Shown here: piece after piece, positions 1-64,000 of the stretch | Numbering within the stretch: the stretch's first letter is position 1 | Layout of the letters: the number at the start of each line of letters is the position of its first letter | From: Alphaproteobacteria bacterium | GTDB lineage: Bacteria; Pseudomonadota; Alphaproteobacteria; Rhizobiales; Xanthobacteraceae | Direction of reading: 5' to 3' | DNA: 64,000 nt | Assembly (NCBI GenBank): GCA_026400395.1 | Contig: JAPLPD010000160.1 | Span: forward strand, 1,427-65,426 | Program-made: the position numbers and the translations under genes | Notes under the pieces: generated by a model | Told to the model about the DNA's origin: nothing | Databases searched by the model: none | The model's input: the letters and a program-made list of their open reading frames with translations, nothing else

Positions 1-741
1 GATCTCGCGGCGCAGGCCGAGCCCGACGGCCACACGCTGTTCGTCAGCGCGCCGGGGCCGCTGGCGATCAATCAGAACCTGTACAAGAAGCTGTCCTACA
101 AGCCCGAGGATTTCGTGCCGATCACGGTGCTCGGCAGCGTGCCCAACGTCACGATCGTGAAGAAGGAACTTCCGGTCAATTCGCTGAAGGAACTGGTCGA
201 GTACATCAAGGGCAACCCCGGCAAGGTCGTTTACGGCAGCCAGGGCAACGGCGCGACGCCGCACCTCACGGCCAACATGTTCATGGCCATGACCGGCACC
301 AACATGGTGCATGTGCCGTATCGCGGAGAGACGCTGGTGCTGCAGGATATCCTGGGCGGCCACGTCGATCTGTTCTTCGGCAATGTATCGGCCGGTCTGG
401 CGCTCTGGCGCGACGGCAAGATCAAGGTGCTCGCGGTGCTCGACAAGAAGCGCTCAGCCCAGATGGCCGATGTGCCGACCACCGCCGAGGCCGGGATGCC
501 CGATCTCGTTTCGGTCGGCTGGTTCGCGGTTGCCGGGCCGCCGAAGATGGCCCCCGCGCTGCGCGATCAGATCGCCCGCGATTTCATCGAGGTGCTGAAA
601 ATGCCGGACGTGGTGGCGAAGTACCGTGCGCTGAGCGTCGATACCGGCGGCGGCACGCCGGCGGAGACCGCAGCCTTCATCAAGGAGGAGGCGCGCATCT
701 GGGGCGACGTGATCAAGAAGAACAACATCGTGGTGGAGTGA
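1..741 (+). CDS. Bug/TctC tripartite tricarboxylate transporter substrate-binding protein (5'-truncated by window)
   Basis: Frame open from the window edge to TGA at 739-741; Bug motifs (YGSQGNGATPHL, HVPYRGE, DILGGHVD, VPTTAEAGMP, W..VIKKNNI). Confidence 0.9.
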   Translation, partial: DLAAQAEPDGHTLFVSAPGPLAINQNLYKKLSYKPEDFVPITVLGSVPNVTIVKKELPVNSLKELVEYIKGNPGKVVYGSQGNGATPHLTANMFMAMTGTNMVHVPYRGETLVLQDILGGHVDLFFGNVSAGLALWRDGKIKVLAVLDKKRSAQMADVPTTAEAGMPDLVSVGWFAVAGPPKMAPALRDQIARDFIEVLKMPDVVAKYRALSVDTGGGTPAETAAFIKEEARIWGDVIKKNNIVVE

Positions 742-792
742 GAGTCGCGGCTCTTGGCTGACAGCAAAGTGCCGGACGAAGCAGGGAACGCG

Positions 793-1917
793 ATGCAGCG
801 CAGCACCGACAGGATACTCACCACCCACACCGGCAGCCTGCCGCGCCCCGCCAAAGTGGTGGAGCAATTGTTGGCCGGCCGGCGCAGTGGTCCGGCGCTC
901 GACGCCGCGGTGGATGAAGCGGTCGCCGGCGTGATCGCTAAGCAGAAGGCGGCGGGCATCGACATCATCAACGATGGCGAGCAGGGCCGCACCGACTACA
1001 CGGTGCATGTCATCGACCGGCTGACCGGCTTCGAAGGGCAGACCGACGTGCCGCGCGGTCACGGCGAACCGGAGTTTCCCGAACTGGCCGAACTGCTCAA
1101 GCAATTCGCCTCGCCGTTCCAGCATCGTCCGGCCTGCTCGGGGCCGATCGCCTGGAAGGACTGGGCCGCGGCCGAGACCGACATCGCCCGCGCCAAGGCA
1201 GCGATGAGCAAGGCCGGCGTCGCCGAGGCGTTCATGACCTCGCCGTCGCCCGGCCAGATCGCGCGCTATCTCAAGAACGCGTACTACAAGACCGTCGAGG
1301 AATACCTGTTCACCCTGGCGGACGTGATGGCGCGCGAGTATCGCGCCATCGTTGAAGCGGGGTTCATCCTGCAACTCGACTGTCCCGATCTGGCGATGTC
1401 CTACGCGCTCTATCCCGGCATCGGCATGGGCGATTACCGCAAGATCATCGCGCTCAACGTCGAGGCGCTCAACCAGTCGGTCAAGGATCTGCCCGCCGAT
1501 CGCATGCGCATGCATGTGTGCTGGGGCTCGACGCTCGGGCCGCACCACGGCGACGTGCCCTTGAAAGATATCGTCGATATCATCCTCACCGCGAAACCCG
1601 CCGCGGTGTCGTTTCCCGGCGCCAATCCGCGCCACGGCCACGAGTGGAAGCTATGGCAGGACGTCAAATTGCCGGCGGGCAAGGCCATTATTCCGGGCGT
1701 GATTGATTCCACCTCGAACTTCGTCGAGCATCCGGAACTGGTGGCCGACCGCATCGTGCAGTACGCCAACGCCGTCGGCCGGGAGAATGTGATCGCCGGT
1801 GTCGATTGCGGCTTCGGCACCTTCGCCGGCCGCGTGCAGGTCGACAGCAAGATCGTCTGGATGAAACTTGCGTCGCTCGCCGATGGCGCGCGGCTGGCGA
1901 CCCAGCGGTTGTGGTAG
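793..1917 (+). CDS. Cobalamin-independent methionine synthase II family protein (MetE C-terminal-like)
   Basis: TTHTGSLPRP, NDGEQGR, LQLDCPDL, HVCWG, GVDCGF zinc-ligand motifs; ATG at 793 after a purine-rich RBS (ORF track starts at 754). Confidence 0.85.
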   Translation: MQRSTDRILTTHTGSLPRPAKVVEQLLAGRRSGPALDAAVDEAVAGVIAKQKAAGIDIINDGEQGRTDYTVHVIDRLTGFEGQTDVPRGHGEPEFPELAELLKQFASPFQHRPACSGPIAWKDWAAAETDIARAKAAMSKAGVAEAFMTSPSPGQIARYLKNAYYKTVEEYLFTLADVMAREYRAIVEAGFILQLDCPDLAMSYALYPGIGMGDYRKIIALNVEALNQSVKDLPADRMRMHVCWGSTLGPHHGDVPLKDIVDIILTAKPAAVSFPGANPRHGHEWKLWQDVKLPAGKAIIPGVIDSTSNFVEHPELVADRIVQYANAVGRENVIAGVDCGFGTFAGRVQVDSKIVWMKLASLADGARLATQRLW

Positions 1918-1927
1918 GGTGCCAGAC

Positions 1928-2425
1928 TCAATAGCTGTCGGGCGTTCCGGCTTTCCGCAGTCCCGCGCGGGCGGCTTCGTTGTTTGGCGCCTCGGTAAGG
2001 ACGGCCTTGAAGTCGTCGACCGCGCGCCGGGTCTGGCCGGTCGCCTGATAGAGTTGCCCCCGGATGGTGAGCAGGTGCTGCTTCCTGTCCTTCGGAAACG
2101 CATGGGCCTGCAGCGCATCGGTGATGTCCGTAATGCCCAACTGCGCATCCTGCGGGATTTCCACCAACGACCAGCGCTTGGCATAGAGCAGCCCGCGCTG
2201 GCCGAGCGCTTGTCCGCGCAGATCCCGGGAGGTTGCCGTGTTGTTGGCGATCTCGTCGCACGAGGCGATCGCCTTGGCGAGATCGCTCATGCGCAGGGCG
2301 GCGACCGTTTCGGTCAGGCAATCGCGCACCAGTTGGACGGATTGCGCGCTCGCCGGCGGTACGCCGATGGCCCCGAGAAGGCCCGAGGCGATCGCAGCAT
2401 GAAGGGCGAAACGGCGTGCGGTCAT
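1928..2425 (-). CDS. Exported TPR-like protein
   Basis: MTARRFALHAAIASGLLGAIGVPPASA signal peptide; TPR-like helices (GQRGLLY, RGQLYQATGQTRRAVDDFKAVL..PNN); 3' part of ORF 1928..2953. Confidence 0.65.
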   Translation of the reverse strand: MTARRFALHAAIASGLLGAIGVPPASAQSVQLVRDCLTETVAALRMSDLAKAIASCDEIANNTATSRDLRGQALGQRGLLYAKRWSLVEIPQDAQLGITDITDALQAHAFPKDRKQHLLTIRGQLYQATGQTRRAVDDFKAVLTEAPNNEAARAGLRKAGTPDSY

Positions 2426-2427
2426 GT

Positions 2428-3219
2428 CTATCCTTTGGCCATCCGTACCATGCCCCAGCGCTGCACGGTGGCCTTTTCGATCGAACCGAACACCAGCCGC
2501 TCGAACGCAAACCCGATGCCGCCGATCACGATCAGCGAGGCGATCATCAGCGGCGCGTTGAGGAACTCCTTGGCGTCGAAGATCACCCAGCCAAGGCCGA
2601 AGTCGGACGCGGCGAGGAATTCGGCGCCGATCACCGCGATCCAGGCGCGCAGGAACGCCTGCCGCAGGCCGGTGATGATGAACGGCGAGGCGCCCGGCAC
2701 GATCACCTTCCAGAACATCGCGCGTTCGCCCGCGCCCATGGCGCCGGCGGCGCGGAGCCACATCGGATTGACCGCGCGGCCGCCGGACCAGGTGTTGAGC
2801 AGCATCGGAAACAGCGCCGCGTAGAACACGATCAGGATCGCCACCGTGTTGCCGAGCCCGAACCACAGGATGAAAATCGGCACCCAGGCGAGCGACGGGA
2901 TCGGCATCAGCGCGCTGACCAGCGGCATGAAGAAATGCTCGATCGGCTTCCACCGCGCCATCAGGATGCCGAGCGGCAGGCCGATGCCGACCGCCAGCGC
3001 CATGCCCACCAGCACGCGGTAGAGGGTGCTGGCCGCGTGCACGATCATGGTGCCGTCGAGCAGCGAGCCGATCAGCGCGGTCCAGACCTTGGGCAAGGTC
3101 GGCATCAGCGCCGGCGGGAAATAGGCGGTGCGCGCGACCGCCTCGTAGAGCGCCGCGGCCACCGCGATGGTGACGGCGGCACGCAGGGTCGAGCGGGTGC
3201 GGGCGGATACGGCGGTCAT
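2428..3219 (-). CDS. ABC transporter permease, NitT/TauC/SsuC family
   Basis: PIPSLAW..LWFGLG, EAA-like loop AAGAMGA, VIVPGASPFIITGLR; start overlaps the upstream permease stop. Confidence 0.9.
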   Translation of the reverse strand: MTAVSARTRSTLRAAVTIAVAAALYEAVARTAYFPPALMPTLPKVWTALIGSLLDGTMIVHAASTLYRVLVGMALAVGIGLPLGILMARWKPIEHFFMPLVSALMPIPSLAWVPIFILWFGLGNTVAILIVFYAALFPMLLNTWSGGRAVNPMWLRAAGAMGAGERAMFWKVIVPGASPFIITGLRQAFLRAWIAVIGAEFLAASDFGLGWVIFDAKEFLNAPLMIASLIVIGGIGFAFERLVFGSIEKATVQRWGMVRMAKG

Positions 3220-4043
3220 GTCATCATGCCCCAGCGCATCACGGTGTATTCTTCGATCTTCTGGAACACGAGCTTTTCGAGCGCCAGCCCGATCACGCCG
3301 ATCACGAACACCCCGGCCAGCATCACGTCGGTGTTCAGGAACTCGCGGGCGCCGAAGATCATCCAGCCGAGCCCCCATGGCACCGCGGCCAGCATCTCGA
3401 TGCCGACCAGGATGCGCCACGCTTGCGCCAGCCCGAGCCGCAATCCGGTGAGGATGTAGGGCAAGGCGCCCGGCACGATCACCTTGACGAACAGGCGGCG
3501 GTCGTCGGCGCCCATCGCCTGCGCCGAACGCACCCAGATTTCCTTCACCGCCGTCACGCCGGTCCAGGTGTTGAAGATGATCGGGAACGCCGAGACGAAA
3601 GCGACCAGCAGCACGGCGGATTTGTTGCCGAGGCCGAACCACAACAGGAACAACGGCGCGTAGGCGAGGCCGGGGATCGGCGCGCCGATCGAAACCAGCG
3701 GCAGCGCGATGTCCTCGAACCGGCGCGAGCGTCCCATCAGAATGCCGAGGGTGACGCCGACCACCGCGGCCAGCGCAAATCCGGCGAGCAGTCGGAGCAC
3801 GGTATCGAACACATGATGCGGCAGAATGCCGTTCATGGTCAGGAACACGAACGATTCGGCGACCGTCACCAGCGAAGGGAACAGCTTCGGCGGAAACGTG
3901 CCGCTGCGCGCCACGATCTCCCAGATCGAGAACACGACGATGAACGGGAAGGTGTTGCGCCAGATCACCCGCCACCGCGAATCCTCCGGCGCGTGCGCCG
4001 CCCGCGCCGCCAGAACGCCGGTCTCGGTGGTGATGTCGGTCAT
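3216..4043 (-). CDS. ABC transporter permease, NitT/TauC/SsuC family
   Basis: PIPGLAYAPLFLLWFGLG, SAQAMGA, VPGALPYILTGLRLG; start MTDITTE at 4043. Confidence 0.9.
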   Translation of the reverse strand: MTDITTETGVLAARAAHAPEDSRWRVIWRNTFPFIVVFSIWEIVARSGTFPPKLFPSLVTVAESFVFLTMNGILPHHVFDTVLRLLAGFALAAVVGVTLGILMGRSRRFEDIALPLVSIGAPIPGLAYAPLFLLWFGLGNKSAVLLVAFVSAFPIIFNTWTGVTAVKEIWVRSAQAMGADDRRLFVKVIVPGALPYILTGLRLGLAQAWRILVGIEMLAAVPWGLGWMIFGAREFLNTDVMLAGVFVIGVIGLALEKLVFQKIEEYTVMRWGMMT

Positions 4044-4113
4044 GCGTGAGGATAGTGCGATCCGGCAGATGCCCACAAGCGGTGCAGCTTTGTGTTCTGG
4101 AGGAACCCTCCGC

Positions 4114-4227
4114 GTCACTCCGGACGCGCCCACGGCGCGATCCGGAATCCATACTGCTGGGGACGGTTATGGTTCCGTGTTCGTCGCGGCTTCGCCCTTC
4201 GCGCCGGGGTGGCCTTCCCGGAATGAC
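4114..4227. repeat. Rhizobial REP/MITE-like palindromic element (GTCAyTCCGG...CCGGAATGAC type)
   Basis: Terminal inverted repeats GTCACTCCGG / CCGGAATGAC with internal CCGGAATCCAT and TTATGGTTCCG; intergenic. Confidence 0.65.
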
Positions 4228-4286
4228 GGTGGAGAGTTTCCCTCAGCCTGATAGATTGTGCGCCAAGAAATGCCCGGAGGAATGCC

Positions 4287-5429
4287 TTGCTCGACCGCAC
4301 CGCCTCGTCGCAGCGCGACCGCCTCGGAATGTACAACGCCAATGCGTTGAAGCTTGGCCTGTTTGGCGCCAACTGCTCGTCCGGCCGGGCGGCCACCCGC
4401 GTGCCGGAGCGCTGGTCGGCGAGCTGGGAGGACTGCCTCGCGCTGGCGAAAATGGCCGATGCCGCCGGCATCGACTTCATGCTGCCGATCGGCCGCTGGA
4501 AGGGTTACAGCGGCGACACCGACCTGCACGGCGAATCGCTCGAGACCATCACCTGGGCCACCGGTCTGCTGGCGGCGACCTCGCGAATCACCTGCTTCGG
4601 CACCGTGCACGCGCCGCTGTTCCATCCGATCATCGCCGCCAAGCAATGCGTCACCGCCGATCACGTCGGCGAGGGCCGCTTCGGCCTCAACGTCGTCGCC
4701 GGCTGGAACGAGGGCGAGTTCGAAATGTTCGGCGTACAACAGCGCGAACACGAGGCGCGCTACGCCTACGCCCAGGAGTGGATCGACGCCATCAAGATGG
4801 CGTGGGGCCCGGACGACGACATCGACTTCGATGGCGAGCACATCAAGCTCCGGAAAATCCGCGCTAAGCCGAAGCCCTATGGTGGCTCCCGGCCGCTGAT
4901 CATGAACGCGGGCTCGTCCGGCGCCGGCGAAGCCTTTGCCATGCGCAACTGCGACGCCTATTTCACCGCCACCTCAAGCTCGCGCCAGGGCGTCGACAAG
5001 ACCGCCGAGATGATCATCGACGTCAAGGCCAAGGGCCGCGCGCTCGGCCGCGACATCGAGGTCTTCACCGTCGGCCAGGTGGTCTGCCGCGCGACCCAGA
5101 AGGAGGCCGAGGACTACTACCGCCACGCCACCATCGAGATGGCCGACTGGGGCGCGGTCGACCGCATGATGGAGATCAAGAACCTCACCCCGGAGACGCT
5201 CGGCGAGAAAGCCTTTGCCGAGAAGCGCATGTACTTCGCTTCGCGCGCGCTCGGCGGCTATCCGTTCGTCGGCACGCCCGACCGCATCGCCGACGAGCTT
5301 GCCGACCTGAGCCGCTCCGGCGTGCGCGGCATCGCCTTCTCGATGATCAATTATCTCGACGAGTTGCCGTTCTTCCGCGACGAGGTGCTGCCGCGGCTGG
5401 AGAAGAAGTGCGTACGCGCGAAGAATTGA
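4287..5429 (+). CDS. LLM-class (luciferase-like) flavin-dependent monooxygenase
   Basis: LKLGLFGANCSSG, LPIGRWKGY, GTVHAP..HP, GRFGLNVVAGWN..EF, MNAGSS..G; TTG start after GGAGG. Confidence 0.9.
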   Translation: MLDRTASSQRDRLGMYNANALKLGLFGANCSSGRAATRVPERWSASWEDCLALAKMADAAGIDFMLPIGRWKGYSGDTDLHGESLETITWATGLLAATSRITCFGTVHAPLFHPIIAAKQCVTADHVGEGRFGLNVVAGWNEGEFEMFGVQQREHEARYAYAQEWIDAIKMAWGPDDDIDFDGEHIKLRKIRAKPKPYGGSRPLIMNAGSSGAGEAFAMRNCDAYFTATSSSRQGVDKTAEMIIDVKAKGRALGRDIEVFTVGQVVCRATQKEAEDYYRHATIEMADWGAVDRMMEIKNLTPETLGEKAFAEKRMYFASRALGGYPFVGTPDRIADELADLSRSGVRGIAFSMINYLDELPFFRDEVLPRLEKKCVRAKN

Positions 5430-5630
5430 CCGGTGGATTGAATCGGGGGCGTGAGCGTATCGGCGCACGCGAGCGGCGGGCTTTGCGCTAGCACGAGACG
5501 ATGCCACATCGTCCCCCCCGGAGACGGGGAGGGATCGCCGCCGCACCGTCGGTGCGACAGAAGCGACGCGATTACGATTTGTAAGGCGGAACGATTGGCT
5601 TGCCGGCCGGCGCCGCATGGCGGCTGTGGC

Positions 5631-5717
5631 TGGTGCCCCTGGCCGGTTTCGAACCAGCACGATGTTGCCATCACCAGATTTTGAGTCTGGCGCGTCTACC
5701 AGTTCCGCCACAGGGGC
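5631..5717 (-). tRNA. tRNA-Leu(CAA)
   Basis: Minus strand GCCCCTG...CAGGGGC-ACCA acceptor with encoded CCA; D-loop TGGTAGAC; anticodon arm CCAGA-CTCAAAA-TCTGG; long variable arm; TTCGAAA T-loop; 87 nt. Confidence 0.97.
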
Positions 5718-5824
5718 TATGGCCGAATCATAGTCCATGCCGCCGCGAATCGCCAGTTTCACGGTGTTGTGGGTCGACACAATTGCGGCGGAAGGCTATG
5801 CGACGTCCGAACCCCAGGAACCCA

Positions 5825-6370
5825 ATGCTCGCACCGGCCATCACACTCTTCCGAACCCAGCCCGCCGCCGCGGCGGCCATTGCCATCGCCGTGATCGGCG
5901 TCCTGACGATGATGGGGTTCTTCTACTTCCAGTACGTGCTGGGCTATCCGCCCTGTCCGCTGTGCCTGGAGCAGCGCTACGCGTTCTACGTGTCGGTGCC
6001 GCTCGCCGCGATGATCCTGCTCGGGCTGTCGGTCGGCTCGTCGCGCAAGGTGCTGATGCTGGCGCTGCTCGCCATCGCCGCCGCGATGCTGTGGAACGCC
6101 GGCCTTGGTGTTTTCCACTCCGGCGTCGAATGGCACTGGTGGCCCGGCCCGACGGATTGCTCTGGCGCCACGCCGAACTTCAGTGCCGGCGGCAGCCTGC
6201 TCGATCAGATCGCGCGGACTCGCGTGGTCCGCTGCGACGAGGCCGCGTGGCGGTTCCTCGGCCTTTCGCTTGCCGGCTACAACGTGCTGGTGTCGCTGGC
6301 GCTGGCTGCGATCGCTGCCTGGGGCGCGCTGGGTGTGAGGGCGATGCCGGCCGAAGCGGACGACGAGTAG
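5825..6370 (+). CDS. dsbB: Disulfide bond formation protein B family
   Basis: PCPLCLEQR motif, WWPGPTDCSG, VRCDEAAW, four TM helices. Confidence 0.85.
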   Translation: MLAPAITLFRTQPAAAAAIAIAVIGVLTMMGFFYFQYVLGYPPCPLCLEQRYAFYVSVPLAAMILLGLSVGSSRKVLMLALLAIAAAMLWNAGLGVFHSGVEWHWWPGPTDCSGATPNFSAGGSLLDQIARTRVVRCDEAAWRFLGLSLAGYNVLVSLALAAIAAWGALGVRAMPAEADDE

Positions 6371-6379
6371 AAGCCGGCT

Positions 6380-6853
6380 TCAGCCTCGGCGCGCCGCAGT
6401 GATCGCTGCGACGTCGATCTTGCGCATGGTCATCGTCGCTTCAAACGCACGCTTGGCTTCGTCGCCGCCGGCCGCCATCGCCTCCAACAGTACCCGCGGC
6501 GTGATCTGCCACGAGATGCCCCACTTGTCCTTGCACCAGCCGCACGCGCTTTCCTGGCCGCCGTTGCCGACGATGGCGTTCCAATAGCGGTCGGTCTCCG
6601 CCTGGTCCTCGGTGGTGATCATAAATGAGAAGGCTTCGGTATGCTTGAACATGGGGCCGCCGTTGAGGCCGGCGCACGCGACGCCGGCGACTTTGAACTC
6701 GACGGTCAGCACGTCGCCCTTCTTGCCGGATGGATAGTCGGTGGGCGCGCGGTGGATGGCGCCCACGGAGCTGTCGGGAAAGGTCTCGGCATAAAAGCGG
6801 GCTGCTGCTTCGGCATCCTTGTCGTACCAGACGCAGATCGTGTTCTTTGCCAT
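6380..6853 (-). CDS. VOC/PhnB-like (3-demethylubiquinone-9 3-methyltransferase family) protein
   Basis: NTICVWYDKDAEAAARFY, LNGGP.F, CGWCKDKWGISWQI, MRKIDVA. Confidence 0.9.
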   Translation of the reverse strand: MAKNTICVWYDKDAEAAARFYAETFPDSSVGAIHRAPTDYPSGKKGDVLTVEFKVAGVACAGLNGGPMFKHTEAFSFMITTEDQAETDRYWNAIVGNGGQESACGWCKDKWGISWQITPRVLLEAMAAGGDEAKRAFEATMTMRKIDVAAITAARRG

Positions 6854-6971
6854 GGCATGTTCGTTCTTGCGAGACGCGTGTTGATCGCCACGGGGTGGCT
6901 TCGGGATATGAAGTCCGTTCCCCACGGCAGAACGCGCCGGGTTCGCTGGCCACGCGGCGCGGAGCCGCGTC

Positions 6972-7532
6972 TCAGGGATCGAGCTCGGTATCCCAGTAGA
7001 GATAGTCGAGCCAACTGCCGTGCAGGTAGTTCGGCGGGAACGACCGGCCGTTGCGGTGCAGGTGCTGGACGCTCGGTTGCATCGGCGTCTGCGAGGGGAA
7101 CATCCGCGCCTCGGCCGGGGTCATGTTGCCCTTGCGCAGATTGCAGGGCGAGCAGGCCGCGACCACGTTGAGCCAGGTGGTCAGGCCGCCGCGCGAGCGC
7201 GGCATCAGATGATCGAAGGTGAGGTCGTCGCGCGAGCCGCAATACTGGCAGCAGAAGCGGTCGCGCAAGAACACGTTGAAGCGGGTAAAGGCGGGGTTGG
7301 TCGAAGGCTTCACGTAAGTCTTGAGCGAGACCACGCTCGGCAGCTTCATTTCCATCGAGGGGCTGTGAACCGCGTGATCGTATTGCTCGACGATGTTCAC
7401 GCGATCGAGGAAGACCGCCTTGATCGTATCCTGCCACGACCAGAGCGACAGCGGGTAATAGCTGAGCGGACGGAAGTCCGCGTTCAACACCAGAGCGGGA
7501 AAACCGTTCCCAGGTGGTACGTGCACGTTCAA
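6972..7532 (-). CDS. HNH endonuclease (McrA-like, rhizobial conserved type)
   Basis: PALVLNADFRPLSYYPLSLW, RDRFCCQYCG, TFDHLMPRSRGG, NVVAACSPCNLRKG; probable TTG start at 7532. Confidence 0.85.
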   Translation of the reverse strand: MNVHVPPGNGFPALVLNADFRPLSYYPLSLWSWQDTIKAVFLDRVNIVEQYDHAVHSPSMEMKLPSVVSLKTYVKPSTNPAFTRFNVFLRDRFCCQYCGSRDDLTFDHLMPRSRGGLTTWLNVVAACSPCNLRKGNMTPAEARMFPSQTPMQPSVQHLHRNGRSFPPNYLHGSWLDYLYWDTELDP

Positions 7533-7680
7533 GGCGAGGTCCCTCGACACCCCCGAAAACCGCGCGCCGCAGCGGCGGCATGCACACAGTCTATAGGGAG
7601 CGTGACGGCATTGTGAAGCGCTGGAATTGTGCAGGGTGTGCGCGAATCGTGGCACCCATGCGCCGGCGCGGGCCGCTCGG

Positions 7681-8355
7681 TCAGGAGCGCAGGCCGAATC
7701 GACGAGCCAGGAATGAGCCGCCGTGGCGCAGCCCCTCCTGGTCGATGCCGTGGCCGATGCCTTGCGAAATGTGCCACTCCACCGGCACTTCGAGCGCCGC
7801 CAGATCCTGCGCGCCCTGCCGCAGCGCCTGCACCGGGATCAGTTCGTCCCGGTCGCCGTGGATCAACAGCACTGGCGGCTTGGTTTTAATCTCGCCTGCG
7901 ATTGCTTCGGCCTTGGCCTTGTCGGGCAGAACGAAAACGCCGGAATATCCGACGATCGCGGCGGGCGCGACGGCGCGGCGAAGCCCGACGTGAAGCGACA
8001 TCATGGTGCCCTGGGAGAATCCGACCAGCGCCAGCGCTGTGGGCGGCAGCTTCCGGCGGGCGAGTTCGGCTTCGAGGAATTGCTCGAGCCCCGGGCCGGC
8101 CTTGTTGACGCCCTCCCAGCGCTCATTCTGGGCGCGGGTGAACAGCGGAAACCACTGCCGCCCGGTCGGCGCCTGACCGCACGGCTCGGGCGCGTGCGGG
8201 GACACGAATGCGGTGTCCGGCAGCAGGCCCTGCCAGGCGCGGCCGATGTCGATCAGGTCGTTGCCGTCCGCGCCATAGCCGTGCAGGAAAACCACCAGCC
8301 GCTTGGCCGGCTGCCCGCCCTGCGGTTCGAGTCGCGGTCCGTCGAGTTCAGCCAT
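7681..8355 (-). CDS. Phospholipase/carboxylesterase (alpha/beta hydrolase)
   Basis: LHGYGADG, GFSQG nucleophile elbow, HGDRD, GHGI catalytic His. Confidence 0.9.
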   Translation of the reverse strand: MAELDGPRLEPQGGQPAKRLVVFLHGYGADGNDLIDIGRAWQGLLPDTAFVSPHAPEPCGQAPTGRQWFPLFTRAQNERWEGVNKAGPGLEQFLEAELARRKLPPTALALVGFSQGTMMSLHVGLRRAVAPAAIVGYSGVFVLPDKAKAEAIAGEIKTKPPVLLIHGDRDELIPVQALRQGAQDLAALEVPVEWHISQGIGHGIDQEGLRHGGSFLARRFGLRS

Positions 8356-9058
8356 TGGCGGCTCCGATTGTTTTCTTCGCTTTTTGCTTTTTGGTCACGG
8401 CGGGCCAGGTCGCTTGCACCGGCGCACGCTCGCGCCGTTTCACCACATGATAGTAGGCCCACAACAGATGCGCGGCCACCCCGCGCCATGGCCGCCATTT
8501 TTCGCCGAGCTTCACCATTGCCTTGTAGTCGGGCCTTGTCCGGAGGCCGAAAGCGATGCGGGCGGCCTCCTGCAATGCGAGATCGCCGGCCGGCCAGGCG
8601 TCGGCATTGCCGAGGCAGAACAGCAGATAAATATCGGCGGTCCAGGGCCCGATGCCGTGCAGCGCGGTCAACGCCGCGTGCGCGGCGTCGGCGTCCATCG
8701 CAGCGACCGCGTCGAGATCGATGTGCCCCCGGGAAATCGCCTTGCCGATTTCCTTGACCGCCTTGATCTTGGGTTTCGACAGGCCGAGCCGCGCGAGTTT
8801 GTCGGCGCGCGCGAGCCGCACCCTGTCGTGATGGAACGGCTCGAACGCCGCGAAAAGCCGCGCGCGGATCGCCGCGGCCGCGGCGGTGGACACCTGCTGC
8901 CCGCAGACGATGGAACACAGGCCCGCGTAGCCGCCCTCGCGGCGGCGCAGAGCCGGCATGCCGGCGGTGGCAAACACCGGTTCCCACCGCGGGTCCTGTT
9001 TGACGAGAACGCCGATGGCGGTTTCCAACTCGGCCTGGGTGTGAATGATGTGAGTCAT
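8348..9058 (-). CDS. DNA-3-methyladenine glycosylase II (AlkA/HhH-GPD family)
   Basis: IVCGQQVSTAAA, HhH motif LHGIGPWTA, WPAGDLAL, WRPWRGVAAHLLW. Confidence 0.9.
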   Translation of the reverse strand: MTHIIHTQAELETAIGVLVKQDPRWEPVFATAGMPALRRREGGYAGLCSIVCGQQVSTAAAAAIRARLFAAFEPFHHDRVRLARADKLARLGLSKPKIKAVKEIGKAISRGHIDLDAVAAMDADAAHAALTALHGIGPWTADIYLLFCLGNADAWPAGDLALQEAARIAFGLRTRPDYKAMVKLGEKWRPWRGVAAHLLWAYYHVVKRRERAPVQATWPAVTKKQKAKKTIGAANG

Positions 9059-9115
9059 GCTCTAGGGTTTTGTCGCAAAGCCACCGCCGTCTCGCAAGTG
9101 ATCCTTCCACCCGTC

Positions 9116-9991
9116 ATGCCGCAACCCGTTTTCCGCTTCGCGCCGAGCCCGAACGGCCATCTGCATCTCGGTCACGCGCTGTCGGCGCTGCTGAACTTCG
9201 ACTTGGCGCGCGCCGCCGGCGGCCGTCTGCTGCTGCGCATGGAGGACATCGACACCGCGCGCTGCCGGCCGGAATTCGAGGCGGCGATCTTCGAAGACCT
9301 CGCGTGGCTCGGCATTTCCTGGGAGCAGCCGGTCCGCCGCCAGTCGGAACACTTCGCCAGATATCGCGCCGCACTTGCAAAGCTCGACGCCATCCGCATG
9401 ACGTTCCCGAGTTTCGAGAGCCGGGCCGAACTGATTCATCTGGTCGGCGACCGCGACGTGCGCGAACGCTGGCCGCGCGATCCGGACGGTGTGCCGCTTT
9501 ATCCCGGCGCGGCGCGCCAGATGAAGGAACCCGATCGGCAGGCGCGGATTGCCCGCGGCGAGCCTTACGCGATCCGCCTCGATATCGAGAAGGCGATGGA
9601 ATGGGTCGGCCCGCTGCGCTGGAACGAGACCGGCGCGGGGCCCGGCGGCGAGCGCGGCGAGATCGCCGCCGATCCCGCCGCCTGGGGCGACGTGATCGTC
9701 GGCCGCAAGGAAACACCGACCAGCTATCATCTGTCGGTGGTGATCGACGACGCGTTGCAGGGCGTGACTCATGTGGTGCGCGGCCAGGATCTGTTCTGGG
9801 CTACCAGCGTGCACCGCGTGCTGCAGGCGCTGCTCGATCTGCCGGCGCCGGAGTATCACCATCACCGGCTGGTGCTCGATGCCGATGGCCGCAAACTTTC
9901 CAAATCCACGGCGGCCACCGGGCTGCGCGAACTGCGCGCGCAGGGCGTCACGCCGGCCGACGTTCGCAGACTTGTGAACGTGGCGCTGTAG
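9116..9991 (+). CDS. gluQ: tRNA glutamyl-Q(34) synthetase
   Basis: RFAPSPNGHLHLGH, LRMEDID, YHLSVVIDD, VRGQDL, KLSKS; no anticodon-binding domain. Confidence 0.9.
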   Translation: MPQPVFRFAPSPNGHLHLGHALSALLNFDLARAAGGRLLLRMEDIDTARCRPEFEAAIFEDLAWLGISWEQPVRRQSEHFARYRAALAKLDAIRMTFPSFESRAELIHLVGDRDVRERWPRDPDGVPLYPGAARQMKEPDRQARIARGEPYAIRLDIEKAMEWVGPLRWNETGAGPGGERGEIAADPAAWGDVIVGRKETPTSYHLSVVIDDALQGVTHVVRGQDLFWATSVHRVLQALLDLPAPEYHHHRLVLDADGRKLSKSTAATGLRELRAQGVTPADVRRLVNVAL

Positions 9992-10040
9992 TTTGGACCT
10001 TCCCGGCGTGGCATGGTTGCCGTCGGGGGATGGGGAACTC

Positions 10041-11207
10041 ATGGCGAAGGCCAAGCGCAGGACGCAAGCACGCGTCCGCAAGCAAGGTCCGCGCGCAATC
10101 GAGATCGCGCTGGCGGCGCTCGCCCATGACATCCGCACACCGCTGACCGGCATCCTGGCGCTGGCCGATCTGCTCGCCGCCTCCGATCTGCCCGAGCGCG
10201 AACGCGGCTGGGCCGAGGCGATCCGCGGCGCCGCCGACCATCTGGCGCGGCTTACCACCCTCGTGGTCGATACCGCCAAGGCGGAGTCGACCGGTCTTGT
10301 GCTGCGCGACGAGCCGTTCTCGCCGCGCGAGCTTGCCGACGCCGCGGCGGGCTCGCTCACCGCGCGCGCGGATGGCAAGAGGCTCGGCGTCGATATCGAG
10401 ATCGCCAAAACCATGCCCGCGCGTCTCAGCGGCGACGAGGTACGGTTGCGCAGCGCGCTGGAAAACCTGATCGATAACGCGGTGAAGTTCACCGAACGCG
10501 GCAGCGTCGGCTTTGCCGCCTCGTCGGCGCGGGCCGGGCGGGGACGCAGCCGGCTGACGTTCACCGTATCCGACAGCGGCATCGGTCTCACTGCCGCCGA
10601 TCTTAAGCGGTTGTTTCGCCCATTCGCTCAGGCGAGCGAGGAGGTGGCGCGACGCTATGGCGGCGCCGGGCTCGGTCTGGTCTTCGTCAAGCGCATCGCC
10701 AAGGCGATGGGCGGCGATCTGACGGTGACCAGCAAGCCCGGACGCGGCAGCACGTTCCGGCTGACCGTGGCGATGAAAGACATGCCGCCGGAACCAGAGC
10801 GGCGCGCGCCAAGCGCCAAGCTCGTGAAGGGTCTCCGCTTGCTCTGCGTGGAGGACAATCCTTATGGCCGCATCGTGCACAGCGCGGTGTTGCGGGAACT
10901 GGGCCATCGGGTGAGTTTCGTCGGCAGCGGCTAGGCGGCGGTCGAGGCGGTGGCGGCCAACCAACACGACGCCGTGCTGATGGACGTGGCGCTGCCCGGC
11001 ATCGACGGCATCGAGGCGACCAAGCGCATCCGCGCGCTGCCCGCGCCGGCGGGGCGCATTCCGATCATCGGCGTGTCGGGCCGCACCGAGCCGCGCGACG
11101 CGGACGCCGCGCGGGCGGCGGGCATGGACGCCTACCTGCACAAGCCCGCTTCGCCGGCTGAGTTGTACGAGGCGCTACGGACGGCGGCGCGGATCAAGCG
11201 CGTTTGA
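10041..11207 (+). pseudogene. Hybrid histidine kinase/receiver interrupted by an in-frame TAG (10932-10934)
   Basis: H-box LAHDIRTPL, N/G boxes (LIDNAVKFT, DSGIG, GAGLGL); the receiver starts VEDN and continues in the same frame after TAG (VLMDV...HKP). Confidence 0.8.
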
Positions 11208-11436
11208 TCAAGCCGAGGATGACCAGCAGCACAACGGCGCCGATCGTGGCGTTGATGATCGATGCGATCATTCCGCCGCCGATCTGCGGCAGCAGCCAGC
11301 CGGCGATGAATGCGCCGACGATGCCAACCACGACATTGCCGATCAGGCCGAAGCCCATGCCGCGCACGATCTGGCCCGCGAGCCAGCCAGCGACGGCGCC
11401 GACAATCAGAATGATGAGAATTGCTTCGATTGCCAT
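11194..11436 (-). CDS. GlsB/YeaQ/YmgE (transglycosylase-associated) membrane protein
   Basis: GAVAGWLAGQIV.G.GFGLIGNVVVGIVGAFIAGWL signature; GGAGA RBS. Confidence 0.9.
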   Translation of the reverse strand: MAIEAILIILIVGAVAGWLAGQIVRGMGFGLIGNVVVGIVGAFIAGWLLPQIGGGMIASIINATIGAVVLLVILGLIKRA

Positions 11437-11515
11437 GAGGTTCTCCCTTGACGAGAAGGCCTTCCCGGCCCGCCTGCGGCAATTGGAGTGTAGTCCGATC
11501 GGTCCGTGCTGTCAC

Positions 11516-11587
11516 GCACAATGAGAATGTTTTAGCGCACAATGAGAATGTGCACAATGAGAATGTGTCAACGCACAATGAGAATGT
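11516..11587. repeat. 4 exact copies of GCACAATGAGAATGT (spacers 6, 0, 6 bp)
   Basis: Copies at 11516, 11537, 11552 and 11573; spacers TTTAGC and GTCAAC. Confidence 0.95.
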
Positions 11588-12163
11588 GGCGGTGCCGGCC
11601 TGGCCGAACACCTCGCCGGTCAGGGTCCAGACATTGTCGGGGGTGCGCCAATCGAAGCCCGCGCCGTAGGTGACATAATGACGGTTGACGGAGCGGTCGA
11701 ACTGCCAGCCGGCGTTGAGATTGATGCGGACCGGCTCAGACACCCGCATGGTGGCGGGCACGGTCACGAACAGCGCAGTGTTTTCCTTTGTGATCAGATC
11801 GTAGGACGCTGTCGCCGATACGGCGAAGCCCCACGCGCCGATCGCGGTCGGCACGATGTTGGTCTTCAGCTTGGGCGATACGCCGGTGCCCCATTCGCCA
11901 TCCGCGCGCGAGCGGGTGAACTGCGAGCTCACCTCGACAGGCCGGCCTACATCGAGCACGCAAGCGGGCGACACCGACGCGATGACATCGTGATTGGAGG
12001 CGGATGAAATCCAGGATTCCACCTTGCACGCGCCGGGCTCGGAGACTTCGGCGGTGTCGACTTGATAGGCGGCGCCGGCCGCGTGGGCGCGCGCGGAAAA
12101 ACCGGCCGCCACGACACAGACTGCTGCTATCACTGTCTGCCGCCGAACCGGAGAACCCGTCAT
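11588..12163 (-). pseudogene. Exported putative beta-barrel protein divergent from feoA, 3' end apparently replaced by the repeat
   Basis: Signal peptide ending ARAHA; alternating hydrophobic/aromatic strands (WGFAVSATASYD, INLNAGWQFD, YGAGFDW, LTGEVFG); then reads TFSLC x4 and runs on to 11132. Confidence 0.6.
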
Positions 12164-12277
12164 CGGACACCCCTGTCGTGCCACCCCGGCAAGAGGGTGT
12201 CACCCATCGGGCCCGTTGAACACTGCGATCCGCCGGTGCCGGCATGCGGCCGCCGTCGGCTGTGTTGCAATGACACA

Positions 12278-12294
12278 TTTACAATTGTTCTAAC
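12278..12294. promoter_or_regulatory. Iron control element (Irr-binding ICE)
   Basis: TTTACAATTGTTCTAAC vs consensus TTTAGAA-N3-TTCTAAA (2 mismatches), ~90 bp upstream of feoA. Confidence 0.7.
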
Positions 12295-12382
12295 CTGCTG
12301 ACGCTCAGAGCTGTTTGCCTTGACCGGCTGCGGCGATTGGCTCACTTGAACACAGTAACAATTCTAGCGTGGACCAGTAAAA

Positions 12383-12667
12383 ATGGCCGATCCGCAGCCG
12401 TCGGTGGATGCGCAGGAGCGAACCCCGCTGGGACTCGCCGAGCGCGGGTTCCGCGGCCGCATTGCGGTCATCGACGCCGGGGCCGAGACCATCGGCGCAT
12501 CGTCTGCCGAGACCGAGCGCCGCCTGCTGGAGCTGGGCTTCGTCGAAGGCGCCACGGTTGAAATCCTGCACGAGGGACCGCTGGGCCGCGACCCGATCGC
12601 GGTGCGCGTCAACAATTGCACGATCGCGCTGCGCCGCCGCGAGGCGATGGCGATTCTGGTGTCATGA
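12383..12667 (+). CDS. feoA: Ferrous iron transport protein A
   Basis: [29 protein letters not shown]; overlaps the feoB start. Confidence 0.92.
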
Positions 12668-14547
12668 CCGCCGCGGCCGCACCCATGACCTGGCGCTTTG
12701 CCCTGGTCGGCACGCCGAACAGCGGCAAGACCGCGCTGTTCAACGCGCTGACCTGCAGCCGGCAGAAGGTGGCGAACTATCCGGGCGTCACCGTCGAGCG
12801 CAAGGCCGGCCTGCTGCACACGGTGTCCGGCTATCACATCACTCTGGTCGATCTGCCGGGCACTTATTCGCTGCGCGGGCGCAGCCCCGACGAGGAGATC
12901 ACCCGCGACGTCGTACTTGGCAAGGTGGCCAGTGAGAACGCGCCGGACCTGCTGCTCTGCGTCGCCGACGCCACCAACCTTCGCATCGCGCTCCGCCTGG
13001 TCATTGAACTGAAGCGCGTCGGCTGGCCGATGCTGCTGGTGCTCAACATGATCGACATCGCGCGGCGGCGCGGCATCGACATCAATATTGAAAAGCTCTC
13101 GGCCGAACTTGGGGTGCCGGTCGTCACCTCGACCGCGGTGCGCCGCGGCGGCACCGAGGAGTTGCTAAGTCGGATCGACGAACTGGCGACCAGCGCGGCG
13201 GGAAAGTCGGTGGCCAGCACCTGGGCGTCGCCGTCGGTTTCTGATTTGCGTGCCGCGCAGCGCGAGGCCGACCGCGTCATCAAGTCGGCTGTCAGCGAGC
13301 CGAAGCGGCCCGACACGGTCACCGGGCGGATCGACGGCGTGCTGTTGCACCCGGTTGCCGGACTGCTGATCCTGCTGTGCCTGCTGTTCGTCATGTTTCA
13401 GGCGGTGTTCGCCTGGGCGAAGCCGCTGATGGATCTGATCGCGGCGGGCTTCGAATGGCTCGGTGTGCTGGTGCATGACACGCTGCCCGAGGGGCTGCTG
13501 CAGAGCTTCGTGCAGAACGGCGTGATCTCCGGCGTCGGCAGCGTGCTGGTGTTCCTGCCGCAGATTCTGATCCTGTTCCTGTTCATCCTGCTGCTGGAAG
13601 ACCTGGGCTACATGGCGCGCGCGGCGTTCCTGATGGACCGCATCATGGGCGGCGCGGGGCTGCATGGCCGCGCCTTCATTCCGCTGCTGTCGAGCTTCGC
13701 CTGCGCGATCCCCGGCATCATGGCGACGCGGGTGATCGACAACAAGCGCGACCGGCTGACCACGATCCTGGTCGCGCCGCTGATGACCTGCTCGGCACGC
13801 ATCCCGGTCTACACGCTGATCATCTCCGCGTTCATTCCGGAGCGCGAGGTGTGGGGCTTCATCGGCCTGCAGGGGCTGGTGATGTTCGGCCTCTACGCCG
13901 CGGGTATTTTCGGCGCGCTCGGCGTGTCGTTCCTCGCCAAGCACTTCGTCCTGCGCGACGACGCCACGCCGCCGTTCATGCTGGAAATGCCGGACTACAA
14001 GCTGCCGCAGCTTCGCAGCATTGCCCTCGGTCTCTACACACGGGCGATGATGTTTCTACAGCGCGCCGGCACCACGATCTTCTCGATGATGGTGCTGATC
14101 TGGTTCCTGGCCTCGTTCCCGCGTCTGCCGGCGGGCGCCGAAGGCCCGGCGATCGACTATAGCCTCGCCGCCATGATCGGAAAATGGCTGGAGCCGCTGA
14201 CCGCCCCGATCGGCTTCAACTGGCAGATCAACGTCGCGCTGATCCCCGGCATGGCGGCGCGCGAGGTGGCGGTCGCCTCGCTCGGCACGGTCTACGCCAT
14301 CGAGGGCGGCAAGGAGGCGGCCGAGCAGATCGGCCAGGCGCTCGCCGGCAAGTGGAGTTTGGCGACGGCGCTGGCGCTGCTTGCGTGGTACGTGTTCGCG
14401 CCGCAATGCGCGTCGACGCTCGCGGTGATCAAGCGCGAGACCGGAAGCTGGAGCTGGATGTTCGCCACCTTCGGCTACATGCTGGTGCTGGCCTATGTGG
14501 CGGCGCTGATCACCTATCAGGTGGCGGTCGCGCTCGGCGCGGGCTGA
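12664..14547 (+). CDS. feoB: Ferrous iron transport protein B
   Basis: G1 GTPNSGKT, G2 NYPGVTVE, G3 DLPGTYS, G4 NMID; gate-domain motifs [22 protein letters not shown]. Confidence 0.95.
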
Positions 14548-14574
14548 TGCTCAATTGCAATGACATCGATGCTC

Positions 14575-14671
14575 GTCATGGATGCTCGTTAGGCCCGGCC
14601 TTGTGCCGGGCATCCAAGTGTTGCTTTGCGAAAAGGAACGACGTGGGTGGCCGGGTCAAGCCGGCCATGAC
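14575..14671. repeat. REP-like element (GTCATGGCCGG family), copy A, reverse orientation
   Basis: GCCCGGCCTTGTGCCGGGCATCCA...CGTGGGTGGCCGGGTCAAGCCGGCCATGAC; between convergent genes. Confidence 0.8.
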
Positions 14672-14699
14672 GAACTTGAGTGTCGTCCAAAGTAGGTGA

Positions 14700-15667
14700 C
14701 TATTCCGGCGAGAGCCCGATCTCCTTGACCAGCGTGCCCCACGCCGCGTGCTGGCCCTGAACGAAATCGTTGACCTCCTTCAGCGTACCGCCGCCGCGGG
14801 TGCGGAAGCCCGCGTTCCGCAGTTTCTCGATCACCTCGGCGTCGTTCATCACGACGTCCATCTCGCGGTTGACACGCGTGACGATGGCGTCGGGCGTGCC
14901 GATGGGCGCCGCCAGCACCCACCAGCCGGAAAATCGAATCCCGGGAAGGACTCGGCCACCGCCATCACGTCGGGGAATTCCGGCAGCCGGGCCAATGACG
15001 TCACCGCCAGCGCCTTCATCTTGCCGGCGGCAAGGTGGCCCTTGGCGGCCGGCACCGCGAGGATCATGAGTTGCACGCGGCCGGCGATCACGTCCTGAAT
15101 GCCTTGTGTCATGTTCGTGTAGGGCACGTAGGCGATCGGCATGCCGCCGAGTTTGCTGATCCACGCGGCGATCATGCCGGAAAAGCGTCGGGGCCCGTCG
15201 GTGGCGACGGCCAGCTTGTCGGGATTGGCTTTGGCGTAAGCGGCAAGCTCCGGCAGATTCTTCGCCGGCACGTCCGGATGCGCCAGCACCATGAATGTGA
15301 CCTCGGCGATGCGCGAGATCACCGCGAAGTCCTTCATCGGATCGTAGGGCAGTGATTTGAACGTGTAGGGGTCGGTCACCAAAGCCGCGGCGCTGGCAAA
15401 GAAGAATGTGTTGCCGTCGGGCGCCGAGCGCGCCGCGGCCTGGGTGCCGATGACGTTGCCGCCGCCGGGCCGGTTCTCGAACAGGACCGGCTGGCCCAGG
15501 CGGGCGGACAGCCGGTCGGCGACGACGCGTCCGATGATGTCGGTGCCGCCGCCGGCGGCCTGGGAACTGATGAACTTGATCGGCCTGTCGGGCCAGCCTT
15601 GGGCGACGGACGGGCTGGCCATCAGCAGCAGCACGGACGCAAGCATCCATCGCATGGATTTGTGCAT
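14700..15667 (-). pseudogene. Bug/TctC substrate-binding protein with a frameshift at an A4 run (14930-14933)
   Basis: N-part (WPDRPIKFI..AGGGTD, NRPGGGNVIG) is in ORF 14849..16039 and the C-part (SGWWVLAAP...W..LVKEIGL) in ORF 14700..15650; one extra T restores FDFSGWW. Confidence 0.85.
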
Positions 15668-15800
15668 TGCAATTTCCTCCCGCGTTTTGCTCAATCTTAT
15701 GATGGGCCGGGTCGGGTCGATAGGGACGGGTCGATAGGGACCTCGCACTGCCGCCCTCGCGCGGCTATTATGGTGCGCCAAGACCGGGATCGCCTTCACC

Positions 15801-16958
15801 ATGAACCCACTTAACCTGCCGCGTCCGGCCTGGATGACGGAGGAGCTTGTGCTCCTCGAAGAGCAGGCCGATCGATTCCTGAAAGCGGAATTCACGCCGC
15901 ACGTCGACAAGTGGCACGAAGAGAAAATACTGCCGCGCGAGGTGTGGACCAAGGCCGGGCAGGCGGGCCTGCTCTGCGCCATGATTCCCGAGGAGTACGG
16001 CGGCGCGGGCGGCACGTTCGCCCACGAGACGGTGATCAACCGCGCCTACAGCCTCGCCGGCATGGACGCGTTCGGCGCGCCTCTGCACTCCGGCATCGTC
16101 GCGCCCTACATTCTGCGCTTTGGCACCGAGGAGCAGAAGAAGCACTGGCTGCCCAAGCTTGCGTCCGGCGAAATGGTCGGCGCCATCGCCATGAGCGAGC
16201 CCGGCGCCGGATCCGATTTGCAGAATATCCGCACCACCGCCGTGCGGAAGGGCAACCGCTATCTGCTTAACGGCTCGAAGACCTTCATCACCAACGGCCA
16301 GCACGCCGACCTGATCGTCGTGGTCGCCAAGACCGACCCGAAGGAGCGCGCCAAGGGCGTCTCCTTGATGGTGGTCGAAACCGCCGACGCGCCGGGCTTC
16401 CGCCGCGGCCGGAAGCTGAAGAAGCTCGGCCTCGATGCCGCCGACACCTCGGAGCTGTTCTTCGAGGAAGTGTCGCTGCCGGCGGAGAACCTGCTCGGCC
16501 TGGAAGAAGGGCAGGGCTTTGTCCAGTTGATGAAGGAATTGCCGCAGGAGCGGATGATCGTCGCCTACCATGCGGTGGCGATGATGGAGCGCGCGGTCGC
16601 GCTGACACTCGATTACGTCAAGCAGCGCCAGGCGTTCGGCAAGCGGCTGATCGAGTTCCAGAACACCCAGTTCGAGCTCGCAGCCTGCAAGACCGAGGCG
16701 ACCGTCGCCAAGGTGTTCTGTGACGAATGCATCGCGCGCTCCCTGAAGGGCGAACTCGACAATGAAACCGCCGCGATGGCGAAATACTGGAGTACGGATT
16801 CGCTCGCCAAGGTCGCCGACCGCTGCCTGCAACTGTTCGGCGGCTATGGTTTCATGGACGAATATCCGATCTCGCGCATCTACCGCGACGCGCGGGTCAT
16901 GCGCATCTATGCCGGTACGAACGAAATCATGAAGCTGGTAATCGCCAGGAGTTTGTAG
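15801..16958 (+). CDS. Acyl-CoA dehydrogenase
   Basis: AIAMSEPGAGSDL, NGSKTFITNG, QLFGGYGFM.EY, RIYAGTNEIMK. Confidence 0.95.
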   Translation: MNPLNLPRPAWMTEELVLLEEQADRFLKAEFTPHVDKWHEEKILPREVWTKAGQAGLLCAMIPEEYGGAGGTFAHETVINRAYSLAGMDAFGAPLHSGIVAPYILRFGTEEQKKHWLPKLASGEMVGAIAMSEPGAGSDLQNIRTTAVRKGNRYLLNGSKTFITNGQHADLIVVVAKTDPKERAKGVSLMVVETADAPGFRRGRKLKKLGLDAADTSELFFEEVSLPAENLLGLEEGQGFVQLMKELPQERMIVAYHAVAMMERAVALTLDYVKQRQAFGKRLIEFQNTQFELAACKTEATVAKVFCDECIARSLKGELDNETAAMAKYWSTDSLAKVADRCLQLFGGYGFMDEYPISRIYRDARVMRIYAGTNEIMKLVIARSL

Positions 16959-16970
16959 CCTGCTTTCTTT

Positions 16971-17118
16971 CCCTCTCCCCTGGTGGGAGAGGGTGCCCGA
17001 GTGAACGAAGTGAACCAGGGCGGGTGAGGGGTCGGATTCTCAGCGAAACGCCGACCCCTCACCCGGCTCGTTGCTCGCAACGCTCGCAACTCGCCACTCT
17101 CTCCGACCAGGGGAGAGG
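16971..17118. repeat. Palindromic intergenic repeat (CCCTCTCCC...GGGAGAGGG family)
   Basis: Terminal hairpins CCCTCTCCCCTGGTGGGAGAGGG and CTCTCTCCGACCAGGGAGAGGG; internal inverted repeat GGGTGAGGGGTCGG / CCGACCCCTCACCC. Confidence 0.8.
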
Positions 17119-17137
17119 GTAAGAGAAGGAAACGCCG

Positions 17138-18346
<1,209 letters not shown>

Positions 18347-18351
18347 GCGCG

Positions 18352-18822
18352 ATGCCCAAGATCGATATCGCGAAAGTGCCGTTGGACACCGGGACCAATT
18401 ATCCCGATCCGTTCTGGAAGCCGATCGTCGGCCGCGAGCGCCGTCGTCTCGGTAATGCCGGAGAGCTCACCCAGTTCGGCGTCAACCTGACCACGCTCAA
18501 GCCGGGCGCCTGGTCTTCGCAGCGGCACTGGCACGAGAACGAGGATGAGTTCGTCTATGTCCTCGCAGGCGAGATCGTGCTGTGCGAGGATCAAGGCGAG
18601 ACCGTGCTGAAGCCGGGCGACTGTGCGGGCTTCAAGTCCAACACCGGCAACGGCCATTGCCTGCAGAACCGCACGCAGCGCGATGCGGTCTATCTCGAGG
18701 TCGGCACGCGGGCGCAGGCCGAGCGCGCCACCTATTCCGACATCGACATGAAAGTCGAGCGTGACGAGCGCGGCTTTGTCTATTCGCGCAAGAATGGCGA
18801 ACCGTATCCGAAGCGGACCTGA
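18352..18822 (+). CDS. Cupin domain protein
   Basis: FGVNLTTLKPG, HWHENEDEFVYVL.GE, GHCLQN. Confidence 0.85.
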   Translation: MPKIDIAKVPLDTGTNYPDPFWKPIVGRERRRLGNAGELTQFGVNLTTLKPGAWSSQRHWHENEDEFVYVLAGEIVLCEDQGETVLKPGDCAGFKSNTGNGHCLQNRTQRDAVYLEVGTRAQAERATYSDIDMKVERDERGFVYSRKNGEPYPKRT

Positions 18823-18837
18823 GACGAGGGCACTACG

Positions 18838-21039
18838 ATGGCTGACAATTTCAAGCTCGACGTCGATGCCGATGGCATTGCGCTCATCACCTGGGACATG
18901 CCCGGGCGGTCGATGAACGTGATCGACCTTGCGGTGATTCAGGAGCTGTCGGGGCTCGTCGAGACGGTCGCCGCCGACGCCGCGATCAAGGGCGCGGTGA
19001 TCGCGTCCGGCAAGGAGACGTTCTGCGCGGGCGCCGATCTCACCATGCTGGATTCGCTCACCGGCACCTTCCGGCAGATGGCGATGACCAAGGGCGAGGA
19101 GGCCGCGGCTACGACGCTGTTCGCCGAAAGCCGCAAGCTGTCGCAGCTCTACCGGCGGATCGAGAACTGCGGCAAGCCGTTTGTCGCTGCGATCGGCGGC
19201 ACCGCGCTCGGCGGCGGCTTCGAGCTTTGCCTCGCCTGCCACCAGCGTATCGCTTCGGACAACGGCAAGACCCGTCTCGGCTTGCCCGAAGTCAAGATCG
19301 GTTTGTTCCCCGGCGCCGGCGGCACTCAGCGGATCGCGCGCATGATGGCCGCGGGCGACGCGCTGCAGTTCCTGCTGAAAGGCGACCAGCTCAATCTGAC
19401 CCGTGCCAAGGCGGCCAACCTCGTCGACGCGGTAGTGCCGGCGGCCGATCTGATCAAGACCGCCAAGGATTGGGCCAAGGCCAATCCGAAGGCCAAGGCG
19501 CCGTGGGACACCGATGGCTTCCGCGCGCCGGGCGGCGCGATTTATTCCAAGGGCGGCATGATGACGTGGCCCGCGGCCAACGCGATCTACCGCCGCGAGA
19601 CCTACGACAACTATCCCGCCGCCCGCGCCATGCTGCAGGTGGTGTACGAGGGCTTGCAGCTTCCGATCGACCGCGCGCTCACGGTGGAGTCGCGCTATTT
19701 CACCAAGATTCTCCGCTCGCCGGAAGCCGCGGCGATGATCCGCTCGCTGTTCGTGTCGCTGCAGGATCTCAGCAAGGGCGCGCGGCGGCCGGCCAACGTG
19801 CCGCCGGCGCAGATCAAGAAGGTCGGCATCATCGGCGCGGGCTTCATGGGCGCCGGCATCGCCCAGGTCAGCGCCCAGGCGGGCCTCGATGTGGTGCTGA
19901 TCGATCGCGACCAGGAGAGCGCCGACAAGGGCAAGGACCACGTCGAGAAGTCGCTGACCGAACAAGTCAACCGCGGCCGCTCGACCGCGGCGGCGCGCGA
20001 CGCGGTGCTCGCCCGCATCACCGCCACGCCCGACTACGGCAAGCTGGCCGGGGTCGATCTCGTGGTCGAGGCGGTTTTCGAGGACCGCAAGGTGAAGGCC
20101 GAGGCTACCGCCAAGGCGCAGGCGGTGGTGCCGGATGTCATTTTCGGCTCCAACACATCGACGCTGCCGATCACATCGCTGGCGGAGAATGCGAAAGACC
20201 CGGCGAAGTTCGTCGGCATCCACTTCTTTTCGCCGGTCGACCGCATGATGCTGGTCGAGATCACCGTCGGCAAGAAGACCGGCGACGAAGCGCTGGCGAT
20301 GGCGCTCGACTTCGTCCGCACCATCCGCAAGACGCCGATCGTGGTGAACGATTCGCGCGGTTTTTACACTTCGCGGGTGGTCGGCACGTATCTGCGTGAG
20401 GGCCATCTGATGCTGGCGGAGGGAATTCCGGCGGCGATGATCGAGAACGTCGGCCGCATGGCCGGCATGCCGGTCGGGCCGCTCTCGCTCAACGACGAGG
20501 TGGCGGTCGATCTCGCCTGGAAGATCGTCAAGGCGACCGAGGCCGATCTCGGAGCGGACGCCATCGATGCGCGGCAGAAGACGTTGCTGGAGTTCATGGT
20601 CGAGAAGCAGCAACGGCTCGGCCGCAAGAACGGCAAGGGCTTCTACGACTATCCAGAGAAGGGGCCGAAGAAGCTGTGGCCCGGTCTCGCCGATATGCAG
20701 AAGACCAAGCTCGACCCGGACACCGTCGATGTGCAGGAGATCAAGGACCGGCTGCTTGCCATGCAGGCGCTGGAGACCGCGCGCTGCTTTGAGGAGGGCG
20801 TGCTGACCGACGTGCGCGAGGCGGATGTCGGTTCGATCCTGGGCTTCGGCTTCGCGCCGTTCTCCGGCGGCACGCTGTCCTACATCGACATGATGGGCGT
20901 GAAGCGCTTCGTCGAACTGTGCCAGCGGCTGGAGAAGAAATGCGGCGCGCGGTTCGCGCCGTCGAAGCTGCTGCTGGAGATGGCCCAGAAGGGCGAGAGC
21001 TTCTACGGGCGCTTTGCGCCGGGAAAAAAGGCGGCGTGA
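18838..21039 (+). CDS. Multifunctional enoyl-CoA hydratase/3-hydroxyacyl-CoA dehydrogenase (FadJ/FadB-like)
   Basis: Crotonase domain (FCAGAD, ALGGGFE, GLPEVKIGLFPGAGG) plus GAGFMGAGI, EAVFE, SNTSTL, HFFSPV. Confidence 0.95.
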   Translation: MADNFKLDVDADGIALITWDMPGRSMNVIDLAVIQELSGLVETVAADAAIKGAVIASGKETFCAGADLTMLDSLTGTFRQMAMTKGEEAAATTLFAESRKLSQLYRRIENCGKPFVAAIGGTALGGGFELCLACHQRIASDNGKTRLGLPEVKIGLFPGAGGTQRIARMMAAGDALQFLLKGDQLNLTRAKAANLVDAVVPAADLIKTAKDWAKANPKAKAPWDTDGFRAPGGAIYSKGGMMTWPAANAIYRRETYDNYPAARAMLQVVYEGLQLPIDRALTVESRYFTKILRSPEAAAMIRSLFVSLQDLSKGARRPANVPPAQIKKVGIIGAGFMGAGIAQVSAQAGLDVVLIDRDQESADKGKDHVEKSLTEQVNRGRSTAAARDAVLARITATPDYGKLAGVDLVVEAVFEDRKVKAEATAKAQAVVPDVIFGSNTSTLPITSLAENAKDPAKFVGIHFFSPVDRMMLVEITVGKKTGDEALAMALDFVRTIRKTPIVVNDSRGFYTSRVVGTYLREGHLMLAEGIPAAMIENVGRMAGMPVGPLSLNDEVAVDLAWKIVKATEADLGADAIDARQKTLLEFMVEKQQRLGRKNGKGFYDYPEKGPKKLWPGLADMQKTKLDPDTVDVQEIKDRLLAMQALETARCFEEGVLTDVREADVGSILGFGFAPFSGGTLSYIDMMGVKRFVELCQRLEKKCGARFAPSKLLLEMAQKGESFYGRFAPGKKAA

Positions 21040-21761
21040 TGCGAAACATATTCGCGCTGGCGCTGGCGGCGGCGTTTGCCGCGGCGACGCCGTTGTTCGC
21101 GCAGGACTATGCCGCCATCATCGCCGCGCCCGACCGCGCCGAGTCCGATCGTCAGACCGACCAGCGCCGCGATCCTCTCAAGCTACTGGCCTTCACCGGC
21201 GTGCGCTCCGGCATGACCGTGCTCGATATGGGCGCCGGCGGCGGCTACAGCACCGAACTGATGGCCCGCGCGGTCGGTCCCGACGGCCGGGTGTTCGGCC
21301 AGGACTACGAGAGCGGCGCGCGCGCCAAGGAGCGCTTCGAAGCCCGCATGAAATCCGACGCGATGAAGAACGTCGTCGTGCTGGCGCGCCCGTTCGACGA
21401 TCCGCTGCCGGAGGGCGTCGGCAATCTCGACTTGATCACGTTCTTCTTTTTCTATCACGACACCACCTATATGACGGTCGATCGCACGGCGATGAACAAG
21501 AAGCTATTCGCGGCGCTGAAGCCCGGCGGGCTGCTGATCGTGGCCGATCATTCGGCCAAGGCCGGCGCCGGCACGTCGGTGGGCAAGACCCTGCACCGCA
21601 TCGAGGAGAGCGCGCTGCGCGGCGAGGTCGAGGCGGCAGGGTTCAAGCTCGTCGCCGAAGGCGACTGGCTGCGGCATCCGGAAGACCCGCGCGACGAGCG
21701 CGTGTTCCAGCCGAAGGTGCGGGTGGACGAGTTCGTGCTGAAGTTTCAAAAGCCGAATTAG
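21039..21761 (+). CDS. Exported class I SAM-dependent methyltransferase-like protein
   Basis: Signal peptide; VLDMGAGGGYST; LKPGG.L...DHS; HRIEE. Confidence 0.8.
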   Translation: MRNIFALALAAAFAAATPLFAQDYAAIIAAPDRAESDRQTDQRRDPLKLLAFTGVRSGMTVLDMGAGGGYSTELMARAVGPDGRVFGQDYESGARAKERFEARMKSDAMKNVVVLARPFDDPLPEGVGNLDLITFFFFYHDTTYMTVDRTAMNKKLFAALKPGGLLIVADHSAKAGAGTSVGKTLHRIEESALRGEVEAAGFKLVAEGDWLRHPEDPRDERVFQPKVRVDEFVLKFQKPN

Positions 21762-21780
21762 CGGCAGCGCACGCTTTGCG

Positions 21781-21810
21781 CTTCACCCTCCCCCGGAGGG
21801 GAGGGTGAAG
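21781..21810. terminator. Perfect 13-bp hairpin between convergent genes (candidate bidirectional terminator or REP remnant)
   Basis: CTTCACCCTCCCC-CGGA-GGGGAGGGTGAAG; no U-tract. Confidence 0.5.
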
Positions 21811-21836
21811 CGTGTTTGCAACAACGCGCGTGGGAA

Positions 21837-22451
21837 CTAAGCCGCCGCCTTCAGTAGACCTTCCGCCTTCATCGCCTCCTGCACCGCCGGACGCGCCGCG
21901 ACGCGCTTCATGTAAGCGGTGATGTTCGGAAAGGCCGACAGGTCGATATTGTGCATCTTGGTCCAGTTCAGCACCGTGAACATGTAGCCATCGGCCACGG
22001 TGAAGTCGCCCATCAGGTAATCCTTGCCGGCGAGCGCCTTCTCGATGAACGGGAACTGCTTGGCCGCGAGGCCCTTCTTCACGACCTCTTTGAAGTCGTC
22101 CGGCATGGCCGGGTTGAACAACTGGCCGATGCCCTTGTGAACTTCGCTGGCGATGTAGTTGAGCATCTCTTGCAGGCGATAGCGCTCCGGCGTCCCGGCT
22201 GCGGCGGCGAGCTTCTTGGCCGGGGCCTTGTCAGCGATGTACTGCTGGATCACCGCGCCTTCGGTCATCACTTCGCCGTTGTCGAGCTTGATCGCCGGCA
22301 CAGCGCCCTTCGGGTTGATCGAGAGATAGTCCTCGCCGTCCTCCGTCTTCTTGCTGCGGTCGATCTTGACGAGGTCGAACGGCAATCCGGCTTCGCGGAA
22401 CGCGATGTGCGGCGCGAGCGAGCAGGCGCCGGGCATGTAATAGAGCTTCAT
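21837..22451 (-). CDS. Glutathione S-transferase (beta class, GstA-like)
   Basis: MKLYYMPGACSLAPHI, INPKGAVP, EGAVI, SEVHK, FTVADGY. Confidence 0.92.
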   Translation of the reverse strand: MKLYYMPGACSLAPHIAFREAGLPFDLVKIDRSKKTEDGEDYLSINPKGAVPAIKLDNGEVMTEGAVIQQYIADKAPAKKLAAAAGTPERYRLQEMLNYIASEVHKGIGQLFNPAMPDDFKEVVKKGLAAKQFPFIEKALAGKDYLMGDFTVADGYMFTVLNWTKMHNIDLSAFPNITAYMKRVAARPAVQEAMKAEGLLKAAA

Positions 22452-22489
22452 GGTGGGAACTCCGGTTCAGGGGCTAATTCAGTGCGTTA

Positions 22490-22549
22490 ATGCACTTGCA
22501 TGAAGATAAATGCAATTGCATGAACATGTCAAGGTTGATGCAAGTGCAT
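22490..22549. promoter_or_regulatory. Three ATGCA-N2-TGCAT palindromes (putative MarR operators)
   Basis: ATGCACTTGCAT at 22490, ATGCAATTGCAT at 22510, ATGCAAGTGCAT at 22538, each followed by GAA; between divergent gst and marR. Confidence 0.7.
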
Positions 22550-22580
22550 GAATTTGCTACCCTGCGGGAGAGAAATAATT

Positions 22581-23015
22581 ATGACCCGCAAACCCTCGCA
22601 GGAAATCACCGCGGCCTGGGCGAATCTGGTTCGCGTCCAGCAAGGACTGTTGGCGGCGGTCGAGCAGGACTTGAAGCAGGCCGGCTTTCCGCCGCTGTCC
22701 TGGTACGACGCGCTGCTGGAACTGTCGCGCGCCGAGCATGGGATGCTGCGCCCGGTCGAACTGGAAAAGCACATGCTGCTGCCGCAATATTCCACCTCCC
22801 GGTTAGTCGACCGCCTGACCGAGGCGGGGCTGGCCGAGCGAATGACCTGTCCCATCGATGGACGGGGGCAATATGTGGCCATTACCCAGGCCGGGCGGAA
22901 CCTGCAAAAGAAGATGTGGGACACCTATTCCGGCGCCATCGAACGGCACGTGGGCGCCAAGCTTTCCAACAAGGATGCTGCCCAACTCTGCGATCTGCTG
23001 GGGCGGCTGGCCTGA
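22581..23015 (+). CDS. MarR-family transcriptional regulator
   Basis: LSWYDALLEL, STSRLVDRL..AGL, CPIDGRG..V.IT.AGR winged helix. Confidence 0.88.
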   Translation: MTRKPSQEITAAWANLVRVQQGLLAAVEQDLKQAGFPPLSWYDALLELSRAEHGMLRPVELEKHMLLPQYSTSRLVDRLTEAGLAERMTCPIDGRGQYVAITQAGRNLQKKMWDTYSGAIERHVGAKLSNKDAAQLCDLLGRLA

Positions 23016-23087
23016 TTGCCGGACCCCTGATTGCCCTTTCACCCCACCCGTGATTAAGGTCGCGACCTTTTTTCGCCGGAATCCCGA

Positions 23088-24408
23088 ATGGCCCGCGACC
23101 AAGTCGATATGACGCCAATCAACTCGCGTGACGAATTGGTCGCGTGGTTCGAGGCCGGTTGCAAGCCGAAGTCGGAGTTCCGCGTCGGCACCGAACACGA
23201 GAAGTTCGTTTTCACCGTGGACGGCCATCGGCCCGTGCCATACGGCGGGCCGCGCGGCATCCGCGCGCTGCTGGACGGCATGCAGCACCTGCTCGGCTGG
23301 GAGCCGATCATGGAGGGCGAGAACATCATCGGCCTCGCCGACGTCACCGGCGGCGGCGCGATCTCGCTCGAGCCCGGCGGCCAGTTCGAACTGTCCGGCG
23401 CGCCGGTCGAGAGCGTGCATCAAACCGCGAGCGAATTGTTCGCCCACCTGGCCCAGGTGCGTGAGGTGGCGGCGCCGCTCGGCATCGGCTTCCTTGGCCT
23501 CGGCATGACGCCGAACTGGAGCCGCGCCGACATCCCGGTGATGCCGAAGGGCCGCTACAAGATCATGACCGCCTACATGCCGAAGGTCGGCCGCTACGGC
23601 CTCGACATGATGTACCGGACCTGCACGGTGCAGACGAACCACGATTTCTCGTCTGAAGCGGACATGGTGAAAAAGCTGTGCGTGACACTGGCGCTGCAGC
23701 CGGTCGGCACCGCGCTGTTCGCAAATTCGCCGTTCACCGAAGGCAAGCCCAACGGCTTGGTCTCGTTCCGCTCGGAGATCTGGCGCGACACCGACAACAA
23801 CCGTTCCGGCATGCTGCCCTTCGCCTTCGAGCCGGGCATGGTTCGTCAAGCGCGGCGACCAGTACATCGACGTCTCCGGCAAATCGTTCCGCGACCATCT
23901 CGCGGGCAAGCTGCTGCCCGGCGAGCGCGCCACGATCTCGGACTGGGCCAATCACATCTCGACGATCTTTCCCGAGGTCCGGCTGAAGCGCTACATCGAG
24001 ATGCGCGGCTCCGACGGCGGGCCGTGGCGCCGCCTGCCGGCGCTGCCGGCGTTCTGGGTCGGGCTGATCTACGACGACGCCAATCTCGACGCCTGCTGGG
24101 AGATCGTGAAGGACTGGACCGCTGAGGAGCGCCAGAAGCTGCGCGATGACGTGCCGCGGCTGGGCTTCCGGGCGACGATCCGCCATCAGACCCTCCTCGA
24201 CATCGCGCTGGAGTTGCTGCGGCTGGCCGAGAAGGGGCTGGTCCGCCGCGCCAAGCTCGACCGCAATGGCCGCGACGAGACGCGCTATCTGCGGCCGCTG
24301 CAGGAGATCGTCGCGCGCGGAATCACGCCGGCCGAGGAACTGCTTGAGAAATTCCACGGCCCGTGGAAGGGCTCGGTCGAGCCGATCTTCGACGAATACG
24401 CGTATTGA
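23088..24408 (+). pseudogene. gshA: Glutamate-cysteine ligase with an internal deletion and frameshift at 23841
   Basis: [31 protein letters not shown] in the first frame; after 23841 FVKRGD...[24 protein letters not shown] in another frame to the stop at 24408. Confidence 0.88.
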
Positions 24409-24411
24409 ACC

Positions 24412-24885
24412 ATGGCCAGAGGCACGCCGGCGACGGTGTCGCTGGAACAGGCCGGCGTCTCGTTCACGCTGCATGAATACGATTACGACCCCAACGCCGC
24501 CCGCATCGGCATGCAGGCGGCCGACGCGCTCGGCGTATCGCCGTCGCGGCTGCTCAAGACACTGATGGCAAAGGCGGGCGGGGCGGTGGTCTGCGTGCTG
24601 ATTGCCAGCGACCACGAGGTCAGCCTGAAAAAGCTTGCCGCGGCGGCGGGAGCCAAGGACGCCGCGATGCTTCCGGCGGCGGAGGCGGAACGCCTCACCG
24701 GCTACCACGTTGGCGGCATCTCGCCGCTCGGCCAGAAAAAGCGTGTCCGTGTTTTCATCGAGGCGGCGGCGCTGGCGTATTCGACCGTCATCTTCAACGG
24801 CGGTCGTCGCGGCCTGCAGATCGAGATCGCGCCGGGCGAACTGGTGAAGCTGCTCGACGCGACGGCGCTCGAGCTCATGGCCTAG
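24412..24885 (+). CDS. ybaK: Cys-tRNA(Pro) deacylase
   Basis: TPA, LLKTL (catalytic Lys), TGYHVGGISPLGQKK, GGRRGLQIE. Confidence 0.9.
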   Translation: MARGTPATVSLEQAGVSFTLHEYDYDPNAARIGMQAADALGVSPSRLLKTLMAKAGGAVVCVLIASDHEVSLKKLAAAAGAKDAAMLPAAEAERLTGYHVGGISPLGQKKRVRVFIEAAALAYSTVIFNGGRRGLQIEIAPGELVKLLDATALELMA

Positions 24886-24915
24886 CTCGGTCCGCGATTT
24901 CCGGAACTGGCGTTC

Positions 24916-25000
24916 GTCATGGCCGGGCTTGTCCCGGCCATCCACGCCTTGCTTGGCAGGAAGGAAAGACGTGGATGCCCGGCATAAGGCAGGGCGTGAC
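24916..25000. repeat. REP-like element (GTCATGGCCGG family), copy B
   Basis: GTCATGGCCGGGCTTGTCCCGGCCATCCACG...CGTGGATGCCCGGCATAAGGCAGGGCGTGAC. Confidence 0.85.
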
Positions 25001-25037
25001 GTGGAGAGGACAATTCAGGACAGAACGCGGTAAGGTA

Positions 25038-25823
25038 CTACTCCGCCGCTTGCGTTGCTTCCGACAGATTGTCGAGCGACGAGATGATGTGCTCGGCCAG
25101 CGCATCGGCGAGTGCCAAGCTCTCGTGCGGATTGCGGATGAGGCCGACGCGGCATGCCGGCAGTTCCGGGAAGCCATCGGCCGGGTTGAGAACGCGCATG
25201 CCCGGGCGCAATCCAGATTCAGGAAAAATCGAAATCGCCAGACCCGACAGCACGGCGGACGCCACCGCGCTTGCGTTGGCGCTGGTGTAGGCGATGTGGT
25301 GCGGCCGTCCGATCGTCTCCAGGCAATCGATCGCGGCGCGCCGCCAGCCGCAGCTCGGACGTCCGAGCGCCAGCGGCAGCGGTTCCTCCAGATGGGTGGA
25401 GTGGCGGTTCGAGGTCACCCACAGAAGTCGCTCGCGGCGGAATATCTCGGACGCGCGCGAAGATCCGCAGTCGGTGATGATAGCGAGGTCGAGTTCGTTG
25501 GCGTCGATGTGCTTGACCAGTTCGACCGATGGCTCGCACATCACGGTGAGTTCGACGCTCGGATAGGCGCGCGAGAACCGCGCCATGATCTCAGGCAGGT
25601 AGCGGTCGGCGTAATCGTCGGGCAGGCCGAGCCGCACCCGGCCGTGCAGCTCCTTGTCGTCGAAGGCGGCCAGCGCCTCGACGTTGAGCTTGATGATTCG
25701 CCGCGCGTAATCGAGCAGCCGGTCACCGTCGTCGGTGAGCTTTGAGGCGCGGCCATCGCGGGCGAAGATCGCCTTGCCGAGCCGCTCCTCCAGCCGCTTG
25801 ATGTGCATAGAAACGGCGGACTG
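25038..25823 (-). pseudogene. LysR-family regulator lacking the N-terminal part of the HTH
   Basis: QSAVSMHIKRLEERLG and a full substrate-binding domain; the upstream frame is not LysR-like and has no in-frame ATG before the promoter box. Confidence 0.7.
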
Positions 25824-25871
25824 GGATGGGGCTTCCTGTGCTGGAGGCCGTCCCTGGGGACCGGCCCATAC

Positions 25872-25886
25872 ATCACCATATGCGAT
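25872..25886. promoter_or_regulatory. LysR recognition site (T-N11-A, ATC-N9-GAT)
   Basis: ATCACCATATGCGAT followed by an AT-rich tract, between divergent lysR and DUF1127 genes. Confidence 0.6.
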
Positions 25887-26041
25887 TGATTACATTAAAA
25901 ACATTCGTTTCACTTATCAATGGGGTCGGCCTAAATATTCAATCGTTCAGGGAAGTGGGGTGGTCATCCGCACGGCTTCCGCGAGTTCGCGGCGGCCCAC
26001 GGTGCGCCCACCGCATCGCCCAGCCGAAAATGGAGCCCGTC

Positions 26042-26362
26042 ATGCCTGCCCTTACAGCCCTTGCGATTACGACCGCGGTTCGCGCGAGGATCGGCCTCAA
26101 GCGCTTTATCGCCCGGCTGAAGAACCGCCATGACGCCAAGCGCCTTGCCGAGCTCGATGACCGGATGCTCGCCGACATCGGCTTGAACCGCAGCGATTTG
26201 CGCGATGCCTATGCGGCGCCGCCGTGGAGCGATCCGAGCGATCTGCTGGCGCGCCGCGCCGCCGAACGGCGGGGCCCCCGGCGCTCGCAGGGGTCGTGCG
26301 TGATCGTCCCGACGGTTTCGTCGGAGCTGTTCGGCAATCTGCCGGCTTCGCTCTGCCGCTGA
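26042..26362 (+). CDS. DUF1127 (YjiS-like) protein
   Basis: RLAELDDRMLADIGLNRSDL motif; divergent from LysR. Confidence 0.85.
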   Translation: MPALTALAITTAVRARIGLKRFIARLKNRHDAKRLAELDDRMLADIGLNRSDLRDAYAAPPWSDPSDLLARRAAERRGPRRSQGSCVIVPTVSSELFGNLPASLCR

Positions 26363-26569
26363 AAGTCTTTGGCCGGTCCCCGTCGGCCAACCGTCCGGAG
26401 CGGCGGTTTTTCCCTCCCGCGCTTCGGATGATGCGCCCGCCGTCCCCCGGCGGGCGCATTCGTTTGCACTGGGCTGTTGGTTGGGGGCGGGCTTGGTCCG
26501 GAAACGGATTTCACCGGTGGCGATGATGCTCTAACATGCCGTCAGGCGATCGATCGGAAGGCGGCCCTG

Positions 26570-27121
26570 ATGCGATTCATCCTCGGCGGTCTGGTCGGCC
26601 TCGTGCTGGCGGTACTCTCCGCCATGCCGTCGCACGCGCAGACCGGATTCGACCGGCCCGGCGGCGACTATTCCCGCTTCGCCGTTCCATCCGGCGATCC
26701 CGAGGTGTGCTCGCAGCGCTGCGACCGCGATGGCCGTTGCCGCGCCTGGACGTTTTCGTATCCGGGGACCGCGGCACTCGGCGGCAGCAACGCCGCCACC
26801 TGCTGGCTGAAGAACCAGGTCAAGCCGCTGGTGGAGAATCGATGCTGCACCTCGGGCGTCAAAGGCGCTGCGCTGCTTGAGACGCGGCCCGGCCCGGTGG
26901 AAAATTCGATCGACCGCATCGGCGGCGACTATCGCAATTTCGAGGTTCCGGCCAATCAGGACTCGGCTGCCTGCAAGCAGGCGTGCGAAGGCGAAAACCG
27001 CTGCCGCGCCTGGTCGTTCGCGCGCGCGGGCTACGGCGGGCCGACAGCGCGGTGCTATCTCAAGGACAAACTCACGGCGCCACGGCGGCGGCCCTGCTGC
27101 GTGTCCGGCGTGGTGCGCTAG
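26570..27121 (+). CDS. Secreted protein with two PAN/Apple domains
   Basis: Signal peptide; two D.PGGDY..F...C...C....CRAW.F....C.LK...CC.SGV units. Confidence 0.85.
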   Translation: MRFILGGLVGLVLAVLSAMPSHAQTGFDRPGGDYSRFAVPSGDPEVCSQRCDRDGRCRAWTFSYPGTAALGGSNAATCWLKNQVKPLVENRCCTSGVKGAALLETRPGPVENSIDRIGGDYRNFEVPANQDSAACKQACEGENRCRAWSFARAGYGGPTARCYLKDKLTAPRRRPCCVSGVVR

Positions 27122-27162
27122 AACTTCGCCTCCGAGGTCCGGCGCTGCCGCCGGGCCGCTTG

Positions 27163-28581
27163 TCAGCCGGTGCCGCCGACCGTGATGCGTTCCATCCGCA
27201 GCGTCGGCTGACCGACGCCGACCGGCCCGCCCTGGCCGTTCTTGCCGCAGGTGCCGACGCCGGTGTCGAGCTTGAGATCGTTGCCGACCATGACCACGCG
27301 CATGAGGTCGGTCGGGCCGTTGCCGATCAGCATGGCGCCCTTCAGCGGCGCGCCGAGCTTGCCGTTCTCGATCTTGTAGGCCTCGGTGACGTTGAACACA
27401 TACTTGCCCGAAGTGATGTCGACCTGACCGCCGCCGAGGTTGGCGGCGTAGAAGCCGTTCTTCACCGAGGCGATGATCTCCGCCGGATCGCGGTCACCCG
27501 CGGTCATGTAGGTGTTGGTCATGCGCGGCATCGGCACATGGGCGTGGCTCTCGCGGCGTCCGTTGCCGGTCGGCTTCATGTTCATCAGCCGCGCGTTCTG
27601 ACGATCCTGCATGTAGCCGACCAGGATGCCGTCCTCGATCAGAACGGTGCGGCTGGTCGGCGTGCCTTCGTCGTCGATCGACAGCGAGCCGCGGCGGCTC
27701 TGGATGGTGCCGTCATCGACCACGGTGACGCCCCGCGCGGCCACCTGCTGGCCCATCAGTCCGGCGAAAGCCGAGGTCTTCTTACGGTTGAAGTCGCCTT
27801 CGAGGCCGTGGCCCACCGCCTCGTGCAGCATGACACCGGGCCAGCCGGCGCCGAGCACAACGTCCATCTCGCCGGCCGGTGCCGGGATCGAGTCGAGATT
27901 GAGCACCGCCTGCCGCACCGCCTCATCGACGGCGTGCTCCCAGGTCTTGGCGCTGATGAAATTCTGATAGCCCTCGCGGCCGCCGTAGCCGAATGAGCCG
28001 CTTTCCTGGCGGTCGCCCGATGCCGCCACCACCGACACGTTGACCCGCACCAGCGGGCGGATGTCGCGGTAGGTCTGGCCATCGGGCCGCAGGATCTCGA
28101 CCACCTGCCAGGATGCCCCCAGGCTCGCGGTCACCTGCTTGACGCGGTGGTCCTTGCCGCGCGCGTAGGCGTCGATGGTTTCCAGCAGCTTAACCTTGGC
28201 GTCGAAGCCTGGCGTCTCGAGCGGATTGTCGTCGCTGTAGAGCTTGACGTTGGTGCGGCCCGGCGCCTCGGCGTACTTGCCGGAATGGCCGCCCTTGACC
28301 GCGCGTACCGCGTCGGCGGCGCGCGAGATCGCAGCTTCGGACACGTCGGACGCATGGGCGTAGCCGACCGCCTCGTCCTTCACGGCGCGAAGGCCGAATC
28401 CCTGATTGGTGTCGTAGGTCGCCTGCTTGAGCCGTCCGTTGTCGAACGTCAGCATTTCGGATTGCTTGTATTCGAGGAACAGTTCGCCGTCATCGGCGCC
28501 TTCGAGGCCGCGATCGATCAGCTTACCGACGCGAACCGTGTCGAGGCCGGCGCGGTCCAGGAGGGAGGCGTTCGGATTCAT
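27163..28581 (-). CDS. tldD: Metalloprotease TldD
   Basis: GVMLHEAVGHGLEGD, RRGSLSIDDEG, MPRMTNTY, CGKNGQ..PVGVGQP. Confidence 0.93.
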   Translation of the reverse strand: MNPNASLLDRAGLDTVRVGKLIDRGLEGADDGELFLEYKQSEMLTFDNGRLKQATYDTNQGFGLRAVKDEAVGYAHASDVSEAAISRAADAVRAVKGGHSGKYAEAPGRTNVKLYSDDNPLETPGFDAKVKLLETIDAYARGKDHRVKQVTASLGASWQVVEILRPDGQTYRDIRPLVRVNVSVVAASGDRQESGSFGYGGREGYQNFISAKTWEHAVDEAVRQAVLNLDSIPAPAGEMDVVLGAGWPGVMLHEAVGHGLEGDFNRKKTSAFAGLMGQQVAARGVTVVDDGTIQSRRGSLSIDDEGTPTSRTVLIEDGILVGYMQDRQNARLMNMKPTGNGRRESHAHVPMPRMTNTYMTAGDRDPAEIIASVKNGFYAANLGGGQVDITSGKYVFNVTEAYKIENGKLGAPLKGAMLIGNGPTDLMRVVMVGNDLKLDTGVGTCGKNGQGGPVGVGQPTLRMERITVGGTG

Positions 28582-28685
28582 CGGGAATCTCCAGTGGCGC
28601 AGCATTTTAAATAGGAAGCTGCCGGCCGTCTGGATAGATCGCGGATTTGCGGCGGAAACCGCGCCACATTTGCACAGCGAAGGCA

Positions 28686-29339
28686 TTAAGAGGGCGGAAG
28701 TCTTGGGAAAGAGAAACGGCGCGCCGCCGGCTCCGACTTGGAGAGCGAGAGCCACGATCCCCGGGCATGCCTAGACTTGCCCGGATGTCGCGGCGCGCCG
28801 CAGTCGCCATAGCAGTTCGTCGCGCGATACCACGTCCATCCGTAGGGGATGTACGCGGTGTGGCAACCGCCACCGCCATAGCCATACCCGCTATAGCCGT
28901 AGCCGCCACCATAACCGCCGCGGTAGAAGCCACCGCCATACCCTGGATCGGAGTAGCCAACGTCGTAGCCGACATTGCTATAGCCGCCATTGTAGTAGCC
29001 GGTGTCATAGCCGGAGCTGTAGCCGTATGGCCGGCTGTATTCGCCGCCGTAGTAGCCAGTACGGTATCCGCCACCGTAGTAACCGTTGCGGTAGCCGCCG
29101 CCGTAATAGCCGCGACCGCCGTAGTAGCCACGGCCACCGTAATACCCGGTCCGGTAGCCGTAGCCGCGGCCACCATAGTAGCCAGAGCGATAACCACCGC
29201 GGTAACCGCCGCCGTAGTACGCCGCTCCGTGGTAGCCGTTCCGATAGTATCCGGCTTCCGCTGGTGTCGAACTGGACACCCCGATTGCCATCAGCAGCGC
29301 CGCGCACAAAGCATACGCAGCGATCGTTATGCGCATCAT
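28686..29339 (-). CDS. Secreted Gly/Tyr/Arg-rich low-complexity protein
   Basis: Signal peptide ending PAEA; ~130 aa of GYYGGR/GYRxGYYGG repeats; tail CHTAYIPYGWTWYRATNC; true stop position uncertain. Confidence 0.75.
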   Translation of the reverse strand: MMRITIAAYALCAALLMAIGVSSSTPAEAGYYRNGYHGAAYYGGGYRGGYRSGYYGGRGYGYRTGYYGGRGYYGGRGYYGGGYRNGYYGGGYRTGYYGGEYSRPYGYSSGYDTGYYNGGYSNVGYDVGYSDPGYGGGFYRGGYGGGYGYSGYGYGGGGCHTAYIPYGWTWYRATNCYGDCGAPRHPGKSRHARGSWLSLSKSEPAARRFSFPRLPPS

Positions 29340-29482
29340 GGGAAATCTCTCCCGCATGTACGCCGCATCTGCCGCAAATGTTAGCCGAAGACACCGCCGT
29401 TAACCATATATGTCTATGAATTTAATGATATTTTTTCGATATGAATTCTCAAAATGGGACAGCCCGGCGCTCTCCCGCAGCG

Positions 29483-30196
29483 TCAGCGCTGCGGCGGCAC
29501 CTCCAGCGCGCCGGTGTTCTCGGGGCATTGCGCGCCGGTGTCGATCCACGCCTGCACCAGCTTTCCGGTGGTTTCTTGGTTGCCTGGGGCAGGCTGCCGG
29601 CCGGCACCGGGGTCCCAGCCCCAGGCCACCAGATCGTCCTTGGCGATATGCTCGTGCAGCAGCGCGAGGTCGCGTCCGCCGTTGAGTTTCGGGTCTTTGA
29701 TCTGCCGGCAGATGTCGCCGACCGATTTTCCCTCCCACGCCATCGATAGCGGCGCGAGACCCCAGCGGGGATGTCCCGGGACACTCTTATAAGTGGCTGC
29801 TTCATGCAGCGGGACATTCGCCTGGGTGTGGCACTGGGCGCAGGTGGTGCCGATCGCGCCGGTTTGGGTATCCGCGCGCCACACCGGCGGATTGTGCTCG
29901 CGGCCTGCGCCCTGCAGTGGATGCGCGCCGGCGGGATGACAGTTCATGCAGCGCAGATGAGTCAGCACCTTACCGATCTCGGTGAACAAGGCGCGCGAAC
30001 GCGCATCCTTGTCCGCGATTGTATCGAACTCTGCCGGAGACTTCAGGTTTTGCGGGGCGGGTGAAGTGTCGCTGATTGGGGGCAGCGGGGGCGGGCCCGA
30101 TTGCGCCAGCACCGGCGAATGCAGCGCGCCAACGGAACTTGCGACAACGCAACTCAAAACGAAATGGCGTATCGGCATCGCGGCCCTCATCAACAT
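29483..30196 (-). CDS. Periplasmic di-heme c-type cytochrome (isoquinoline 1-oxidoreductase accessory-subunit-like)
   Basis: Signal peptide; CMNCH and CAQCH; PGHPRWGLAP, GDICRQIKD; the start may be slightly downstream (MPIRHF). Confidence 0.75.
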   Translation of the reverse strand: MLMRAAMPIRHFVLSCVVASSVGALHSPVLAQSGPPPLPPISDTSPAPQNLKSPAEFDTIADKDARSRALFTEIGKVLTHLRCMNCHPAGAHPLQGAGREHNPPVWRADTQTGAIGTTCAQCHTQANVPLHEAATYKSVPGHPRWGLAPLSMAWEGKSVGDICRQIKDPKLNGGRDLALLHEHIAKDDLVAWGWDPGAGRQPAPGNQETTGKLVQAWIDTGAQCPENTGALEVPPQR

Positions 30197-30262
30197 CAGA
30201 CAAGGGTAAAGCCAGCGGCGGCGGAATGTTCCCGCCTCCGGATTGCGTCAACCGGCCGAATT

Positions 30263-30970
30263 TTAAGCCGTGAACCCGATCGAAACGCCGCCGATCGGCG
30301 TGAGCGAATAATCGACGCCGCGCTCGCCGGGTTCCAGAAACATCGGCGGGGTGAGCGAACCGCAGATGATGAACTCTCCGGCGCGCAAACCGCCGCCGAC
30401 CGTTCCCGCCACATCGGCAACGTGACGAACGATGCCGATCAACTCGCCGATGTTGGTTTCCAGATCGGCGGGGACGGGGACATTCTGGCCGCTTTGGCTG
30501 ACGCGTGCGCTCAGTCCTTCGAGCCGGGCACCCGCGCGCGTGTCGTCGCGCGGGCCGAGGATCACATGGCGCTGGAAAATGTCGCCGGCCAGCACCGCCT
30601 CTATGTCATCCATCGGGCCGTCGGCATCGGCGAGTTCGATGGCCGGACCGAGCGCTGCGATGGCGGCGCGGACTTGGTCGGGGCCGGCGTCCGCGGGAAT
30701 ATCCCGCCCGATGTAGGCGGCGATCTCCGCTTCGGCGACCGGCTTACTCCAGCCGGCGAGCGACACGGCCGCGCCTGATGATAGCATCGCGCGGTCCAGC
30801 ACAAAGCCGACAATCGGCGCGGTGAGGCCGCATTTGATCTGCATGGCCGGCGCGCCGAGACCGACCTTCCATCCGATCTGGCGGGCGCCGCCCTCGAGCA
30901 GCCTGCGGCGCAGCTCCATCTGCGCGCGCATCCCCGCCGCGATGCGCGGGTCGTTCAGCGTGTCGCTCAT
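30263..30970 (-). CDS. 2-keto-4-pentenoate hydratase / fumarylacetoacetate-hydrolase family protein
   Basis: IGWKVGL, AEAEIA, PAIELAD, LRAGEFIICGSL. Confidence 0.75.
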   Translation of the reverse strand: MSDTLNDPRIAAGMRAQMELRRRLLEGGARQIGWKVGLGAPAMQIKCGLTAPIVGFVLDRAMLSSGAAVSLAGWSKPVAEAEIAAYIGRDIPADAGPDQVRAAIAALGPAIELADADGPMDDIEAVLAGDIFQRHVILGPRDDTRAGARLEGLSARVSQSGQNVPVPADLETNIGELIGIVRHVADVAGTVGGGLRAGEFIICGSLTPPMFLEPGERGVDYSLTPIGGVSIGFTA

Positions 30971-31452
30971 TTGTGTCCGCCGGGCGGATTTTCGTAACCG
31001 GAATCTTCGATCGAGCCTGCGCCCATCCAGCCCCACACCAGCACGACGTCGTCGTTCGACGTGTTGTTGAAGCCGTGCCAGACGCCGCGCGGCGAATAAA
31101 CCACGTCGCCCTCAACGGAGGGATCGAGTCCCTTGTCGGTGATGATGTGGCCCTGGCCTTTCAGCACGATGAAGAACTCGTCGCAGTTGCGATGCAGGTG
31201 ACATTCGTGGCTCGCGCCCGGCTTGAGCACGGTCCAGCCGACGACGTGGTCGGCGCCGGCGGATTTCTTGTCGATCAGGAATTGCACCTGCATGTCGATC
31301 CAGCCGTCGTCGCGCTTGAGGCCCTCGACCTTCGGCACGTTACGGATGTTGGTGCGGTACATCGAAGGCCCGAGCTTGGCCGAGGTGATCCCCGTCGTCG
31401 CCTTTACGGCCTTGGCCAGAGCCGCGCCGATCTTTTCGCCTTGTCCCGTCAC
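30967..31452 (-). CDS. Cupin domain protein
   Basis: H.H.NCDEFFIVLKGQG, GDVVYSPRGVWHGF. Confidence 0.8.
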   Translation of the reverse strand: MTGQGEKIGAALAKAVKATTGITSAKLGPSMYRTNIRNVPKVEGLKRDDGWIDMQVQFLIDKKSAGADHVVGWTVLKPGASHECHLHRNCDEFFIVLKGQGHIITDKGLDPSVEGDVVYSPRGVWHGFNNTSNDDVVLVWGWMGAGSIEDSGYENPPGGHK

Positions 31453-32330
31453 GTCTGTCCTCCCAATCGGCGATACACCTGATGCGCCACCACGAAATCG
31501 TTGCCGTCGATGCCGAGACCGCGGCAGGCGTTCATCATCTCGTTGGCAGCGGCGGCCAGCGGTGTGGGGCTACCGAGTTGCCGCGCGAGATTGAGCGCCA
31601 GCAGCATATCCTTTTGCTGCAGCGTGACGTCGGCTAGCGGCACCCACGGCATCTTGCCCTCGAGGATGAAAGGCCCGCGGTAGCCGAGCACCGGCGAAGC
31701 GGCCACGCTTTTCAGGATGGCGTCGACGGCGGCCTCGCGGGACACGCCGCCGATTTCGGCGAGCGCCACCGCTTCGCCAAAGCAGATCACCTCGACCATC
31801 AGGAGCAGATTGACCGCGATCTTCATCTGGCAGGCGAGCCCGTTGCCGCCGATGCGGGTGACCTTCGGCCCGATCGCCAGCAGCACCGGCTTTGCGCGTT
31901 CGAAGGCGTCTTCGTCGCCGCCGATCATCACGGACGCCTGACCGGCTTTCACGGTGACCGGGCTGCCCGAGAGCGGGCCGTCCAGCATGAACGTTCCGCC
32001 CTTGGCGAATTCGGCTGCAATCGACCGGCTGACGTCCGGCTCGATCGTGCTCATGTCGATGTAGATGCCGCCCTTGCGCAGGCCGGAAACGACGCCTTCG
32101 GGTCCGAGCGCGACGGCTTTGACCGCCGCCGAATCGGTCACGATCGAAAATACGATGTCGGAGGTTTCCGCCACCGCCCGCGGTGTCGCCGCGAACGCCA
32201 TGCCCGCGGCCATCAGCGGCTCGGCCTTGTCGCGCGAGCGGTTCCAGCCGGTGACCTTATGGCCGGCCTCCATCAGGCGGGGCACGATCAACGCGCCCAT
32301 GGCGCCAAGCCCGACAAATCCGATGTTCAC
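31449..32330 (-). CDS. NAD(P)-dependent oxidoreductase, 3-hydroxyisobutyrate dehydrogenase family
   Basis: IGFVGLGAMG, GWNRS, DMSTI, DGPLSGS, MKIAVN; GTG start. Confidence 0.9.
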   Translation of the reverse strand: MNIGFVGLGAMGALIVPRLMEAGHKVTGWNRSRDKAEPLMAAGMAFAATPRAVAETSDIVFSIVTDSAAVKAVALGPEGVVSGLRKGGIYIDMSTIEPDVSRSIAAEFAKGGTFMLDGPLSGSPVTVKAGQASVMIGGDEDAFERAKPVLLAIGPKVTRIGGNGLACQMKIAVNLLLMVEVICFGEAVALAEIGGVSREAAVDAILKSVAASPVLGYRGPFILEGKMPWVPLADVTLQQKDMLLALNLARQLGSPTPLAAAANEMMNACRGLGIDGNDFVVAHQVYRRLGGQT

Positions 32331-32354
32331 CCAGTGCCCCCCTATCGCCGCGGC

Positions 32355-32446
32355 GTCATGGCCGGACTTGGCCCGGCCGTCCACGCCTTTTGTTGATTTG
32401 CGTAGCTAAGCAAGACGTGGATGCCCGGCACAAGACCGGGCATGAC
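32355..32446. repeat. REP-like element (GTCATGGCCGG family), copy C
   Basis: GTCATGGCCGGACTTGGCCCGGCCGTCCACG...CGTGGATGCCCGGCACAAGACCGGGCATGAC. Confidence 0.85.
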
Positions 32447-32480
32447 TTGGAGGACTGGCGTGCAAAACGGGCAGGTCGGC

Positions 32481-33029
32481 CTACGGCAGCTTGTCGAAGC
32501 CTTCGCCGAGTCCCTTGAGACTGATCGGAAAGCCGATGCCTTCTTCCGGCGTCTGGAAGATGATGAAGGTCGCGGACTGGCCGGTCCGCATCTTGCCGAT
32601 GAGGGTGTCGTCCATGACCACCTCGGCGACGCAGCCGTTCGGTACGCAGCGCACGAAACCGGCGCGGCCGAGCTCAGTGTTATCGACTTTCAGCCCCAGG
32701 CCCGATGGTAGCAGGACGCCGGGCGGCGCAATCACCCGCATGATCCGGCTTTTCCGGTCCGCAGTTCGCAGAATGATCACGGTCAGGCCGATATTGGGCC
32801 GATCCTCGGCGGTGACGCTTTGAATCAGCACGCATTGCTCGGCTTGGGCGCCTGGAGGCGTGTCGCAGCGGATCTGCCAGTCGCCATGCACAGAGCGAAC
32901 TGTGCCCTGCGCATGGGCGCTACCGGATGACGTCATGACCGCCACGATTGTGGCGGCGAGAGCGATTGCACGCGAACCCGCGCCAAATCCGCGCGCTCGA
33001 AGCAAATGGCTGCCGAATTTGCCCATCAT
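32481..33029 (-). CDS. Invasion-associated locus B (IalB) family protein
   Basis: HGDWQIRCDTPPGA, CVLIQSV, GVLLPSGL, FVRCVPNGC, SLKG; divergent from coxB. Confidence 0.85.
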   Translation of the reverse strand: MMGKFGSHLLRARGFGAGSRAIALAATIVAVMTSSGSAHAQGTVRSVHGDWQIRCDTPPGAQAEQCVLIQSVTAEDRPNIGLTVIILRTADRKSRIMRVIAPPGVLLPSGLGLKVDNTELGRAGFVRCVPNGCVAEVVMDDTLIGKMRTGQSATFIIFQTPEEGIGFPISLKGLGEGFDKLP

Positions 33030-33461
33030 TCCGTTCCCGACCGGTTCGAATCCAGGCGGATGTGCACGAATCGCGCCTTCTTGGATACCATTGTGGTGCC
33101 TGTCTGAGCTACTGGCCGACCGCCAGGGGCGATGGGAAGTCACCGCCAAATGGCAATTCCGGCCGGTATGCAGACCGACATCTGCACCACCCATCGCCGT
33201 GTGGTGTCGTGTGGCGGACTTGGATCGGCGGTATATGAAAAAATACCTGGATTGTTCGCAGCGGACAAAGGCCCATGCACATTGCGAGTGCGCCAGAATT
33301 ATGGTTTGAGAAAGCAGGGAAATCCCCTCCCGCCGCACCGTCTGCCGAGAAGAGCGGCCCCTTCAGGGCGCCTGACCGGGAGCGGGTTTCGATCTGCAAC
33401 GACACGCCCGGTGCGGCCAGGACGCGTCACGATTGTTTTCGTCGAAGGAGCAAAGACGGCG

Positions 33462-34298
33462 ATGCTGGTGCTTAAGCGGTTGGCCGCTCTGGCGGCTGCG
33501 GTGATTCCCGGACTTTCCTGGGGCGATGTGGCGCTGGCCGGTTCCGGGCAGCCTTCGCCCTGGCAGCTGGGATTCCAGCAGGCGGCAACGCCGGTCATGG
33601 AAAACATCATATGGTTCCATGACTTCCTGCTCTACCTGACCGCCGCGATCACGATTTTCGTGCTGGTTTTGCTGGTGATCGTCATTGTGCGCTTCAACGC
33701 GCGCGCCAATCCGACGCCGTCGCGCACCACCCACAACACCCTTATCGAGGTGGTGTGGACCTTGGTGCCGGTGCTGATCCTGGTGGCGGTCGCGGTGCCT
33801 TCGTTCAAGCTTCTGTTCCTGGAACTCACCATTCCGCCCGCCGATGTGACCGTGAAGGCCACCGGCAAGCAGTGGTACTGGAGCTACAGCTATCCGGACG
33901 CCAAGTTCGAGTTCGACTCGCTGATGCTCAAGGACAACGAGCGCAAGGCCGATCAGCCGCGGTTGCTGGCGGTCGACAACGAGCTGGTGGTGCCGGTCAA
34001 CAAGGTGATTCGGGTCCAGGTCATCGGCTCCGACGTCATCCACGCCTTCGCCGTGCCTTCGTTCGGGGTCAAGATCGACGCCATTCCGGGCCGGTTGAAC
34101 GAGACCTGGTTCAAGGCGACACGCGAAGGCGTCTACTACGGCCAGTGCTCCGAGCTTTGCGGCCGCGATCATGCCTATATGCCGATCGCGGTGCGGGTGG
34201 TGAGCGACCGCGACTACACCGCCTGGCTCGATCAGGCGAAGAAGAAGTACGCCACCGACGACAGCCGTCCCGCGACGAACGTCATCGCGGCAAAGTAG
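33462..34298 (+). CDS. coxB: Cytochrome c oxidase subunit II
   Basis: GKQWYW, DVIHAF, GQCSELCGRDHAYM CuA motif. Confidence 0.97.
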   Translation: MLVLKRLAALAAAVIPGLSWGDVALAGSGQPSPWQLGFQQAATPVMENIIWFHDFLLYLTAAITIFVLVLLVIVIVRFNARANPTPSRTTHNTLIEVVWTLVPVLILVAVAVPSFKLLFLELTIPPADVTVKATGKQWYWSYSYPDAKFEFDSLMLKDNERKADQPRLLAVDNELVVPVNKVIRVQVIGSDVIHAFAVPSFGVKIDAIPGRLNETWFKATREGVYYGQCSELCGRDHAYMPIAVRVVSDRDYTAWLDQAKKKYATDDSRPATNVIAAK

Positions 34299-35968
<1,670 letters not shown>

Positions 35969-35969
<1 letters not shown>

Positions 35970-36931
35970 TGTCGCTGTTGAGCGAAAGAGCCAGTCTCGC
36001 CGCGCCATTGCCGGGCTCCCAAGCCGAGCCCAGCATGGCGGGCGCGGGCGATTACCTCGCCTTGATGAAGCCGCGGGTGATGTCGCTCGTGGTGTTCACC
36101 GCGCTTGCTGGACTGGTGGTTGCGCCCGGCCACATGCATCCGGTGCTGGCGTGCTTCTCGCTCATCTGCATCGCGGTGGGTGCCGGCTCGTCCGGCGCGT
36201 TCAACATGTGGTACGACGCCGATATCGACGCCGTGATGTCGCGGACGTCGGATCGTCCGGTTCCGGCCGGCCGCGTCCGTCCGGGCGAGGCGCTGGCGTT
36301 TGGCCTCGTGCTGGCCGGCTTCTCGGTCGTGTTCCTCGGCCTGATGATAAATCTTCTCGCGGCCGGTCTGCTGGCCTTCACGATTTTCTTCTACGTCGTG
36401 ATCTACACGATGTGGCTGAAGCGCTGGACGCCACTGAACATCGTGATCGGCGGAGCGGCCGGGGCATTTCCTCCGATGATCGGCTGGGCCGCCGCGACCG
36501 GCGGCATCGGCCTGGAATCGATCCTGCTGTTCCTCGTCATCTTTTTCTGGACGCCGCCGCACTTCTGGGCGCTGTCGCTCTATAGCGTCGAGGAATACCG
36601 CCGGGCGCGGGTGCCGATGCTGCCCGTGGTCGCCGGGCTGGACGAGACCCGCCGGCAGATCCTGATCTACAGCGCGTTGCTGGCGCCAGTCGGCGCGCTG
36701 CCGTGGCTGCTCGGCACCGCGGGGCTGGCCTACGGCTTCATCGCCATCGCGGGCGGCGCGGTGATGGTCGCGCTGTCCTGGCAGCTCCATCGCGCGCCGG
36801 ACAAACGCACCGCCAAGCGGCTGTTCGCCTTCTCGATCTTGTATCTGTTCGTGCTGTTCGCGGCGCTGATGGTCGAGCATGCGCTCGGCTTCCAGCAATT
36901 CGGCATCCCGTTCGGACGTGTGTTTGCATGA
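35969..36931 (+). CDS. cyoE: Protoheme IX farnesyltransferase (heme o synthase)
   Basis: [36 protein letters not shown]. Confidence 0.95.
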
Positions 36932-37104
36932 GCCTGGTGATGGATCAGCAGTCCAGCGAGCGTGGCATCGTCCTCTCGGCGGAGCAGAAGAGCCGCCGCC
37001 GCAGCCGTTCCATCGCGCTTGCCGTGGCGCTCGCCGTGTTTGTCGCCCTGATTTTCGCCGTGACCCTGGTCAAGGGACCCGGTGTCATGATTCGCCCGTT
37101 GTGA
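36928..37104 (+). CDS. Small membrane protein of the cox operon (CoxF-like)
   Basis: [13 protein letters not shown]...FAVTLVK; start and stop overlap the neighbouring genes. Confidence 0.7.
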
Positions 37105-37109
37105 ACCAC

Positions 37110-37712
37110 ATGAACGATCAACTGGCTTCACCCATCCGCCGCCGCGACGCCGTCGTCGCGATGAGCTGCGGGCTATGCGTTGCCTTCATGGTTGGCGCTG
37201 CCTATGCGGCGGTGCCGCTGTACGACTGGTTCTGCCGCACCACCGGCTTCAATGGCCGGACCAAGGTTGCGATCGCCGGGCCCGCCGGGATGATCGACCG
37301 CACCGTGATCGTTCGGTTCGACGCCAACACCGGCCGGGGCCTGCCCTGGCGGTTCGAGCCGGAGCAGAACCAGATCGAGGTCAAGCTTGGCCAGGTGGTC
37401 ACCGTCAACTACCTCGTCATCAACGAGGCGGCCCGCCCGATCACGGCCACCGCGGCCTACAACGTCGCGCCGCTGAACGCCGGGTCGTATTTCCAGAAGA
37501 TCAACTGCTTCTGCTTCACCGAACAGACGTTGAAGGCCGGTGAGAAGCGCGAGATGCCGGTCGTGTTTTACGTCGATCCCGCCATGGTGAAGGATCCCGA
37601 CGGCAACGAACTCAACACCATCACGCTGTCCTACACGTTCTATCAGCAGCGCGAGCCGTCGCGGCCGCTGGCTGAAGCTACGCCGACCGGGCAGACGAAA
37701 TCGATTTACTGA
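37110..37712 (+). CDS. ctaG: Cytochrome c oxidase assembly protein (Cox11/CtaG)
   Basis: [16 protein letters not shown] copper motif, ITLSYTF. Confidence 0.93.
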
Positions 37713-37731
37713 AAAGGGCTAGGAGACCGAA

Positions 37732-38598
37732 ATGGCCGAGGCGCACGCGAAACCGCATCACGACTACCACCTCGTCGAACCGAGCCCCTGGCCGGCGGTC
37801 GGCTCGGTGTCGGCTTTTGTGATGGCGGTCGGCGCGATCACCTGGATGCACCACATGTTCGCCGCCGCGCCGCTGGTGTTCGGCGCCGGCGTGATCGGCG
37901 TGCTCTACACGTTCATGAGCTGGTGGCGCGACGTGATCCGGGAAGCTCAGCACGAGGGCTATCACACCCGCGTGGTGCAGATATCTCACCGCTACGGCAT
38001 GATCCTGTTCATCGCCTCGGAGGTGATGTTCTTCGTCGCCTGGTTCTGGGCCTATTTCGACGTCGCGCTGTTCCCCAACGACGCGCACCATTTTGCGCGG
38101 ACCGAACTGATCGGCGGTGTCTGGCCGCCGGCTCCCGCCAAAGACGGCTCGTTCCGCGGCACCTTCGATCCGTGGAACCTGCCGCTGCTGAACACGCTGA
38201 TCCTGCTGACCTCGGGCACGACGGTGACCTGGGCGCATCACGCGCTGCTGCACGGCGACCGCAAGGGGCTGATCAACGGCCTTTGGATCACCGTCATCCT
38301 CGGCGCTATCTTCACCTGCGTGCAAGGCTACGAATACGCCCACGCGGCCTTCACCTATTCCGGCCACATCTACGGCGCCACGTTCTTCATGGCGACGGGC
38401 TTCCACGGCGCCCATGTGCTGATCGGCACTACATTTCTGATCGTCTGCCTGATCCGCGCCTATGCTGGGCACTTTACGCCGACGCAGCATCTCGGCTTCG
38501 AGTTCTGCGCCTGGTACTGGCACTTCGTCGACGTGGTCTGGCTGTTCCTGTTCGCCTGTATCTACGTCTGGGGCGGCGGAACGCCACTCGCCCACTGA
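37732..38598 (+). CDS. coxC: Cytochrome c oxidase subunit III
   Basis: HDYHLV.PSPWP, FIASEVMFF, GFHGAHV, WYWHFVDVVW. Confidence 0.97.
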   Translation: MAEAHAKPHHDYHLVEPSPWPAVGSVSAFVMAVGAITWMHHMFAAAPLVFGAGVIGVLYTFMSWWRDVIREAQHEGYHTRVVQISHRYGMILFIASEVMFFVAWFWAYFDVALFPNDAHHFARTELIGGVWPPAPAKDGSFRGTFDPWNLPLLNTLILLTSGTTVTWAHHALLHGDRKGLINGLWITVILGAIFTCVQGYEYAHAAFTYSGHIYGATFFMATGFHGAHVLIGTTFLIVCLIRAYAGHFTPTQHLGFEFCAWYWHFVDVVWLFLFACIYVWGGGTPLAH

Positions 38599-38622
38599 TC
38601 GTTTAAATTCGGATTCGATGCG

Positions 38623-38649
38623 AAGGGGCGGCCACAAGCCGCCCCTTTT
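38623..38649 (+). terminator. Rho-independent terminator after coxC
   Basis: AAGGGGCGGC-CACAA-GCCGCCCCTTTT. Confidence 0.7.
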
Positions 38650-38665
38650 GCGTTATCACCAACGG

Positions 38666-39028
38666 ATGACCGAGCCATCAAAACTTCCGATCCGAGCCGG
38701 CCTGACTTTCCGCTGTCCGCGCTGCGGCAAGGGACCGCTGTTTCAGGGCTTCCTTGACTTGCGGCCGCGCTGCGATGTGTGCGGCCTCGACTACGGCTTC
38801 GCCGACGCCGGTGACGGCCCGGCGGTGTTCATCATCCTGATCGCCGGCTTCATTGTGGTGGGCTGCGCGCTGGTGGCCGAATTCAAATACGAGCCGCCGC
38901 TTTGGCTGCACGCGGTGCTCTGGTTACCGTTGATCCTGGCAACGACGCTGTTGCCGCTGCGTTCGATGAAGGGCTTGATGGTCGAGCTGCAATACCACCA
39001 CAAGGCCGCCGAGGGCCGCCTGCAATGA
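38666..39028 (+). CDS. DUF983 family protein
   Basis: RCPRCGKG.LF, CDVCGLDY, DGPAVF. Confidence 0.85.
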   Translation: MTEPSKLPIRAGLTFRCPRCGKGPLFQGFLDLRPRCDVCGLDYGFADAGDGPAVFIILIAGFIVVGCALVAEFKYEPPLWLHAVLWLPLILATTLLPLRSMKGLMVELQYHHKAAEGRLQ

Positions 39029-39765
39029 CCGCTTGGCGCGGGGGCCTGCTGATCCCGGGCGTCGTGATGCTGCTGGCCGTCGCGGTGCTGCTGGGGCTCG
39101 GCACTTGGCAACTCGAGCGCAAGGGTTGGAAGGAAGCCCTGGTCGCGACGTTGGAGCAGCGGCAGAGCAATGCGCCGGTCGCCATGCCGCCGCCGGACGC
39201 CTGGTCCGCAATGACGCCGGACAATGCGGAGTTCACCCGAGTCCGCCTGCGCGCGTCGTTCGCGGGCACGGGCGACACGCTCGTCTACACCGGCGGTTCG
39301 TCGATCCGCGACGACGTCAAAGGCTCGGGCTATTTCGTGTTCACGCCGGCGCGGCTGCCCGATGGCCGGCAGGTCGTGGTCAATCGCGGGTTCGTGCCGG
39401 ACCGGAGCTATCCGGCGGCCAAGGGGGAGGCCGAGATCACAGGCTCGCTTCGCTGGCCGGAGCCGCCATCGATGTTCGTTTCGGAGCACGACGCGGCCGG
39501 CGACGTCTGGATGGTTCGCGACCCTTCGGCGATGGCGGCGTTGAAGGGCTGGGGGGCGGTCGCGCCGTTCTACATCGAGCAGGAGGCCCCGGTGCCGCCG
39601 GGCGGCCTGCCGCATCCGGCGCCGCTCAAGCCGCGCCTGCCGAACAATCACCTGCAATACGCCATCACCTGGTATGGGCTGGCGGCCGTTCTGGTGGTCA
39701 TGTTCGCCTTCTGGCTGGCCCGCAGAAGGCGCGAGACCGGCGGCGAAAAATCGAATAATACATAG
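39025..39765 (+). CDS. SURF1/Shy1 family protein
   Basis: LGTWQLERK.WK, VVNRGFVP, NNHLQYAITWYGL. Confidence 0.92.
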   Translation: MTAWRGGLLIPGVVMLLAVAVLLGLGTWQLERKGWKEALVATLEQRQSNAPVAMPPPDAWSAMTPDNAEFTRVRLRASFAGTGDTLVYTGGSSIRDDVKGSGYFVFTPARLPDGRQVVVNRGFVPDRSYPAAKGEAEITGSLRWPEPPSMFVSEHDAAGDVWMVRDPSAMAALKGWGAVAPFYIEQEAPVPPGGLPHPAPLKPRLPNNHLQYAITWYGLAAVLVVMFAFWLARRRRETGGEKSNNT

Positions 39766-39855
39766 TAAATTCATCAAGTTATGGTTTCCTTGTGAAACCA
39801 CGGGCATCCGCATAAGGTCGCAAAGGTCGCTCAAAGTCACGTTCAAAGGACGCTC

Positions 39856-41271
39856 GTGCGCTACATCTCCACCCGCGGCGAATCCCCGCCGCTTGGCTTC
39901 ATGGAAGTCACGCTCGCGGGTCTGGCCCGCGACGGCGGACTGTATGTGCCGGAAACCTGGCCACGCCTTTCGCCGGAGACCATCGCGGGCTTCGCTGGCC
40001 GGCCCTACGCCGAGGTAGCGGTCGAGGTGATCCGCCCGTTCGTCGGCGACAGCATCGCCGAGGCGGATCTTTCCCGGCTGGCGCGCGAAGCCTACGGCAC
40101 GTTCCGGCATCCGGCGGTGGCGCCACTCGCTCAATTCGGACCGAACACCTTCCTGCTCGAACTGTTCCACGGTCCGACACTCGCCTTCAAGGACGTCGCG
40201 ATGCAGCTTCTGGCGCGGCTGATGGACCACGCCCTGACGGAGCGCGGCGAGCGCACCACCATCGTGGTGGCGACCTCGGGCGACACCGGCGGCGCGGCGG
40301 TCGAAGCCTTCCGAGGCCGCGAGCGGGCCGATCTGTTCGTGCTCTATCCGCATGGCCGCGTCTCCGACGTGCAGCGGCGGATGATGACCGCGGCCAACGA
40401 CGACAACGTGCATGCGCTGGCGATCGACGGCACCTTCGACGACTGCCAGGCGCTGGTGAAGGGTCTGTTCAACCATCACGCGTTCCGCGACCGGGTGCGG
40501 CTGTCGGGCGTCAACTCGATCAACTGGGCGCGAGTCGTCGCGCAGGTGGTGTACTACTTCACCGCGGCGGCGACCCTCGGCGCGCCGCATCGCAAGGTCG
40601 CGTTCACCGTGCCGACCGGGAATTTCGGCGACGTCTTCGCGGGCTATGTGGCGCAGCGCATGGGATTGCCGATCGACCGGCTGGTGATCGCCACCAATGT
40701 CAACGACATTCTGGCGCGGACGATCTCCACCGGCACCTATGACGTGCGCGAAGTGGTGGCGACCGCCTCGCCGTCGATGGACATTCAGGTCTCGTCGAAT
40801 TTTGAGCGCATGCTGTTCGAGGCCAACGGCCGCGACGCCGCCGAGGTTCGGGCGCAGATGGCCTCGCTCACGCAGTCCGGTTCCTTCTCGCTGTCGACGC
40901 CGGCGCTGTCGCGCATCCGCGCGCTGTTCAGCGCCGACCGAGCCGACGAGGAAGAGACCGCGGCCACCATCCGCACGACGCTCCGCGAAACCTCGCGGCT
41001 GATCGACCCGCATACCGCCGTGGCGTTGGCTGTCGCGGAAAAGGAAACCCGCGATCCCGCGATGCCGATGATCGTGCTCGGCACCGCCCACCCGGCCAAG
41101 TTCCCCGACGCGGTTGAAGCGGCTTGCGGCGTTCGACCGGGCTTGCCGGACTGGCTTTCCGGCTTAACTGAACGGACGGAACGGACGGCTTCGATGCCGG
41201 TCGATCAGGCGAAAATCGAGAAATTCATCCTGGCGGCAAGCCGTGCCGCGCGTGAAGGAGCCGCGGCATGA
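39856..41271 (+). CDS. thrC: Threonine synthase
   Basis: YISTRG, ELFHGPTLAFKD (PLP Lys), ATSGDTG, VPTGNFG, TAHPAKF. Confidence 0.96.
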   Translation: MRYISTRGESPPLGFMEVTLAGLARDGGLYVPETWPRLSPETIAGFAGRPYAEVAVEVIRPFVGDSIAEADLSRLAREAYGTFRHPAVAPLAQFGPNTFLLELFHGPTLAFKDVAMQLLARLMDHALTERGERTTIVVATSGDTGGAAVEAFRGRERADLFVLYPHGRVSDVQRRMMTAANDDNVHALAIDGTFDDCQALVKGLFNHHAFRDRVRLSGVNSINWARVVAQVVYYFTAAATLGAPHRKVAFTVPTGNFGDVFAGYVAQRMGLPIDRLVIATNVNDILARTISTGTYDVREVVATASPSMDIQVSSNFERMLFEANGRDAAEVRAQMASLTQSGSFSLSTPALSRIRALFSADRADEEETAATIRTTLRETSRLIDPHTAVALAVAEKETRDPAMPMIVLGTAHPAKFPDAVEAACGVRPGLPDWLSGLTERTERTASMPVDQAKIEKFILAASRAAREGAAA

Positions 41272-42539
41272 GCGTTGAAGTCACTCGCCTCCCGTCCGGA
41301 CTGACGGTGATCACCGACAGCATGCCGCATCTCCAGACGGCCTCGCTGGGCGTGTGGGTCGGGTCCGGCAGCCGCGACGAGGAGCCGAACGAGCACGGCA
41401 TTTCGCACCTGCTCGAACATATGGCGTTCAAGGGCACCAAGCGGCGCTCGGCGCGGCAGATCGTCGAGGAGATCGAGCAGGTCGGCGGCGATCTCAACGC
41501 GGCGACCAGTTCCGAGACCACGGCATATTTCGCCGGGGTGCTGAAAACCGATGTGCCGCTCGCCCTCGACGTACTGTCCGACATCCTGGCGAATCCGACA
41601 TTCGATCCAGCCGAACTCAAGCGCGAGCAGAACGTAATCGTGCAGGAGATCGGCGCGGCCGACGACAACCCCGACGATCTGGTGTTTGACTATCTCCAAA
41701 CGACCGCGTTCCCGAACCAGCCTCTCGGTCGCGCGATTCTCGGCACGCGGGAAACCGTGTGCTCGTTCAAGGACGAAAACCTGCGCGGCTATCTGGCGCG
41801 CAACTACCGGGCCCCCGACATGGTGGTGGCCGCGACCGGCGCTGTGGATCACGTCTTGGTGGTCGCCGAGGCCGAGCGGCGCTTCGGCCATTTCAGCGGG
41901 CCGGCGGCGCCGCTGCCGCAGCCGGCAAGCTTCGTCGGCGGCATCAAGCTCGAAGCGCGCGATCTGGAGCAGGTCCATATCGCGCTGGCGCTTGAGGGGC
42001 TGGCGCAGAAGCACATCGATTATTTCAACCTCCAGGTGTTCACGATCATCCTTGGCGGCGGCATGTCATCGCGGCTGTTCCAGGAGGTGCGTGAGAAGCG
42101 CGGCCTTTGCTATTCGATCTCGGCGTTCCACGCTCCGTATTCCGACACCGGCATGTTCGGCATCTATGCCGGCACTGACGCGGGAGACGTGAAGGAACTG
42201 ATGAACGTCGCGGTGGACGAGACGGCGGCCGCCGCCGCCAACATCACCGAGGCCGAGGTCAATCGCGCCAAGGCCCAGATCAAGGTCAGCCTGCTGATGG
42301 CGCTGGAAAGCTCGGGCGCCCGCGCCCGCCAACTCGCCAACCAGATTCTGATCTATGGCCGTCCGCTGCCGGTGGAGGAGATGGTCGCGCGGATCGAGAA
42401 GGTGACGGTCGAGAGCACCCGCGCTGCCGGCACCGCCTTGATGGCGCGCGCGCGGCCGGCGATCGCCGCGCTCGGCCCGAGCAAGGGGCTTGAGGGAGCA
42501 GCGTCAATCGTGGAAAGTCTGACCCGCCGGGCAGCCTGA
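41268..42539 (+). CDS. M16-family zinc peptidase (PqqL/MPP-like)
   Basis: Inverted zincin motif HLLEHMAFKG, LNAATS, GMSSRLFQEVRE. Confidence 0.93.
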   Translation: MSVEVTRLPSGLTVITDSMPHLQTASLGVWVGSGSRDEEPNEHGISHLLEHMAFKGTKRRSARQIVEEIEQVGGDLNAATSSETTAYFAGVLKTDVPLALDVLSDILANPTFDPAELKREQNVIVQEIGAADDNPDDLVFDYLQTTAFPNQPLGRAILGTRETVCSFKDENLRGYLARNYRAPDMVVAATGAVDHVLVVAEAERRFGHFSGPAAPLPQPASFVGGIKLEARDLEQVHIALALEGLAQKHIDYFNLQVFTIILGGGMSSRLFQEVREKRGLCYSISAFHAPYSDTGMFGIYAGTDAGDVKELMNVAVDETAAAAANITEAEVNRAKAQIKVSLLMALESSGARARQLANQILIYGRPLPVEEMVARIEKVTVESTRAAGTALMARARPAIAALGPSKGLEGAASIVESLTRRAA

Positions 42540-42549
42540 AGTCTCACCG

Positions 42550-43137
42550 ATGGCGTTGTTTCGTACGCTGAGCGCACCTGGGCGGCTTCCGCCGATCGTT
42601 GGCGAAGGCGTCGTGTTGCGTTCGCCCCAGATGACGGATTTTCCCGCCTGGGCGGAGTTGCGCGAGGCGAGCCGCAAATTCCTGACGCCGTGGGAGCCGA
42701 TCTGGCCGGCCGACGATCTGACACGGCCGGCGTTTCGCCAACGGCTGCGGCGCTATGCCGAGGACATGCGGACCGATCAAGCCTATCCGTTCTTCCTGTA
42801 TCGCAGCGAGGACAACGCCCTTATCGGCGGGCTGGCGCTCGCCAACATCCGCCGCGGCGTGGCCCAGGCCGCTAGCCTGGGCTACTGGGTCGGCGCGCCC
42901 CATAGCCAGCGCGGCTACATGACGGCGGCGGTGCGGGCGCTGGTCCCGGCCGCGTTCGAACTGTTGCGGCTGCACCGGGTCGAGGCTGCCTGCATTCCGA
43001 CCAATTTGCCGTCGGTGCGGCTTCTGGAAAAGACCGGCTTCCGGCGGGAGGGCTATGCCCGGTCCTACCTGTGCATCAACGGGATATGGCAGGATCATCT
43101 GCTGTTCGCCAAGCTGCCGACCGATCCCCGCAGCTGA
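42550..43137 (+). CDS. RimJ-like GNAT N-acetyltransferase
   Basis: FLTPWEP, ASLGYW, LHRVEAACIPTN, GIWQDH. Confidence 0.88.
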   Translation: MALFRTLSAPGRLPPIVGEGVVLRSPQMTDFPAWAELREASRKFLTPWEPIWPADDLTRPAFRQRLRRYAEDMRTDQAYPFFLYRSEDNALIGGLALANIRRGVAQAASLGYWVGAPHSQRGYMTAAVRALVPAAFELLRLHRVEAACIPTNLPSVRLLEKTGFRREGYARSYLCINGIWQDHLLFAKLPTDPRS

Positions 43138-43279
43138 ATTGCGCCTTCTGGGGCGCGCCTCGATACCCGCCTTGGGGCCGCCACGTTCGATCTGCTATAA
43201 AATGCCGCTGGATTTACGGGACGTTAGCCATTGCGGACCTAAGCGTGGGCGGACTGAGCGTGGGGTGTGTGGGGTGTTT

Positions 43280-43942
43280 GTGCCTGAGTCCAAATTTCCG
43301 CGCGGTTCTCTTATCGCGGCGTCGGCCCTGCTGATCCCGATGCTGGCCGGCTGTTCGGCGATTCCTTCGATGCCGTCCATGCCCTCCTGGTTCAGCTCCA
43401 GCGGCTCCAACGCCAACGCGGCGGCGGTCGGCGGCCCGGCGCTGCCGGCAACCTTCGAATGTCCGCCGGTGCAGGTGCGCCCGGGCGCTTCGACGTTGAC
43501 CAACTCCGGCAATGCGGCCGAACCGACTGCCACGAACCTGCGGTATCAGGTGACCATCACCACGACGGCGCGCGAATGCCGGATGGGGCCGGGCAATTCG
43601 GTCATCATGAAGGTCGGCATGCAGGGCCGCGTCATTCTCGGCCCTGAGGGCGGTAACCCCAGCTTGGTCAACGTGCCGGTGCGGTTTGCCGTCGTGCGCG
43701 AAACTGTCGAGACCCAGGTGATCACGACCAAGCTCGACCGCGTTCCGGTGTCGATGCCGCCGAACGACACCAATGTGCTGTTTTCGCACGTTACCGAGGG
43801 GCTTGAGTTCCCGATGCCGCGCGGGGGCGACATCGACAATTACCTGGTCTATGTCGGTTTCGATTCGGCGGCCGCTGATCAGGAGCCGAAAAGGAAGCCA
43901 GCTCCGAAGGGCAAGCCGAAGGCCAGCCGCCCGACCGGTTAG
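43280..43942 (+). CDS. Conserved hypothetical lipoprotein
   Basis: Lipobox LAGC; CPPVQVRPGA, TARECR, GRVILGP; start codon uncertain (GTG at 43274 or 43280). Confidence 0.65.
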   Translation: MPESKFPRGSLIAASALLIPMLAGCSAIPSMPSMPSWFSSSGSNANAAAVGGPALPATFECPPVQVRPGASTLTNSGNAAEPTATNLRYQVTITTTARECRMGPGNSVIMKVGMQGRVILGPEGGNPSLVNVPVRFAVVRETVETQVITTKLDRVPVSMPPNDTNVLFSHVTEGLEFPMPRGGDIDNYLVYVGFDSAAADQEPKRKPAPKGKPKASRPTG

Positions 43943-43967
43943 AGCGATATTCAAGCCATCGAAAGGT

Positions 43968-44624
43968 CTAGAAGCCGCGGAGCGCGACCACAGTGCTCTT
44001 GAGCGCGCGCATGTCGGCGATGACGGCGCGGGCGCCGGCTTTGGTGAGCTGCGCGCCGAGGCTCGGATTGGTGTGGTTGCCGCCGATGAAGCCGATAGGC
44101 ACCATTCCCGCCGCATGGGCTGCGGAAACTCCGGCCGGCGAATCCTCCACCACGATGCAGTCGGCGGGCTGGACCCGCATCTTGGCCGCGACGTGGAGAA
44201 ACAGATCGGGCGCCGGCTTGCCGAGGGCGACGTTGCTCGCCGAGAACAGGTAGGGCTCGAAAAACCGCAGAATCCCCGTGGTCTCGAGGCTGATGCCGAC
44301 ACGATCGAGCGGGGAGGATGACGCCACGCACTTCGGCCCACGCAGCCAGGTCAGCGCGTGCTCGACATGGGCGGTGGCGCGAAGTTCGGTCCGCAGGCGC
44401 TGGAGCGTGGCGGCCGCGAGAGACGCGGCGAAATTCTCCGGCAGCTTGCGTTGGGTCGCCGTTTCGATGTCGGCGATCATGTCGGTCGGACGCCGGCCGG
44501 CGAAGAAGCGGGCGATGATGTCGGGCGAAACGGCGAATCCGGCACGGGTCAGCTCGGTGGCTGCCACGTTGGCCACGATCGATTCGCTGTCAACCAGCAC
44601 GCCGTTGCAATCAAAGATGAACAC
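43968..44624 (-). CDS. HAD-IA family hydrolase
   Basis: FDCNGVLVDSE, VASSS, KPAPD, VEDSPAG. Confidence 0.85.
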   Translation of the reverse strand: MFIFDCNGVLVDSESIVANVAATELTRAGFAVSPDIIARFFAGRRPTDMIADIETATQRKLPENFAASLAAATLQRLRTELRATAHVEHALTWLRGPKCVASSSPLDRVGISLETTGILRFFEPYLFSASNVALGKPAPDLFLHVAAKMRVQPADCIVVEDSPAGVSAAHAAGMVPIGFIGGNHTNPSLGAQLTKAGARAVIADMRALKSTVVALRGF

Positions 44625-44832
44625 GGCATATCCCCGATGCGTCCGATTCGCTCGGCCGCTGTCGTGCCTATGTTGATTCGAGTGTTGGATTATGGACGCT
44701 GGCTATCGGCAAAGTAATGCGGTCGCCTGAACCGCGGCCGTTTTGCACTGGTTTTGCACAACGATTCGCGCGCGCCCCTTGGAGAGGCGCCGCGGCACGG
44801 TCAGCAACCGTGTTGCCGTAGGGGTATTGAGG

Positions 44833-45324
44833 CTAGTTGAGCTTAGCCTTCACGTCTGCGATGCCCTGGGCAATGAGATCGTCGGCGACCTTGCCCTTGG
44901 CGGTGTCCCGCAGGATTTTCTCGGCCGCGGTGACGGCGGCGTCGGCCGCGGCGGCACGCACGTCTGCCAGTGCCTGCGCTTCGGCCTGACCGATCTTGGC
45001 CTCGGCAAGCTTGGTGCGGCGGGCGACAAACTCTTCCATCTTGACGCGCGCCTCGGCTGCGACCCGGCCGGCTTCGGCCTTGGCGTCGGAGACGATGGCT
45101 TCGGCCTCACGTTCGGCCTCGCCCTGCTTGCGCTTGTATTCCGCCAGCAGCTTGCTGGCCTCCTCGCGCAGGCGGCGGGCCTCGTCGAGTTCCGTCTTGA
45201 TGCGGGAGGCGCGGTGATCGAGCGCGTCGGTGACCTTCTTGTGCGCGCCCACGTAGATCAGCAGGACGATAAACAGCACGAAGGCGACGGCTACCCAGAA
45301 TTCCGGCTCTTTGATCATTTCCAT
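44833..45324 (-). CDS. atpF: F0 ATP synthase subunit b
   Basis: [11 protein letters not shown] followed by a charged coiled coil; operon context. Confidence 0.92.
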
Positions 45325-45334
45325 CGCCGGGCTC

Positions 45335-45865
45335 CTACCGCTTCAGCGCGTCTGCAACAGCGGCCTCGACCGCGCTGCTGGCCGGCGCGGTGCCGAGCAA
45401 CCGTTGAACAATGGCCGAGGCGGTGTCGACCGCGATGCCCTGGACGTTGCTCATGGCCGAGGTCTTGGTCGTCGCGATGGTCTTTTCGGCTTCGGCGAGC
45501 TTGGCGTTGAGCTGGCCCTCAAGCTTCTTGCGGGCCTCGTCGGCCTGCGCGTTGAGCGTGTCGCGGGTTTCGTTGGCCAGCGTCTGCGCCCGGGTCCGCG
45601 CGTCGGCCAACGACTTTTCGTAGGCCGCCAACGCGGCGTCGGACTGCTCCTTGAGCCGGTTGGCCTCGGCGAGGTCACCTTCAACCTGGCCGCGCCTGGC
45701 CTCGATGATCCCGCCGAGTCGCGGGATCGCCAGCTTTGAGATGATGACGTAAAGCGCAACGAAGAAGATCGCGAACCAGACGAGCTGGGACGCGAATGTC
45801 TCCTTGTTGAACGGCGGGAATAGCGGCTTCCCGCCTGTATGTTCGGTGTGCGCTCCGGTCGCCAT
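45335..45865 (-). CDS. F0 ATP synthase subunit b'
   Basis: FPPF...FASQLVW TM plus coiled coil. Confidence 0.9.
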
Positions 45866-45880
45866 CGCCGCGATGCTTGC

Positions 45881-46108
45881 TTAGAGCGCGAACAGCAGCA
45901 GCAGCGCGATCAGCAGCGAGAAGATGCCGAGCGCTTCGGTCACGGCAAACCCGAAGATCAGGTTGCCGAACTGGCCCTGCGCCGCGGACGGATTGCGCAG
46001 CGCGGCGGAGAGGTAGTTGCCGAACAGGATGCCGACGCCGGCGCCTGCGCCGCCCATGCCGATGCAGGCAATGCCGGCGCCGATGTACTTGGCTGCGACT
46101 GGATCCAT
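45881..46108 (-). CDS. atpE: F0 ATP synthase subunit c
   Basis: GxGxGxG, RNP loop, proton-binding Glu (VTEALG). Confidence 0.96.
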
Positions 46109-46150
46109 GAGAAAACTCCTTTGAGGTTGGATTTGCTGGATTGAGATGGG

Positions 46151-46900
46151 TCAGTGACCCGGATGAATGGCGTCGTTCAGATAGATGCAGGTCAGGATAG
46201 TGAACACGTAGGCCTGAAGGAACGCGACCAGCAGTTCCAGCGCGGTCAGCGCCACCACGAGGCCGAGCGGCAGGGCCGCGCCGAAGATGCCGAAAATGCC
46301 GAGGCCGCCGAGTAGCGTGATGAAGCTCGCGAACACCTTCAGCGTTATGTGGCCCGCCAGGATATTGGCGAACAGACGGACGCTGTGCGACAGCGGCCGC
46401 GAAAGGAACGACAGCACCTCGATGATCACGATCAGCGGCAGCACGAATATCGGAATTCCATGCGGGACGAACAGGTTGAAGAACTTCAGGCCGTTCTTGT
46501 AGAAGCCGTAGAACAGCACCGTGAAGAACACCATCAGCGCCATGCAGGCGGTGATGATGATGTGGCTCGTCACCGTGAATGTGTAGGGAATCAGGCCGAT
46601 AATGTTCGCCGTCAGGATGAACATGAACAGCGTGAACACCAGCGGGAAGAACTTCATGCCTTCCTTGCCGGCGGTGCTGTTTAGCGTATCGGCTACGAAC
46701 TCGTAGGACAGTTCGGCGATCGACTGCAGCCGGCCCGGCACCATCGCCCGGCGCGTGCTGCCGCCGATGAGCAGCGCCCAGATGCCGACCACGGTGATCG
46801 CCATGAACAGCGCGGAATTGGTGAACGCGATTTCGTGCCCGCCGATATGGCCGAGCGTCGCGATCTTGGTGATCTCAAACTGGTGAATTGGATCGGCCAT
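46151..46900 (-). CDS. atpB: F0 ATP synthase subunit a
   Basis: [26 protein letters not shown]. Confidence 0.96.
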
Positions 46901-46933
46901 CGCCGGGAGATTCCTGCAGTCCTGTTCGCGAAA

Positions 46934-47296
46934 CTATTGCGGCTTCTGTCCCGGTCCGCTGGAAACACCCGCGGCGCGCATCACATTGAGCACGCCGGCA
47001 GCGAATCCCAGCAAAAGAAACACAATCATCCCCCACGGCGAAATTCCGAGCCACTTGTCCAGCACCCAGCCGACGAACGCACCGACCAGGACACCGGCGA
47101 CCAGTTCGGTGGAAAGGCGGAACCCGCGGGCGATTGCCGACGGATCGCTCTTCGAACCGGACTGAGTTTCGACCTCCGGACCCGGCCCCTTTTGATGGGC
47201 GAGCCGTTTGCCGAGACTCTGAAGCCTCGCGGAGAGAGCGGCCTCTTCGGCTGATCGGCCCCTGTTCCCGCCCGTTCCGTCCGTGTCGCCGGCCAT
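46934..47296 (-). CDS. atpI: AtpZ/AtpI family protein
   Basis: ELVAGVLVG..GW.LD..LG.SPWG..GF.AG..NV; first gene of the F0 operon. Confidence 0.85.
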   Translation of the reverse strand: MAGDTDGTGGNRGRSAEEAALSARLQSLGKRLAHQKGPGPEVETQSGSKSDPSAIARGFRLSTELVAGVLVGAFVGWVLDKWLGISPWGMIVFLLLGFAAGVLNVMRAAGVSSGPGQKPQ

Positions 47297-47502
47297 GTTT
47301 CCGCGGCCCTATTTTGACACCGACGTTGCGCGCAAACCCAGGTAAAACCTGCCATCCCAAAAAGCCGCGCGGACGATAGTGTTTGGGGGTATTCGAGTCA
47401 AGAAACCGCCACAGCGCCGCGCCCCCGGCGCATGGCATAAGTTGGCGTTTTCTGTAATGTTTCGGCCAAACAGCCGCGGCGCGCGGCGATCAGGAGGACG
47501 CC

Positions 47503-48456
47503 ATGCGAGGAATGTTCCGTGCGGTTTTGTGCTGTCTGACCGTGCTTGCGGTGACGCCCGCCGTGGCCGCCGAGAAGCTTCGCGTGGTCAAGGCCGTGGC
47601 GTTCGCCTGGACCTTCACGCCGCTCGACGTCGGCATCCAGACCGGCATCTTCGCCAAGCACGGCCTTGAGGTCGAGGCGTCGGCCGCCGCCGGCGACGCC
47701 AAATTGCAGCAGGCCCTGACTGCCGACAGCGCCGACATCGGCATCGGCAGCGGTCCCGGCATGGCTTTCATGGCGAAGGGGGTCCCGGCCAAGACCGTGG
47801 CCGTGATGTACGGCGTGCCGAAGAATATGGCGGTGATGGTGGCCTATGATTCGCCGATCAAGACGGTCGATGACCTCAAGGGCAAGAAGCTCGGCTGCAC
47901 CACCGTCGGATCGCTGACCCATTGGATCGGCGGGCGCATCAACCAGGTCAAAGGCTGGGGCTCATCCGGCATCACCATGGTGCCGATCGGCGGCATGCCG
48001 CCGGCGCGCGCCGCGATGAAGACCGGACAGATTGACGGCTATATTGGCGCGCTTGAAAGCGGCTACGCGCTCGAGGAGCAGAAGGAGTGGCGCGTCATCA
48101 CCAGCGCCACGCCGTTCGTCGAGGACTTCATCACCCATGTGTTCTTCGCGCGCGAGGAACTGATCCAGAAGAAGCCGGAAATGGTGAAAGCCTTCCTGCG
48201 CGGCTGGATGGAAACCATCGCTTTCATGAAGGCGAACAAGGACAAGACGGTCGAGATCACCTCCAAGGTGATTAACGTGCCGCCATCGGTCGCCGCGCGC
48301 GCCTACGACGAGCAGATCGGCAACTTCAGCACCGACGGCACCTTCGATCCGAAGGCGGTGGCGGTGCTCAAGGCTTCGTTCCTCGACATGGGGCTCCTGA
48401 AGGAAACGCCCACCGACGACACCATCCTGACCAAGCAGTTCGTACCGATAAAATAG
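47503..48456 (+). CDS. ABC substrate-binding protein, NMT1/SsuA/THI5-like
   Basis: Signal peptide; G.FAKHGLEVE, DLKGKKLG.T..GS.T. Confidence 0.85.
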   Translation: MRGMFRAVLCCLTVLAVTPAVAAEKLRVVKAVAFAWTFTPLDVGIQTGIFAKHGLEVEASAAAGDAKLQQALTADSADIGIGSGPGMAFMAKGVPAKTVAVMYGVPKNMAVMVAYDSPIKTVDDLKGKKLGCTTVGSLTHWIGGRINQVKGWGSSGITMVPIGGMPPARAAMKTGQIDGYIGALESGYALEEQKEWRVITSATPFVEDFITHVFFAREELIQKKPEMVKAFLRGWMETIAFMKANKDKTVEITSKVINVPPSVAARAYDEQIGNFSTDGTFDPKAVAVLKASFLDMGLLKETPTDDTILTKQFVPIK

Positions 48457-48471
48457 ATCGGCGAGCCCGGC

Positions 48472-49296
48472 ATGCGCAGCGCCATGATCGATCCGGCTGC
48501 AATTCTGAACCGCATTCTCGACTATGCGGCGCAGAATCTGCGGGTTGAGAAGCTGCTGCTTCAACTGGGGCTCGATCCGGCCAACATCACCTACGATGTG
48601 GTGTTCAACCGCCTGCTGGACATCGCGCTGGCGAACTTGACGTTCGTCAATATGCTGGCGCTAGTCGGAGCGGCGTTCTACGTCGCGACCTTGCTGGTGC
48701 GCACCATCGTGCCGCTGCGTGTCATCGGCATCATCAGCATCGTGTTCTTCATCGCCTACGGCGCGCTGGCCGGCGCAATGGCGACGCTGCTGATGTATCT
48801 GCTGTCGCTGCCGATCAACGTCTTTCGCCTGCGGCAGATGCTCGTCCTGGCCAAGAAGGCGCGGGAGTCGGCCCAGGGCGACCTGTCGATCGAATGGCTG
48901 CGGCCGTTCATGACGCCGCGAAAGTGCAAGAAAAACGAGGTGCTGTTTCACAAGGGCGATGTCGCCAAGGAAATGTTCTACACGGTCAGCGGCATGTTCC
49001 TGGTCAAGGAGATCGGCATCCAGCTGCCGCCGGGGCGGATCATGGGCGAACTCGGCTTCATCGATCCGAAGAACCGGCGGACCGGCACGGTCGAAAGCCT
49101 GGAGGACGGCGAGGTGCTGTTCATCACCTACGACCGGCTGCTTGAGCTTTATTTCCAGAATCCCGATTTCGGTTATTACTTCCTGCGTCTCACCACGGAG
49201 CGCCTGATGCAGAACATCGGGCGTCTCGAAGGCAGCCTCGACGCGCACCGGGCTAAACTGCTGGCGGCGCAGGCCGGCGCGAAAGCCCCCGGCTGA
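48472..49296 (+). CDS. Membrane-anchored cyclic-nucleotide-binding protein (no HTH)
   Basis: TM block (TIVPLRVIGI...LPINVFRL) then a cNMP domain (VLFHKGD, MGELGF, RTGTV); ends soon after. Confidence 0.8.
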   Translation: MRSAMIDPAAILNRILDYAAQNLRVEKLLLQLGLDPANITYDVVFNRLLDIALANLTFVNMLALVGAAFYVATLLVRTIVPLRVIGIISIVFFIAYGALAGAMATLLMYLLSLPINVFRLRQMLVLAKKARESAQGDLSIEWLRPFMTPRKCKKNEVLFHKGDVAKEMFYTVSGMFLVKEIGIQLPPGRIMGELGFIDPKNRRTGTVESLEDGEVLFITYDRLLELYFQNPDFGYYFLRLTTERLMQNIGRLEGSLDAHRAKLLAAQAGAKAPG

Positions 49297-49322
49297 CCCG
49301 TGGGCCTCCGCGGGTTCGTTCG

Positions 49323-50177
49323 TCAGACGTCGACCCGCAGACCTTCGCTGGCGACGATGGTGCCCGCCCGCGCCGCGTTTGCATCGGCCTTGATGCGGTC
49401 CATGAAGGTGTCGTCGTGCTCCGGATCGTGATGGAACAGACAGAGCTGGCCGACGCCCGCGGCGTTGGCGACGCGCACGCCCTGTTGCCAGCTCGAATGG
49501 CCCCAGCTGGCGTGGGACGGCAATTCCTCGTTGGTGTAGGTCGCATCGATGATCATCAGGGAGACGCCCCTGGTCAGTTCCAGCAGCGCTTCGTCGATGG
49601 GGCCGTCGCCGAGTTCGATATCGGTGACGTAGGCAACCGAGCGGCCGCCGTAATCGATCCGGTAGCCGATGGCGCCGCCGGGATGGTTGAGCGGGGCCGT
49701 TCGGATTTGGATGCCGGGCTGCGGCTCAAGCACTTCGCCGGCATGAAAGTCGCGAAAGTCGAGTTCCGCATGCAACGCATCGACCTGCAGCGGGAACAGC
49801 GGAAAGCTCATCAGCTTGCGTACCGCCTCGTGGACGCCGCCGACGCGCCGCAAATTGCCGGCCCAGACGCGCACCATCTGGCCAGTCACGAAAAGCGGTG
49901 CGAAGAAAGGCAGGCCGACGACGTGATCGATATGGCCGTGGCTCAGAAAGATGTCGTAGGCGGGGGTGTTGGCCTCTTTGACCAGCGCGTTGCCCAGGGC
50001 GCGGACGCCGGTGCCGGCATCGAAGATCAGGATATTTTTGCCGCAACGGATTTCGACGCATGAGGTATTGCCGCCATATCGCCACGTCTCCTGCCCGGGG
50101 CAGGCAATGCTTCCCCGGACACCCCAGAATCGAACTGAAAACGAGGGTGACTGCGCCGCCGCCTCATCCAATGCCAT
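49323..50177 (-). CDS. MBL-fold metallo-hydrolase (RNase Z/phosphodiesterase-like)
   Basis: FWGVRGS, YGGNTSC, FDAGTG, SHGHIDH, HPGG, DATY, FHHDP. Confidence 0.88.
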   Translation of the reverse strand: MALDEAAAQSPSFSVRFWGVRGSIACPGQETWRYGGNTSCVEIRCGKNILIFDAGTGVRALGNALVKEANTPAYDIFLSHGHIDHVVGLPFFAPLFVTGQMVRVWAGNLRRVGGVHEAVRKLMSFPLFPLQVDALHAELDFRDFHAGEVLEPQPGIQIRTAPLNHPGGAIGYRIDYGGRSVAYVTDIELGDGPIDEALLELTRGVSLMIIDATYTNEELPSHASWGHSSWQQGVRVANAAGVGQLCLFHHDPEHDDTFMDRIKADANAARAGTIVASEGLRVDV

Positions 50178-50430
50178 TACCGAAATTCCATGCCCCGGAT
50201 TTTACGCAGCCGCAACCGCCAGTCAGCGATCATCGCTCAACCGCAGGCCCCCAACTGATGCCGTCATCGTCATGTGAGCGCAGTCCATGTACGTCCCCCC
50301 GGAGCGGTATTGTGCAGCCCACCATCATGCGAAAAGCCCGGCGCGTGAAGTGCGAAACGTCACACAACGCTTTTCTCTTTTATTTTCAGATGGTTACGAC
50401 GAGGATCATGGCGGGGAGCTGGCCTTTCGG

Positions 50431-52647
50431 CTATTTTGACTCCAGCGCAAACGCTCCATCCCAGTCGTCCGGCGGCGGAGTGACTTGGAAATGGCGGACC
50501 CGTTTGGAATAGATCTCGTAAAGAGTTCTGAAGCTGTGCTCGCCGCCGGCCGCGAGCCCTTCTTCGATCGCCGCCAGCGCGCCTGTCCAGTTCCGGCTGC
50601 GATAATGTGAGAGCATTCTCACGTTGAGTTCGTGCCAGCGCTGGAAGCGTTCCGAGTTGATCATGTCTTCGCGGCCGACGATGGAATAGACGACCTCCGG
50701 TTCCTTCTTGCCCTTGACTGCGATGAAGTCCAGTTCCAGCAGCGCGAATTTGTCCTTCGCAACGCTTGCCGTGCGTGAGCCGATGATGATCGGCAGCCCG
50801 TAGGATTTGCATTGGCCTTCCAGGCGGGAGGCGAGATTGACGCTGTCGCCCAGCACCGAATAGTCGAAGCGCAAATCGGAGCCCATGTTGCCGACCACGC
50901 AACGGCCGGTGTTGATGCCGACGCCGATGTTGATCGGCAGAAACAGCGAGCCGTTGACCTTCGACGCCTCCTCGCGCTCGCGATTGAGCCGGTCGACCCG
51001 TTCGAGCATGTCGAGCGCGGCTTCGCAGGCGTTGAGTTCGTGGATCGGGTCGGAGAGCGGCGCGTTCCAGAACGCCATGATGGCGTCGCCCATGTATTTA
51101 TCGATGGTGCCCTTGCGGTCGATGATGGCGTTGGTCAGCGGGGTCAGGAAGCTGTTCATCAGCGCCGTCAGGCCCTGTGGGTCGTCCTTGTAGACCTCCG
51201 AGATGGTGGTGAAGCCGCGGACATCGCTGAACATGATCGTCATGTTGCGCGCCTCGCCGCCAAGCACGAGCTTCTCCGGCGACTGCGCGAGCTGCTCGAC
51301 CAGGGCGGGCGAGAGATATTGTCCGAACGCCGAACGAATCTGGCGCCGCTGCGCCTGCTCCTTGACGAAATTGGTGAACACCAGCGTGACGTAGATCAGC
51401 AGGCTCGACAGCAGCGGAAAGGTGAAATCCAGCAGCAGCTTTAGTTCGGAGAAAAAGTACCACGAGCCGCCGACCAGTAGCGCGATCATCAGGGCGCCGA
51501 ACAGCAGCAGATAGACGGGGCCAAGGATCGGCGCGATGATGATGATGAGGGCGCCCAGCACAGCGGCCGCGCCGAGTTCGGCCGCGACCGCGTAGTTCGG
51601 CTGCGACAGCACCGATTTGCTGAGAATGCTTTCCAGAACCTGCGCTTGGATTTCGACGCCAGGCATGGTGGGATCGTTCGGCGTCGTCTTCAGATCGAGC
51701 AGGCCCGCGGCCGACGTGCCGACCAGCACCAGTCGCTGCGCTACGCGGTCGGCGGGGACGCGCCCCTCAATCAGGTCGAGCGCCGAAATGTAGCGCGCCT
51801 TGTCGTGCGGCGCGAAATGCACCCAGAGCTGGGCGTTGCGGTCGGTCGGCATCTCGAACCCGGGAAGCGCCACGCTGGTGACCCCGGCTCCGTCCATCCG
51901 GATCAGGATGGTGCTGGCCCCGGTCGCCACCCGCAACATCTCGAACGACAGCGACGGCATGATGTTGCCCTGCGCCTGCATGGCCATCGGAATACGGCGC
52001 ACGATGCCGTCGCGCTCGGTGCGGATGCTGAACAGGCCGCGGCCGGACGCGGCGTGTTCCAGGACCGGCACGTTGCGCAGCAGGCCGGGGAAGCTGAACA
52101 GAAATGCCTTCGGATCGCCGCCGCGGGCCGCCACGCCGCCGATCGGCGGCTGGCCTTCGGTCTGCGGCACCGGTGTCGGCAGTCCGGTTACGCCGAGCAC
52201 CACGCGCGACCGCTTGAGGGCATCCGCCATGATTTGGTCGTTGCTGGGAAGCGCGCGCAGCTTGTTGCGCGTTTCCTCGTCAAGGTCGCGATAGACGTCC
52301 GCCGCGAGCGCCGGAGACAGCCGGTCGGGTTCGGCAAAAATCACGTCGAAGCCGATGGCGGCGGCGCCCAGCTCGGTCAGGCGCGTGATCATTTCGGCGA
52401 TGCGGGTGCGGGGCCACGGAAACTGCCCGAGTTTGCGCAGGCTTTGCTCGTCGATGTCGACGATAACCACCGGCCGCTGCGTGGCGACGCGCGGCTGGAT
52501 GACCTGGAAAATATCGAAAGCTCGCAGGCGAAGTTCTTCAAGCGGGCCGGGATCGGAGACGCGCATGAACAAGAGGGCAAGCAGCAGCACGACGCACAAG
52601 GCGCGGGCGGATGTGAGCCACCGCTTCAGATTATTGAGCCATTTCAT
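50431..52647 (-). CDS. CHASE2-domain class III adenylate cyclase
   Basis: VDIDEQSL..GQFPWPR, three TM helices, FSDVRGFT, DKYMGDA, DYSVLGDSVNLASRLE (Lys/Asp pair of ATP-specific enzymes). Confidence 0.92.
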   Translation of the reverse strand: MKWLNNLKRWLTSARALCVVLLLALLFMRVSDPGPLEELRLRAFDIFQVIQPRVATQRPVVIVDIDEQSLRKLGQFPWPRTRIAEMITRLTELGAAAIGFDVIFAEPDRLSPALAADVYRDLDEETRNKLRALPSNDQIMADALKRSRVVLGVTGLPTPVPQTEGQPPIGGVAARGGDPKAFLFSFPGLLRNVPVLEHAASGRGLFSIRTERDGIVRRIPMAMQAQGNIMPSLSFEMLRVATGASTILIRMDGAGVTSVALPGFEMPTDRNAQLWVHFAPHDKARYISALDLIEGRVPADRVAQRLVLVGTSAAGLLDLKTTPNDPTMPGVEIQAQVLESILSKSVLSQPNYAVAAELGAAAVLGALIIIIAPILGPVYLLLFGALMIALLVGGSWYFFSELKLLLDFTFPLLSSLLIYVTLVFTNFVKEQAQRRQIRSAFGQYLSPALVEQLAQSPEKLVLGGEARNMTIMFSDVRGFTTISEVYKDDPQGLTALMNSFLTPLTNAIIDRKGTIDKYMGDAIMAFWNAPLSDPIHELNACEAALDMLERVDRLNREREEASKVNGSLFLPINIGVGINTGRCVVGNMGSDLRFDYSVLGDSVNLASRLEGQCKSYGLPIIIGSRTASVAKDKFALLELDFIAVKGKKEPEVVYSIVGREDMINSERFQRWHELNVRMLSHYRSRNWTGALAAIEEGLAAGGEHSFRTLYEIYSKRVRHFQVTPPPDDWDGAFALESK

Positions 52648-52692
52648 AATGCACCGCCTCGAACGCACGCCTGCGGGCGTGCCCGTCCCCCG

Positions 52693-54018
52693 TCACTTCT
52701 CCCGGAACGTCCGCATCAGTTGATCATGGAGCGGCTTGATAAAATAGGAAATCATCGTCCGGTCCCCGGTCTGAACGAACGCCTCGACCGGCATCCCCGG
52801 TACCATACGGAGTTCGCCGAGCTTGGCCACTTCGTCGGCCGGCATGGCGATCCGGATTGTGTAGAAGGTCTGCCCGGTGCGCTGGTCGGTGGAGGCGTCG
52901 GCGGAGATGCGGGTGACAGTTCCGTAGATTTCCGGGGTGGTGCGCTGGTTGAAGGCTGACAGGCGCAGCAGCGCTAGCTGTCCCTGCCGCACCTGGTCGA
53001 TATCCTGCGGATTCACCTTGGCCTCCACCGTCAGGTTATCGGCGTCGGGGACGATCATCATGATGGCGTCGCCGGCGGTGATGACGCCGCCGACCGTGTG
53101 CACGTTGGACTGGAACACCATGCCATCCTGCGGCGAGCGGATTTCGATGCGTTTGAGCTGGTCTTCGGCGGTGATCTTGCGCTCGACGAACTCGCCGATC
53201 TTGCCGTCGATCTCGCGGGTTTCCTTGGCCACCTCGCTGCTCAGATCGCGGTCGATCTGGATGATCTGCAACTCGGTCTCGGAAATCTTGCCGGCGACCT
53301 GAGCGGTTTGCGCGATCAACTGCGCGGCTTCGCCCTCCAGTCGCACCGCGGCGCGCTCAAGCTCGGTCAGCCGCGTCAGCGGAACGAGCTTCTGCTTCCA
53401 CAGGTCGTAGACGCCTTCCTTTTCGCGGTCGATCAGCTTGGTTTCTTTTTCCTTGGACTCGCGCTGGGCCTTGAGGCCGCGCACCTCTTCGTTGAGCTGT
53501 TCGATCCGCTGCCGGAGTTGTGCCTTCTGGCCGGTGCGCGCCGAGCTGCGCAACTCGAACAACTTACGCTCGCCGTCGACGATCGGCGCGATGTCGGGAT
53601 CGCTGGCGCGGGCCAGAAGGTCGGCTGGAAACTTGACCAGGCCGAGTCCGTCGCGCTCGCTCTCAAGGCGCGCCTTTCGCGCGTTTAATTCATCCAGACC
53701 CTTGGTGACGATGGCAAGGTTGGCGCGGGTGACCGTATCGTCGAGGCGCACCACGATGTCGCCCTGCTTGACGCGGTCGCCGTCGCGCACGCGAAGCTCG
53801 CCGACGATGCCGCCGGTCGGGTGCTGGACCTTCTTCACGTTACTGTCGACCACGACCGAGCCTTGGGCGATCAGCGCCCCGGACAGCGTCATGGTGCCGG
53901 CCCAGCCGCCGACGCCGCCGGCCAATACGATGACGATCGCGAGCCCCGCCAGGGTGTGCCGGCTGATCGATTGCCGGGTGTTCCAAGGGCGCGCCGGGGT
54001 GGGGAGTTGGGGGTTCAT
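52693..54018 (-). CDS. HlyD/PrtE-family type I secretion adaptor
   Basis: KKVQHPTGG, VRDGDRV, IRSPQDG, GMPVEAFVQTG.RT.ISY. Confidence 0.93.
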   Translation of the reverse strand: MNPQLPTPARPWNTRQSISRHTLAGLAIVIVLAGGVGGWAGTMTLSGALIAQGSVVVDSNVKKVQHPTGGIVGELRVRDGDRVKQGDIVVRLDDTVTRANLAIVTKGLDELNARKARLESERDGLGLVKFPADLLARASDPDIAPIVDGERKLFELRSSARTGQKAQLRQRIEQLNEEVRGLKAQRESKEKETKLIDREKEGVYDLWKQKLVPLTRLTELERAAVRLEGEAAQLIAQTAQVAGKISETELQIIQIDRDLSSEVAKETREIDGKIGEFVERKITAEDQLKRIEIRSPQDGMVFQSNVHTVGGVITAGDAIMMIVPDADNLTVEAKVNPQDIDQVRQGQLALLRLSAFNQRTTPEIYGTVTRISADASTDQRTGQTFYTIRIAMPADEVAKLGELRMVPGMPVEAFVQTGDRTMISYFIKPLHDQLMRTFREK

Positions 54019-54028
54019 GACGGGCCCC

Positions 54029-55795
54029 TCATGACTTGACCGCTCCCGCTTCCGGAACCAACTTGAGCGAGCGCGATGCCGCCGAGGCGCCTTCGCGCTG
54101 CTGTAGCACGCGCGCGAGTACCTCGTCCTTCGCGCCGAACGCCTGGGCGCGTCCGCCGCTCATCATCAGCAGCATATCGACGCAAGCGATCGCACTCGGC
54201 CGGTGTGCGACCACGACCGCTATGCCGCCGCGGGCACGGACGCTCATGATGGCGCGGCTCAGCGCCTCATCGCCCTCCGAGTCCAGGTTTGAATTGGGCT
54301 CATCCAGCACGACCAGAAACGGTTCGCCGTAAAGCGCGCGCGCGAGCGCCACGCGTTGCGCCTGTCCGGCGGACAGCGCGGTGCCGCTTTCGCCGACCTG
54401 CGTTTCGTAGCCATCGGGCAGGCCGACGATCAGGTCATGCACGCCCGCCGCGGTGGCCGCCGCGATCACCGCCTTGGGATCGAGCGGCTCGGAAAAGCGG
54501 CCGATGTTTTGCGCCACCGTTCCGGCCAGCAGTTCGACGTCCTGCGGCAGATAGCCGATGTGCCTGCCGAGCGAATCCGGCGACCACTGGTCGAGCGCGG
54601 CGCCATCGAGACGGATTCGGCCGCGCGCCGGTTTCCATACGCCGACCAGCATCCGCGCCAGCGAACTCTTGCCGGAGCCGCTTGGGCCGATGATGCCGAG
54701 CCCGTTGCCGGCCTGCAGCGTAATGCTGACGTCCTGCACGACAGCCTTTTCGCTGCCGGGCGGCATGACCGCGGCGCTCTCGACCACCACGTTGCGCGAC
54801 GGCGGTTGCAACGGCATCGGCGGGGGTAGCGATGGCAACAGGCCGAGGAGGTCGGTGAGGCGCCTCCAGCCCTGGCGCGCGCCGACGAAGCCGCGCCAGT
54901 TGGCGATCGCCAGATCAACCGGCGCCAGCGCCCGCGCGCTCAGGATCGAGCCGGCGATGATGATGCCCGCCGTCGCCTGCTGATAGATCACGAGATAGGC
55001 GCCGACCGCGAGCACGCCCGACTGCAGCATCATGCGAAGCACCTTGGCCGCCGATCCGAAGCCGCCGGCGACATCGCTCGCCCGCTGCTGGCTCGCCAAA
55101 TACTGGGTGTTGGCTGTGCCCCATTTCGCAGCAATGCGGCTGGTCATCCCCATCGCCGTCAGCACCTCGGCGTTGCGGCGGCTGGTTTCGGCGAGCGAAT
55201 TGCGGGCCATCGCGAACTGGGTCGCGGCCCGTGTCGGCTCCCGGGTCATGGTTTCGGTCAGCATGGTGATGATGCCGAGAACGATGGCTCCAAACAGCGC
55301 GGCCAGTCCGATGTAGGGATGGAACAAAAAGCAGATGATGAGATAGATCGGCAGCCAGGGCAGATCGAACATCGCGTTTGGGCCGGCGCCGGACAGGAAG
55401 GACCGAACGCTGTCGAGATCCCGCATCGGCTGCAGTCCGTCATTGCGATTGCCGAGCTTCAACGGCAGCCGCACGATCGTTTCATAGACCCGCCCGCTCA
55501 GCGCTTCATCGAGTCGCATGCCGATGCGCACGAGGATGCGACCGCGGATGAAATCGAGCAGGCCCTGCGCCGCATAGAGACCGGTCGCCAGAATCACCAG
55601 CCCGATCAGCGTGGGAATGCTGCGGCTCGGCAGCACGCGGTCGTAGACTTCGAGCATGAAGATGGCGCCGGTGAGCATCAGGATGTTGCTCATCCCGCTC
55701 ATCAGGCCGATCGAAATGAAGGCCCCGCGGCAAGCGGCGAGCGCGTTCGCGAGCTCGGAGCGTTGCTGGTTGGGCCGCCGAACGGGTTGCCGCAT
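54029..55795 (-). CDS. PrtD/AprD-family type I secretion ABC ATPase/permease
   Basis: YDRVLPSRS, GPSGSGKS, GYLPQD, LSAGQAQR, LDEPNSNLD; no C39 domain. Confidence 0.93.
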   Translation of the reverse strand: MRQPVRRPNQQRSELANALAACRGAFISIGLMSGMSNILMLTGAIFMLEVYDRVLPSRSIPTLIGLVILATGLYAAQGLLDFIRGRILVRIGMRLDEALSGRVYETIVRLPLKLGNRNDGLQPMRDLDSVRSFLSGAGPNAMFDLPWLPIYLIICFLFHPYIGLAALFGAIVLGIITMLTETMTREPTRAATQFAMARNSLAETSRRNAEVLTAMGMTSRIAAKWGTANTQYLASQQRASDVAGGFGSAAKVLRMMLQSGVLAVGAYLVIYQQATAGIIIAGSILSARALAPVDLAIANWRGFVGARQGWRRLTDLLGLLPSLPPPMPLQPPSRNVVVESAAVMPPGSEKAVVQDVSITLQAGNGLGIIGPSGSGKSSLARMLVGVWKPARGRIRLDGAALDQWSPDSLGRHIGYLPQDVELLAGTVAQNIGRFSEPLDPKAVIAAATAAGVHDLIVGLPDGYETQVGESGTALSAGQAQRVALARALYGEPFLVVLDEPNSNLDSEGDEALSRAIMSVRARGGIAVVVAHRPSAIACVDMLLMMSGGRAQAFGAKDEVLARVLQQREGASAASRSLKLVPEAGAVKS

Positions 55796-56238
55796 CGACG
55801 ATGATCCTTCGCGACGACATCAACGATTTGTCGCGCCGCCATCGAAACCATATTACCAGCAGTTGCAACTCTTAACGTGAATTAACCATAAGAATATAAG
55901 GCATTGGAAACAAGCCTTTTTTTAACGGCACGGATATTCCCCCACTGTTTGTTCCCGCCGACGAAACCAAAGCCGGGTTCGGTCGTTAATGAGTGTGACG
56001 GCAAGTTGGAAGGATTGGGGCTTCAAATGGATAGGTTCGACCAGTTTTTTAGCGCCGAGGCTTTGCGTTACGATCGGAATGCGGCCGACTGGCTAAGCTG
56101 TCACGCCGCAAGGCCAAGGAGCTCCGGCGCCCGGGCGTCGTCATCGCTCCGACGTGGGGTGATAGTCTGGCAGTCATTCTTGGATCTCTTTTTCAGCAGC
56201 AGCCAGCCCAGCCCATTCCGCTCAGGCACCGCCGTTAG

Positions 56239-57693
56239 CTAGCGTCCGTCCGGGGTTCGGACGCCGACCCATGCGTCTCGGATCTGGTGGTAATGCACCT
56301 GCGGATCGTAGGTCGGCACGCTGAGGCCGAGCACCTGCGGCGACAGTCGTCCGGTGGCGGCAAGCAATCCGTAGGAATTCACCAGCCGGTCGCGCTGCGC
56401 CACCACGAGCGCGATCCGCGCGTTGACCAGTTCCTGCTGGGCGTTGAGCACGTCGAGGGTGGTGCGCTGGCCGAGGCGGGCCTCCTCGCGCACGCCGTTC
56501 AGCGCGGCTTCGGCCGCCTTCACCTGGTTGCGGGTCGACTCGATGGAGCGCTTGGCGGCTTCGAGCTGCGCCCACGATTGCTGAACGCCGAGCCGCGCCT
56601 GATCGCGCGCGACGCTGAGTTCGAGTTGCTTCTGGCCTTGAATTTCCTTGGCCTGACGGATCGCGGCGTATTCGGCGCCGCCCTGATAGAGCGGCGCCGA
56701 ATATTGCACGGTGCCGGCGGCGGTGAAGGACTGCTGCTGGTTCAGCGCGGTCTCGTAGTTCTTCTGCACCGAGCCCTGCAGCGACAGCGTCGGCTGCAGC
56801 GCGCCCTCGGCGACCTTGACCTGATGCAGGGCGATATCGACGTTGTGCTGGGCGGCGGAGACGGCGGCGTTCTGCGCGATGCCGGCGGCCATCGCGGCGG
56901 CCAGCGTGTTCGGCGTGAAGCGGTCGACCGGCGCGGCCGGCGAAAGCTTGCCCGGATCGAGGCCGATCACCTGCCGGTAGGCGGCGCGGGCGCTGGCGTA
57001 GTTGGCCACCGCCGTGGACAACTGGGTGCGGCCGACGTTGAGGCGGGCCTCCGACTGCGAGACGTCGGTGGCGGTGACGTTGCCGCTCTCCAGCCGCGCC
57101 CGGGTCTGCCGCAACTGCTCGGTCAGCACGTCGATGTTCGAGCGCTGCAATTCGAGGATGCCGCCCTCGCGCAACAGGTTCATGTAGGCGGTGGCGGCGT
57201 TGAGCAGCACGGTCGCTTCCAGCCCGCGCAAGGTCTCGCGGGCGGCCAGCACCTGGCTTTCGGCGACGCGGGTGCGGTTGACCTGGCTTTCGGCGACGCG
57301 GGTGCGGTTGGCGGTCTGGAAGCCGTTGAGCAGGGTCTGCGTCACCGTCGCGCCGACGCCGCGCGGGTTGTTGACGCCGCTCTGGGTGAAGAACACCGGC
57401 GGCGCGTTGAGCGGCGTGGTCGAGCCGACCTCGCGAATCGTGGTCGATAGCGACTGCATGCCGATGTTGGCGGTGGCCACCGCGCGCGGCCGATAGCCGG
57501 CGAGGGCGGTCGGCACGCCTTCGTCGGTGGCGCGCACAAACGCCCGCTGCGCATTCAATTGCGGATTGTTGACGTAGGCGTAGCCGAGGGCCGATTCCAG
57601 CGTGTCGGCCGCCGCCGGCCCGGACAGCAGACAACACAGCGCAGCAACGGCCGTGCGCCTGTCCGTCCACTTACCCACGCGCTCGGATTTCAT
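56239..57693 (-). CDS. TolC-family outer-membrane channel (with a 10-aa tandem duplication)
   Basis: AY.NNPQL.AQR, G..T.TDV.Q...R, G.RTTLDVLNAQQEL. Confidence 0.9.
   Translation of the reverse strand: MKSERVGKWTDRRTAVAALCCLLSGPAAADTLESALGYAYVNNPQLNAQRAFVRATDEGVPTALAGYRPRAVATANIGMQSLSTTIREVGSTTPLNAPPVFFTQSGVNNPRGVGATVTQTLLNGFQTANRTRVAESQVNRTRVAESQVLAARETLRGLEATVLLNAATAYMNLLREGGILELQRSNIDVLTEQLRQTRARLESGNVTATDVSQSEARLNVGRTQLSTAVANYASARAAYRQVIGLDPGKLSPAAPVDRFTPNTLAAAMAAGIAQNAAVSAAQHNVDIALHQVKVAEGALQPTLSLQGSVQKNYETALNQQQSFTAAGTVQYSAPLYQGGAEYAAIRQAKEIQGQKQLELSVARDQARLGVQQSWAQLEAAKRSIESTRNQVKAAEAALNGVREEARLGQRTTLDVLNAQQELVNARIALVVAQRDRLVNSYGLLAATGRLSPQVLGLSVPTYDPQVHYHQIRDAWVGVRTPDGR
57251..57310. 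repeat. Perfect 30-bp tandem duplication inside the TolC gene
   Basis: ACCTGGCTTTCGGCGACGCGGGTGCGGTTG x2, encoding NRTRVAESQV x2. Confidence 0.95.
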
Positions 57694-57875
57694 CGACCTC
57701 TCGCAGCCGCACTCAACAACCGCCACCATCCCCTTGAGTCAGAGCTGGCAGACCCCCTTCGACGTTCTGCCTCGAAGGAACGACATTGCCGAATCTGAAC
57801 TATCGAGGGATCTCGCCACGCCAATACCGATGCTCAGCGGATCCCAAAACTTTACTTGGCCGCGGCGAGCGAAAG

Positions 57876-59291
57876 TTAGCGCGGACCGTCCGGCGGCCGT
57901 GGCGGCGCGCGCTCTGGCGCTGGCGCCGGTCCCGCAAAAGCAGGCCCCGCCGGGGGTGCACCCGGCGGGCGCGGCGGCGGCTCGCCTGCGGCGGCGCCCG
58001 GCGGCTGCGGCTCGGGGGCCGATCCCGAGCCCACCGTCTTGGAAATCAAATCCTGCAACTCGGTCCAGGTCCAAGAGCGGGAAACGCCGGCTGCTGCTGT
58101 ATTGTTTGCCGACGCGCCGGGCGGGGCGTCGTGGGCGGCCTGCGGGCCATTGGTCGGCGTGCGCGGCACCGCCGTCGGCGAGGGGCGTTCGGATGGTCCG
58201 GGCAGATTGCTGGCGGGGGTCCGCTCCAGCATCGGCAGGCTGGCGCCGGCGGGCCGCTGCCGTGCCGCCTCGCTGTTGTCGGGCACCGTGGTGCCGGCCG
58301 GCCCCGCCGCGGCGGGCGCCGGATTGGGCTGCAACGGCGTATCGACGTTGCCCAGGATGACCGGCAGGCCATCCTTGCCGCTGCCGATGATGACGATCTT
58401 GGCGTTCGGCGACTGCGCGAGTTGCAAGGTCGCTTCGATGCCGCGCCAGCGCACGTAGGAATCGGAAATGCCCTGCGCCACCGTCTGCTGGAAGTCGCGG
58501 ATGCCGTTTGCCTCGATTTGCTTGCGTTCGGATTCCTTCTTCTCGCGTTCGACGCGGAAGCCGTACTCCTGCACGAAATAGTACTGCTCGATCTTGCGGT
58601 TGATCGCCGCGTTCACCGCCGCGGGCAATTCCAGCCCGAGCACCAGCGTGTCGTAGATGATCAGCAACTCCTGCAGCGAAATCTTGTAATGTTCGCCGTA
58701 CTCGCTTTCGAGTTCGTTCCGCTGCATCGTGCTCTGGCCCAGCATGGCCTCGGTGTGGGTGCGGATCTTCTTCTGGATTTCCTGGCGCTTGGTCGAATAG
58801 ATCTCCTCGGCGGTGTATTCGGCGAAAATTTCCCGCGCGCGGTTGCCGATCTCGGGGCTGAGCATTCGCTTGATGTAGTCCGGTCCGATGGTCTGGTGCA
58901 GCTGCGGCACCGCGTCGTGCTTCAGCCGGAACCGGATGTCGATCGTCGCGGTCAGGTTCACGCCGTCCTTGGAGATGGCGTTGTAGGTGTCATCGTGGGT
59001 CTGCAGGCGCAGGTCGTACAGGAACAGCTTGTCCCACGGCAGCAGCACGCGCATGCCTTCGTCTTTCAACATGCGCGGATCGAGCTGGGTGCCGCCGCGA
59101 AACCGCTTCCAGAGGATCCCGACATGGCCGGTCGGGACGGTGACGATCACGTTCGGAGCGATCAGGAAGCTCACCAGCGTGGCGACCATCAGATAGATGA
59201 TGATGACCGGCAGGCTGTGCTCGACGAACCGCCACCACCGGTAACGCTTCGGCGGCGGGTTCTCATCCAGCGATTCAGGATGCGGTTTCAT
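57876..59291 (-). CDS. SPFH/prohibitin-family membrane protein with a Pro/Ala-rich tail
   Basis: N-terminal TM; VPTGHVGILW, EG....PW, SKDG, EEIYS..R..I, coiled coil ERKQIEA.GI; start overlaps the exporter stop (TGATG). Confidence 0.85.
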   Translation of the reverse strand: MKPHPESLDENPPPKRYRWWRFVEHSLPVIIIYLMVATLVSFLIAPNVIVTVPTGHVGILWKRFRGGTQLDPRMLKDEGMRVLLPWDKLFLYDLRLQTHDDTYNAISKDGVNLTATIDIRFRLKHDAVPQLHQTIGPDYIKRMLSPEIGNRAREIFAEYTAEEIYSTKRQEIQKKIRTHTEAMLGQSTMQRNELESEYGEHYKISLQELLIIYDTLVLGLELPAAVNAAINRKIEQYYFVQEYGFRVEREKKESERKQIEANGIRDFQQTVAQGISDSYVRWRGIEATLQLAQSPNAKIVIIGSGKDGLPVILGNVDTPLQPNPAPAAAGPAGTTVPDNSEAARQRPAGASLPMLERTPASNLPGPSERPSPTAVPRTPTNGPQAAHDAPPGASANNTAAAGVSRSWTWTELQDLISKTVGSGSAPEPQPPGAAAGEPPPRPPGAPPAGPAFAGPAPAPERAPPRPPDGPR

Positions 59292-60931
59292 CAGCCGGTC
59301 TCCACCGAACTTAACTCAGTGAAACGCCCCTCGTCCATGCGCAGCCGGCGGATCGGAATGTCCATCTCGTCGATGTAACGATCGTCGTGCGAGATGGCCA
59401 CCACGGTCACGCCCGCGCGATACAGCGCCGGCAGGAACTCGAAGTAGAACTTGCGGCGGAATTCCGGGTCCTGGTCGGCGGCCCATTCGTCCAGCATCAG
59501 CACCGGGCGTTTTTCAAGTTGCGCCACGATCAGCGCTAGCCGGCGGCGCTGGCCGCTCGACAGGTCGGTGGTGCGAAACTCGCCGTGCGTCAGGCGGGTC
59601 TTTTCCTTCAGCTTGTATTCCGTCAGCATCGCTTCGAGCTCGGCCGGGTCCGGATCGTCGATTCCGTAAAGCCGTTGGAACAGGTGGAAGTCGGGAAAGA
59701 TCGCCGTGATCAGGCTGCGGTACTGCTCGAACCTCTCGCCCTCGACCGGCGTGCCATCGAGCAGTAGTTCGCCAGCGGAAGGACGGTAAAAGCCGGCGAG
59801 GATCTTCATGAACGTCGATTTGCCGGAGCCGTTGCCGCCGGTCAGCATGACCATGTCGCCGGAATTCAGCGTGAAGTTGAACGGGCCGACACGGAACACG
59901 GTATCGGCCGACTTGCCCGGATAGTGGAATTCGACGTCCCGCACCTCGATCTTGCTGAACTTCTTTTGCGGCTCGATCGACTCTTCCGAGAGGCTGGTGA
60001 TGCCGGCCAGCTTGACTTCGAGTTGTGCGAGACGGTCGGCGGCGGCGTTGGCGGCGGCGATAATCGGGATCGACTGCACCAGGCCCGAGCATGCGCCGAC
60101 GATGAACACGAGCGCGGTCACCGCCTTGGTGATCGAGCCCGCCTGGATCGCCGAGGAGAACAGCGGCACGACGAACGCCACGGAGCCGAGCAGGATGTAC
60201 AGCGACGTCTGCAGCAGCACCATGCGGCGATAGGTTTCACTCTGGGCCCGAATCTTGATGTTGGCGGCGGTGCGCGAAACTTCGACGACGTGGTCATAGA
60301 GGGCGTCGCTGCGTGCGCGGTTGAGGCGCACCTCCTTGAAGCCGTCGAGCACGTCGCTCAAACGGTCGTACAGGCGGTTTTCCCACTGACCGGCTTCCCG
60401 CATCTCTGCCTGATGCTGCTTGGTCTTGGAGTGGAAGATGGCCGCGCCGGTGCCGACGATGACCACACTCAGCACGAACGCCGTGAACGAAAGGTAAGCC
60501 ACATAAGCTGTCACCAGCGTGATCAGCAGCGCGCCTTGCACAGCGAACGCCAGCATGTTGCTGGCCTGCGTCAGGATCGCGGTATCGCCCGTGATGGCGG
60601 AGACGATCTCGGCGCGGCCGATTGTCTCAAGCGGCAGCAATTCGGCGCGCCGCACGTAGTCCATCAGCCGCACCCGCAGCTTATGAATGATGGCGCCTAT
60701 CTCGGCGGTGGTGGTGATCAGGATGAAGTGCTGCGCTTGCACGAACAGCAGCAGCGCGACGACGAAAAATCCGGCCGCCCACAGGCTGATCTCGCCCTTG
60801 TCGGCGGCGCCCGCGCCGGCGTTGATCGCGCCGATCAGTGCCGTGGTGCTGACCCCGCCCATGGCGGATACGAACACCAGCCGGCCAATCGAGCTGACCA
60901 TTTCGCGGCGAACAAGCTGGAGAAAGGACAT
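59291..60931 (-). CDS. Cyclic peptide export ABC transporter (SyrD/PvdE/YojI family)
   Basis: TMD plus NBD; GGNGSGKST, LSSGQRRRLAL, family hallmark LDEWAADQDPEFRRKFY. Confidence 0.92.
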   Translation of the reverse strand: MSFLQLVRREMVSSIGRLVFVSAMGGVSTTALIGAINAGAGAADKGEISLWAAGFFVVALLLFVQAQHFILITTTAEIGAIIHKLRVRLMDYVRRAELLPLETIGRAEIVSAITGDTAILTQASNMLAFAVQGALLITLVTAYVAYLSFTAFVLSVVIVGTGAAIFHSKTKQHQAEMREAGQWENRLYDRLSDVLDGFKEVRLNRARSDALYDHVVEVSRTAANIKIRAQSETYRRMVLLQTSLYILLGSVAFVVPLFSSAIQAGSITKAVTALVFIVGACSGLVQSIPIIAAANAAADRLAQLEVKLAGITSLSEESIEPQKKFSKIEVRDVEFHYPGKSADTVFRVGPFNFTLNSGDMVMLTGGNGSGKSTFMKILAGFYRPSAGELLLDGTPVEGERFEQYRSLITAIFPDFHLFQRLYGIDDPDPAELEAMLTEYKLKEKTRLTHGEFRTTDLSSGQRRRLALIVAQLEKRPVLMLDEWAADQDPEFRRKFYFEFLPALYRAGVTVVAISHDDRYIDEMDIPIRRLRMDEGRFTELSSVETG

Positions 60932-61008
60932 AACGCTACGCCGCCCGTTCGATTTCTAAGAGGCGCCGATCCTGGAGAACGCTGAGCACGGCAGCCCGCA
61001 ACGGCATC

Positions 61009-61245
61009 CTAGCTGCTCCGTGCGCGGCGCAGCAATTCAGTTTGCCGCGCCAGCTCGGCGCGGCGGGCCATCTCGGCCCGGCGCGAGGGGCCGGTGATCA
61101 GCAGCATCAGCAACCCGAGCACCGGGGTGATAGCGAGCGACAACAGAAAAGTGCCGGTGAAGCCCATCCGCCGCTGGCTACCGCAGAGCCCGACGAGGAT
61201 CGCGAACACAACATAGGCCGCCAGGACAGCAAGCGGTAACACCAT
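61009..61245 (-). CDS. Small two-TM hypothetical protein
   Basis: TM-GSQRRMGFTGTFLLS-TM with a basic tail; co-oriented with the exporter. Confidence 0.6.
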   Translation of the reverse strand: MVLPLAVLAAYVVFAILVGLCGSQRRMGFTGTFLLSLAITPVLGLLMLLITGPSRRAEMARRAELARQTELLRRARSS

Positions 61246-61344
61246 GACGCAACGTCTCCCTCGACACAGCCGGCCCGACGTTCGAGCCGGCGTTCCCGTG
61301 ACACGGGCAAGCGCCTGACGATCAGGTGCCCGTTGCCCGCTGGC

Positions 61345-61896
61345 TCAGTTCGGCCCGGGCGCCGGGGTGGTCGGAGCATCAGACGGCGTTCCGCGCCACT
61401 TCGCCTGCTGCGCCTTGAACTTCGCCTGCTGCACCTTGATGAATTCGCGATAGTCCGGCGGATCGAAATCCAGAAGCGTGCCGCCCGAGGCGAAATGCTT
61501 CATGAAAACCTTGCCGATCACGTAGGTGGCTCCAGCGGAGTACACCGGCATGGTCAGCGCGCCGATTGCCGATCCAATCCCTGGAATGCCCTTGATCAGG
61601 CTGCCGAAGGTCATCGCCGTCGTCGTCGCGGTGCTCGCCGGAATGAGCGAGCCTGCGAGGCCCGCGATCACCGACTTGCCGCGGTTGTCGTTGAACGGCA
61701 CCCCGTAGATTTCCGAAAGCCGCCGCAGCATCTGGATCTGTACGCCGCCGACGGCGACCACGTCGATCAGTGGCACCGGAATAAGGCCGGCCGCGCCCGA
61801 CCAGAGTGAAAACCGGTCGACCAGCTGGGACGCGGCTTCTTCGCGCTCCGATTCGGTCATCGGTGTGGTGGCGGCAGTAAAGGATTCGGTTGTCAT
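61345..61896 (-). CDS. DUF697 (YcjF-like) family protein
   Basis: GAAGLIP.P..D......Q..ML..L..IYG.PF, K.IPGIGS..G, ATYVIGKVF; imperfect 21-bp tandem repeat near the 3' end (QQAK x2). Confidence 0.75.
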   Translation of the reverse strand: MTTESFTAATTPMTESEREEAASQLVDRFSLWSGAAGLIPVPLIDVVAVGGVQIQMLRRLSEIYGVPFNDNRGKSVIAGLAGSLIPASTATTTAMTFGSLIKGIPGIGSAIGALTMPVYSAGATYVIGKVFMKHFASGGTLLDFDPPDYREFIKVQQAKFKAQQAKWRGTPSDAPTTPAPGPN

Positions 61897-62265
61897 GATT
61901 CGGATTCCCCTCAGGTCGCCAGTCGCCGCTCCGCCGGGGTCGATCGCACGATCGAAGGTGCGAAAGTCCGCGCCAGCCCTAGAGTCATAACAGATCGTGT
62001 CAGCGGGTGCCAAGCCCTTGTGCGGTTGTGCGTAACGCTTCCGGGACACCGGGCGGACCGCCCGGTTTGATTGTGACGGAATCACCGCGCGGACACACGG
62101 TGGCCGGCGCGGCAAAGAGCGGTCAAAACCGTCGCGGCGCGCTATGATCCGCCGGCACGTGCCATGGGCGGGGGGGGGTATCGTGCGTCGTGTTCTCGTT
62201 TTGCCACATCAGCCTCCGGAGGCGACGACCCCATCGGCGCAAAATTTCAACAAGGAATTGCAGGA

Positions 62266-62697
62266 ATGACGAAATGCATTTCGATGGCCGGCCTGGCGCT
62301 GATCTGCGGCACGGGCGTGTTGCTTGCCCAGGAGCCGGCCCCGAAGTCGACCACGGCCGGCGTGTTCACCGACGAACAGGCCAAGCGAGGCGCCGCCGCT
62401 TACAGCGCCAACTGCGCCGCCTGCCACGGGGCGGAGCTTCGCAGTTCCGATCGGGAAATCCCTCATCTGACCGAGAAATCGTTCAAATTCGGCTGGATCG
62501 GCAAAACCATCGCGGAGAGGTTTGAGTTCATTCGCGAAACCATGCCGCCTAAGGTGGAGAAGAAGCTTCCCGATCAAGTCTACCTGGACATCGTGACGTA
62601 TATTCTGCGGTTCAATAAAATCCCGTCGGGCGATCGGCCGCTGAAGGCGGATGTCGAAATCCTGAAGCAGATTTTGATCGAGGCGCCGCCGGACTAG
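62266..62697 (+). CDS. Periplasmic mono-heme cytochrome c
   Basis: Signal peptide; GVFTDEQA.RG, NCAACHG, axial Met in TMPP. Confidence 0.88.
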   Translation: MTKCISMAGLALICGTGVLLAQEPAPKSTTAGVFTDEQAKRGAAAYSANCAACHGAELRSSDREIPHLTEKSFKFGWIGKTIAERFEFIRETMPPKVEKKLPDQVYLDIVTYILRFNKIPSGDRPLKADVEILKQILIEAPPD

Positions 62698-62885
62698 AAC
62701 GCGGGCTCGTTGATACGCGGCATAGCCACGGCGCGCCCATTCGTGATCGGTGAGCTAGCAGCGCGTGATTCAAGCACTCCGTTCGCTGCGGATGATTCGC
62801 ACCTCAACTCGGGCGGCCGCTTTGGTGAAAGTGCGGGCATCGCTCGACACGGGTTAACGAGAGCCACTATGAGTTCACGCCCGCG

Positions 62886-63539
62886 ATGAACGCAACACAT
62901 TCGCCCTTTGCGTCCCTCGCGCGCGCCGTCGATGCCGTGTCCATCCCGGGCATCGTTGTCGAGCACCGGCTGATCGCCGATGGAGACGAGCGGGCCCTGC
63001 TGCCGGAGGAGATGCCGGCGTTCGCGGCGAGCGTGACGAAGGTGCGGCGCGCCAGCGGCGCGGCGCGCATCGTCGCGCGTCAGTTGTTGGCGCGCTTCGG
63101 GCAGCCGCCCCAGGCGATCCCGCGAGGCACGGCTGGGATGCCGCTTTGGCCGACCGGTATCGTCGGTTCGATGGCGCACGACGACACGGTCGCGGTCGCG
63201 GCCATGGCGGCGCGGCGGGATTTTCTCAGCGTTGGCGTCGATGTGGAGCCGGCTGAGCCACTGGAGCCGGGCCTGCTCGATATCGTCGCCACCGCGAACG
63301 AGCGGCAGTGGGCGAAGGACGACCCGCTGGCGGGACGTCTGCTGTTTGCGATCAAGGAGGCGATCTACAAGGCGGTCTATCCGCTCGACCGCATCTTCCT
63401 GGATCACCATGACGTCGAGGTGAACCTGACCGATGGGACCGCCGTGGTCCGGCAGGGGAGGGTGGTCCGGTTCCGCCATTGCGCTGCAACGCACATGGTG
63501 GTCCTGGCCTTCATTCCGGTCGCCGAGGTTCCCCCTTGA
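62886..63539 (+). CDS. 4'-phosphopantetheinyl transferase (EntD/Sfp type)
   Basis: G.PLWP.GIVGSMAH, VGVDVE, LFAIKEAIYKA. Confidence 0.9.
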   Translation: MNATHSPFASLARAVDAVSIPGIVVEHRLIADGDERALLPEEMPAFAASVTKVRRASGAARIVARQLLARFGQPPQAIPRGTAGMPLWPTGIVGSMAHDDTVAVAAMAARRDFLSVGVDVEPAEPLEPGLLDIVATANERQWAKDDPLAGRLLFAIKEAIYKAVYPLDRIFLDHHDVEVNLTDGTAVVRQGRVVRFRHCAATHMVVLAFIPVAEVPP

Positions 63540-63827
63540 GTTTTCCCAATAGGCTGAAACGGCAAAAATATGTGGTAACTCAATCGGTTGGCCAAAATTC
63601 AGACAAATTCTGCATGAACAGTGCAACGCGTGTTATTTAATTGCGTAAACGGCCAATTGTTGTTTTTAGTCATAGGACTAGCGGGATGGTAAACGACCCT
63701 TTCTGCCGCTTTGGCCGGGGCTCCGGCTGAGGTAGTTTAAGGGCGCCGGTGAGGGAATTAAGGTGTGGGCCCCTCGCACCGTGGCTTTCGGTGAGCAGGG
63801 ATCGTTTCGTCAGTGTCTGATCCGAGT

Positions 63828-64000
63828 ATGGGTTCCGGGGAGTTGGAGGTCGGTCGGCCGCGCGCGCCGGCCGGCGAAGCGCGTGCGTTGTCGAGCCCGC
63901 AACTCGGCATCTGGTTCGCACAAAAACTCGACCCGGCGAGCCCCGCCTACAACATCGGCGAATACTTCGAGATCGGCGGCTCGGTCGTGCTGCCGCTGTT
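63828..64000 (+). CDS. Non-ribosomal peptide synthetase, N-terminal condensation domain (3'-truncated by window)
   Basis: Manual translation from ATG 63828: ...LSSPQLGIWFAQKLDPASPAYNIGEYFEI..., a C1-motif pattern; directly follows the PPTase; not in the ORF track. Confidence 0.8.
   Translation, partial: MGSGELEVGRPRAPAGEARALSSPQLGIWFAQKLDPASPAYNIGEYFEIGGSVVLPL

What the first reader, a model, noticed from the sequence alone, without database searches (positions are those of the whole stretch)
56239..64000. NRPS-linked export module: DUF697, small membrane protein, SyrD/PvdE exporter, SPFH/prohibitin and TolC, divergent from cyt c, PPTase and NRPS
Seen: five co-oriented minus-strand genes, with the exporter stop and the SPFH start overlapping (TGATG), sit back-to-back with a cytochrome c, a PPTase and an NRPS that begins with a C domain. 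Known: SyrD/PvdE export non-ribosomal cyclic peptides, and SPFH proteins form membrane-scaffolding oligomers. No periplasmic adaptor gene lies between this exporter and TolC; the SPFH gene occupies that slot. Inference: SPFH, DUF697 and the small protein may form a dedicated scaffold or adaptor for peptide export or self-protection. I know of no characterised NRPS export system with this layout.
Basis: partly seen in the sequence, partly recalled or inferred. Interest (0 to 1): 0.8.

Follow-up and report, generated by a model that had tools for sequence, protein, structure and literature searches.

The report
Prohibitin-like protein coupled to lipopeptide exporter
A peptide-export pump gene is fused in expression to a bacterial prohibitin-like membrane scaffold gene (plus two small membrane proteins) and this set travels with a lipopeptide synthetase in many soil and freshwater bacteria, while the TolC gene next door belongs to a separate, ordinary secretion system.

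Summary
They do not form one five-gene module. TolC (56239-57729) scores as a type I secretion TolC. It sits beside a PrtD-type ABC (54029-55795) and a HlyD adaptor (52693-54018) that the finding left out, and it is variably present or absent in relatives. The cytochrome c is lineage-specific.

The real unit is DUF697 / small 2-TM protein / TIGR01194 (SyrD/PvdE/YojI-type) ABC / prohibitin-type SPFH (57876-61896). In 45 related loci (SPFH core 63-95% identical to the window's) the ABC abuts SPFH. Stop and start overlap by 1 or 4 nt in 41 of them. In 24 loci DUF697 and the small gene precede the ABC in the same order. Wherever flanks suffice, a PPTase and/or an NRPS lies next to the cassette, despite inversions. 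The NRPS starts with a starter-type C domain, so a lipopeptide is likely.

Distant gammaproteobacterial relatives again pair SPFH with DUF697. In 6 of 8 loci these lie near an NRPS, PPTase, thioesterase or TIGR01194 ABC.

'Solo' SPFH copies carry a 104-bp relic of the ABC 3' end.

The 'adaptor to TolC' idea is not supported. A scaffold or self-protection role remains plausible but untested. I found no published description.

The parts
57876..59291 (-). Prohibitin-type SPFH protein (471 aa). It has one N-terminal TM helix, an SPFH domain, a long coiled-coil helix and a roughly 150-aa Pro/Ala-rich disordered tail. The SPFH domain is predicted to face the periplasm.
   Evidence: Pfam Band_7, 70.5 bits. 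The closest solved relatives are prohibitin 1/2, by sequence and by fold. The TM segment is 27-45, with 4 K/R before it and 0 after. The start codon overlaps the ABC stop.
59291..60931 (-). Half-size ABC exporter of the cyclic-peptide exporter family (SyrD/PvdE/YojI type), with 6 predicted TM segments and one nucleotide-binding domain.
   Evidence: TIGR01194, 327 bits against a cutoff of 286; PRK10522 (YojI), 341 bits, below its equivalog cutoff. Pfam ABC_tran. Six hydrophobic segments.
61009..61245 (-). Conserved small membrane protein (78 aa) with two TM helices, a conserved loop GLCGxQRRxGFxGTF and a basic C-terminal tail. It matches no known family.
   Evidence: No Pfam or NCBIfam hit. It is conserved at 50-90% identity in the same position in 24 loci.
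61345..61896 (-). Stand-alone DUF697 membrane protein (183 aa) and first gene of the cassette. It carries a 21-bp tandem repeat near its 3' end.
   Evidence: PF05128, 53 bits against a cutoff of 27.7. Gene callers on sister contigs give 183 aa. It has 2035 cluster representatives at E<=1e-10, mostly proteins of 160-280 aa.
62886..63539 (+). Sfp/Npt-type 4'-phosphopantetheinyl transferase, part of the conserved cluster.
   Evidence: 4PPT_N plus ACPS. It is found beside the cassette, in varying positions and orientations, in many loci.
63828..64000 (+). Start of a multimodular NRPS (the window ends inside its first C domain). On sister contigs it reads C-A-T-C-A-T-C-A and beyond. The first C domain is of starter (lipoinitiation) type.
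   Evidence: The first 480 aa best match the RzmA starter C domain 7c1h (349 bits), against CDA-C1 (204 bits) and EntF (182 bits). 7C1H is identified in PMC7804268.
56239..57729 (-). TolC-family outer-membrane channel. It is NOT part of the cassette and belongs with the type I secretion genes downstream. It contains a perfect 30-bp tandem duplication.
   Evidence: TIGR01844, 285 bits. It is absent, truncated or relocated in L008, L009, L011-L014, L022, L024 and the more distant loci.
52693..55795 (-). PrtD-type type I secretion ABC (54029-55795) and HlyD-type periplasmic adaptor (52693-54018). These are the partners of TolC. They lie outside the finding's coordinates.
   Evidence: TIGR01842, 735 bits against 510. 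TIGR01843, 388 bits against 209.
62266..62697 (+). Small periplasmic mono-haem cytochrome c. It is a lineage-specific neighbour and not part of the conserved cluster.
   Evidence: Cytochrome_CBB3, 39 bits. It has no counterpart in L007-L015 or L022-L101.

Best explanation
The region holds two separate units.

(1) TolC, the PrtD-type ABC and the HlyD adaptor form an ordinary type I secretion system.

(2) DUF697, the small 2-TM protein, the TIGR01194 ABC and the prohibitin-type SPFH form one operon. This operon is the conserved membrane arm of a lipopeptide NRPS cluster (starter-C NRPS plus Sfp-type PPTase).

Proposed mechanism:
- The homodimeric ABC moves the N-acylated peptide from the inner leaflet of the cytoplasmic membrane to the periplasmic side, as PvdE is thought to do for acylated ferribactin.
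- SPFH is made in fixed ratio with the ABC through stop/start overlap.
- SPFH is anchored N-in by one helix and assembles a periplasm-facing prohibitin/HflKC-like ring or cage around or beside the exporter.
- This fences off a membrane patch where the amphipathic product emerges.
- DUF697 and the small protein are further membrane components of that patch.

Shown: gene identities, the overlap, conservation of order and of NRPS/PPTase linkage, independence from TolC, and recurrence in a second bacterial class.

Inferred: SPFH topology, oligomeric cage, physical contact with the ABC, nature of the product, and what the patch is for.
For: - Family assignments.
- TGATG overlap.
- The ABC abuts SPFH in 45 loci (35 non-redundant at 97%; SPFH core 63-95% identical to the window's). 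The overlap is 1 or 4 nt in 41 of 45, and the gap is 2-13 nt in the rest.
- The order DUF697-small-ABC-SPFH is identical in 24 loci. An NRPS and/or PPTase lies beside the cassette in every locus with enough flank. Their side and orientation differ: the NRPS is upstream in the window and L007, but downstream of SPFH in L011-L013.
- Nothing downstream of SPFH is conserved.
- The first C domain matches the RzmA starter C.
- SPFH is closest to prohibitin by sequence and by fold. It has one N-terminal TM helix with the positive charges on the N-terminal side.
- All 8 gammaproteobacterial relatives keep DUF697 within 10 kb of SPFH, and 6 of 8 have NRPS-type genes nearby. Two of them carry a TIGR01194-type ABC: L017 (301 bits; 30.6% identity to the window's over 540 aa) and L107 (29% identity over 565 aa).
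- Solo SPFH copies keep a 104-bp relic of the ABC 3' end with one shared breakpoint. The coupled form is therefore ancestral to them.
- Short metatranscriptome contigs hit SPFH, ABC and DUF697 but not the flanking genes.
- Experimental precedent: proximity labelling placed an SPFH protein next to the NRPS-cluster exporter Tba (PMC11960670).
Against: - There is no direct evidence of any protein-protein contact.
- SPFH topology rests on the positive-inside rule only.
- At least 17 loci have SPFH up to 96.7% identical in the core with no ABC, DUF697 or NRPS nearby. SPFH can therefore persist, and presumably work, without the exporter next to it.
- Two loci (L031, L033) have ABC-SPFH without DUF697 or the small gene.
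- In Gammaproteobacteria SPFH is coupled to a LivJ-like lipoprotein, not to the ABC.
- All alphaproteobacterial loci may belong to a few related families, so part of the synteny reflects common descent.
- The metatranscriptome signal is three short contigs and could come from DNA carry-over.
- No terminator separates SPFH from TolC in this window, so read-through into tolC here cannot be excluded.
Confidence: 0.55

Rival explanations
1. Self-protection or membrane-stress module. SPFH, DUF697 and the small protein do not assist export. They stabilise or repair the producer's inner membrane against its own membrane-active lipopeptide, in the way Psp-type systems do. They are co-expressed with the exporter only so that they appear at the same time.
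For: The product is probably an N-acylated, amphipathic peptide. From my own knowledge, E. coli YcjF is a DUF697-family protein. YcjF and YcjX are discussed within the Psp response system (PMC3041696, listed; I read only the listing). Also from my own knowledge and not checked here, B. subtilis SPFH protein YdjI links PspA to the membrane. Solo SPFH copies survive without the ABC. The cassette sits at the edge of the cluster, as resistance genes often do.
Against: The 1-4 nt stop/start overlap with the ABC is kept across 45 loci. That points to fixed stoichiometry rather than mere co-timing. No PspA, PspF or other stress-system genes were seen. The predicted periplasmic SPFH domain would not guard the cytoplasmic leaflet.
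Confidence: 0.25
2. SPFH replaces the periplasmic adaptor and bridges the SyrD/PvdE-type exporter to TolC, giving a new kind of tripartite pump.
For: In this window tolC follows SPFH on the same strand, about 150-180 bp away and with no predicted terminator. The SPFH domain is predicted to be periplasmic and carries a roughly 150-aa Pro/Ala-rich tail that could span the periplasm.
Against: TolC, the PrtD-type ABC and the HlyD adaptor all pass type I secretion family cutoffs and lie together. TolC is missing (L009, L022, L024), only partly matched (L007), reduced to a 24-aa match (L008), on the far side of the PPTase in the opposite orientation (L011, L012), or not adjacent at all (L013-L015, L032, L036, L041, L073, L088, L090). 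SPFH has a prohibitin fold, not the fold of a membrane fusion protein. The gammaproteobacterial homologues have short tails.
Confidence: 0.05
3. Neighbourhood without shared function. SPFH is a general housekeeping prohibitin, for example for membrane-protein quality control with FtsH as proposed for SPFH4. It merely happens to lie after the exporter in one lineage.
For: Hinderhofer et al. proposed a quality-control role for bacterial prohibitins (PMC2636767). Seventeen loci have a close SPFH in unrelated contexts such as rpoD, solute-binding proteins and TauD.
Against: The overlap is conserved across the 45 coupled loci, whose SPFH core is 63-95% identical to the window's. Linkage to the NRPS or PPTase survives rearrangements. 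At least 9 of the 17 solo copies carry an ABC relic and so derive from the coupled form. The SPFH-DUF697-NRPS-type gene association recurs independently in Gammaproteobacteria.
Confidence: 0.1

Closest known systems
PvdE / SyrD / YojI cyclic-peptide ABC exporters (TIGR01194). PvdE acts in pyoverdine biosynthesis together with the periplasmic Ntn hydrolase PvdQ.
   Same: The ABC here passes the TIGR01194 cutoff. It is a half-transporter encoded beside an NRPS whose product is probably N-acylated. This matches PvdE, which is thought to move acylated ferribactin into the periplasm without an adaptor or TolC (PMC6206403). In the gammaproteobacterial relatives the TIGR01194 ABC is directly followed by a C45-family autoproteolytic acyltransferase/hydrolase (overlapping it by 4 nt in L017), which echoes the PvdE-PvdQ logic.
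   Different: No described pvd or syr locus, to my knowledge, has an SPFH, DUF697 or small 2-TM gene coupled to the exporter. Searches of open-access full text for SPFH together with NRPS/ABC terms and with 'biosynthetic gene cluster' turned up none. No TonB receptor or other siderophore marker was seen here. No hydrolase was seen in the alphaproteobacterial cluster.
HflK/C-FtsH and mitochondrial prohibitin-m-AAA protease complexes (SPFH cages around a membrane client)
   Same: The architecture is the same: an N-terminal anchor, an SPFH domain and a coiled coil. The best sequence and fold matches are prohibitin, erlin and HflK/C. The predicted orientation is away from the cytoplasm. The gene is coupled to a candidate client.
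   Different: The candidate client is an ABC exporter, not an AAA protease. There is a single SPFH gene rather than a heteromeric pair. The protein has an extra roughly 22-aa insert and a long Pro/Ala tail. Oligomerisation has not been tested.
Tba (balhimycin cluster ABC exporter) and a paraslipin SPFH protein in Amycolatopsis
   Same: Proximity labelling placed an SPFH protein next to an NRPS-cluster exporter. The authors proposed a membrane microdomain that anchors biosynthesis (PMC11960670).
   Different: That organism is an actinomycete, the SPFH belongs to a different subfamily, and the passage read does not place that SPFH gene in the balhimycin cluster or couple it to the exporter. Here the link is written into the operon.
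Tripartite ABC efflux pumps and type I secretion systems (MacAB-TolC, PrtDEF, HlyBD-TolC)
   Same: The flanking genes at 52693-57729 form a canonical TolC / PrtD-type ABC / HlyD-type adaptor set.
   Different: The cassette exporter has no membrane fusion protein of its own, and its linkage to TolC is not conserved.
YcjF and DUF697 proteins. From my own knowledge, YcjF is the E. coli DUF697 member and DUF697 also occurs fused to GTPases.
   Same: The protein passes the Pfam DUF697 cutoff. In locus L045 a second DUF697-like gene follows a ParA-like P-loop gene. From my own knowledge, that recalls the ycjX-ycjF gene pair.
   Different: Here DUF697 is a short stand-alone protein with no NTPase partner in the cassette. 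No function is known for any member.

Membership tests
TIGR01194 cyclic peptide export ABC transporter (SyrD/PvdE/YojI) | Score above the curated family cutoff | tested here: met
   327 bits against a cutoff of 286.2. The YojI equivalog model gives 341 bits against 604, so the protein is not a YojI equivalog.
TIGR01194 cyclic peptide export ABC transporter (SyrD/PvdE/YojI) | Half-transporter with about 6 TM helices followed by one nucleotide-binding domain | tested here: met
   Six hydrophobic segments lie between residues 18 and 285. ABC_tran covers residues 351-484.
TIGR01194 cyclic peptide export ABC transporter (SyrD/PvdE/YojI) | Exports a non-ribosomal or modified peptide | not testable with these tools
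   Only genomic linkage to an NRPS and a PPTase is shown.
SPFH superfamily, prokaryotic prohibitin subgroup (SPFH4 of Hinderhofer et al. 2009) | Band_7/SPFH domain above the Pfam gathering score | tested here: met
   70.5 bits against 23.6.
SPFH superfamily, prokaryotic prohibitin subgroup (SPFH4 of Hinderhofer et al. 2009) | Closest to prohibitins among SPFH families; N-terminal anchor plus SPFH domain plus coiled coil; no NfeD partner | tested here: met
   The top PDB sequence hits are prohibitin 1/2. The top fold hits are the human PHB complex, then erlin and HflK/C. The model shows helix 16-44, an alpha/beta domain at 48-221 and a helix at 224-272. No cassette protein matched an NfeD family.
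SPFH superfamily, prokaryotic prohibitin subgroup (SPFH4 of Hinderhofer et al. 2009) | Forms a large ring or cage oligomer in the membrane | not testable with these tools
   Only a monomer prediction was available.
Tripartite ABC-adaptor-TolC efflux pump that includes the cassette exporter | A membrane fusion (HlyD/MacA-type) adaptor encoded with the exporter | tested here: not met
   No cassette protein hits an adaptor family. The only adaptor (52693-54018) is TIGR01843 and sits with the PrtD-type ABC.
Tripartite ABC-adaptor-TolC efflux pump that includes the cassette exporter | Conserved linkage of the exporter to an outer-membrane channel gene | tested here: not met
   TolC is absent, truncated or relocated in most related loci.
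Type I secretion system (TolC / PrtD-type ABC / HlyD-type adaptor) for the flanking genes | All three components above their curated cutoffs and adjacent | tested here: met
   TIGR01844, 285 against 225. TIGR01842, 735 against 510. TIGR01843, 388 against 209. No substrate was identified.
DUF697 (PF05128) | Domain above the Pfam gathering score | tested here: met
   53.2 bits against 27.7. There is no solved relative.
Lipoinitiating NRPS (starter C domain) | The assembly line begins with a C domain that groups with known starter C domains | tested here: met
   The first domain is a C domain. The best PDB match is the RzmA starter C (349 bits), then CDA-C1 (204 bits), which from my own knowledge is also a starter C domain. 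Elongation-type C domains score 105 bits or less. This rests on similarity ranking, not on a curated subtype model.
Lipoinitiating NRPS (starter C domain) | An acyl donor is loaded and an N-acyl peptide is produced | not testable with these tools
   The product is unknown and the full cluster was not recovered.
Phage-shock-protein (Psp) type membrane stress system | Presence of a PspA/IM30 family protein or a PspF-type regulator | tested here: not met
   None was found among the genes scanned between 43968 and 64000.
Known anti-phage defence systems (PADLOC) | A specific match of any cassette protein | tested here: not met
   Only generic P-loop hits for the ABC; nothing for SPFH, the small protein or DUF697.

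The most novel reading that the evidence does not exclude
Bacterial prohibitin-type SPFH proteins and stand-alone DUF697 proteins form an old, conserved membrane platform for lipid-initiated non-ribosomal peptide pathways in Proteobacteria. In the alphaproteobacterial form, the periplasm-facing SPFH cage encloses a PvdE-type ABC exporter. That would be the first non-protease client and the first function for a bacterial prohibitin. The platform would confine or hand on the acylated peptide as it leaves the membrane.
Probability: 0.3. Interest if true: 0.8.

Novelty: new variant of a known kind. Interest (0 to 1): 0.6.

Why it matters
In 2009 Hinderhofer et al. noted that no bacterial prohibitin (SPFH4) had been investigated (PMC2636767). 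I know of no partner or function reported since. The role of DUF697 is also unknown.

This locus offers a concrete candidate client: an ABC exporter that is translationally coupled to SPFH, within a defined pathway (a lipopeptide NRPS). The question 'what does a bacterial prohibitin do?' therefore becomes testable with a few knockouts and pull-downs.

For natural-product work, it flags a recurrent accessory cassette. The cassette may be needed for export, yield or host tolerance when such clusters are expressed heterologously.

It also gives genomic backing to the idea that NRPS exporters sit in SPFH-organised membrane patches. So far that idea rests on one proximity-labelling study.

Tried and rejected
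- **DUF697 structure.** The model has pLDDT 39.5 and is unusable. DUF697 has no solved relative.
- **Promoters and terminators.** The scan found counts at or below the shuffle expectation and nothing convincing between SPFH and tolC.
- **RNA families and tRNAs.** Only one tRNA-Leu was found, far away.
- **Irr/ICE iron box.** Searched as a test of a siderophore reading. There was no site near the cluster.
- **Defence-system models.** No specific hits.
- **Conserved upstream region of DUF697.** Only a shared ribosome-binding region and a GGYGAC-like stretch were seen; not followed further.
- **RNA evidence.** One freshwater metatranscriptome gave three short contigs on SPFH, ABC and DUF697. This is suggestive only.
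- **Whole NRPS cluster.** I tried to recover it through NRPS homologues. The long-read MAG copy is broken by frameshifts (L106). The best single-module homologue (L105, C-A-T-TE) lies in a different cluster with no cassette. The end of the cluster and its product remain unknown.
- **'Housekeeping SPFH' reading.** It looked possible when 17 exporter-free loci appeared. It was weakened when at least 9 of them, and 16 more loci with short flanks, turned out to carry the same 104-bp ABC relic.
- **Literature.** The searches found no description of an SPFH or DUF697 gene inside an NRPS cluster.

Full report
**What is in the window**

ORF listing, codon-position GC and profile searches give the gene order below, from low to high coordinates.

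| Coordinates | Strand | Gene | Evidence |
|---|---|---|---|
| 50431-52668 | - | CHASE2 adenylate/guanylate cyclase | |
| 52693-54018 | - | HlyD-type adaptor | TIGR01843, 388 bits vs cutoff 209 |
| 54029-55795 | - | PrtD-type type I secretion ABC | TIGR01842, 735 bits vs 510 |
| 56239-57729 | - | TolC | TIGR01844, 285 bits vs 225 |
| 57876-59291 | - | SPFH/Band_7 protein | Band_7, 70.5 bits |
| 59291-60931 | - | ABC half-transporter | TIGR01194, 327 bits vs 286 |
| 61009-61245 | - | 78-aa two-TM protein | no family hit |
| 61345-61896 | - | DUF697 | PF05128, 53 bits |
| 62266-62697 | + | cytochrome c | Cytochrome_CBB3, 39 bits |
| 62886-63539 | + | Sfp/Npt-type PPTase | 4PPT_N + ACPS |
| 63828 to window end | + | NRPS, starting with a C domain | |

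- The ABC stop and the SPFH start share one base (GGCTGATGAAA).
- Longer contigs of the same organism show the NRPS continuing as C-A-T-C-A-T-C-A for more than 2900 aa.
However, the finding's frame cut off the two genes that explain TolC.

**TolC is not part of the module**

- TolC, the PrtD-type ABC and the HlyD-type adaptor are adjacent, and each passes the curated type I secretion cutoff.
- I fetched ten genome loci and 80 metagenome loci through the SPFH protein and mapped the window's proteins onto them.
- In the closest relatives TolC varies:
  - present in L010 and L026;
  - only partly matched in L007 (241 aa aligned);
  - reduced to a 24-aa match in L008;
  - absent, with the type I ABC following SPFH directly, in L009, L022 and L024;
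  - together with the type I genes on the far side of the PPTase, in the opposite orientation, in L011 and L012.
- In more distant relatives neither TolC nor the type I genes are adjacent (L013-L015, L032, L036, L041, L073, L088, L090).
- The cytochrome c has no counterpart outside near-identical contigs.
- Downstream of SPFH nothing is conserved. Neighbours include a giant cadherin-like protein, a molybdenum dehydrogenase, a metallo-beta-lactamase-fold protein and FlhA.

**The conserved unit**

- In 45 loci (35 non-redundant at 97%; SPFH core 63-95% identical to the window's) a TIGR01194-type ABC ends where SPFH begins.
- The junction overlaps by 1 nt (TGATG) or 4 nt (ATGA) in 41 loci. It leaves 2-13 nt in the other four.
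- In the 24 loci with enough upstream DNA the order DUF697, small protein, ABC, SPFH is identical.
- Two loci (L031, L033) have ABC-SPFH with the PPTase directly upstream and no DUF697 or small gene. ABC-SPFH is therefore the tightest pair.
- The small protein is clearly a real gene. It has two hydrophobic helices, an invariant-looking GLCGxQRRxGFxGTF loop and a TGPS/TAPS motif across 23 distinct sequences.
- Every locus with DNA beyond DUF697 or beyond SPFH shows an NRPS and/or the PPTase, but the arrangement differs. The NRPS diverges from DUF697 in most loci. It lies downstream of SPFH in L011-L013. The PPTase is found upstream or downstream, on either strand.
- Linkage that survives such rearrangements is better evidence of shared function than static synteny.

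**What the NRPS makes**

- The first 480 residues match the RzmA starter condensation domain (7c1h) at 349 bits. CDA-C1 scores 204 bits and, from my own knowledge, is also a lipoinitiating C domain. EntF scores 182 bits, and ordinary elongation C domains score 105 bits or less.
- PMC7804268 identifies 7C1H as part of the lipoinitiation study.
- A multimodular, N-acylated peptide is therefore the likely product.
- I could not recover the end of the cluster.

**The SPFH protein**

- By sequence its nearest solved relatives are prohibitin 1/2.
- An AlphaFold2 model built on 35 sequences (mean pLDDT 67; 80-92 over most of the SPFH core) shows:
  - a TM helix at 16-44;
  - an alpha/beta SPFH domain;
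  - a long helix at 224-272 and a further helix at 277-293;
  - a disordered Pro/Ala-rich tail of about 150 residues containing one short helix.
- Foldseek ranks the human prohibitin complex first, then erlin, HflK/C and stomatin.
- Four K/R precede the TM segment and none follow within 15 residues. This predicts an N-in topology with a periplasmic SPFH domain, as in HflK/C.
- Hinderhofer et al. (PMC2636767) call this group SPFH4. They note that no bacterial member had been studied and no operon partner was known.

**A second, distant occurrence**

- The genome scan also returned a Thiolinea locus with SPFH (35% identical) and DUF697 (38% identical) about 2 kb apart.
- Homologues of that SPFH were traced to eight non-redundant gammaproteobacterial loci.
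- All eight keep one or two DUF697 genes within 10 kb, usually divergent from SPFH and followed by a PotD-like binding protein.
- Seven of the eight (all but L108, whose contig ends early), plus the truncated L021, also show the fixed string SPFH, LivJ-like lipoprotein, SBP_bac_3 protein and a 560-660-aa Amt-like protein; the short L016 contig ends before the Amt-like gene, and a small 65-76-aa gene precedes SPFH in L016, L017, L019 and L107.
- Six of the eight have NRPS-type genes within 10 kb:

| Locus | NRPS-type genes nearby |
|---|---|
| L017 | TIGR01194 ABC (301 bits; 30.6% identical to the window's over 540 aa), overlapping a C45-family autoproteolytic acyltransferase/hydrolase |
| L019 | PPTase |
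| L102 | FAAL-T-C NRPS start and a thioesterase |
| L104 | Thioesterase, a starter-C NRPS (C-A-T-C-A-T-C) and a C45-like protein |
| L107 | Thioesterase, PPTase, TIGR01194-type ABC (29% identical over 565 aa; not scanned against NCBIfam) and a C45-like protein |
| L108 | Thioesterase |

- The pairing of this SPFH subgroup with DUF697, and its proximity to acyl-initiated carrier-protein pathways and a PvdE-type ABC, is therefore not peculiar to one alphaproteobacterial lineage.
- The ABC-hydrolase pair recalls PvdE and PvdQ: export of an acylated precursor, then periplasmic deacylation (PMC6206403).

**Exporter-free SPFH copies**

- Seventeen metagenome loci with at least 1.8 kb upstream of SPFH have no ABC, DUF697 or NRPS. 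Their contexts are unrelated.
- Their SPFH cores are up to 96.7% identical to coupled ones, and the two kinds interleave in a neighbour-joining tree.
- DNA alignment shows that homology between solo and coupled loci extends about 104 bp upstream of the SPFH start, into what is the 3' end of the ABC gene in coupled loci, and then stops.
- In L081 the relic is frameshifted. In L096 its stop codon is lost.
- The same 104-bp relic with the same breakpoint is detectable in 9 of the 17 solo loci and in 16 of 27 loci with short flanks.
- These solo genes therefore descend from a coupled copy through one truncation event. The relic may now serve as their 5' region.
- This makes coupling the ancestral state. 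It also shows that SPFH can be kept without an adjacent exporter.

**Expression and origin**

- The sequence occurs mainly in freshwater, lake and river metagenomes, with some soil.
- Relatives are labelled Xanthobacteraceae, Rhodoplanes or uncultured Alphaproteobacteria.
- One metatranscriptome yielded three short contigs, 99-100% identical, on SPFH, ABC and DUF697 and none on the flanks. This is weak but consistent evidence.

**Interpretation**

- The best-supported reading is a four-gene operon that forms the membrane arm of a lipopeptide NRPS cluster.
- Within it, a PvdE-type exporter is co-produced with a periplasm-facing prohibitin-like scaffold.
- By analogy with HflK/C-FtsH and prohibitin-m-AAA, SPFH may ring the exporter and delimit a membrane patch.
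- The balhimycin exporter Tba has been found next to an SPFH protein by proximity labelling (PMC11960670).
- A pure self-protection role is the main rival.
- The TolC-adaptor idea is essentially excluded.
- No paper found here describes such a cassette.

**Verdict**

- This is a new variant of a known kind of system, of moderate to high interest. It gives bacterial prohibitins and DUF697 a testable partner and pathway.

Noticed in passing
window 57251-57310: tolC contains a perfect 30-bp tandem duplication (2.0 copies, 100% match). It duplicates ten residues (NRTRVAESQV) in the protein. In L007 only 241 residues of TolC aligned, so this gene looks evolutionarily unstable in the lineage.
   Followed up: partly
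window 61398-61439: A 21-bp tandem repeat (2 copies, 95% match) lies near the 3' end of the DUF697 gene and duplicates a QQAKFKA-like heptad in the C-terminal tail.
   Followed up: no
L096 9472-9574, L081 4808-4909, and 23 further loci: Exporter-free SPFH genes are preceded by a roughly 104-bp relic of the ABC gene's 3' end, always with the same breakpoint. In some the relic has frameshifts or a lost stop codon. Its conservation suggests it now acts as promoter or leader for the solo gene.
   Followed up: yes
L017 5184-16428; also L019, L102, L103, L104, L107: Gammaproteobacteria (Thiothrix, Thiofilum, Thiolinea and others) share an undescribed string. One arm is a PotD-like binding protein and one or two DUF697 genes. 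The divergent arm is a small protein, SPFH, a 620-aa LivJ-like lipoprotein, an SBP_bac_3 protein and a 560-660-aa Amt-like protein with an N-terminal extension. A TIGR01194-type ABC and a C45 acyltransferase/hydrolase follow in L017 and L107. Its function is unknown.
   Followed up: partly
L045 1693-4842: In one cassette locus three genes are inserted between the NRPS and the cassette: a ParA-like P-loop gene, a second DUF697-like gene (38% identical) and an SbmA/BacA-type ABC. From my own knowledge, the NTPase-DUF697 pairing recalls the ycjX-ycjF gene pair.
   Followed up: no
L032 8632-18207 and L014 16714-18972: A giant protein of more than 3000 aa with cadherin-like and Big_9 repeats lies convergent to SPFH. 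It looks like a typical type I secretion adhesin. The window lineage instead has the type I secretion genes at this position.
   Followed up: no
window 47503-52668: A CHASE2-domain nucleotide cyclase (50431-52668) follows the type I secretion genes and stays with them in relatives (L007, L009, L011, L012). A cNMP-binding protein (48472-49296) lies nearby. This may be a cyclic-nucleotide signalling pair linked to the secretion system.
   Followed up: no
window 57876-58330 (SPFH residues about 320-471): The alphaproteobacterial SPFH proteins carry a Pro/Ala-rich, low-complexity tail of about 150 aa with one short predicted helix (residues 409-419, around WTWTELQDLISK). The gammaproteobacterial relatives have shorter Ser/Thr/Lys-rich tails. 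A GC-rich hairpin plus T-run inside this coding stretch (57946-57969) is probably a chance terminator-like match.
   Followed up: partly
L105 7861-13972: One of the closest homologues of the first NRPS module (63% identity) is a stand-alone C-A-T-TE enzyme. It sits with MbtH, a PPTase and a YqcI/YcgG protein, with no cassette nearby. The starter module therefore also exists in a simpler cluster that probably makes an acyl-amino acid.
   Followed up: partly

Follow-up and report, generated by a model that had tools for sequence, protein, structure and literature searches.

An NRPS gene of an uncultured freshwater alphaproteobacterium begins with a predicted starter condensation domain that most likely adds a short acyl cap

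The NRPS gene and its neighbourhood

The stretch of DNA analysed here (the window, 64,000 nucleotides) is C315:1427-65426, on one contig of a 369-contig, 5.31-Mb, 99%-complete genome (MAG) whose host is an uncultured freshwater Xanthobacteraceae-like alphaproteobacterium. At its edge lies the 5' end of an NRPS gene (63813..64000, plus strand), covering the N-terminus of what is predicted to be a starter condensation (Cs) domain. An ATG at 63828-63830 opens a frame reading MGSGELEVGRPRAPAGEARALSSPQLGIWFAQKLDPASPAYNIGEYFEIGGSVVLPL to the window edge, and both the letters and the reading are as the preliminary description of this DNA gave them. The frame does not stop shortly past the window; it stays open for 8,900 nt (2,966 codons), up to the end of contig C315 some 8.7-8.9 kb further on. 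The Pfam domains in it are Condensation (three), AMP-binding (three, of which two have AMP-binding_C) and PP-binding (two), in the order Cs-A-T-C-A-T-C-A(partial). The HHxxxDG motif and the A and T domains that had been expected beyond the window are all present: HHLVLDG stands at residue 149 in the first C domain, HHIAGDG at residues 1193 and 2275, and carrier serines (GGHSL) at residues 1007 and 2089. The C315 frame is a modular NRPS, with repeated C-A-T modules carrying HHxxxDG motifs and GGxS carrier serines.

The gene has two candidate start codons. A TGA stop stands in frame at 63792, and the earliest possible start is GTG 63813, five codons 5' of ATG 63828. When the leaders of relatives are aligned, GTG TCN GAT is conserved in position in 8 of 34 and ATG 63828 in none, and GTG 63813 is at least as good a start. 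Public gene calls are divided, with one NCBI record beginning at GTG 63813 and five other, independent assemblies at ATG 63828; the two starts differ by five residues, all ahead of the conserved domain. The locus had been described as an un-called NRPS start, and only the second half of that description stands, since each public assembly containing the gene has a call for it. A search of metatranscriptomes found no run with the NRPS gene.

The intergenic leader or promoter region ahead of the gene (63540..63812, plus strand) has a GC content of 50%, falling to 42% in 63540-63700, against 65% for the window. A sigma-70 promoter scan of this leader found no consensus. Its end (63791-63830) is kept at the nucleotide level in relatives, as (A/T)GG(A/G)TC(G/A)T, 7 nt and GTG TCT GAT C. 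Many relatives also have an extra in-frame GTG AAC seven codons upstream, and the counterpart in the window, GTG 63791, is out of frame through a 1-nt difference. This motif could be a ribosome-binding site plus alternative starts, or a regulatory element.

An Sfp/EntD-type 4'-phosphopantetheinyl transferase (PPTase) gene (62886..63539, plus strand; PF17837 and PF01648) ends 273-288 nt upstream of the NRPS start, and 14 of 30 alphaproteobacterial loci have a PPTase homologue close to the Cs-NRPS gene. It is preceded by a gene for a small c-type cytochrome identified by Pfam scan (62164..62697, plus strand), which is probably outside the pathway, since the relatives' loci searched hold no homologue. 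Divergent from the NRPS gene, on the minus strand, lie genes for a DUF697 membrane protein (61345..62115; shorter, at 183 aa, in public calls), a 78-aa ORF with no Pfam match that is called in all public assemblies (61009..61245), a SyrD/PvdE-type "cyclic peptide export" ABC transporter of 546 aa (59291..60931; TIGR01194, 327 bits against a cut-off of 286.2) and an SPFH/Band-7 protein recognised by Pfam (57876..59291), whose start overlaps the stop of the transporter gene. Homologues of the DUF697, ABC and SPFH proteins occur at 24, 26 and 21 of the 30 alphaproteobacterial loci, respectively, SPFH being conserved with the exporter, and in about 20 of the 30 these three genes adjoin one another immediately upstream of the Cs-NRPS gene. 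The PPTase and this conserved cassette belong to the cluster, and the ABC transporter is likely to be the product exporter. Like SyrD (syringomycin) and PvdE (pyoverdine), it passes the TIGR01194 model and adjoins an NRPS gene, but it differs from them in sharing an operon with the SPFH protein, the 78-aa ORF and the DUF697 protein, a combination that we do not know from any characterised cluster. The cassette links two proteins of unknown role with peptide export.

Beyond the SPFH gene lies a TolC-family outer-membrane channel gene (56239..57729, minus strand; TIGR01844). Its product may be a partner of the exporter or of the neighbouring PrtD/HlyD type I system; its membership of the cluster is uncertain because no homologue was found in any of the relatives' loci searched, while the HlyD and PrtD-type ABC genes recur only in the closest relative (L084). 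Together, the PrtD-type ABC, HlyD and TolC genes make up a type I secretion set, and after it comes a gene for a CHASE2 adenylate cyclase (50431-57729 in all). Housekeeping genes occupy the remainder of the window: ATP synthase a subunit, cytochrome oxidase I, threonine synthase, M16 peptidase and TldD.

Extent of the assembly line

Upstream of the NRPS gene there are only the TGA at 63792, the 273-nt AT-rich spacer and the PPTase gene, with no A or T domain ahead, and this genome has just one first-in-line starter C domain. When the gene's own domains were used as tblastn queries, NRPS sequence elsewhere in the genome was found only on contig C249 (5,952 nt). The gene is the true first gene of the genome's only NRPS assembly line. 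The suggestion that it might be an internal gene of a longer line is therefore rejected as to the gene's position; the line itself does far exceed the window, as judged from the C249 tail and from unitig depths.

Read in reverse, C249 encodes a partial A domain, a T domain, a thioesterase (PF00975) as terminal release domain, a stop and then a 77-aa MbtH-like protein (PF03621, 93 bits). We infer that this tail belongs to the same NRPS gene as C315, because the two have equal depth and because a 495-nt unitig touches the ends of both contigs. The A domain of C249 and the one cut at the end of C315 are only 57% identical over their overlap, and hence at least one T-C stretch must be missing between the contigs.

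The depth evidence comes from unitigs of four freshwater metagenomes. Over its first 7.2 kb the locus is single-copy, at about 6-7x in X1 and 19-24x in X3, and one X3 unitig spans 4.5 kb upstream, through the PPTase gene and into the first A domain (A1); from the export genes to the first C domain (C1), coverage is single-copy and contiguous in independent metagenomes. At the contig ends the depth rises. The last 104 nt of C315 fall on a unitig at 4.7-8 times the unique depth, and the NRPS-side 117 nt of C249 on one at 2.8-3.6 times, whose depth in X1 (23.1) is the sum of three branches (7.05 + 9.19 + 7.8), the 495-nt unitig being one of them. These raised depths point to two or more further modules, probably about five, that are partly identical in sequence and collapsed in the gap. 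All public assemblies break at the same two places. Look-ups with the exact MbtH and PPTase proteins, which occur on 16 and 13 public contigs, respectively, gave none that crosses the gap. The genome is a MAG in 369 contigs, and additional genes, a ligase or carrier for instance, could lie hidden in the gap within the NRPS.

A complete genome of the same genus (G010) holds a homologue as a single ORF of 10,376 aa (L015-L017, G010:C1:2638363-2669491). It starts with a 60%-identical Cs domain, contains eight A domains and includes three repeats of about 8 kb that are nearly identical. Long, repetitive assembly lines are typical of the group to which the window gene belongs.

Past the MbtH gene, C249 (L099) carries a second DUF697 gene (189 aa, 2945-3515) and a gene for a ParA/CbiA-like ATPase (222 aa, 2280-2948), both on the minus strand relative to the NRPS tail and convergent to the MbtH gene; the arrangement is seen also at L103 (2439-3673). 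The NRPS thus has DUF697 genes on both sides. Further along (313-2160) is a gene for a membrane protein of 554-616 aa with a weak 2Fe-2S ferredoxin match and a C-terminus that looks cyclase-like by eye, the second unusual cyclase-type gene to adjoin the cluster.

The starter domain and its cap

Compared by phmmer with all PDB chains, C1 is closest to the starter domain of RzmA (RzmA-Cs; 7C1H, 3.4e-103, 349 bits), followed by CdaPS1-C1 (4e-59), ObiF1 (1e-53) and EntF (9e-52). Elongation, dual or E-type C domains (TycC, SrfA-C, LgrA, fuscachelin and others) score 1e-20 or worse. This ranking indicates a starter-type C1 and not one of LCL or DCL type. The protein's own C2 and C3 are ordinary elongation domains, which directly follow T domains with no E domains between, and they served as outgroup and root for our trees. 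Judged by sequence, C1 groups with characterised Cs domains and apart from the LCL, DCL, dual, E and Cy types. The N-terminal starter-type condensation domain of the preliminary description is thus upheld, both by the PDB ranking and by trees rooted on the protein's own LCL domains, and an elongation-type classification was not obtained. A starter-type C1 implies a peptide with a capped N-terminus.

The starter group covers both lipoinitiating domains (RzmA, CdaPS1) and DHB-capping domains (EntF, DhbF, MxcG). Acyl and aryl are not told apart by raw similarity: C1 has 44% identity and 317 bits with RzmA-Cs, and with DhbF-like domains the figures are 44-50% and 346-395 bits. The DhbF-like domains thus match RzmA's raw similarity to C1, which would fit an aryl-capped (DHB/salicylate) or otherwise iron-chelating siderophore synthetase of the DhbF/MxcG/EntF type. 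The synthetases of bacillibactin, enterobactin and myxochelin belong to the same starter superclade, share the N-terminal motif Q-x-G-I-W-F-A-Q and are 31-50% identical; DhbF also has Thr in its second module, as predicted here, and the thioesterase and MbtH partner are present in the window line as well. Among NCBIfam models the best for C1 is MxcG (439 bits), with EntF next. These matches were dropped as a hint of DHB capping after a control in which RzmA-Cs, for which acyl-CoA use is proven, scored 404 bits on the same MxcG model; with near-equal scores, the MxcG match of C1 is no evidence for DHB.

Genomic linkage argues against a siderophore. A pattern scan of 185,579 species genomes yielded 79 loci. 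At the 42 DhbF-like loci (Bacillota, Streptomyces, others), homologues of entA/C/E/B lie directly upstream, most loci carrying all four and every one of the 42 a DhbE-type ligase, whereas such homologues were found at none of the 30 alphaproteobacterial MAG loci, most of which had 10 kb of upstream flank. A tblastn search of the whole 99%-complete genome with E. coli EntC/E/B/A returned generic paralogues only: the best EntE match is 26.5% identical, with no DhbE-type ligase; EntB matches cover the isochorismatase part only, without the carrier domain (ArCP); there is a single EntC paralogue at 27% identity; and the EntA matches are generic dehydrogenases. Thus this genome has no linked synthesis of DHB or salicylate and neither the aryl-AMP ligase nor the aryl carrier protein that would go with it, and no TonB-dependent receptor or iron transporter was seen among the ORFs scanned in about 13 kb upstream of the NRPS gene. 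The Pfam Lys/Orn N-oxygenase model gave only partial matches of 19-37 bits in the genome and revealed no obvious hydroxylase; it is uninformative beyond that, because 12 of 14 control genomes give matches to it as well. The amphiphilic siderophore offered as one possible product is accordingly unlikely, given the lack of DHB/salicylate genes, of a credible Lys/Orn N-hydroxylase and of a TonB-dependent receptor in that interval. The window line also differs from DhbF, EntF and MxcG in having many more modules.

Phylogeny points in the same direction. In a maximum-likelihood tree (LG+C20), the window C1 falls inside a 99/95 clade of about 35 alphaproteobacterial MAG domains, RzmA-Cs is sister to this clade (97/91) and every ent-linked domain lies outside. 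The AU test rejected a grouping of the alphaproteobacterial domains with the Bacillota DhbF clade (p 0.002), which tells against the aryl reading, but did not reject a tree compatible with that reading, in which RzmA and CdaPS1 lie outside a group of the alphaproteobacterial and all ent-linked domains (p 0.11). RzmA, moreover, has a long branch and an odd composition. The tree favours the acyl reading but does not prove it.

The donor pocket was compared in the RzmA numbering of PMC7804268, via sequence alignment to solved Cs structures. The window C1 has A136, Y138, M148, W149 and S287. Among the 35 alphaproteobacterial domains, A136, Y138, M148 and S287 are each present in 30-35 and W149 in 25. 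The 42 ent-linked domains have, almost without exception, Q136, I/V138, F/Y148, S149 and M287, and this aryl-capping signature is absent from the window C1, whose Y138 and S287 are common to RzmA and whose M148 and S287 are common to CdaPS1. At residue 36, a Glu in C1, it agrees with the aryl set. Taken together, the linkage, the search of the genome itself, the phylogeny and the donor pocket argue with moderate strength that the peptide is N-acylated and not aryl-capped, which we consider likely; an iron-chelating product of the DhbF type is, in contrast, quite improbable. The earlier expectation of an acylated peptide from the N-terminal C domain holds at that moderate strength, through the absence of ent genes, the tree and the pocket residues. 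The comparison of 42 ent-linked with 35 ent-free domains also provides a simple signature (136, 138, 148, 149 and 287) separating aryl- from acyl-capping starters, and these five positions could improve the automatic classification of starter C domains.

Silent N-terminal C domains occur in some NRPSs. C1 might similarly be a structural relic, in which case the released peptide would have no N-terminal cap or would receive one from an unrelated enzyme, and the lack of a linked donor-supplying gene would suit this. We regard it as highly unlikely: HHLVLDG is intact, all but one of the 35 alphaproteobacterial relatives retain the catalytic His, and C1 is conserved at 47-67% identity over about 35 MAG lineages with its pocket, which indicates selection on function.

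How long an N-acyl cap might be can be approached from RzmA-Cs, the best solved-structure match to C1 (44% identity over the whole domain). RzmA, the rhizomide synthetase of Paraburkholderia rhizoxinica, is also multimodular, with an N-terminal Cs domain and no linked acyl-activating genes, and its Cs domain uses acyl-CoA directly (PMC7804268). The two domains have Y138, P271, S287, D350 and Y378 in common. They differ at the gate (Arg in RzmA, Met in C1) and at positions 136 (Q, A), 36 (Q, E) and 149 (Y, W); the hosts differ at phylum level, the exporter sets differ, and the window peptide is predicted to be longer and of different composition. Residue 148 gates the acyl pocket, with Arg in RzmA giving C2, Met in CdaPS1 C6 and Ala in HolA C8 (PMC7804268). 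With each shortening of the gate, in the order R, M, L, V, A, G, the cap grows a step longer; Y138A is required as well for chains of C10 and above, and long chains in RzmA needed both R148G and Y138A (PMC7804268). With Met at the gate, Tyr138 kept and Trp149, C1 is suggested by analogy to add a short acyl group, roughly C2-C6, and not a long lipid tail. This step to chain length is the weakest of our argument, as it carries a mutational rule over from a domain that is 44% identical.

CdaPS1 C1, from the calcium-dependent antibiotic synthetase of Streptomyces coelicolor (4JN3/5DU9), is a further guide. It is also a starter domain with a Met gate (M165), has Ser at the acceptor-side position 309/287, as the window domain does, and belongs to the same broad ent-free clade. 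It is only 35% identical to C1, and its donor is 2,3-epoxyhexanoyl-ACP supplied by dedicated fab-like genes, of which there are none among the ORFs scanned around the window NRPS.

A true long-chain lipopeptide, a biosurfactant or antibiotic, would require that the Cs domain load a C10-C16, possibly 3-hydroxy, acyl chain, taken from CoA or from an ACP onto which a fatty acyl-AMP ligase (FAAL) encoded elsewhere has loaded it. An N-terminal Cs domain with a SyrD-type exporter is the classic layout of cyclic lipopeptide clusters, the genome has several generic acyl-CoA/AMP ligases, and the gate is Gly or Ala in ent-free Streptomyces representatives of the broad clade shared with C1, which means that this clade can accommodate longer chains. 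Against this, Met occupies the gate both in the window C1 and in 30 of 35 alphaproteobacterial relatives, Tyr138 is invariant and Trp149 common; RzmA accepted long chains only when both its gate and Tyr138 were replaced; and the ORFs scanned to the left and right of the NRPS contain no FAAL or ACP gene. We consider a long chain unlikely. The lipopeptide, such as a surfactant, first proposed for this cluster is not supported as stated, the pocket combining a Met gate like that of CdaPS1 (C6) with a Tyr138 like that of RzmA (C2); given the short cap suggested, a lipopeptide surfactant is not the default expectation.

Our results thus favour, as the probable reading, the first gene of a large NRPS whose starter C domain most likely adds a short acyl cap from acyl-CoA.

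Adenylation codes and the proposed product

The specificity-conferring (Stachelhaus) residues of the A domains were read through alignment to EntF, a procedure that reproduces the known EntF code, DVWHFSLVDK. The codes are DPESAGLIDK for A1, DFWNVGMVHK for A2, DPENVGLVD- for A3 and DAESAGLIDK for the last A domain, on C249. A2 agrees with the Thr signature DFWNIGMV (PMC3207962) at 7 of 8 positions, and residue 2 is predicted to be Thr. A1, A3 and the last A domain share E239/D331; a literature search on the A-domain strings found only DAESIGSV, the Lys signature of BacB, which is the nearest citable one and agrees at 5 of 8 positions. It is plausible, at low confidence, that these three domains select residues with a basic or polar long side chain. 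The first and last A domains of the G010 line carry the same unusual codes as the window line (DAESAGLIDK). DMENLGLINK, which may be the coelichelin hOrn code, was given no weight in these assignments. An MxcG-like Lys assignment for A1, drawn from a whole-module match, was dropped because A1 alone scores higher on EntF than on MxcG.

On the short-acyl reading, the assembly line might work as follows. The PPTase would prime the T domains of the NRPS, and A1, aided by the MbtH-like protein, would load the first amino acid onto T1. The Cs domain would take an acyl thioester, most likely an acyl-CoA of primary metabolism as RzmA-Cs does, since the ORFs scanned on either side include no FAAL or ACP gene, and would N-acylate the aminoacyl-S-T1. 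LCL-type C domains, with no E domains, would then extend the chain through module 3, residue 2 being Thr and residues 1, 3 and the last coming from A domains with the E239/D331 pocket, to which the closest cited signature is that for Lys. The modules predicted in the unassembled gap would add further residues. The thioesterase would free the peptide, possibly as a ring, and the SyrD-like ABC transporter, with the SPFH and DUF697 proteins as partners, would export it.

Starter-C NRPSs are well understood, and the enzyme logic proposed here is not new; the window NRPS is of a familiar type, though itself uncharacterised. The clade to which it belongs has no known product and spans about 35 uncultured MAG lineages of Xanthobacteraceae, Rhodoplanes and Hyphomicrobiales. 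Lipopeptide clusters from Xanthobacteraceae were also looked for in the literature, with no relevant result. It is possible, though we hold this only tentatively and would not call it probable, that the gene heads an undescribed, widespread family of giant, internally repetitive Xanthobacteraceae NRPSs making short-acyl peptides rich in Lys/Orn-like residues, a family marked by the A136/Y138/M148/W149 Cs pocket and the DUF697/SyrD-like ABC/SPFH export cassette. If this were so, the product would have a polymyxin-like design (acyl-basic-Thr-basic-...-basic) in an uncultured freshwater and soil lineage, and might offer new bioactivity.

Near-identical copies of the NRPS (L002:7600-9153 and the whole locus), with up to 96% of sampled 31-mers, are present in many metagenomes. 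These are freshwater, river, lake, soil and marine-plankton samples from at least ten studies, the window organism being near-identical across the freshwater and river ones; such recurrence indicates that the organism is widespread.
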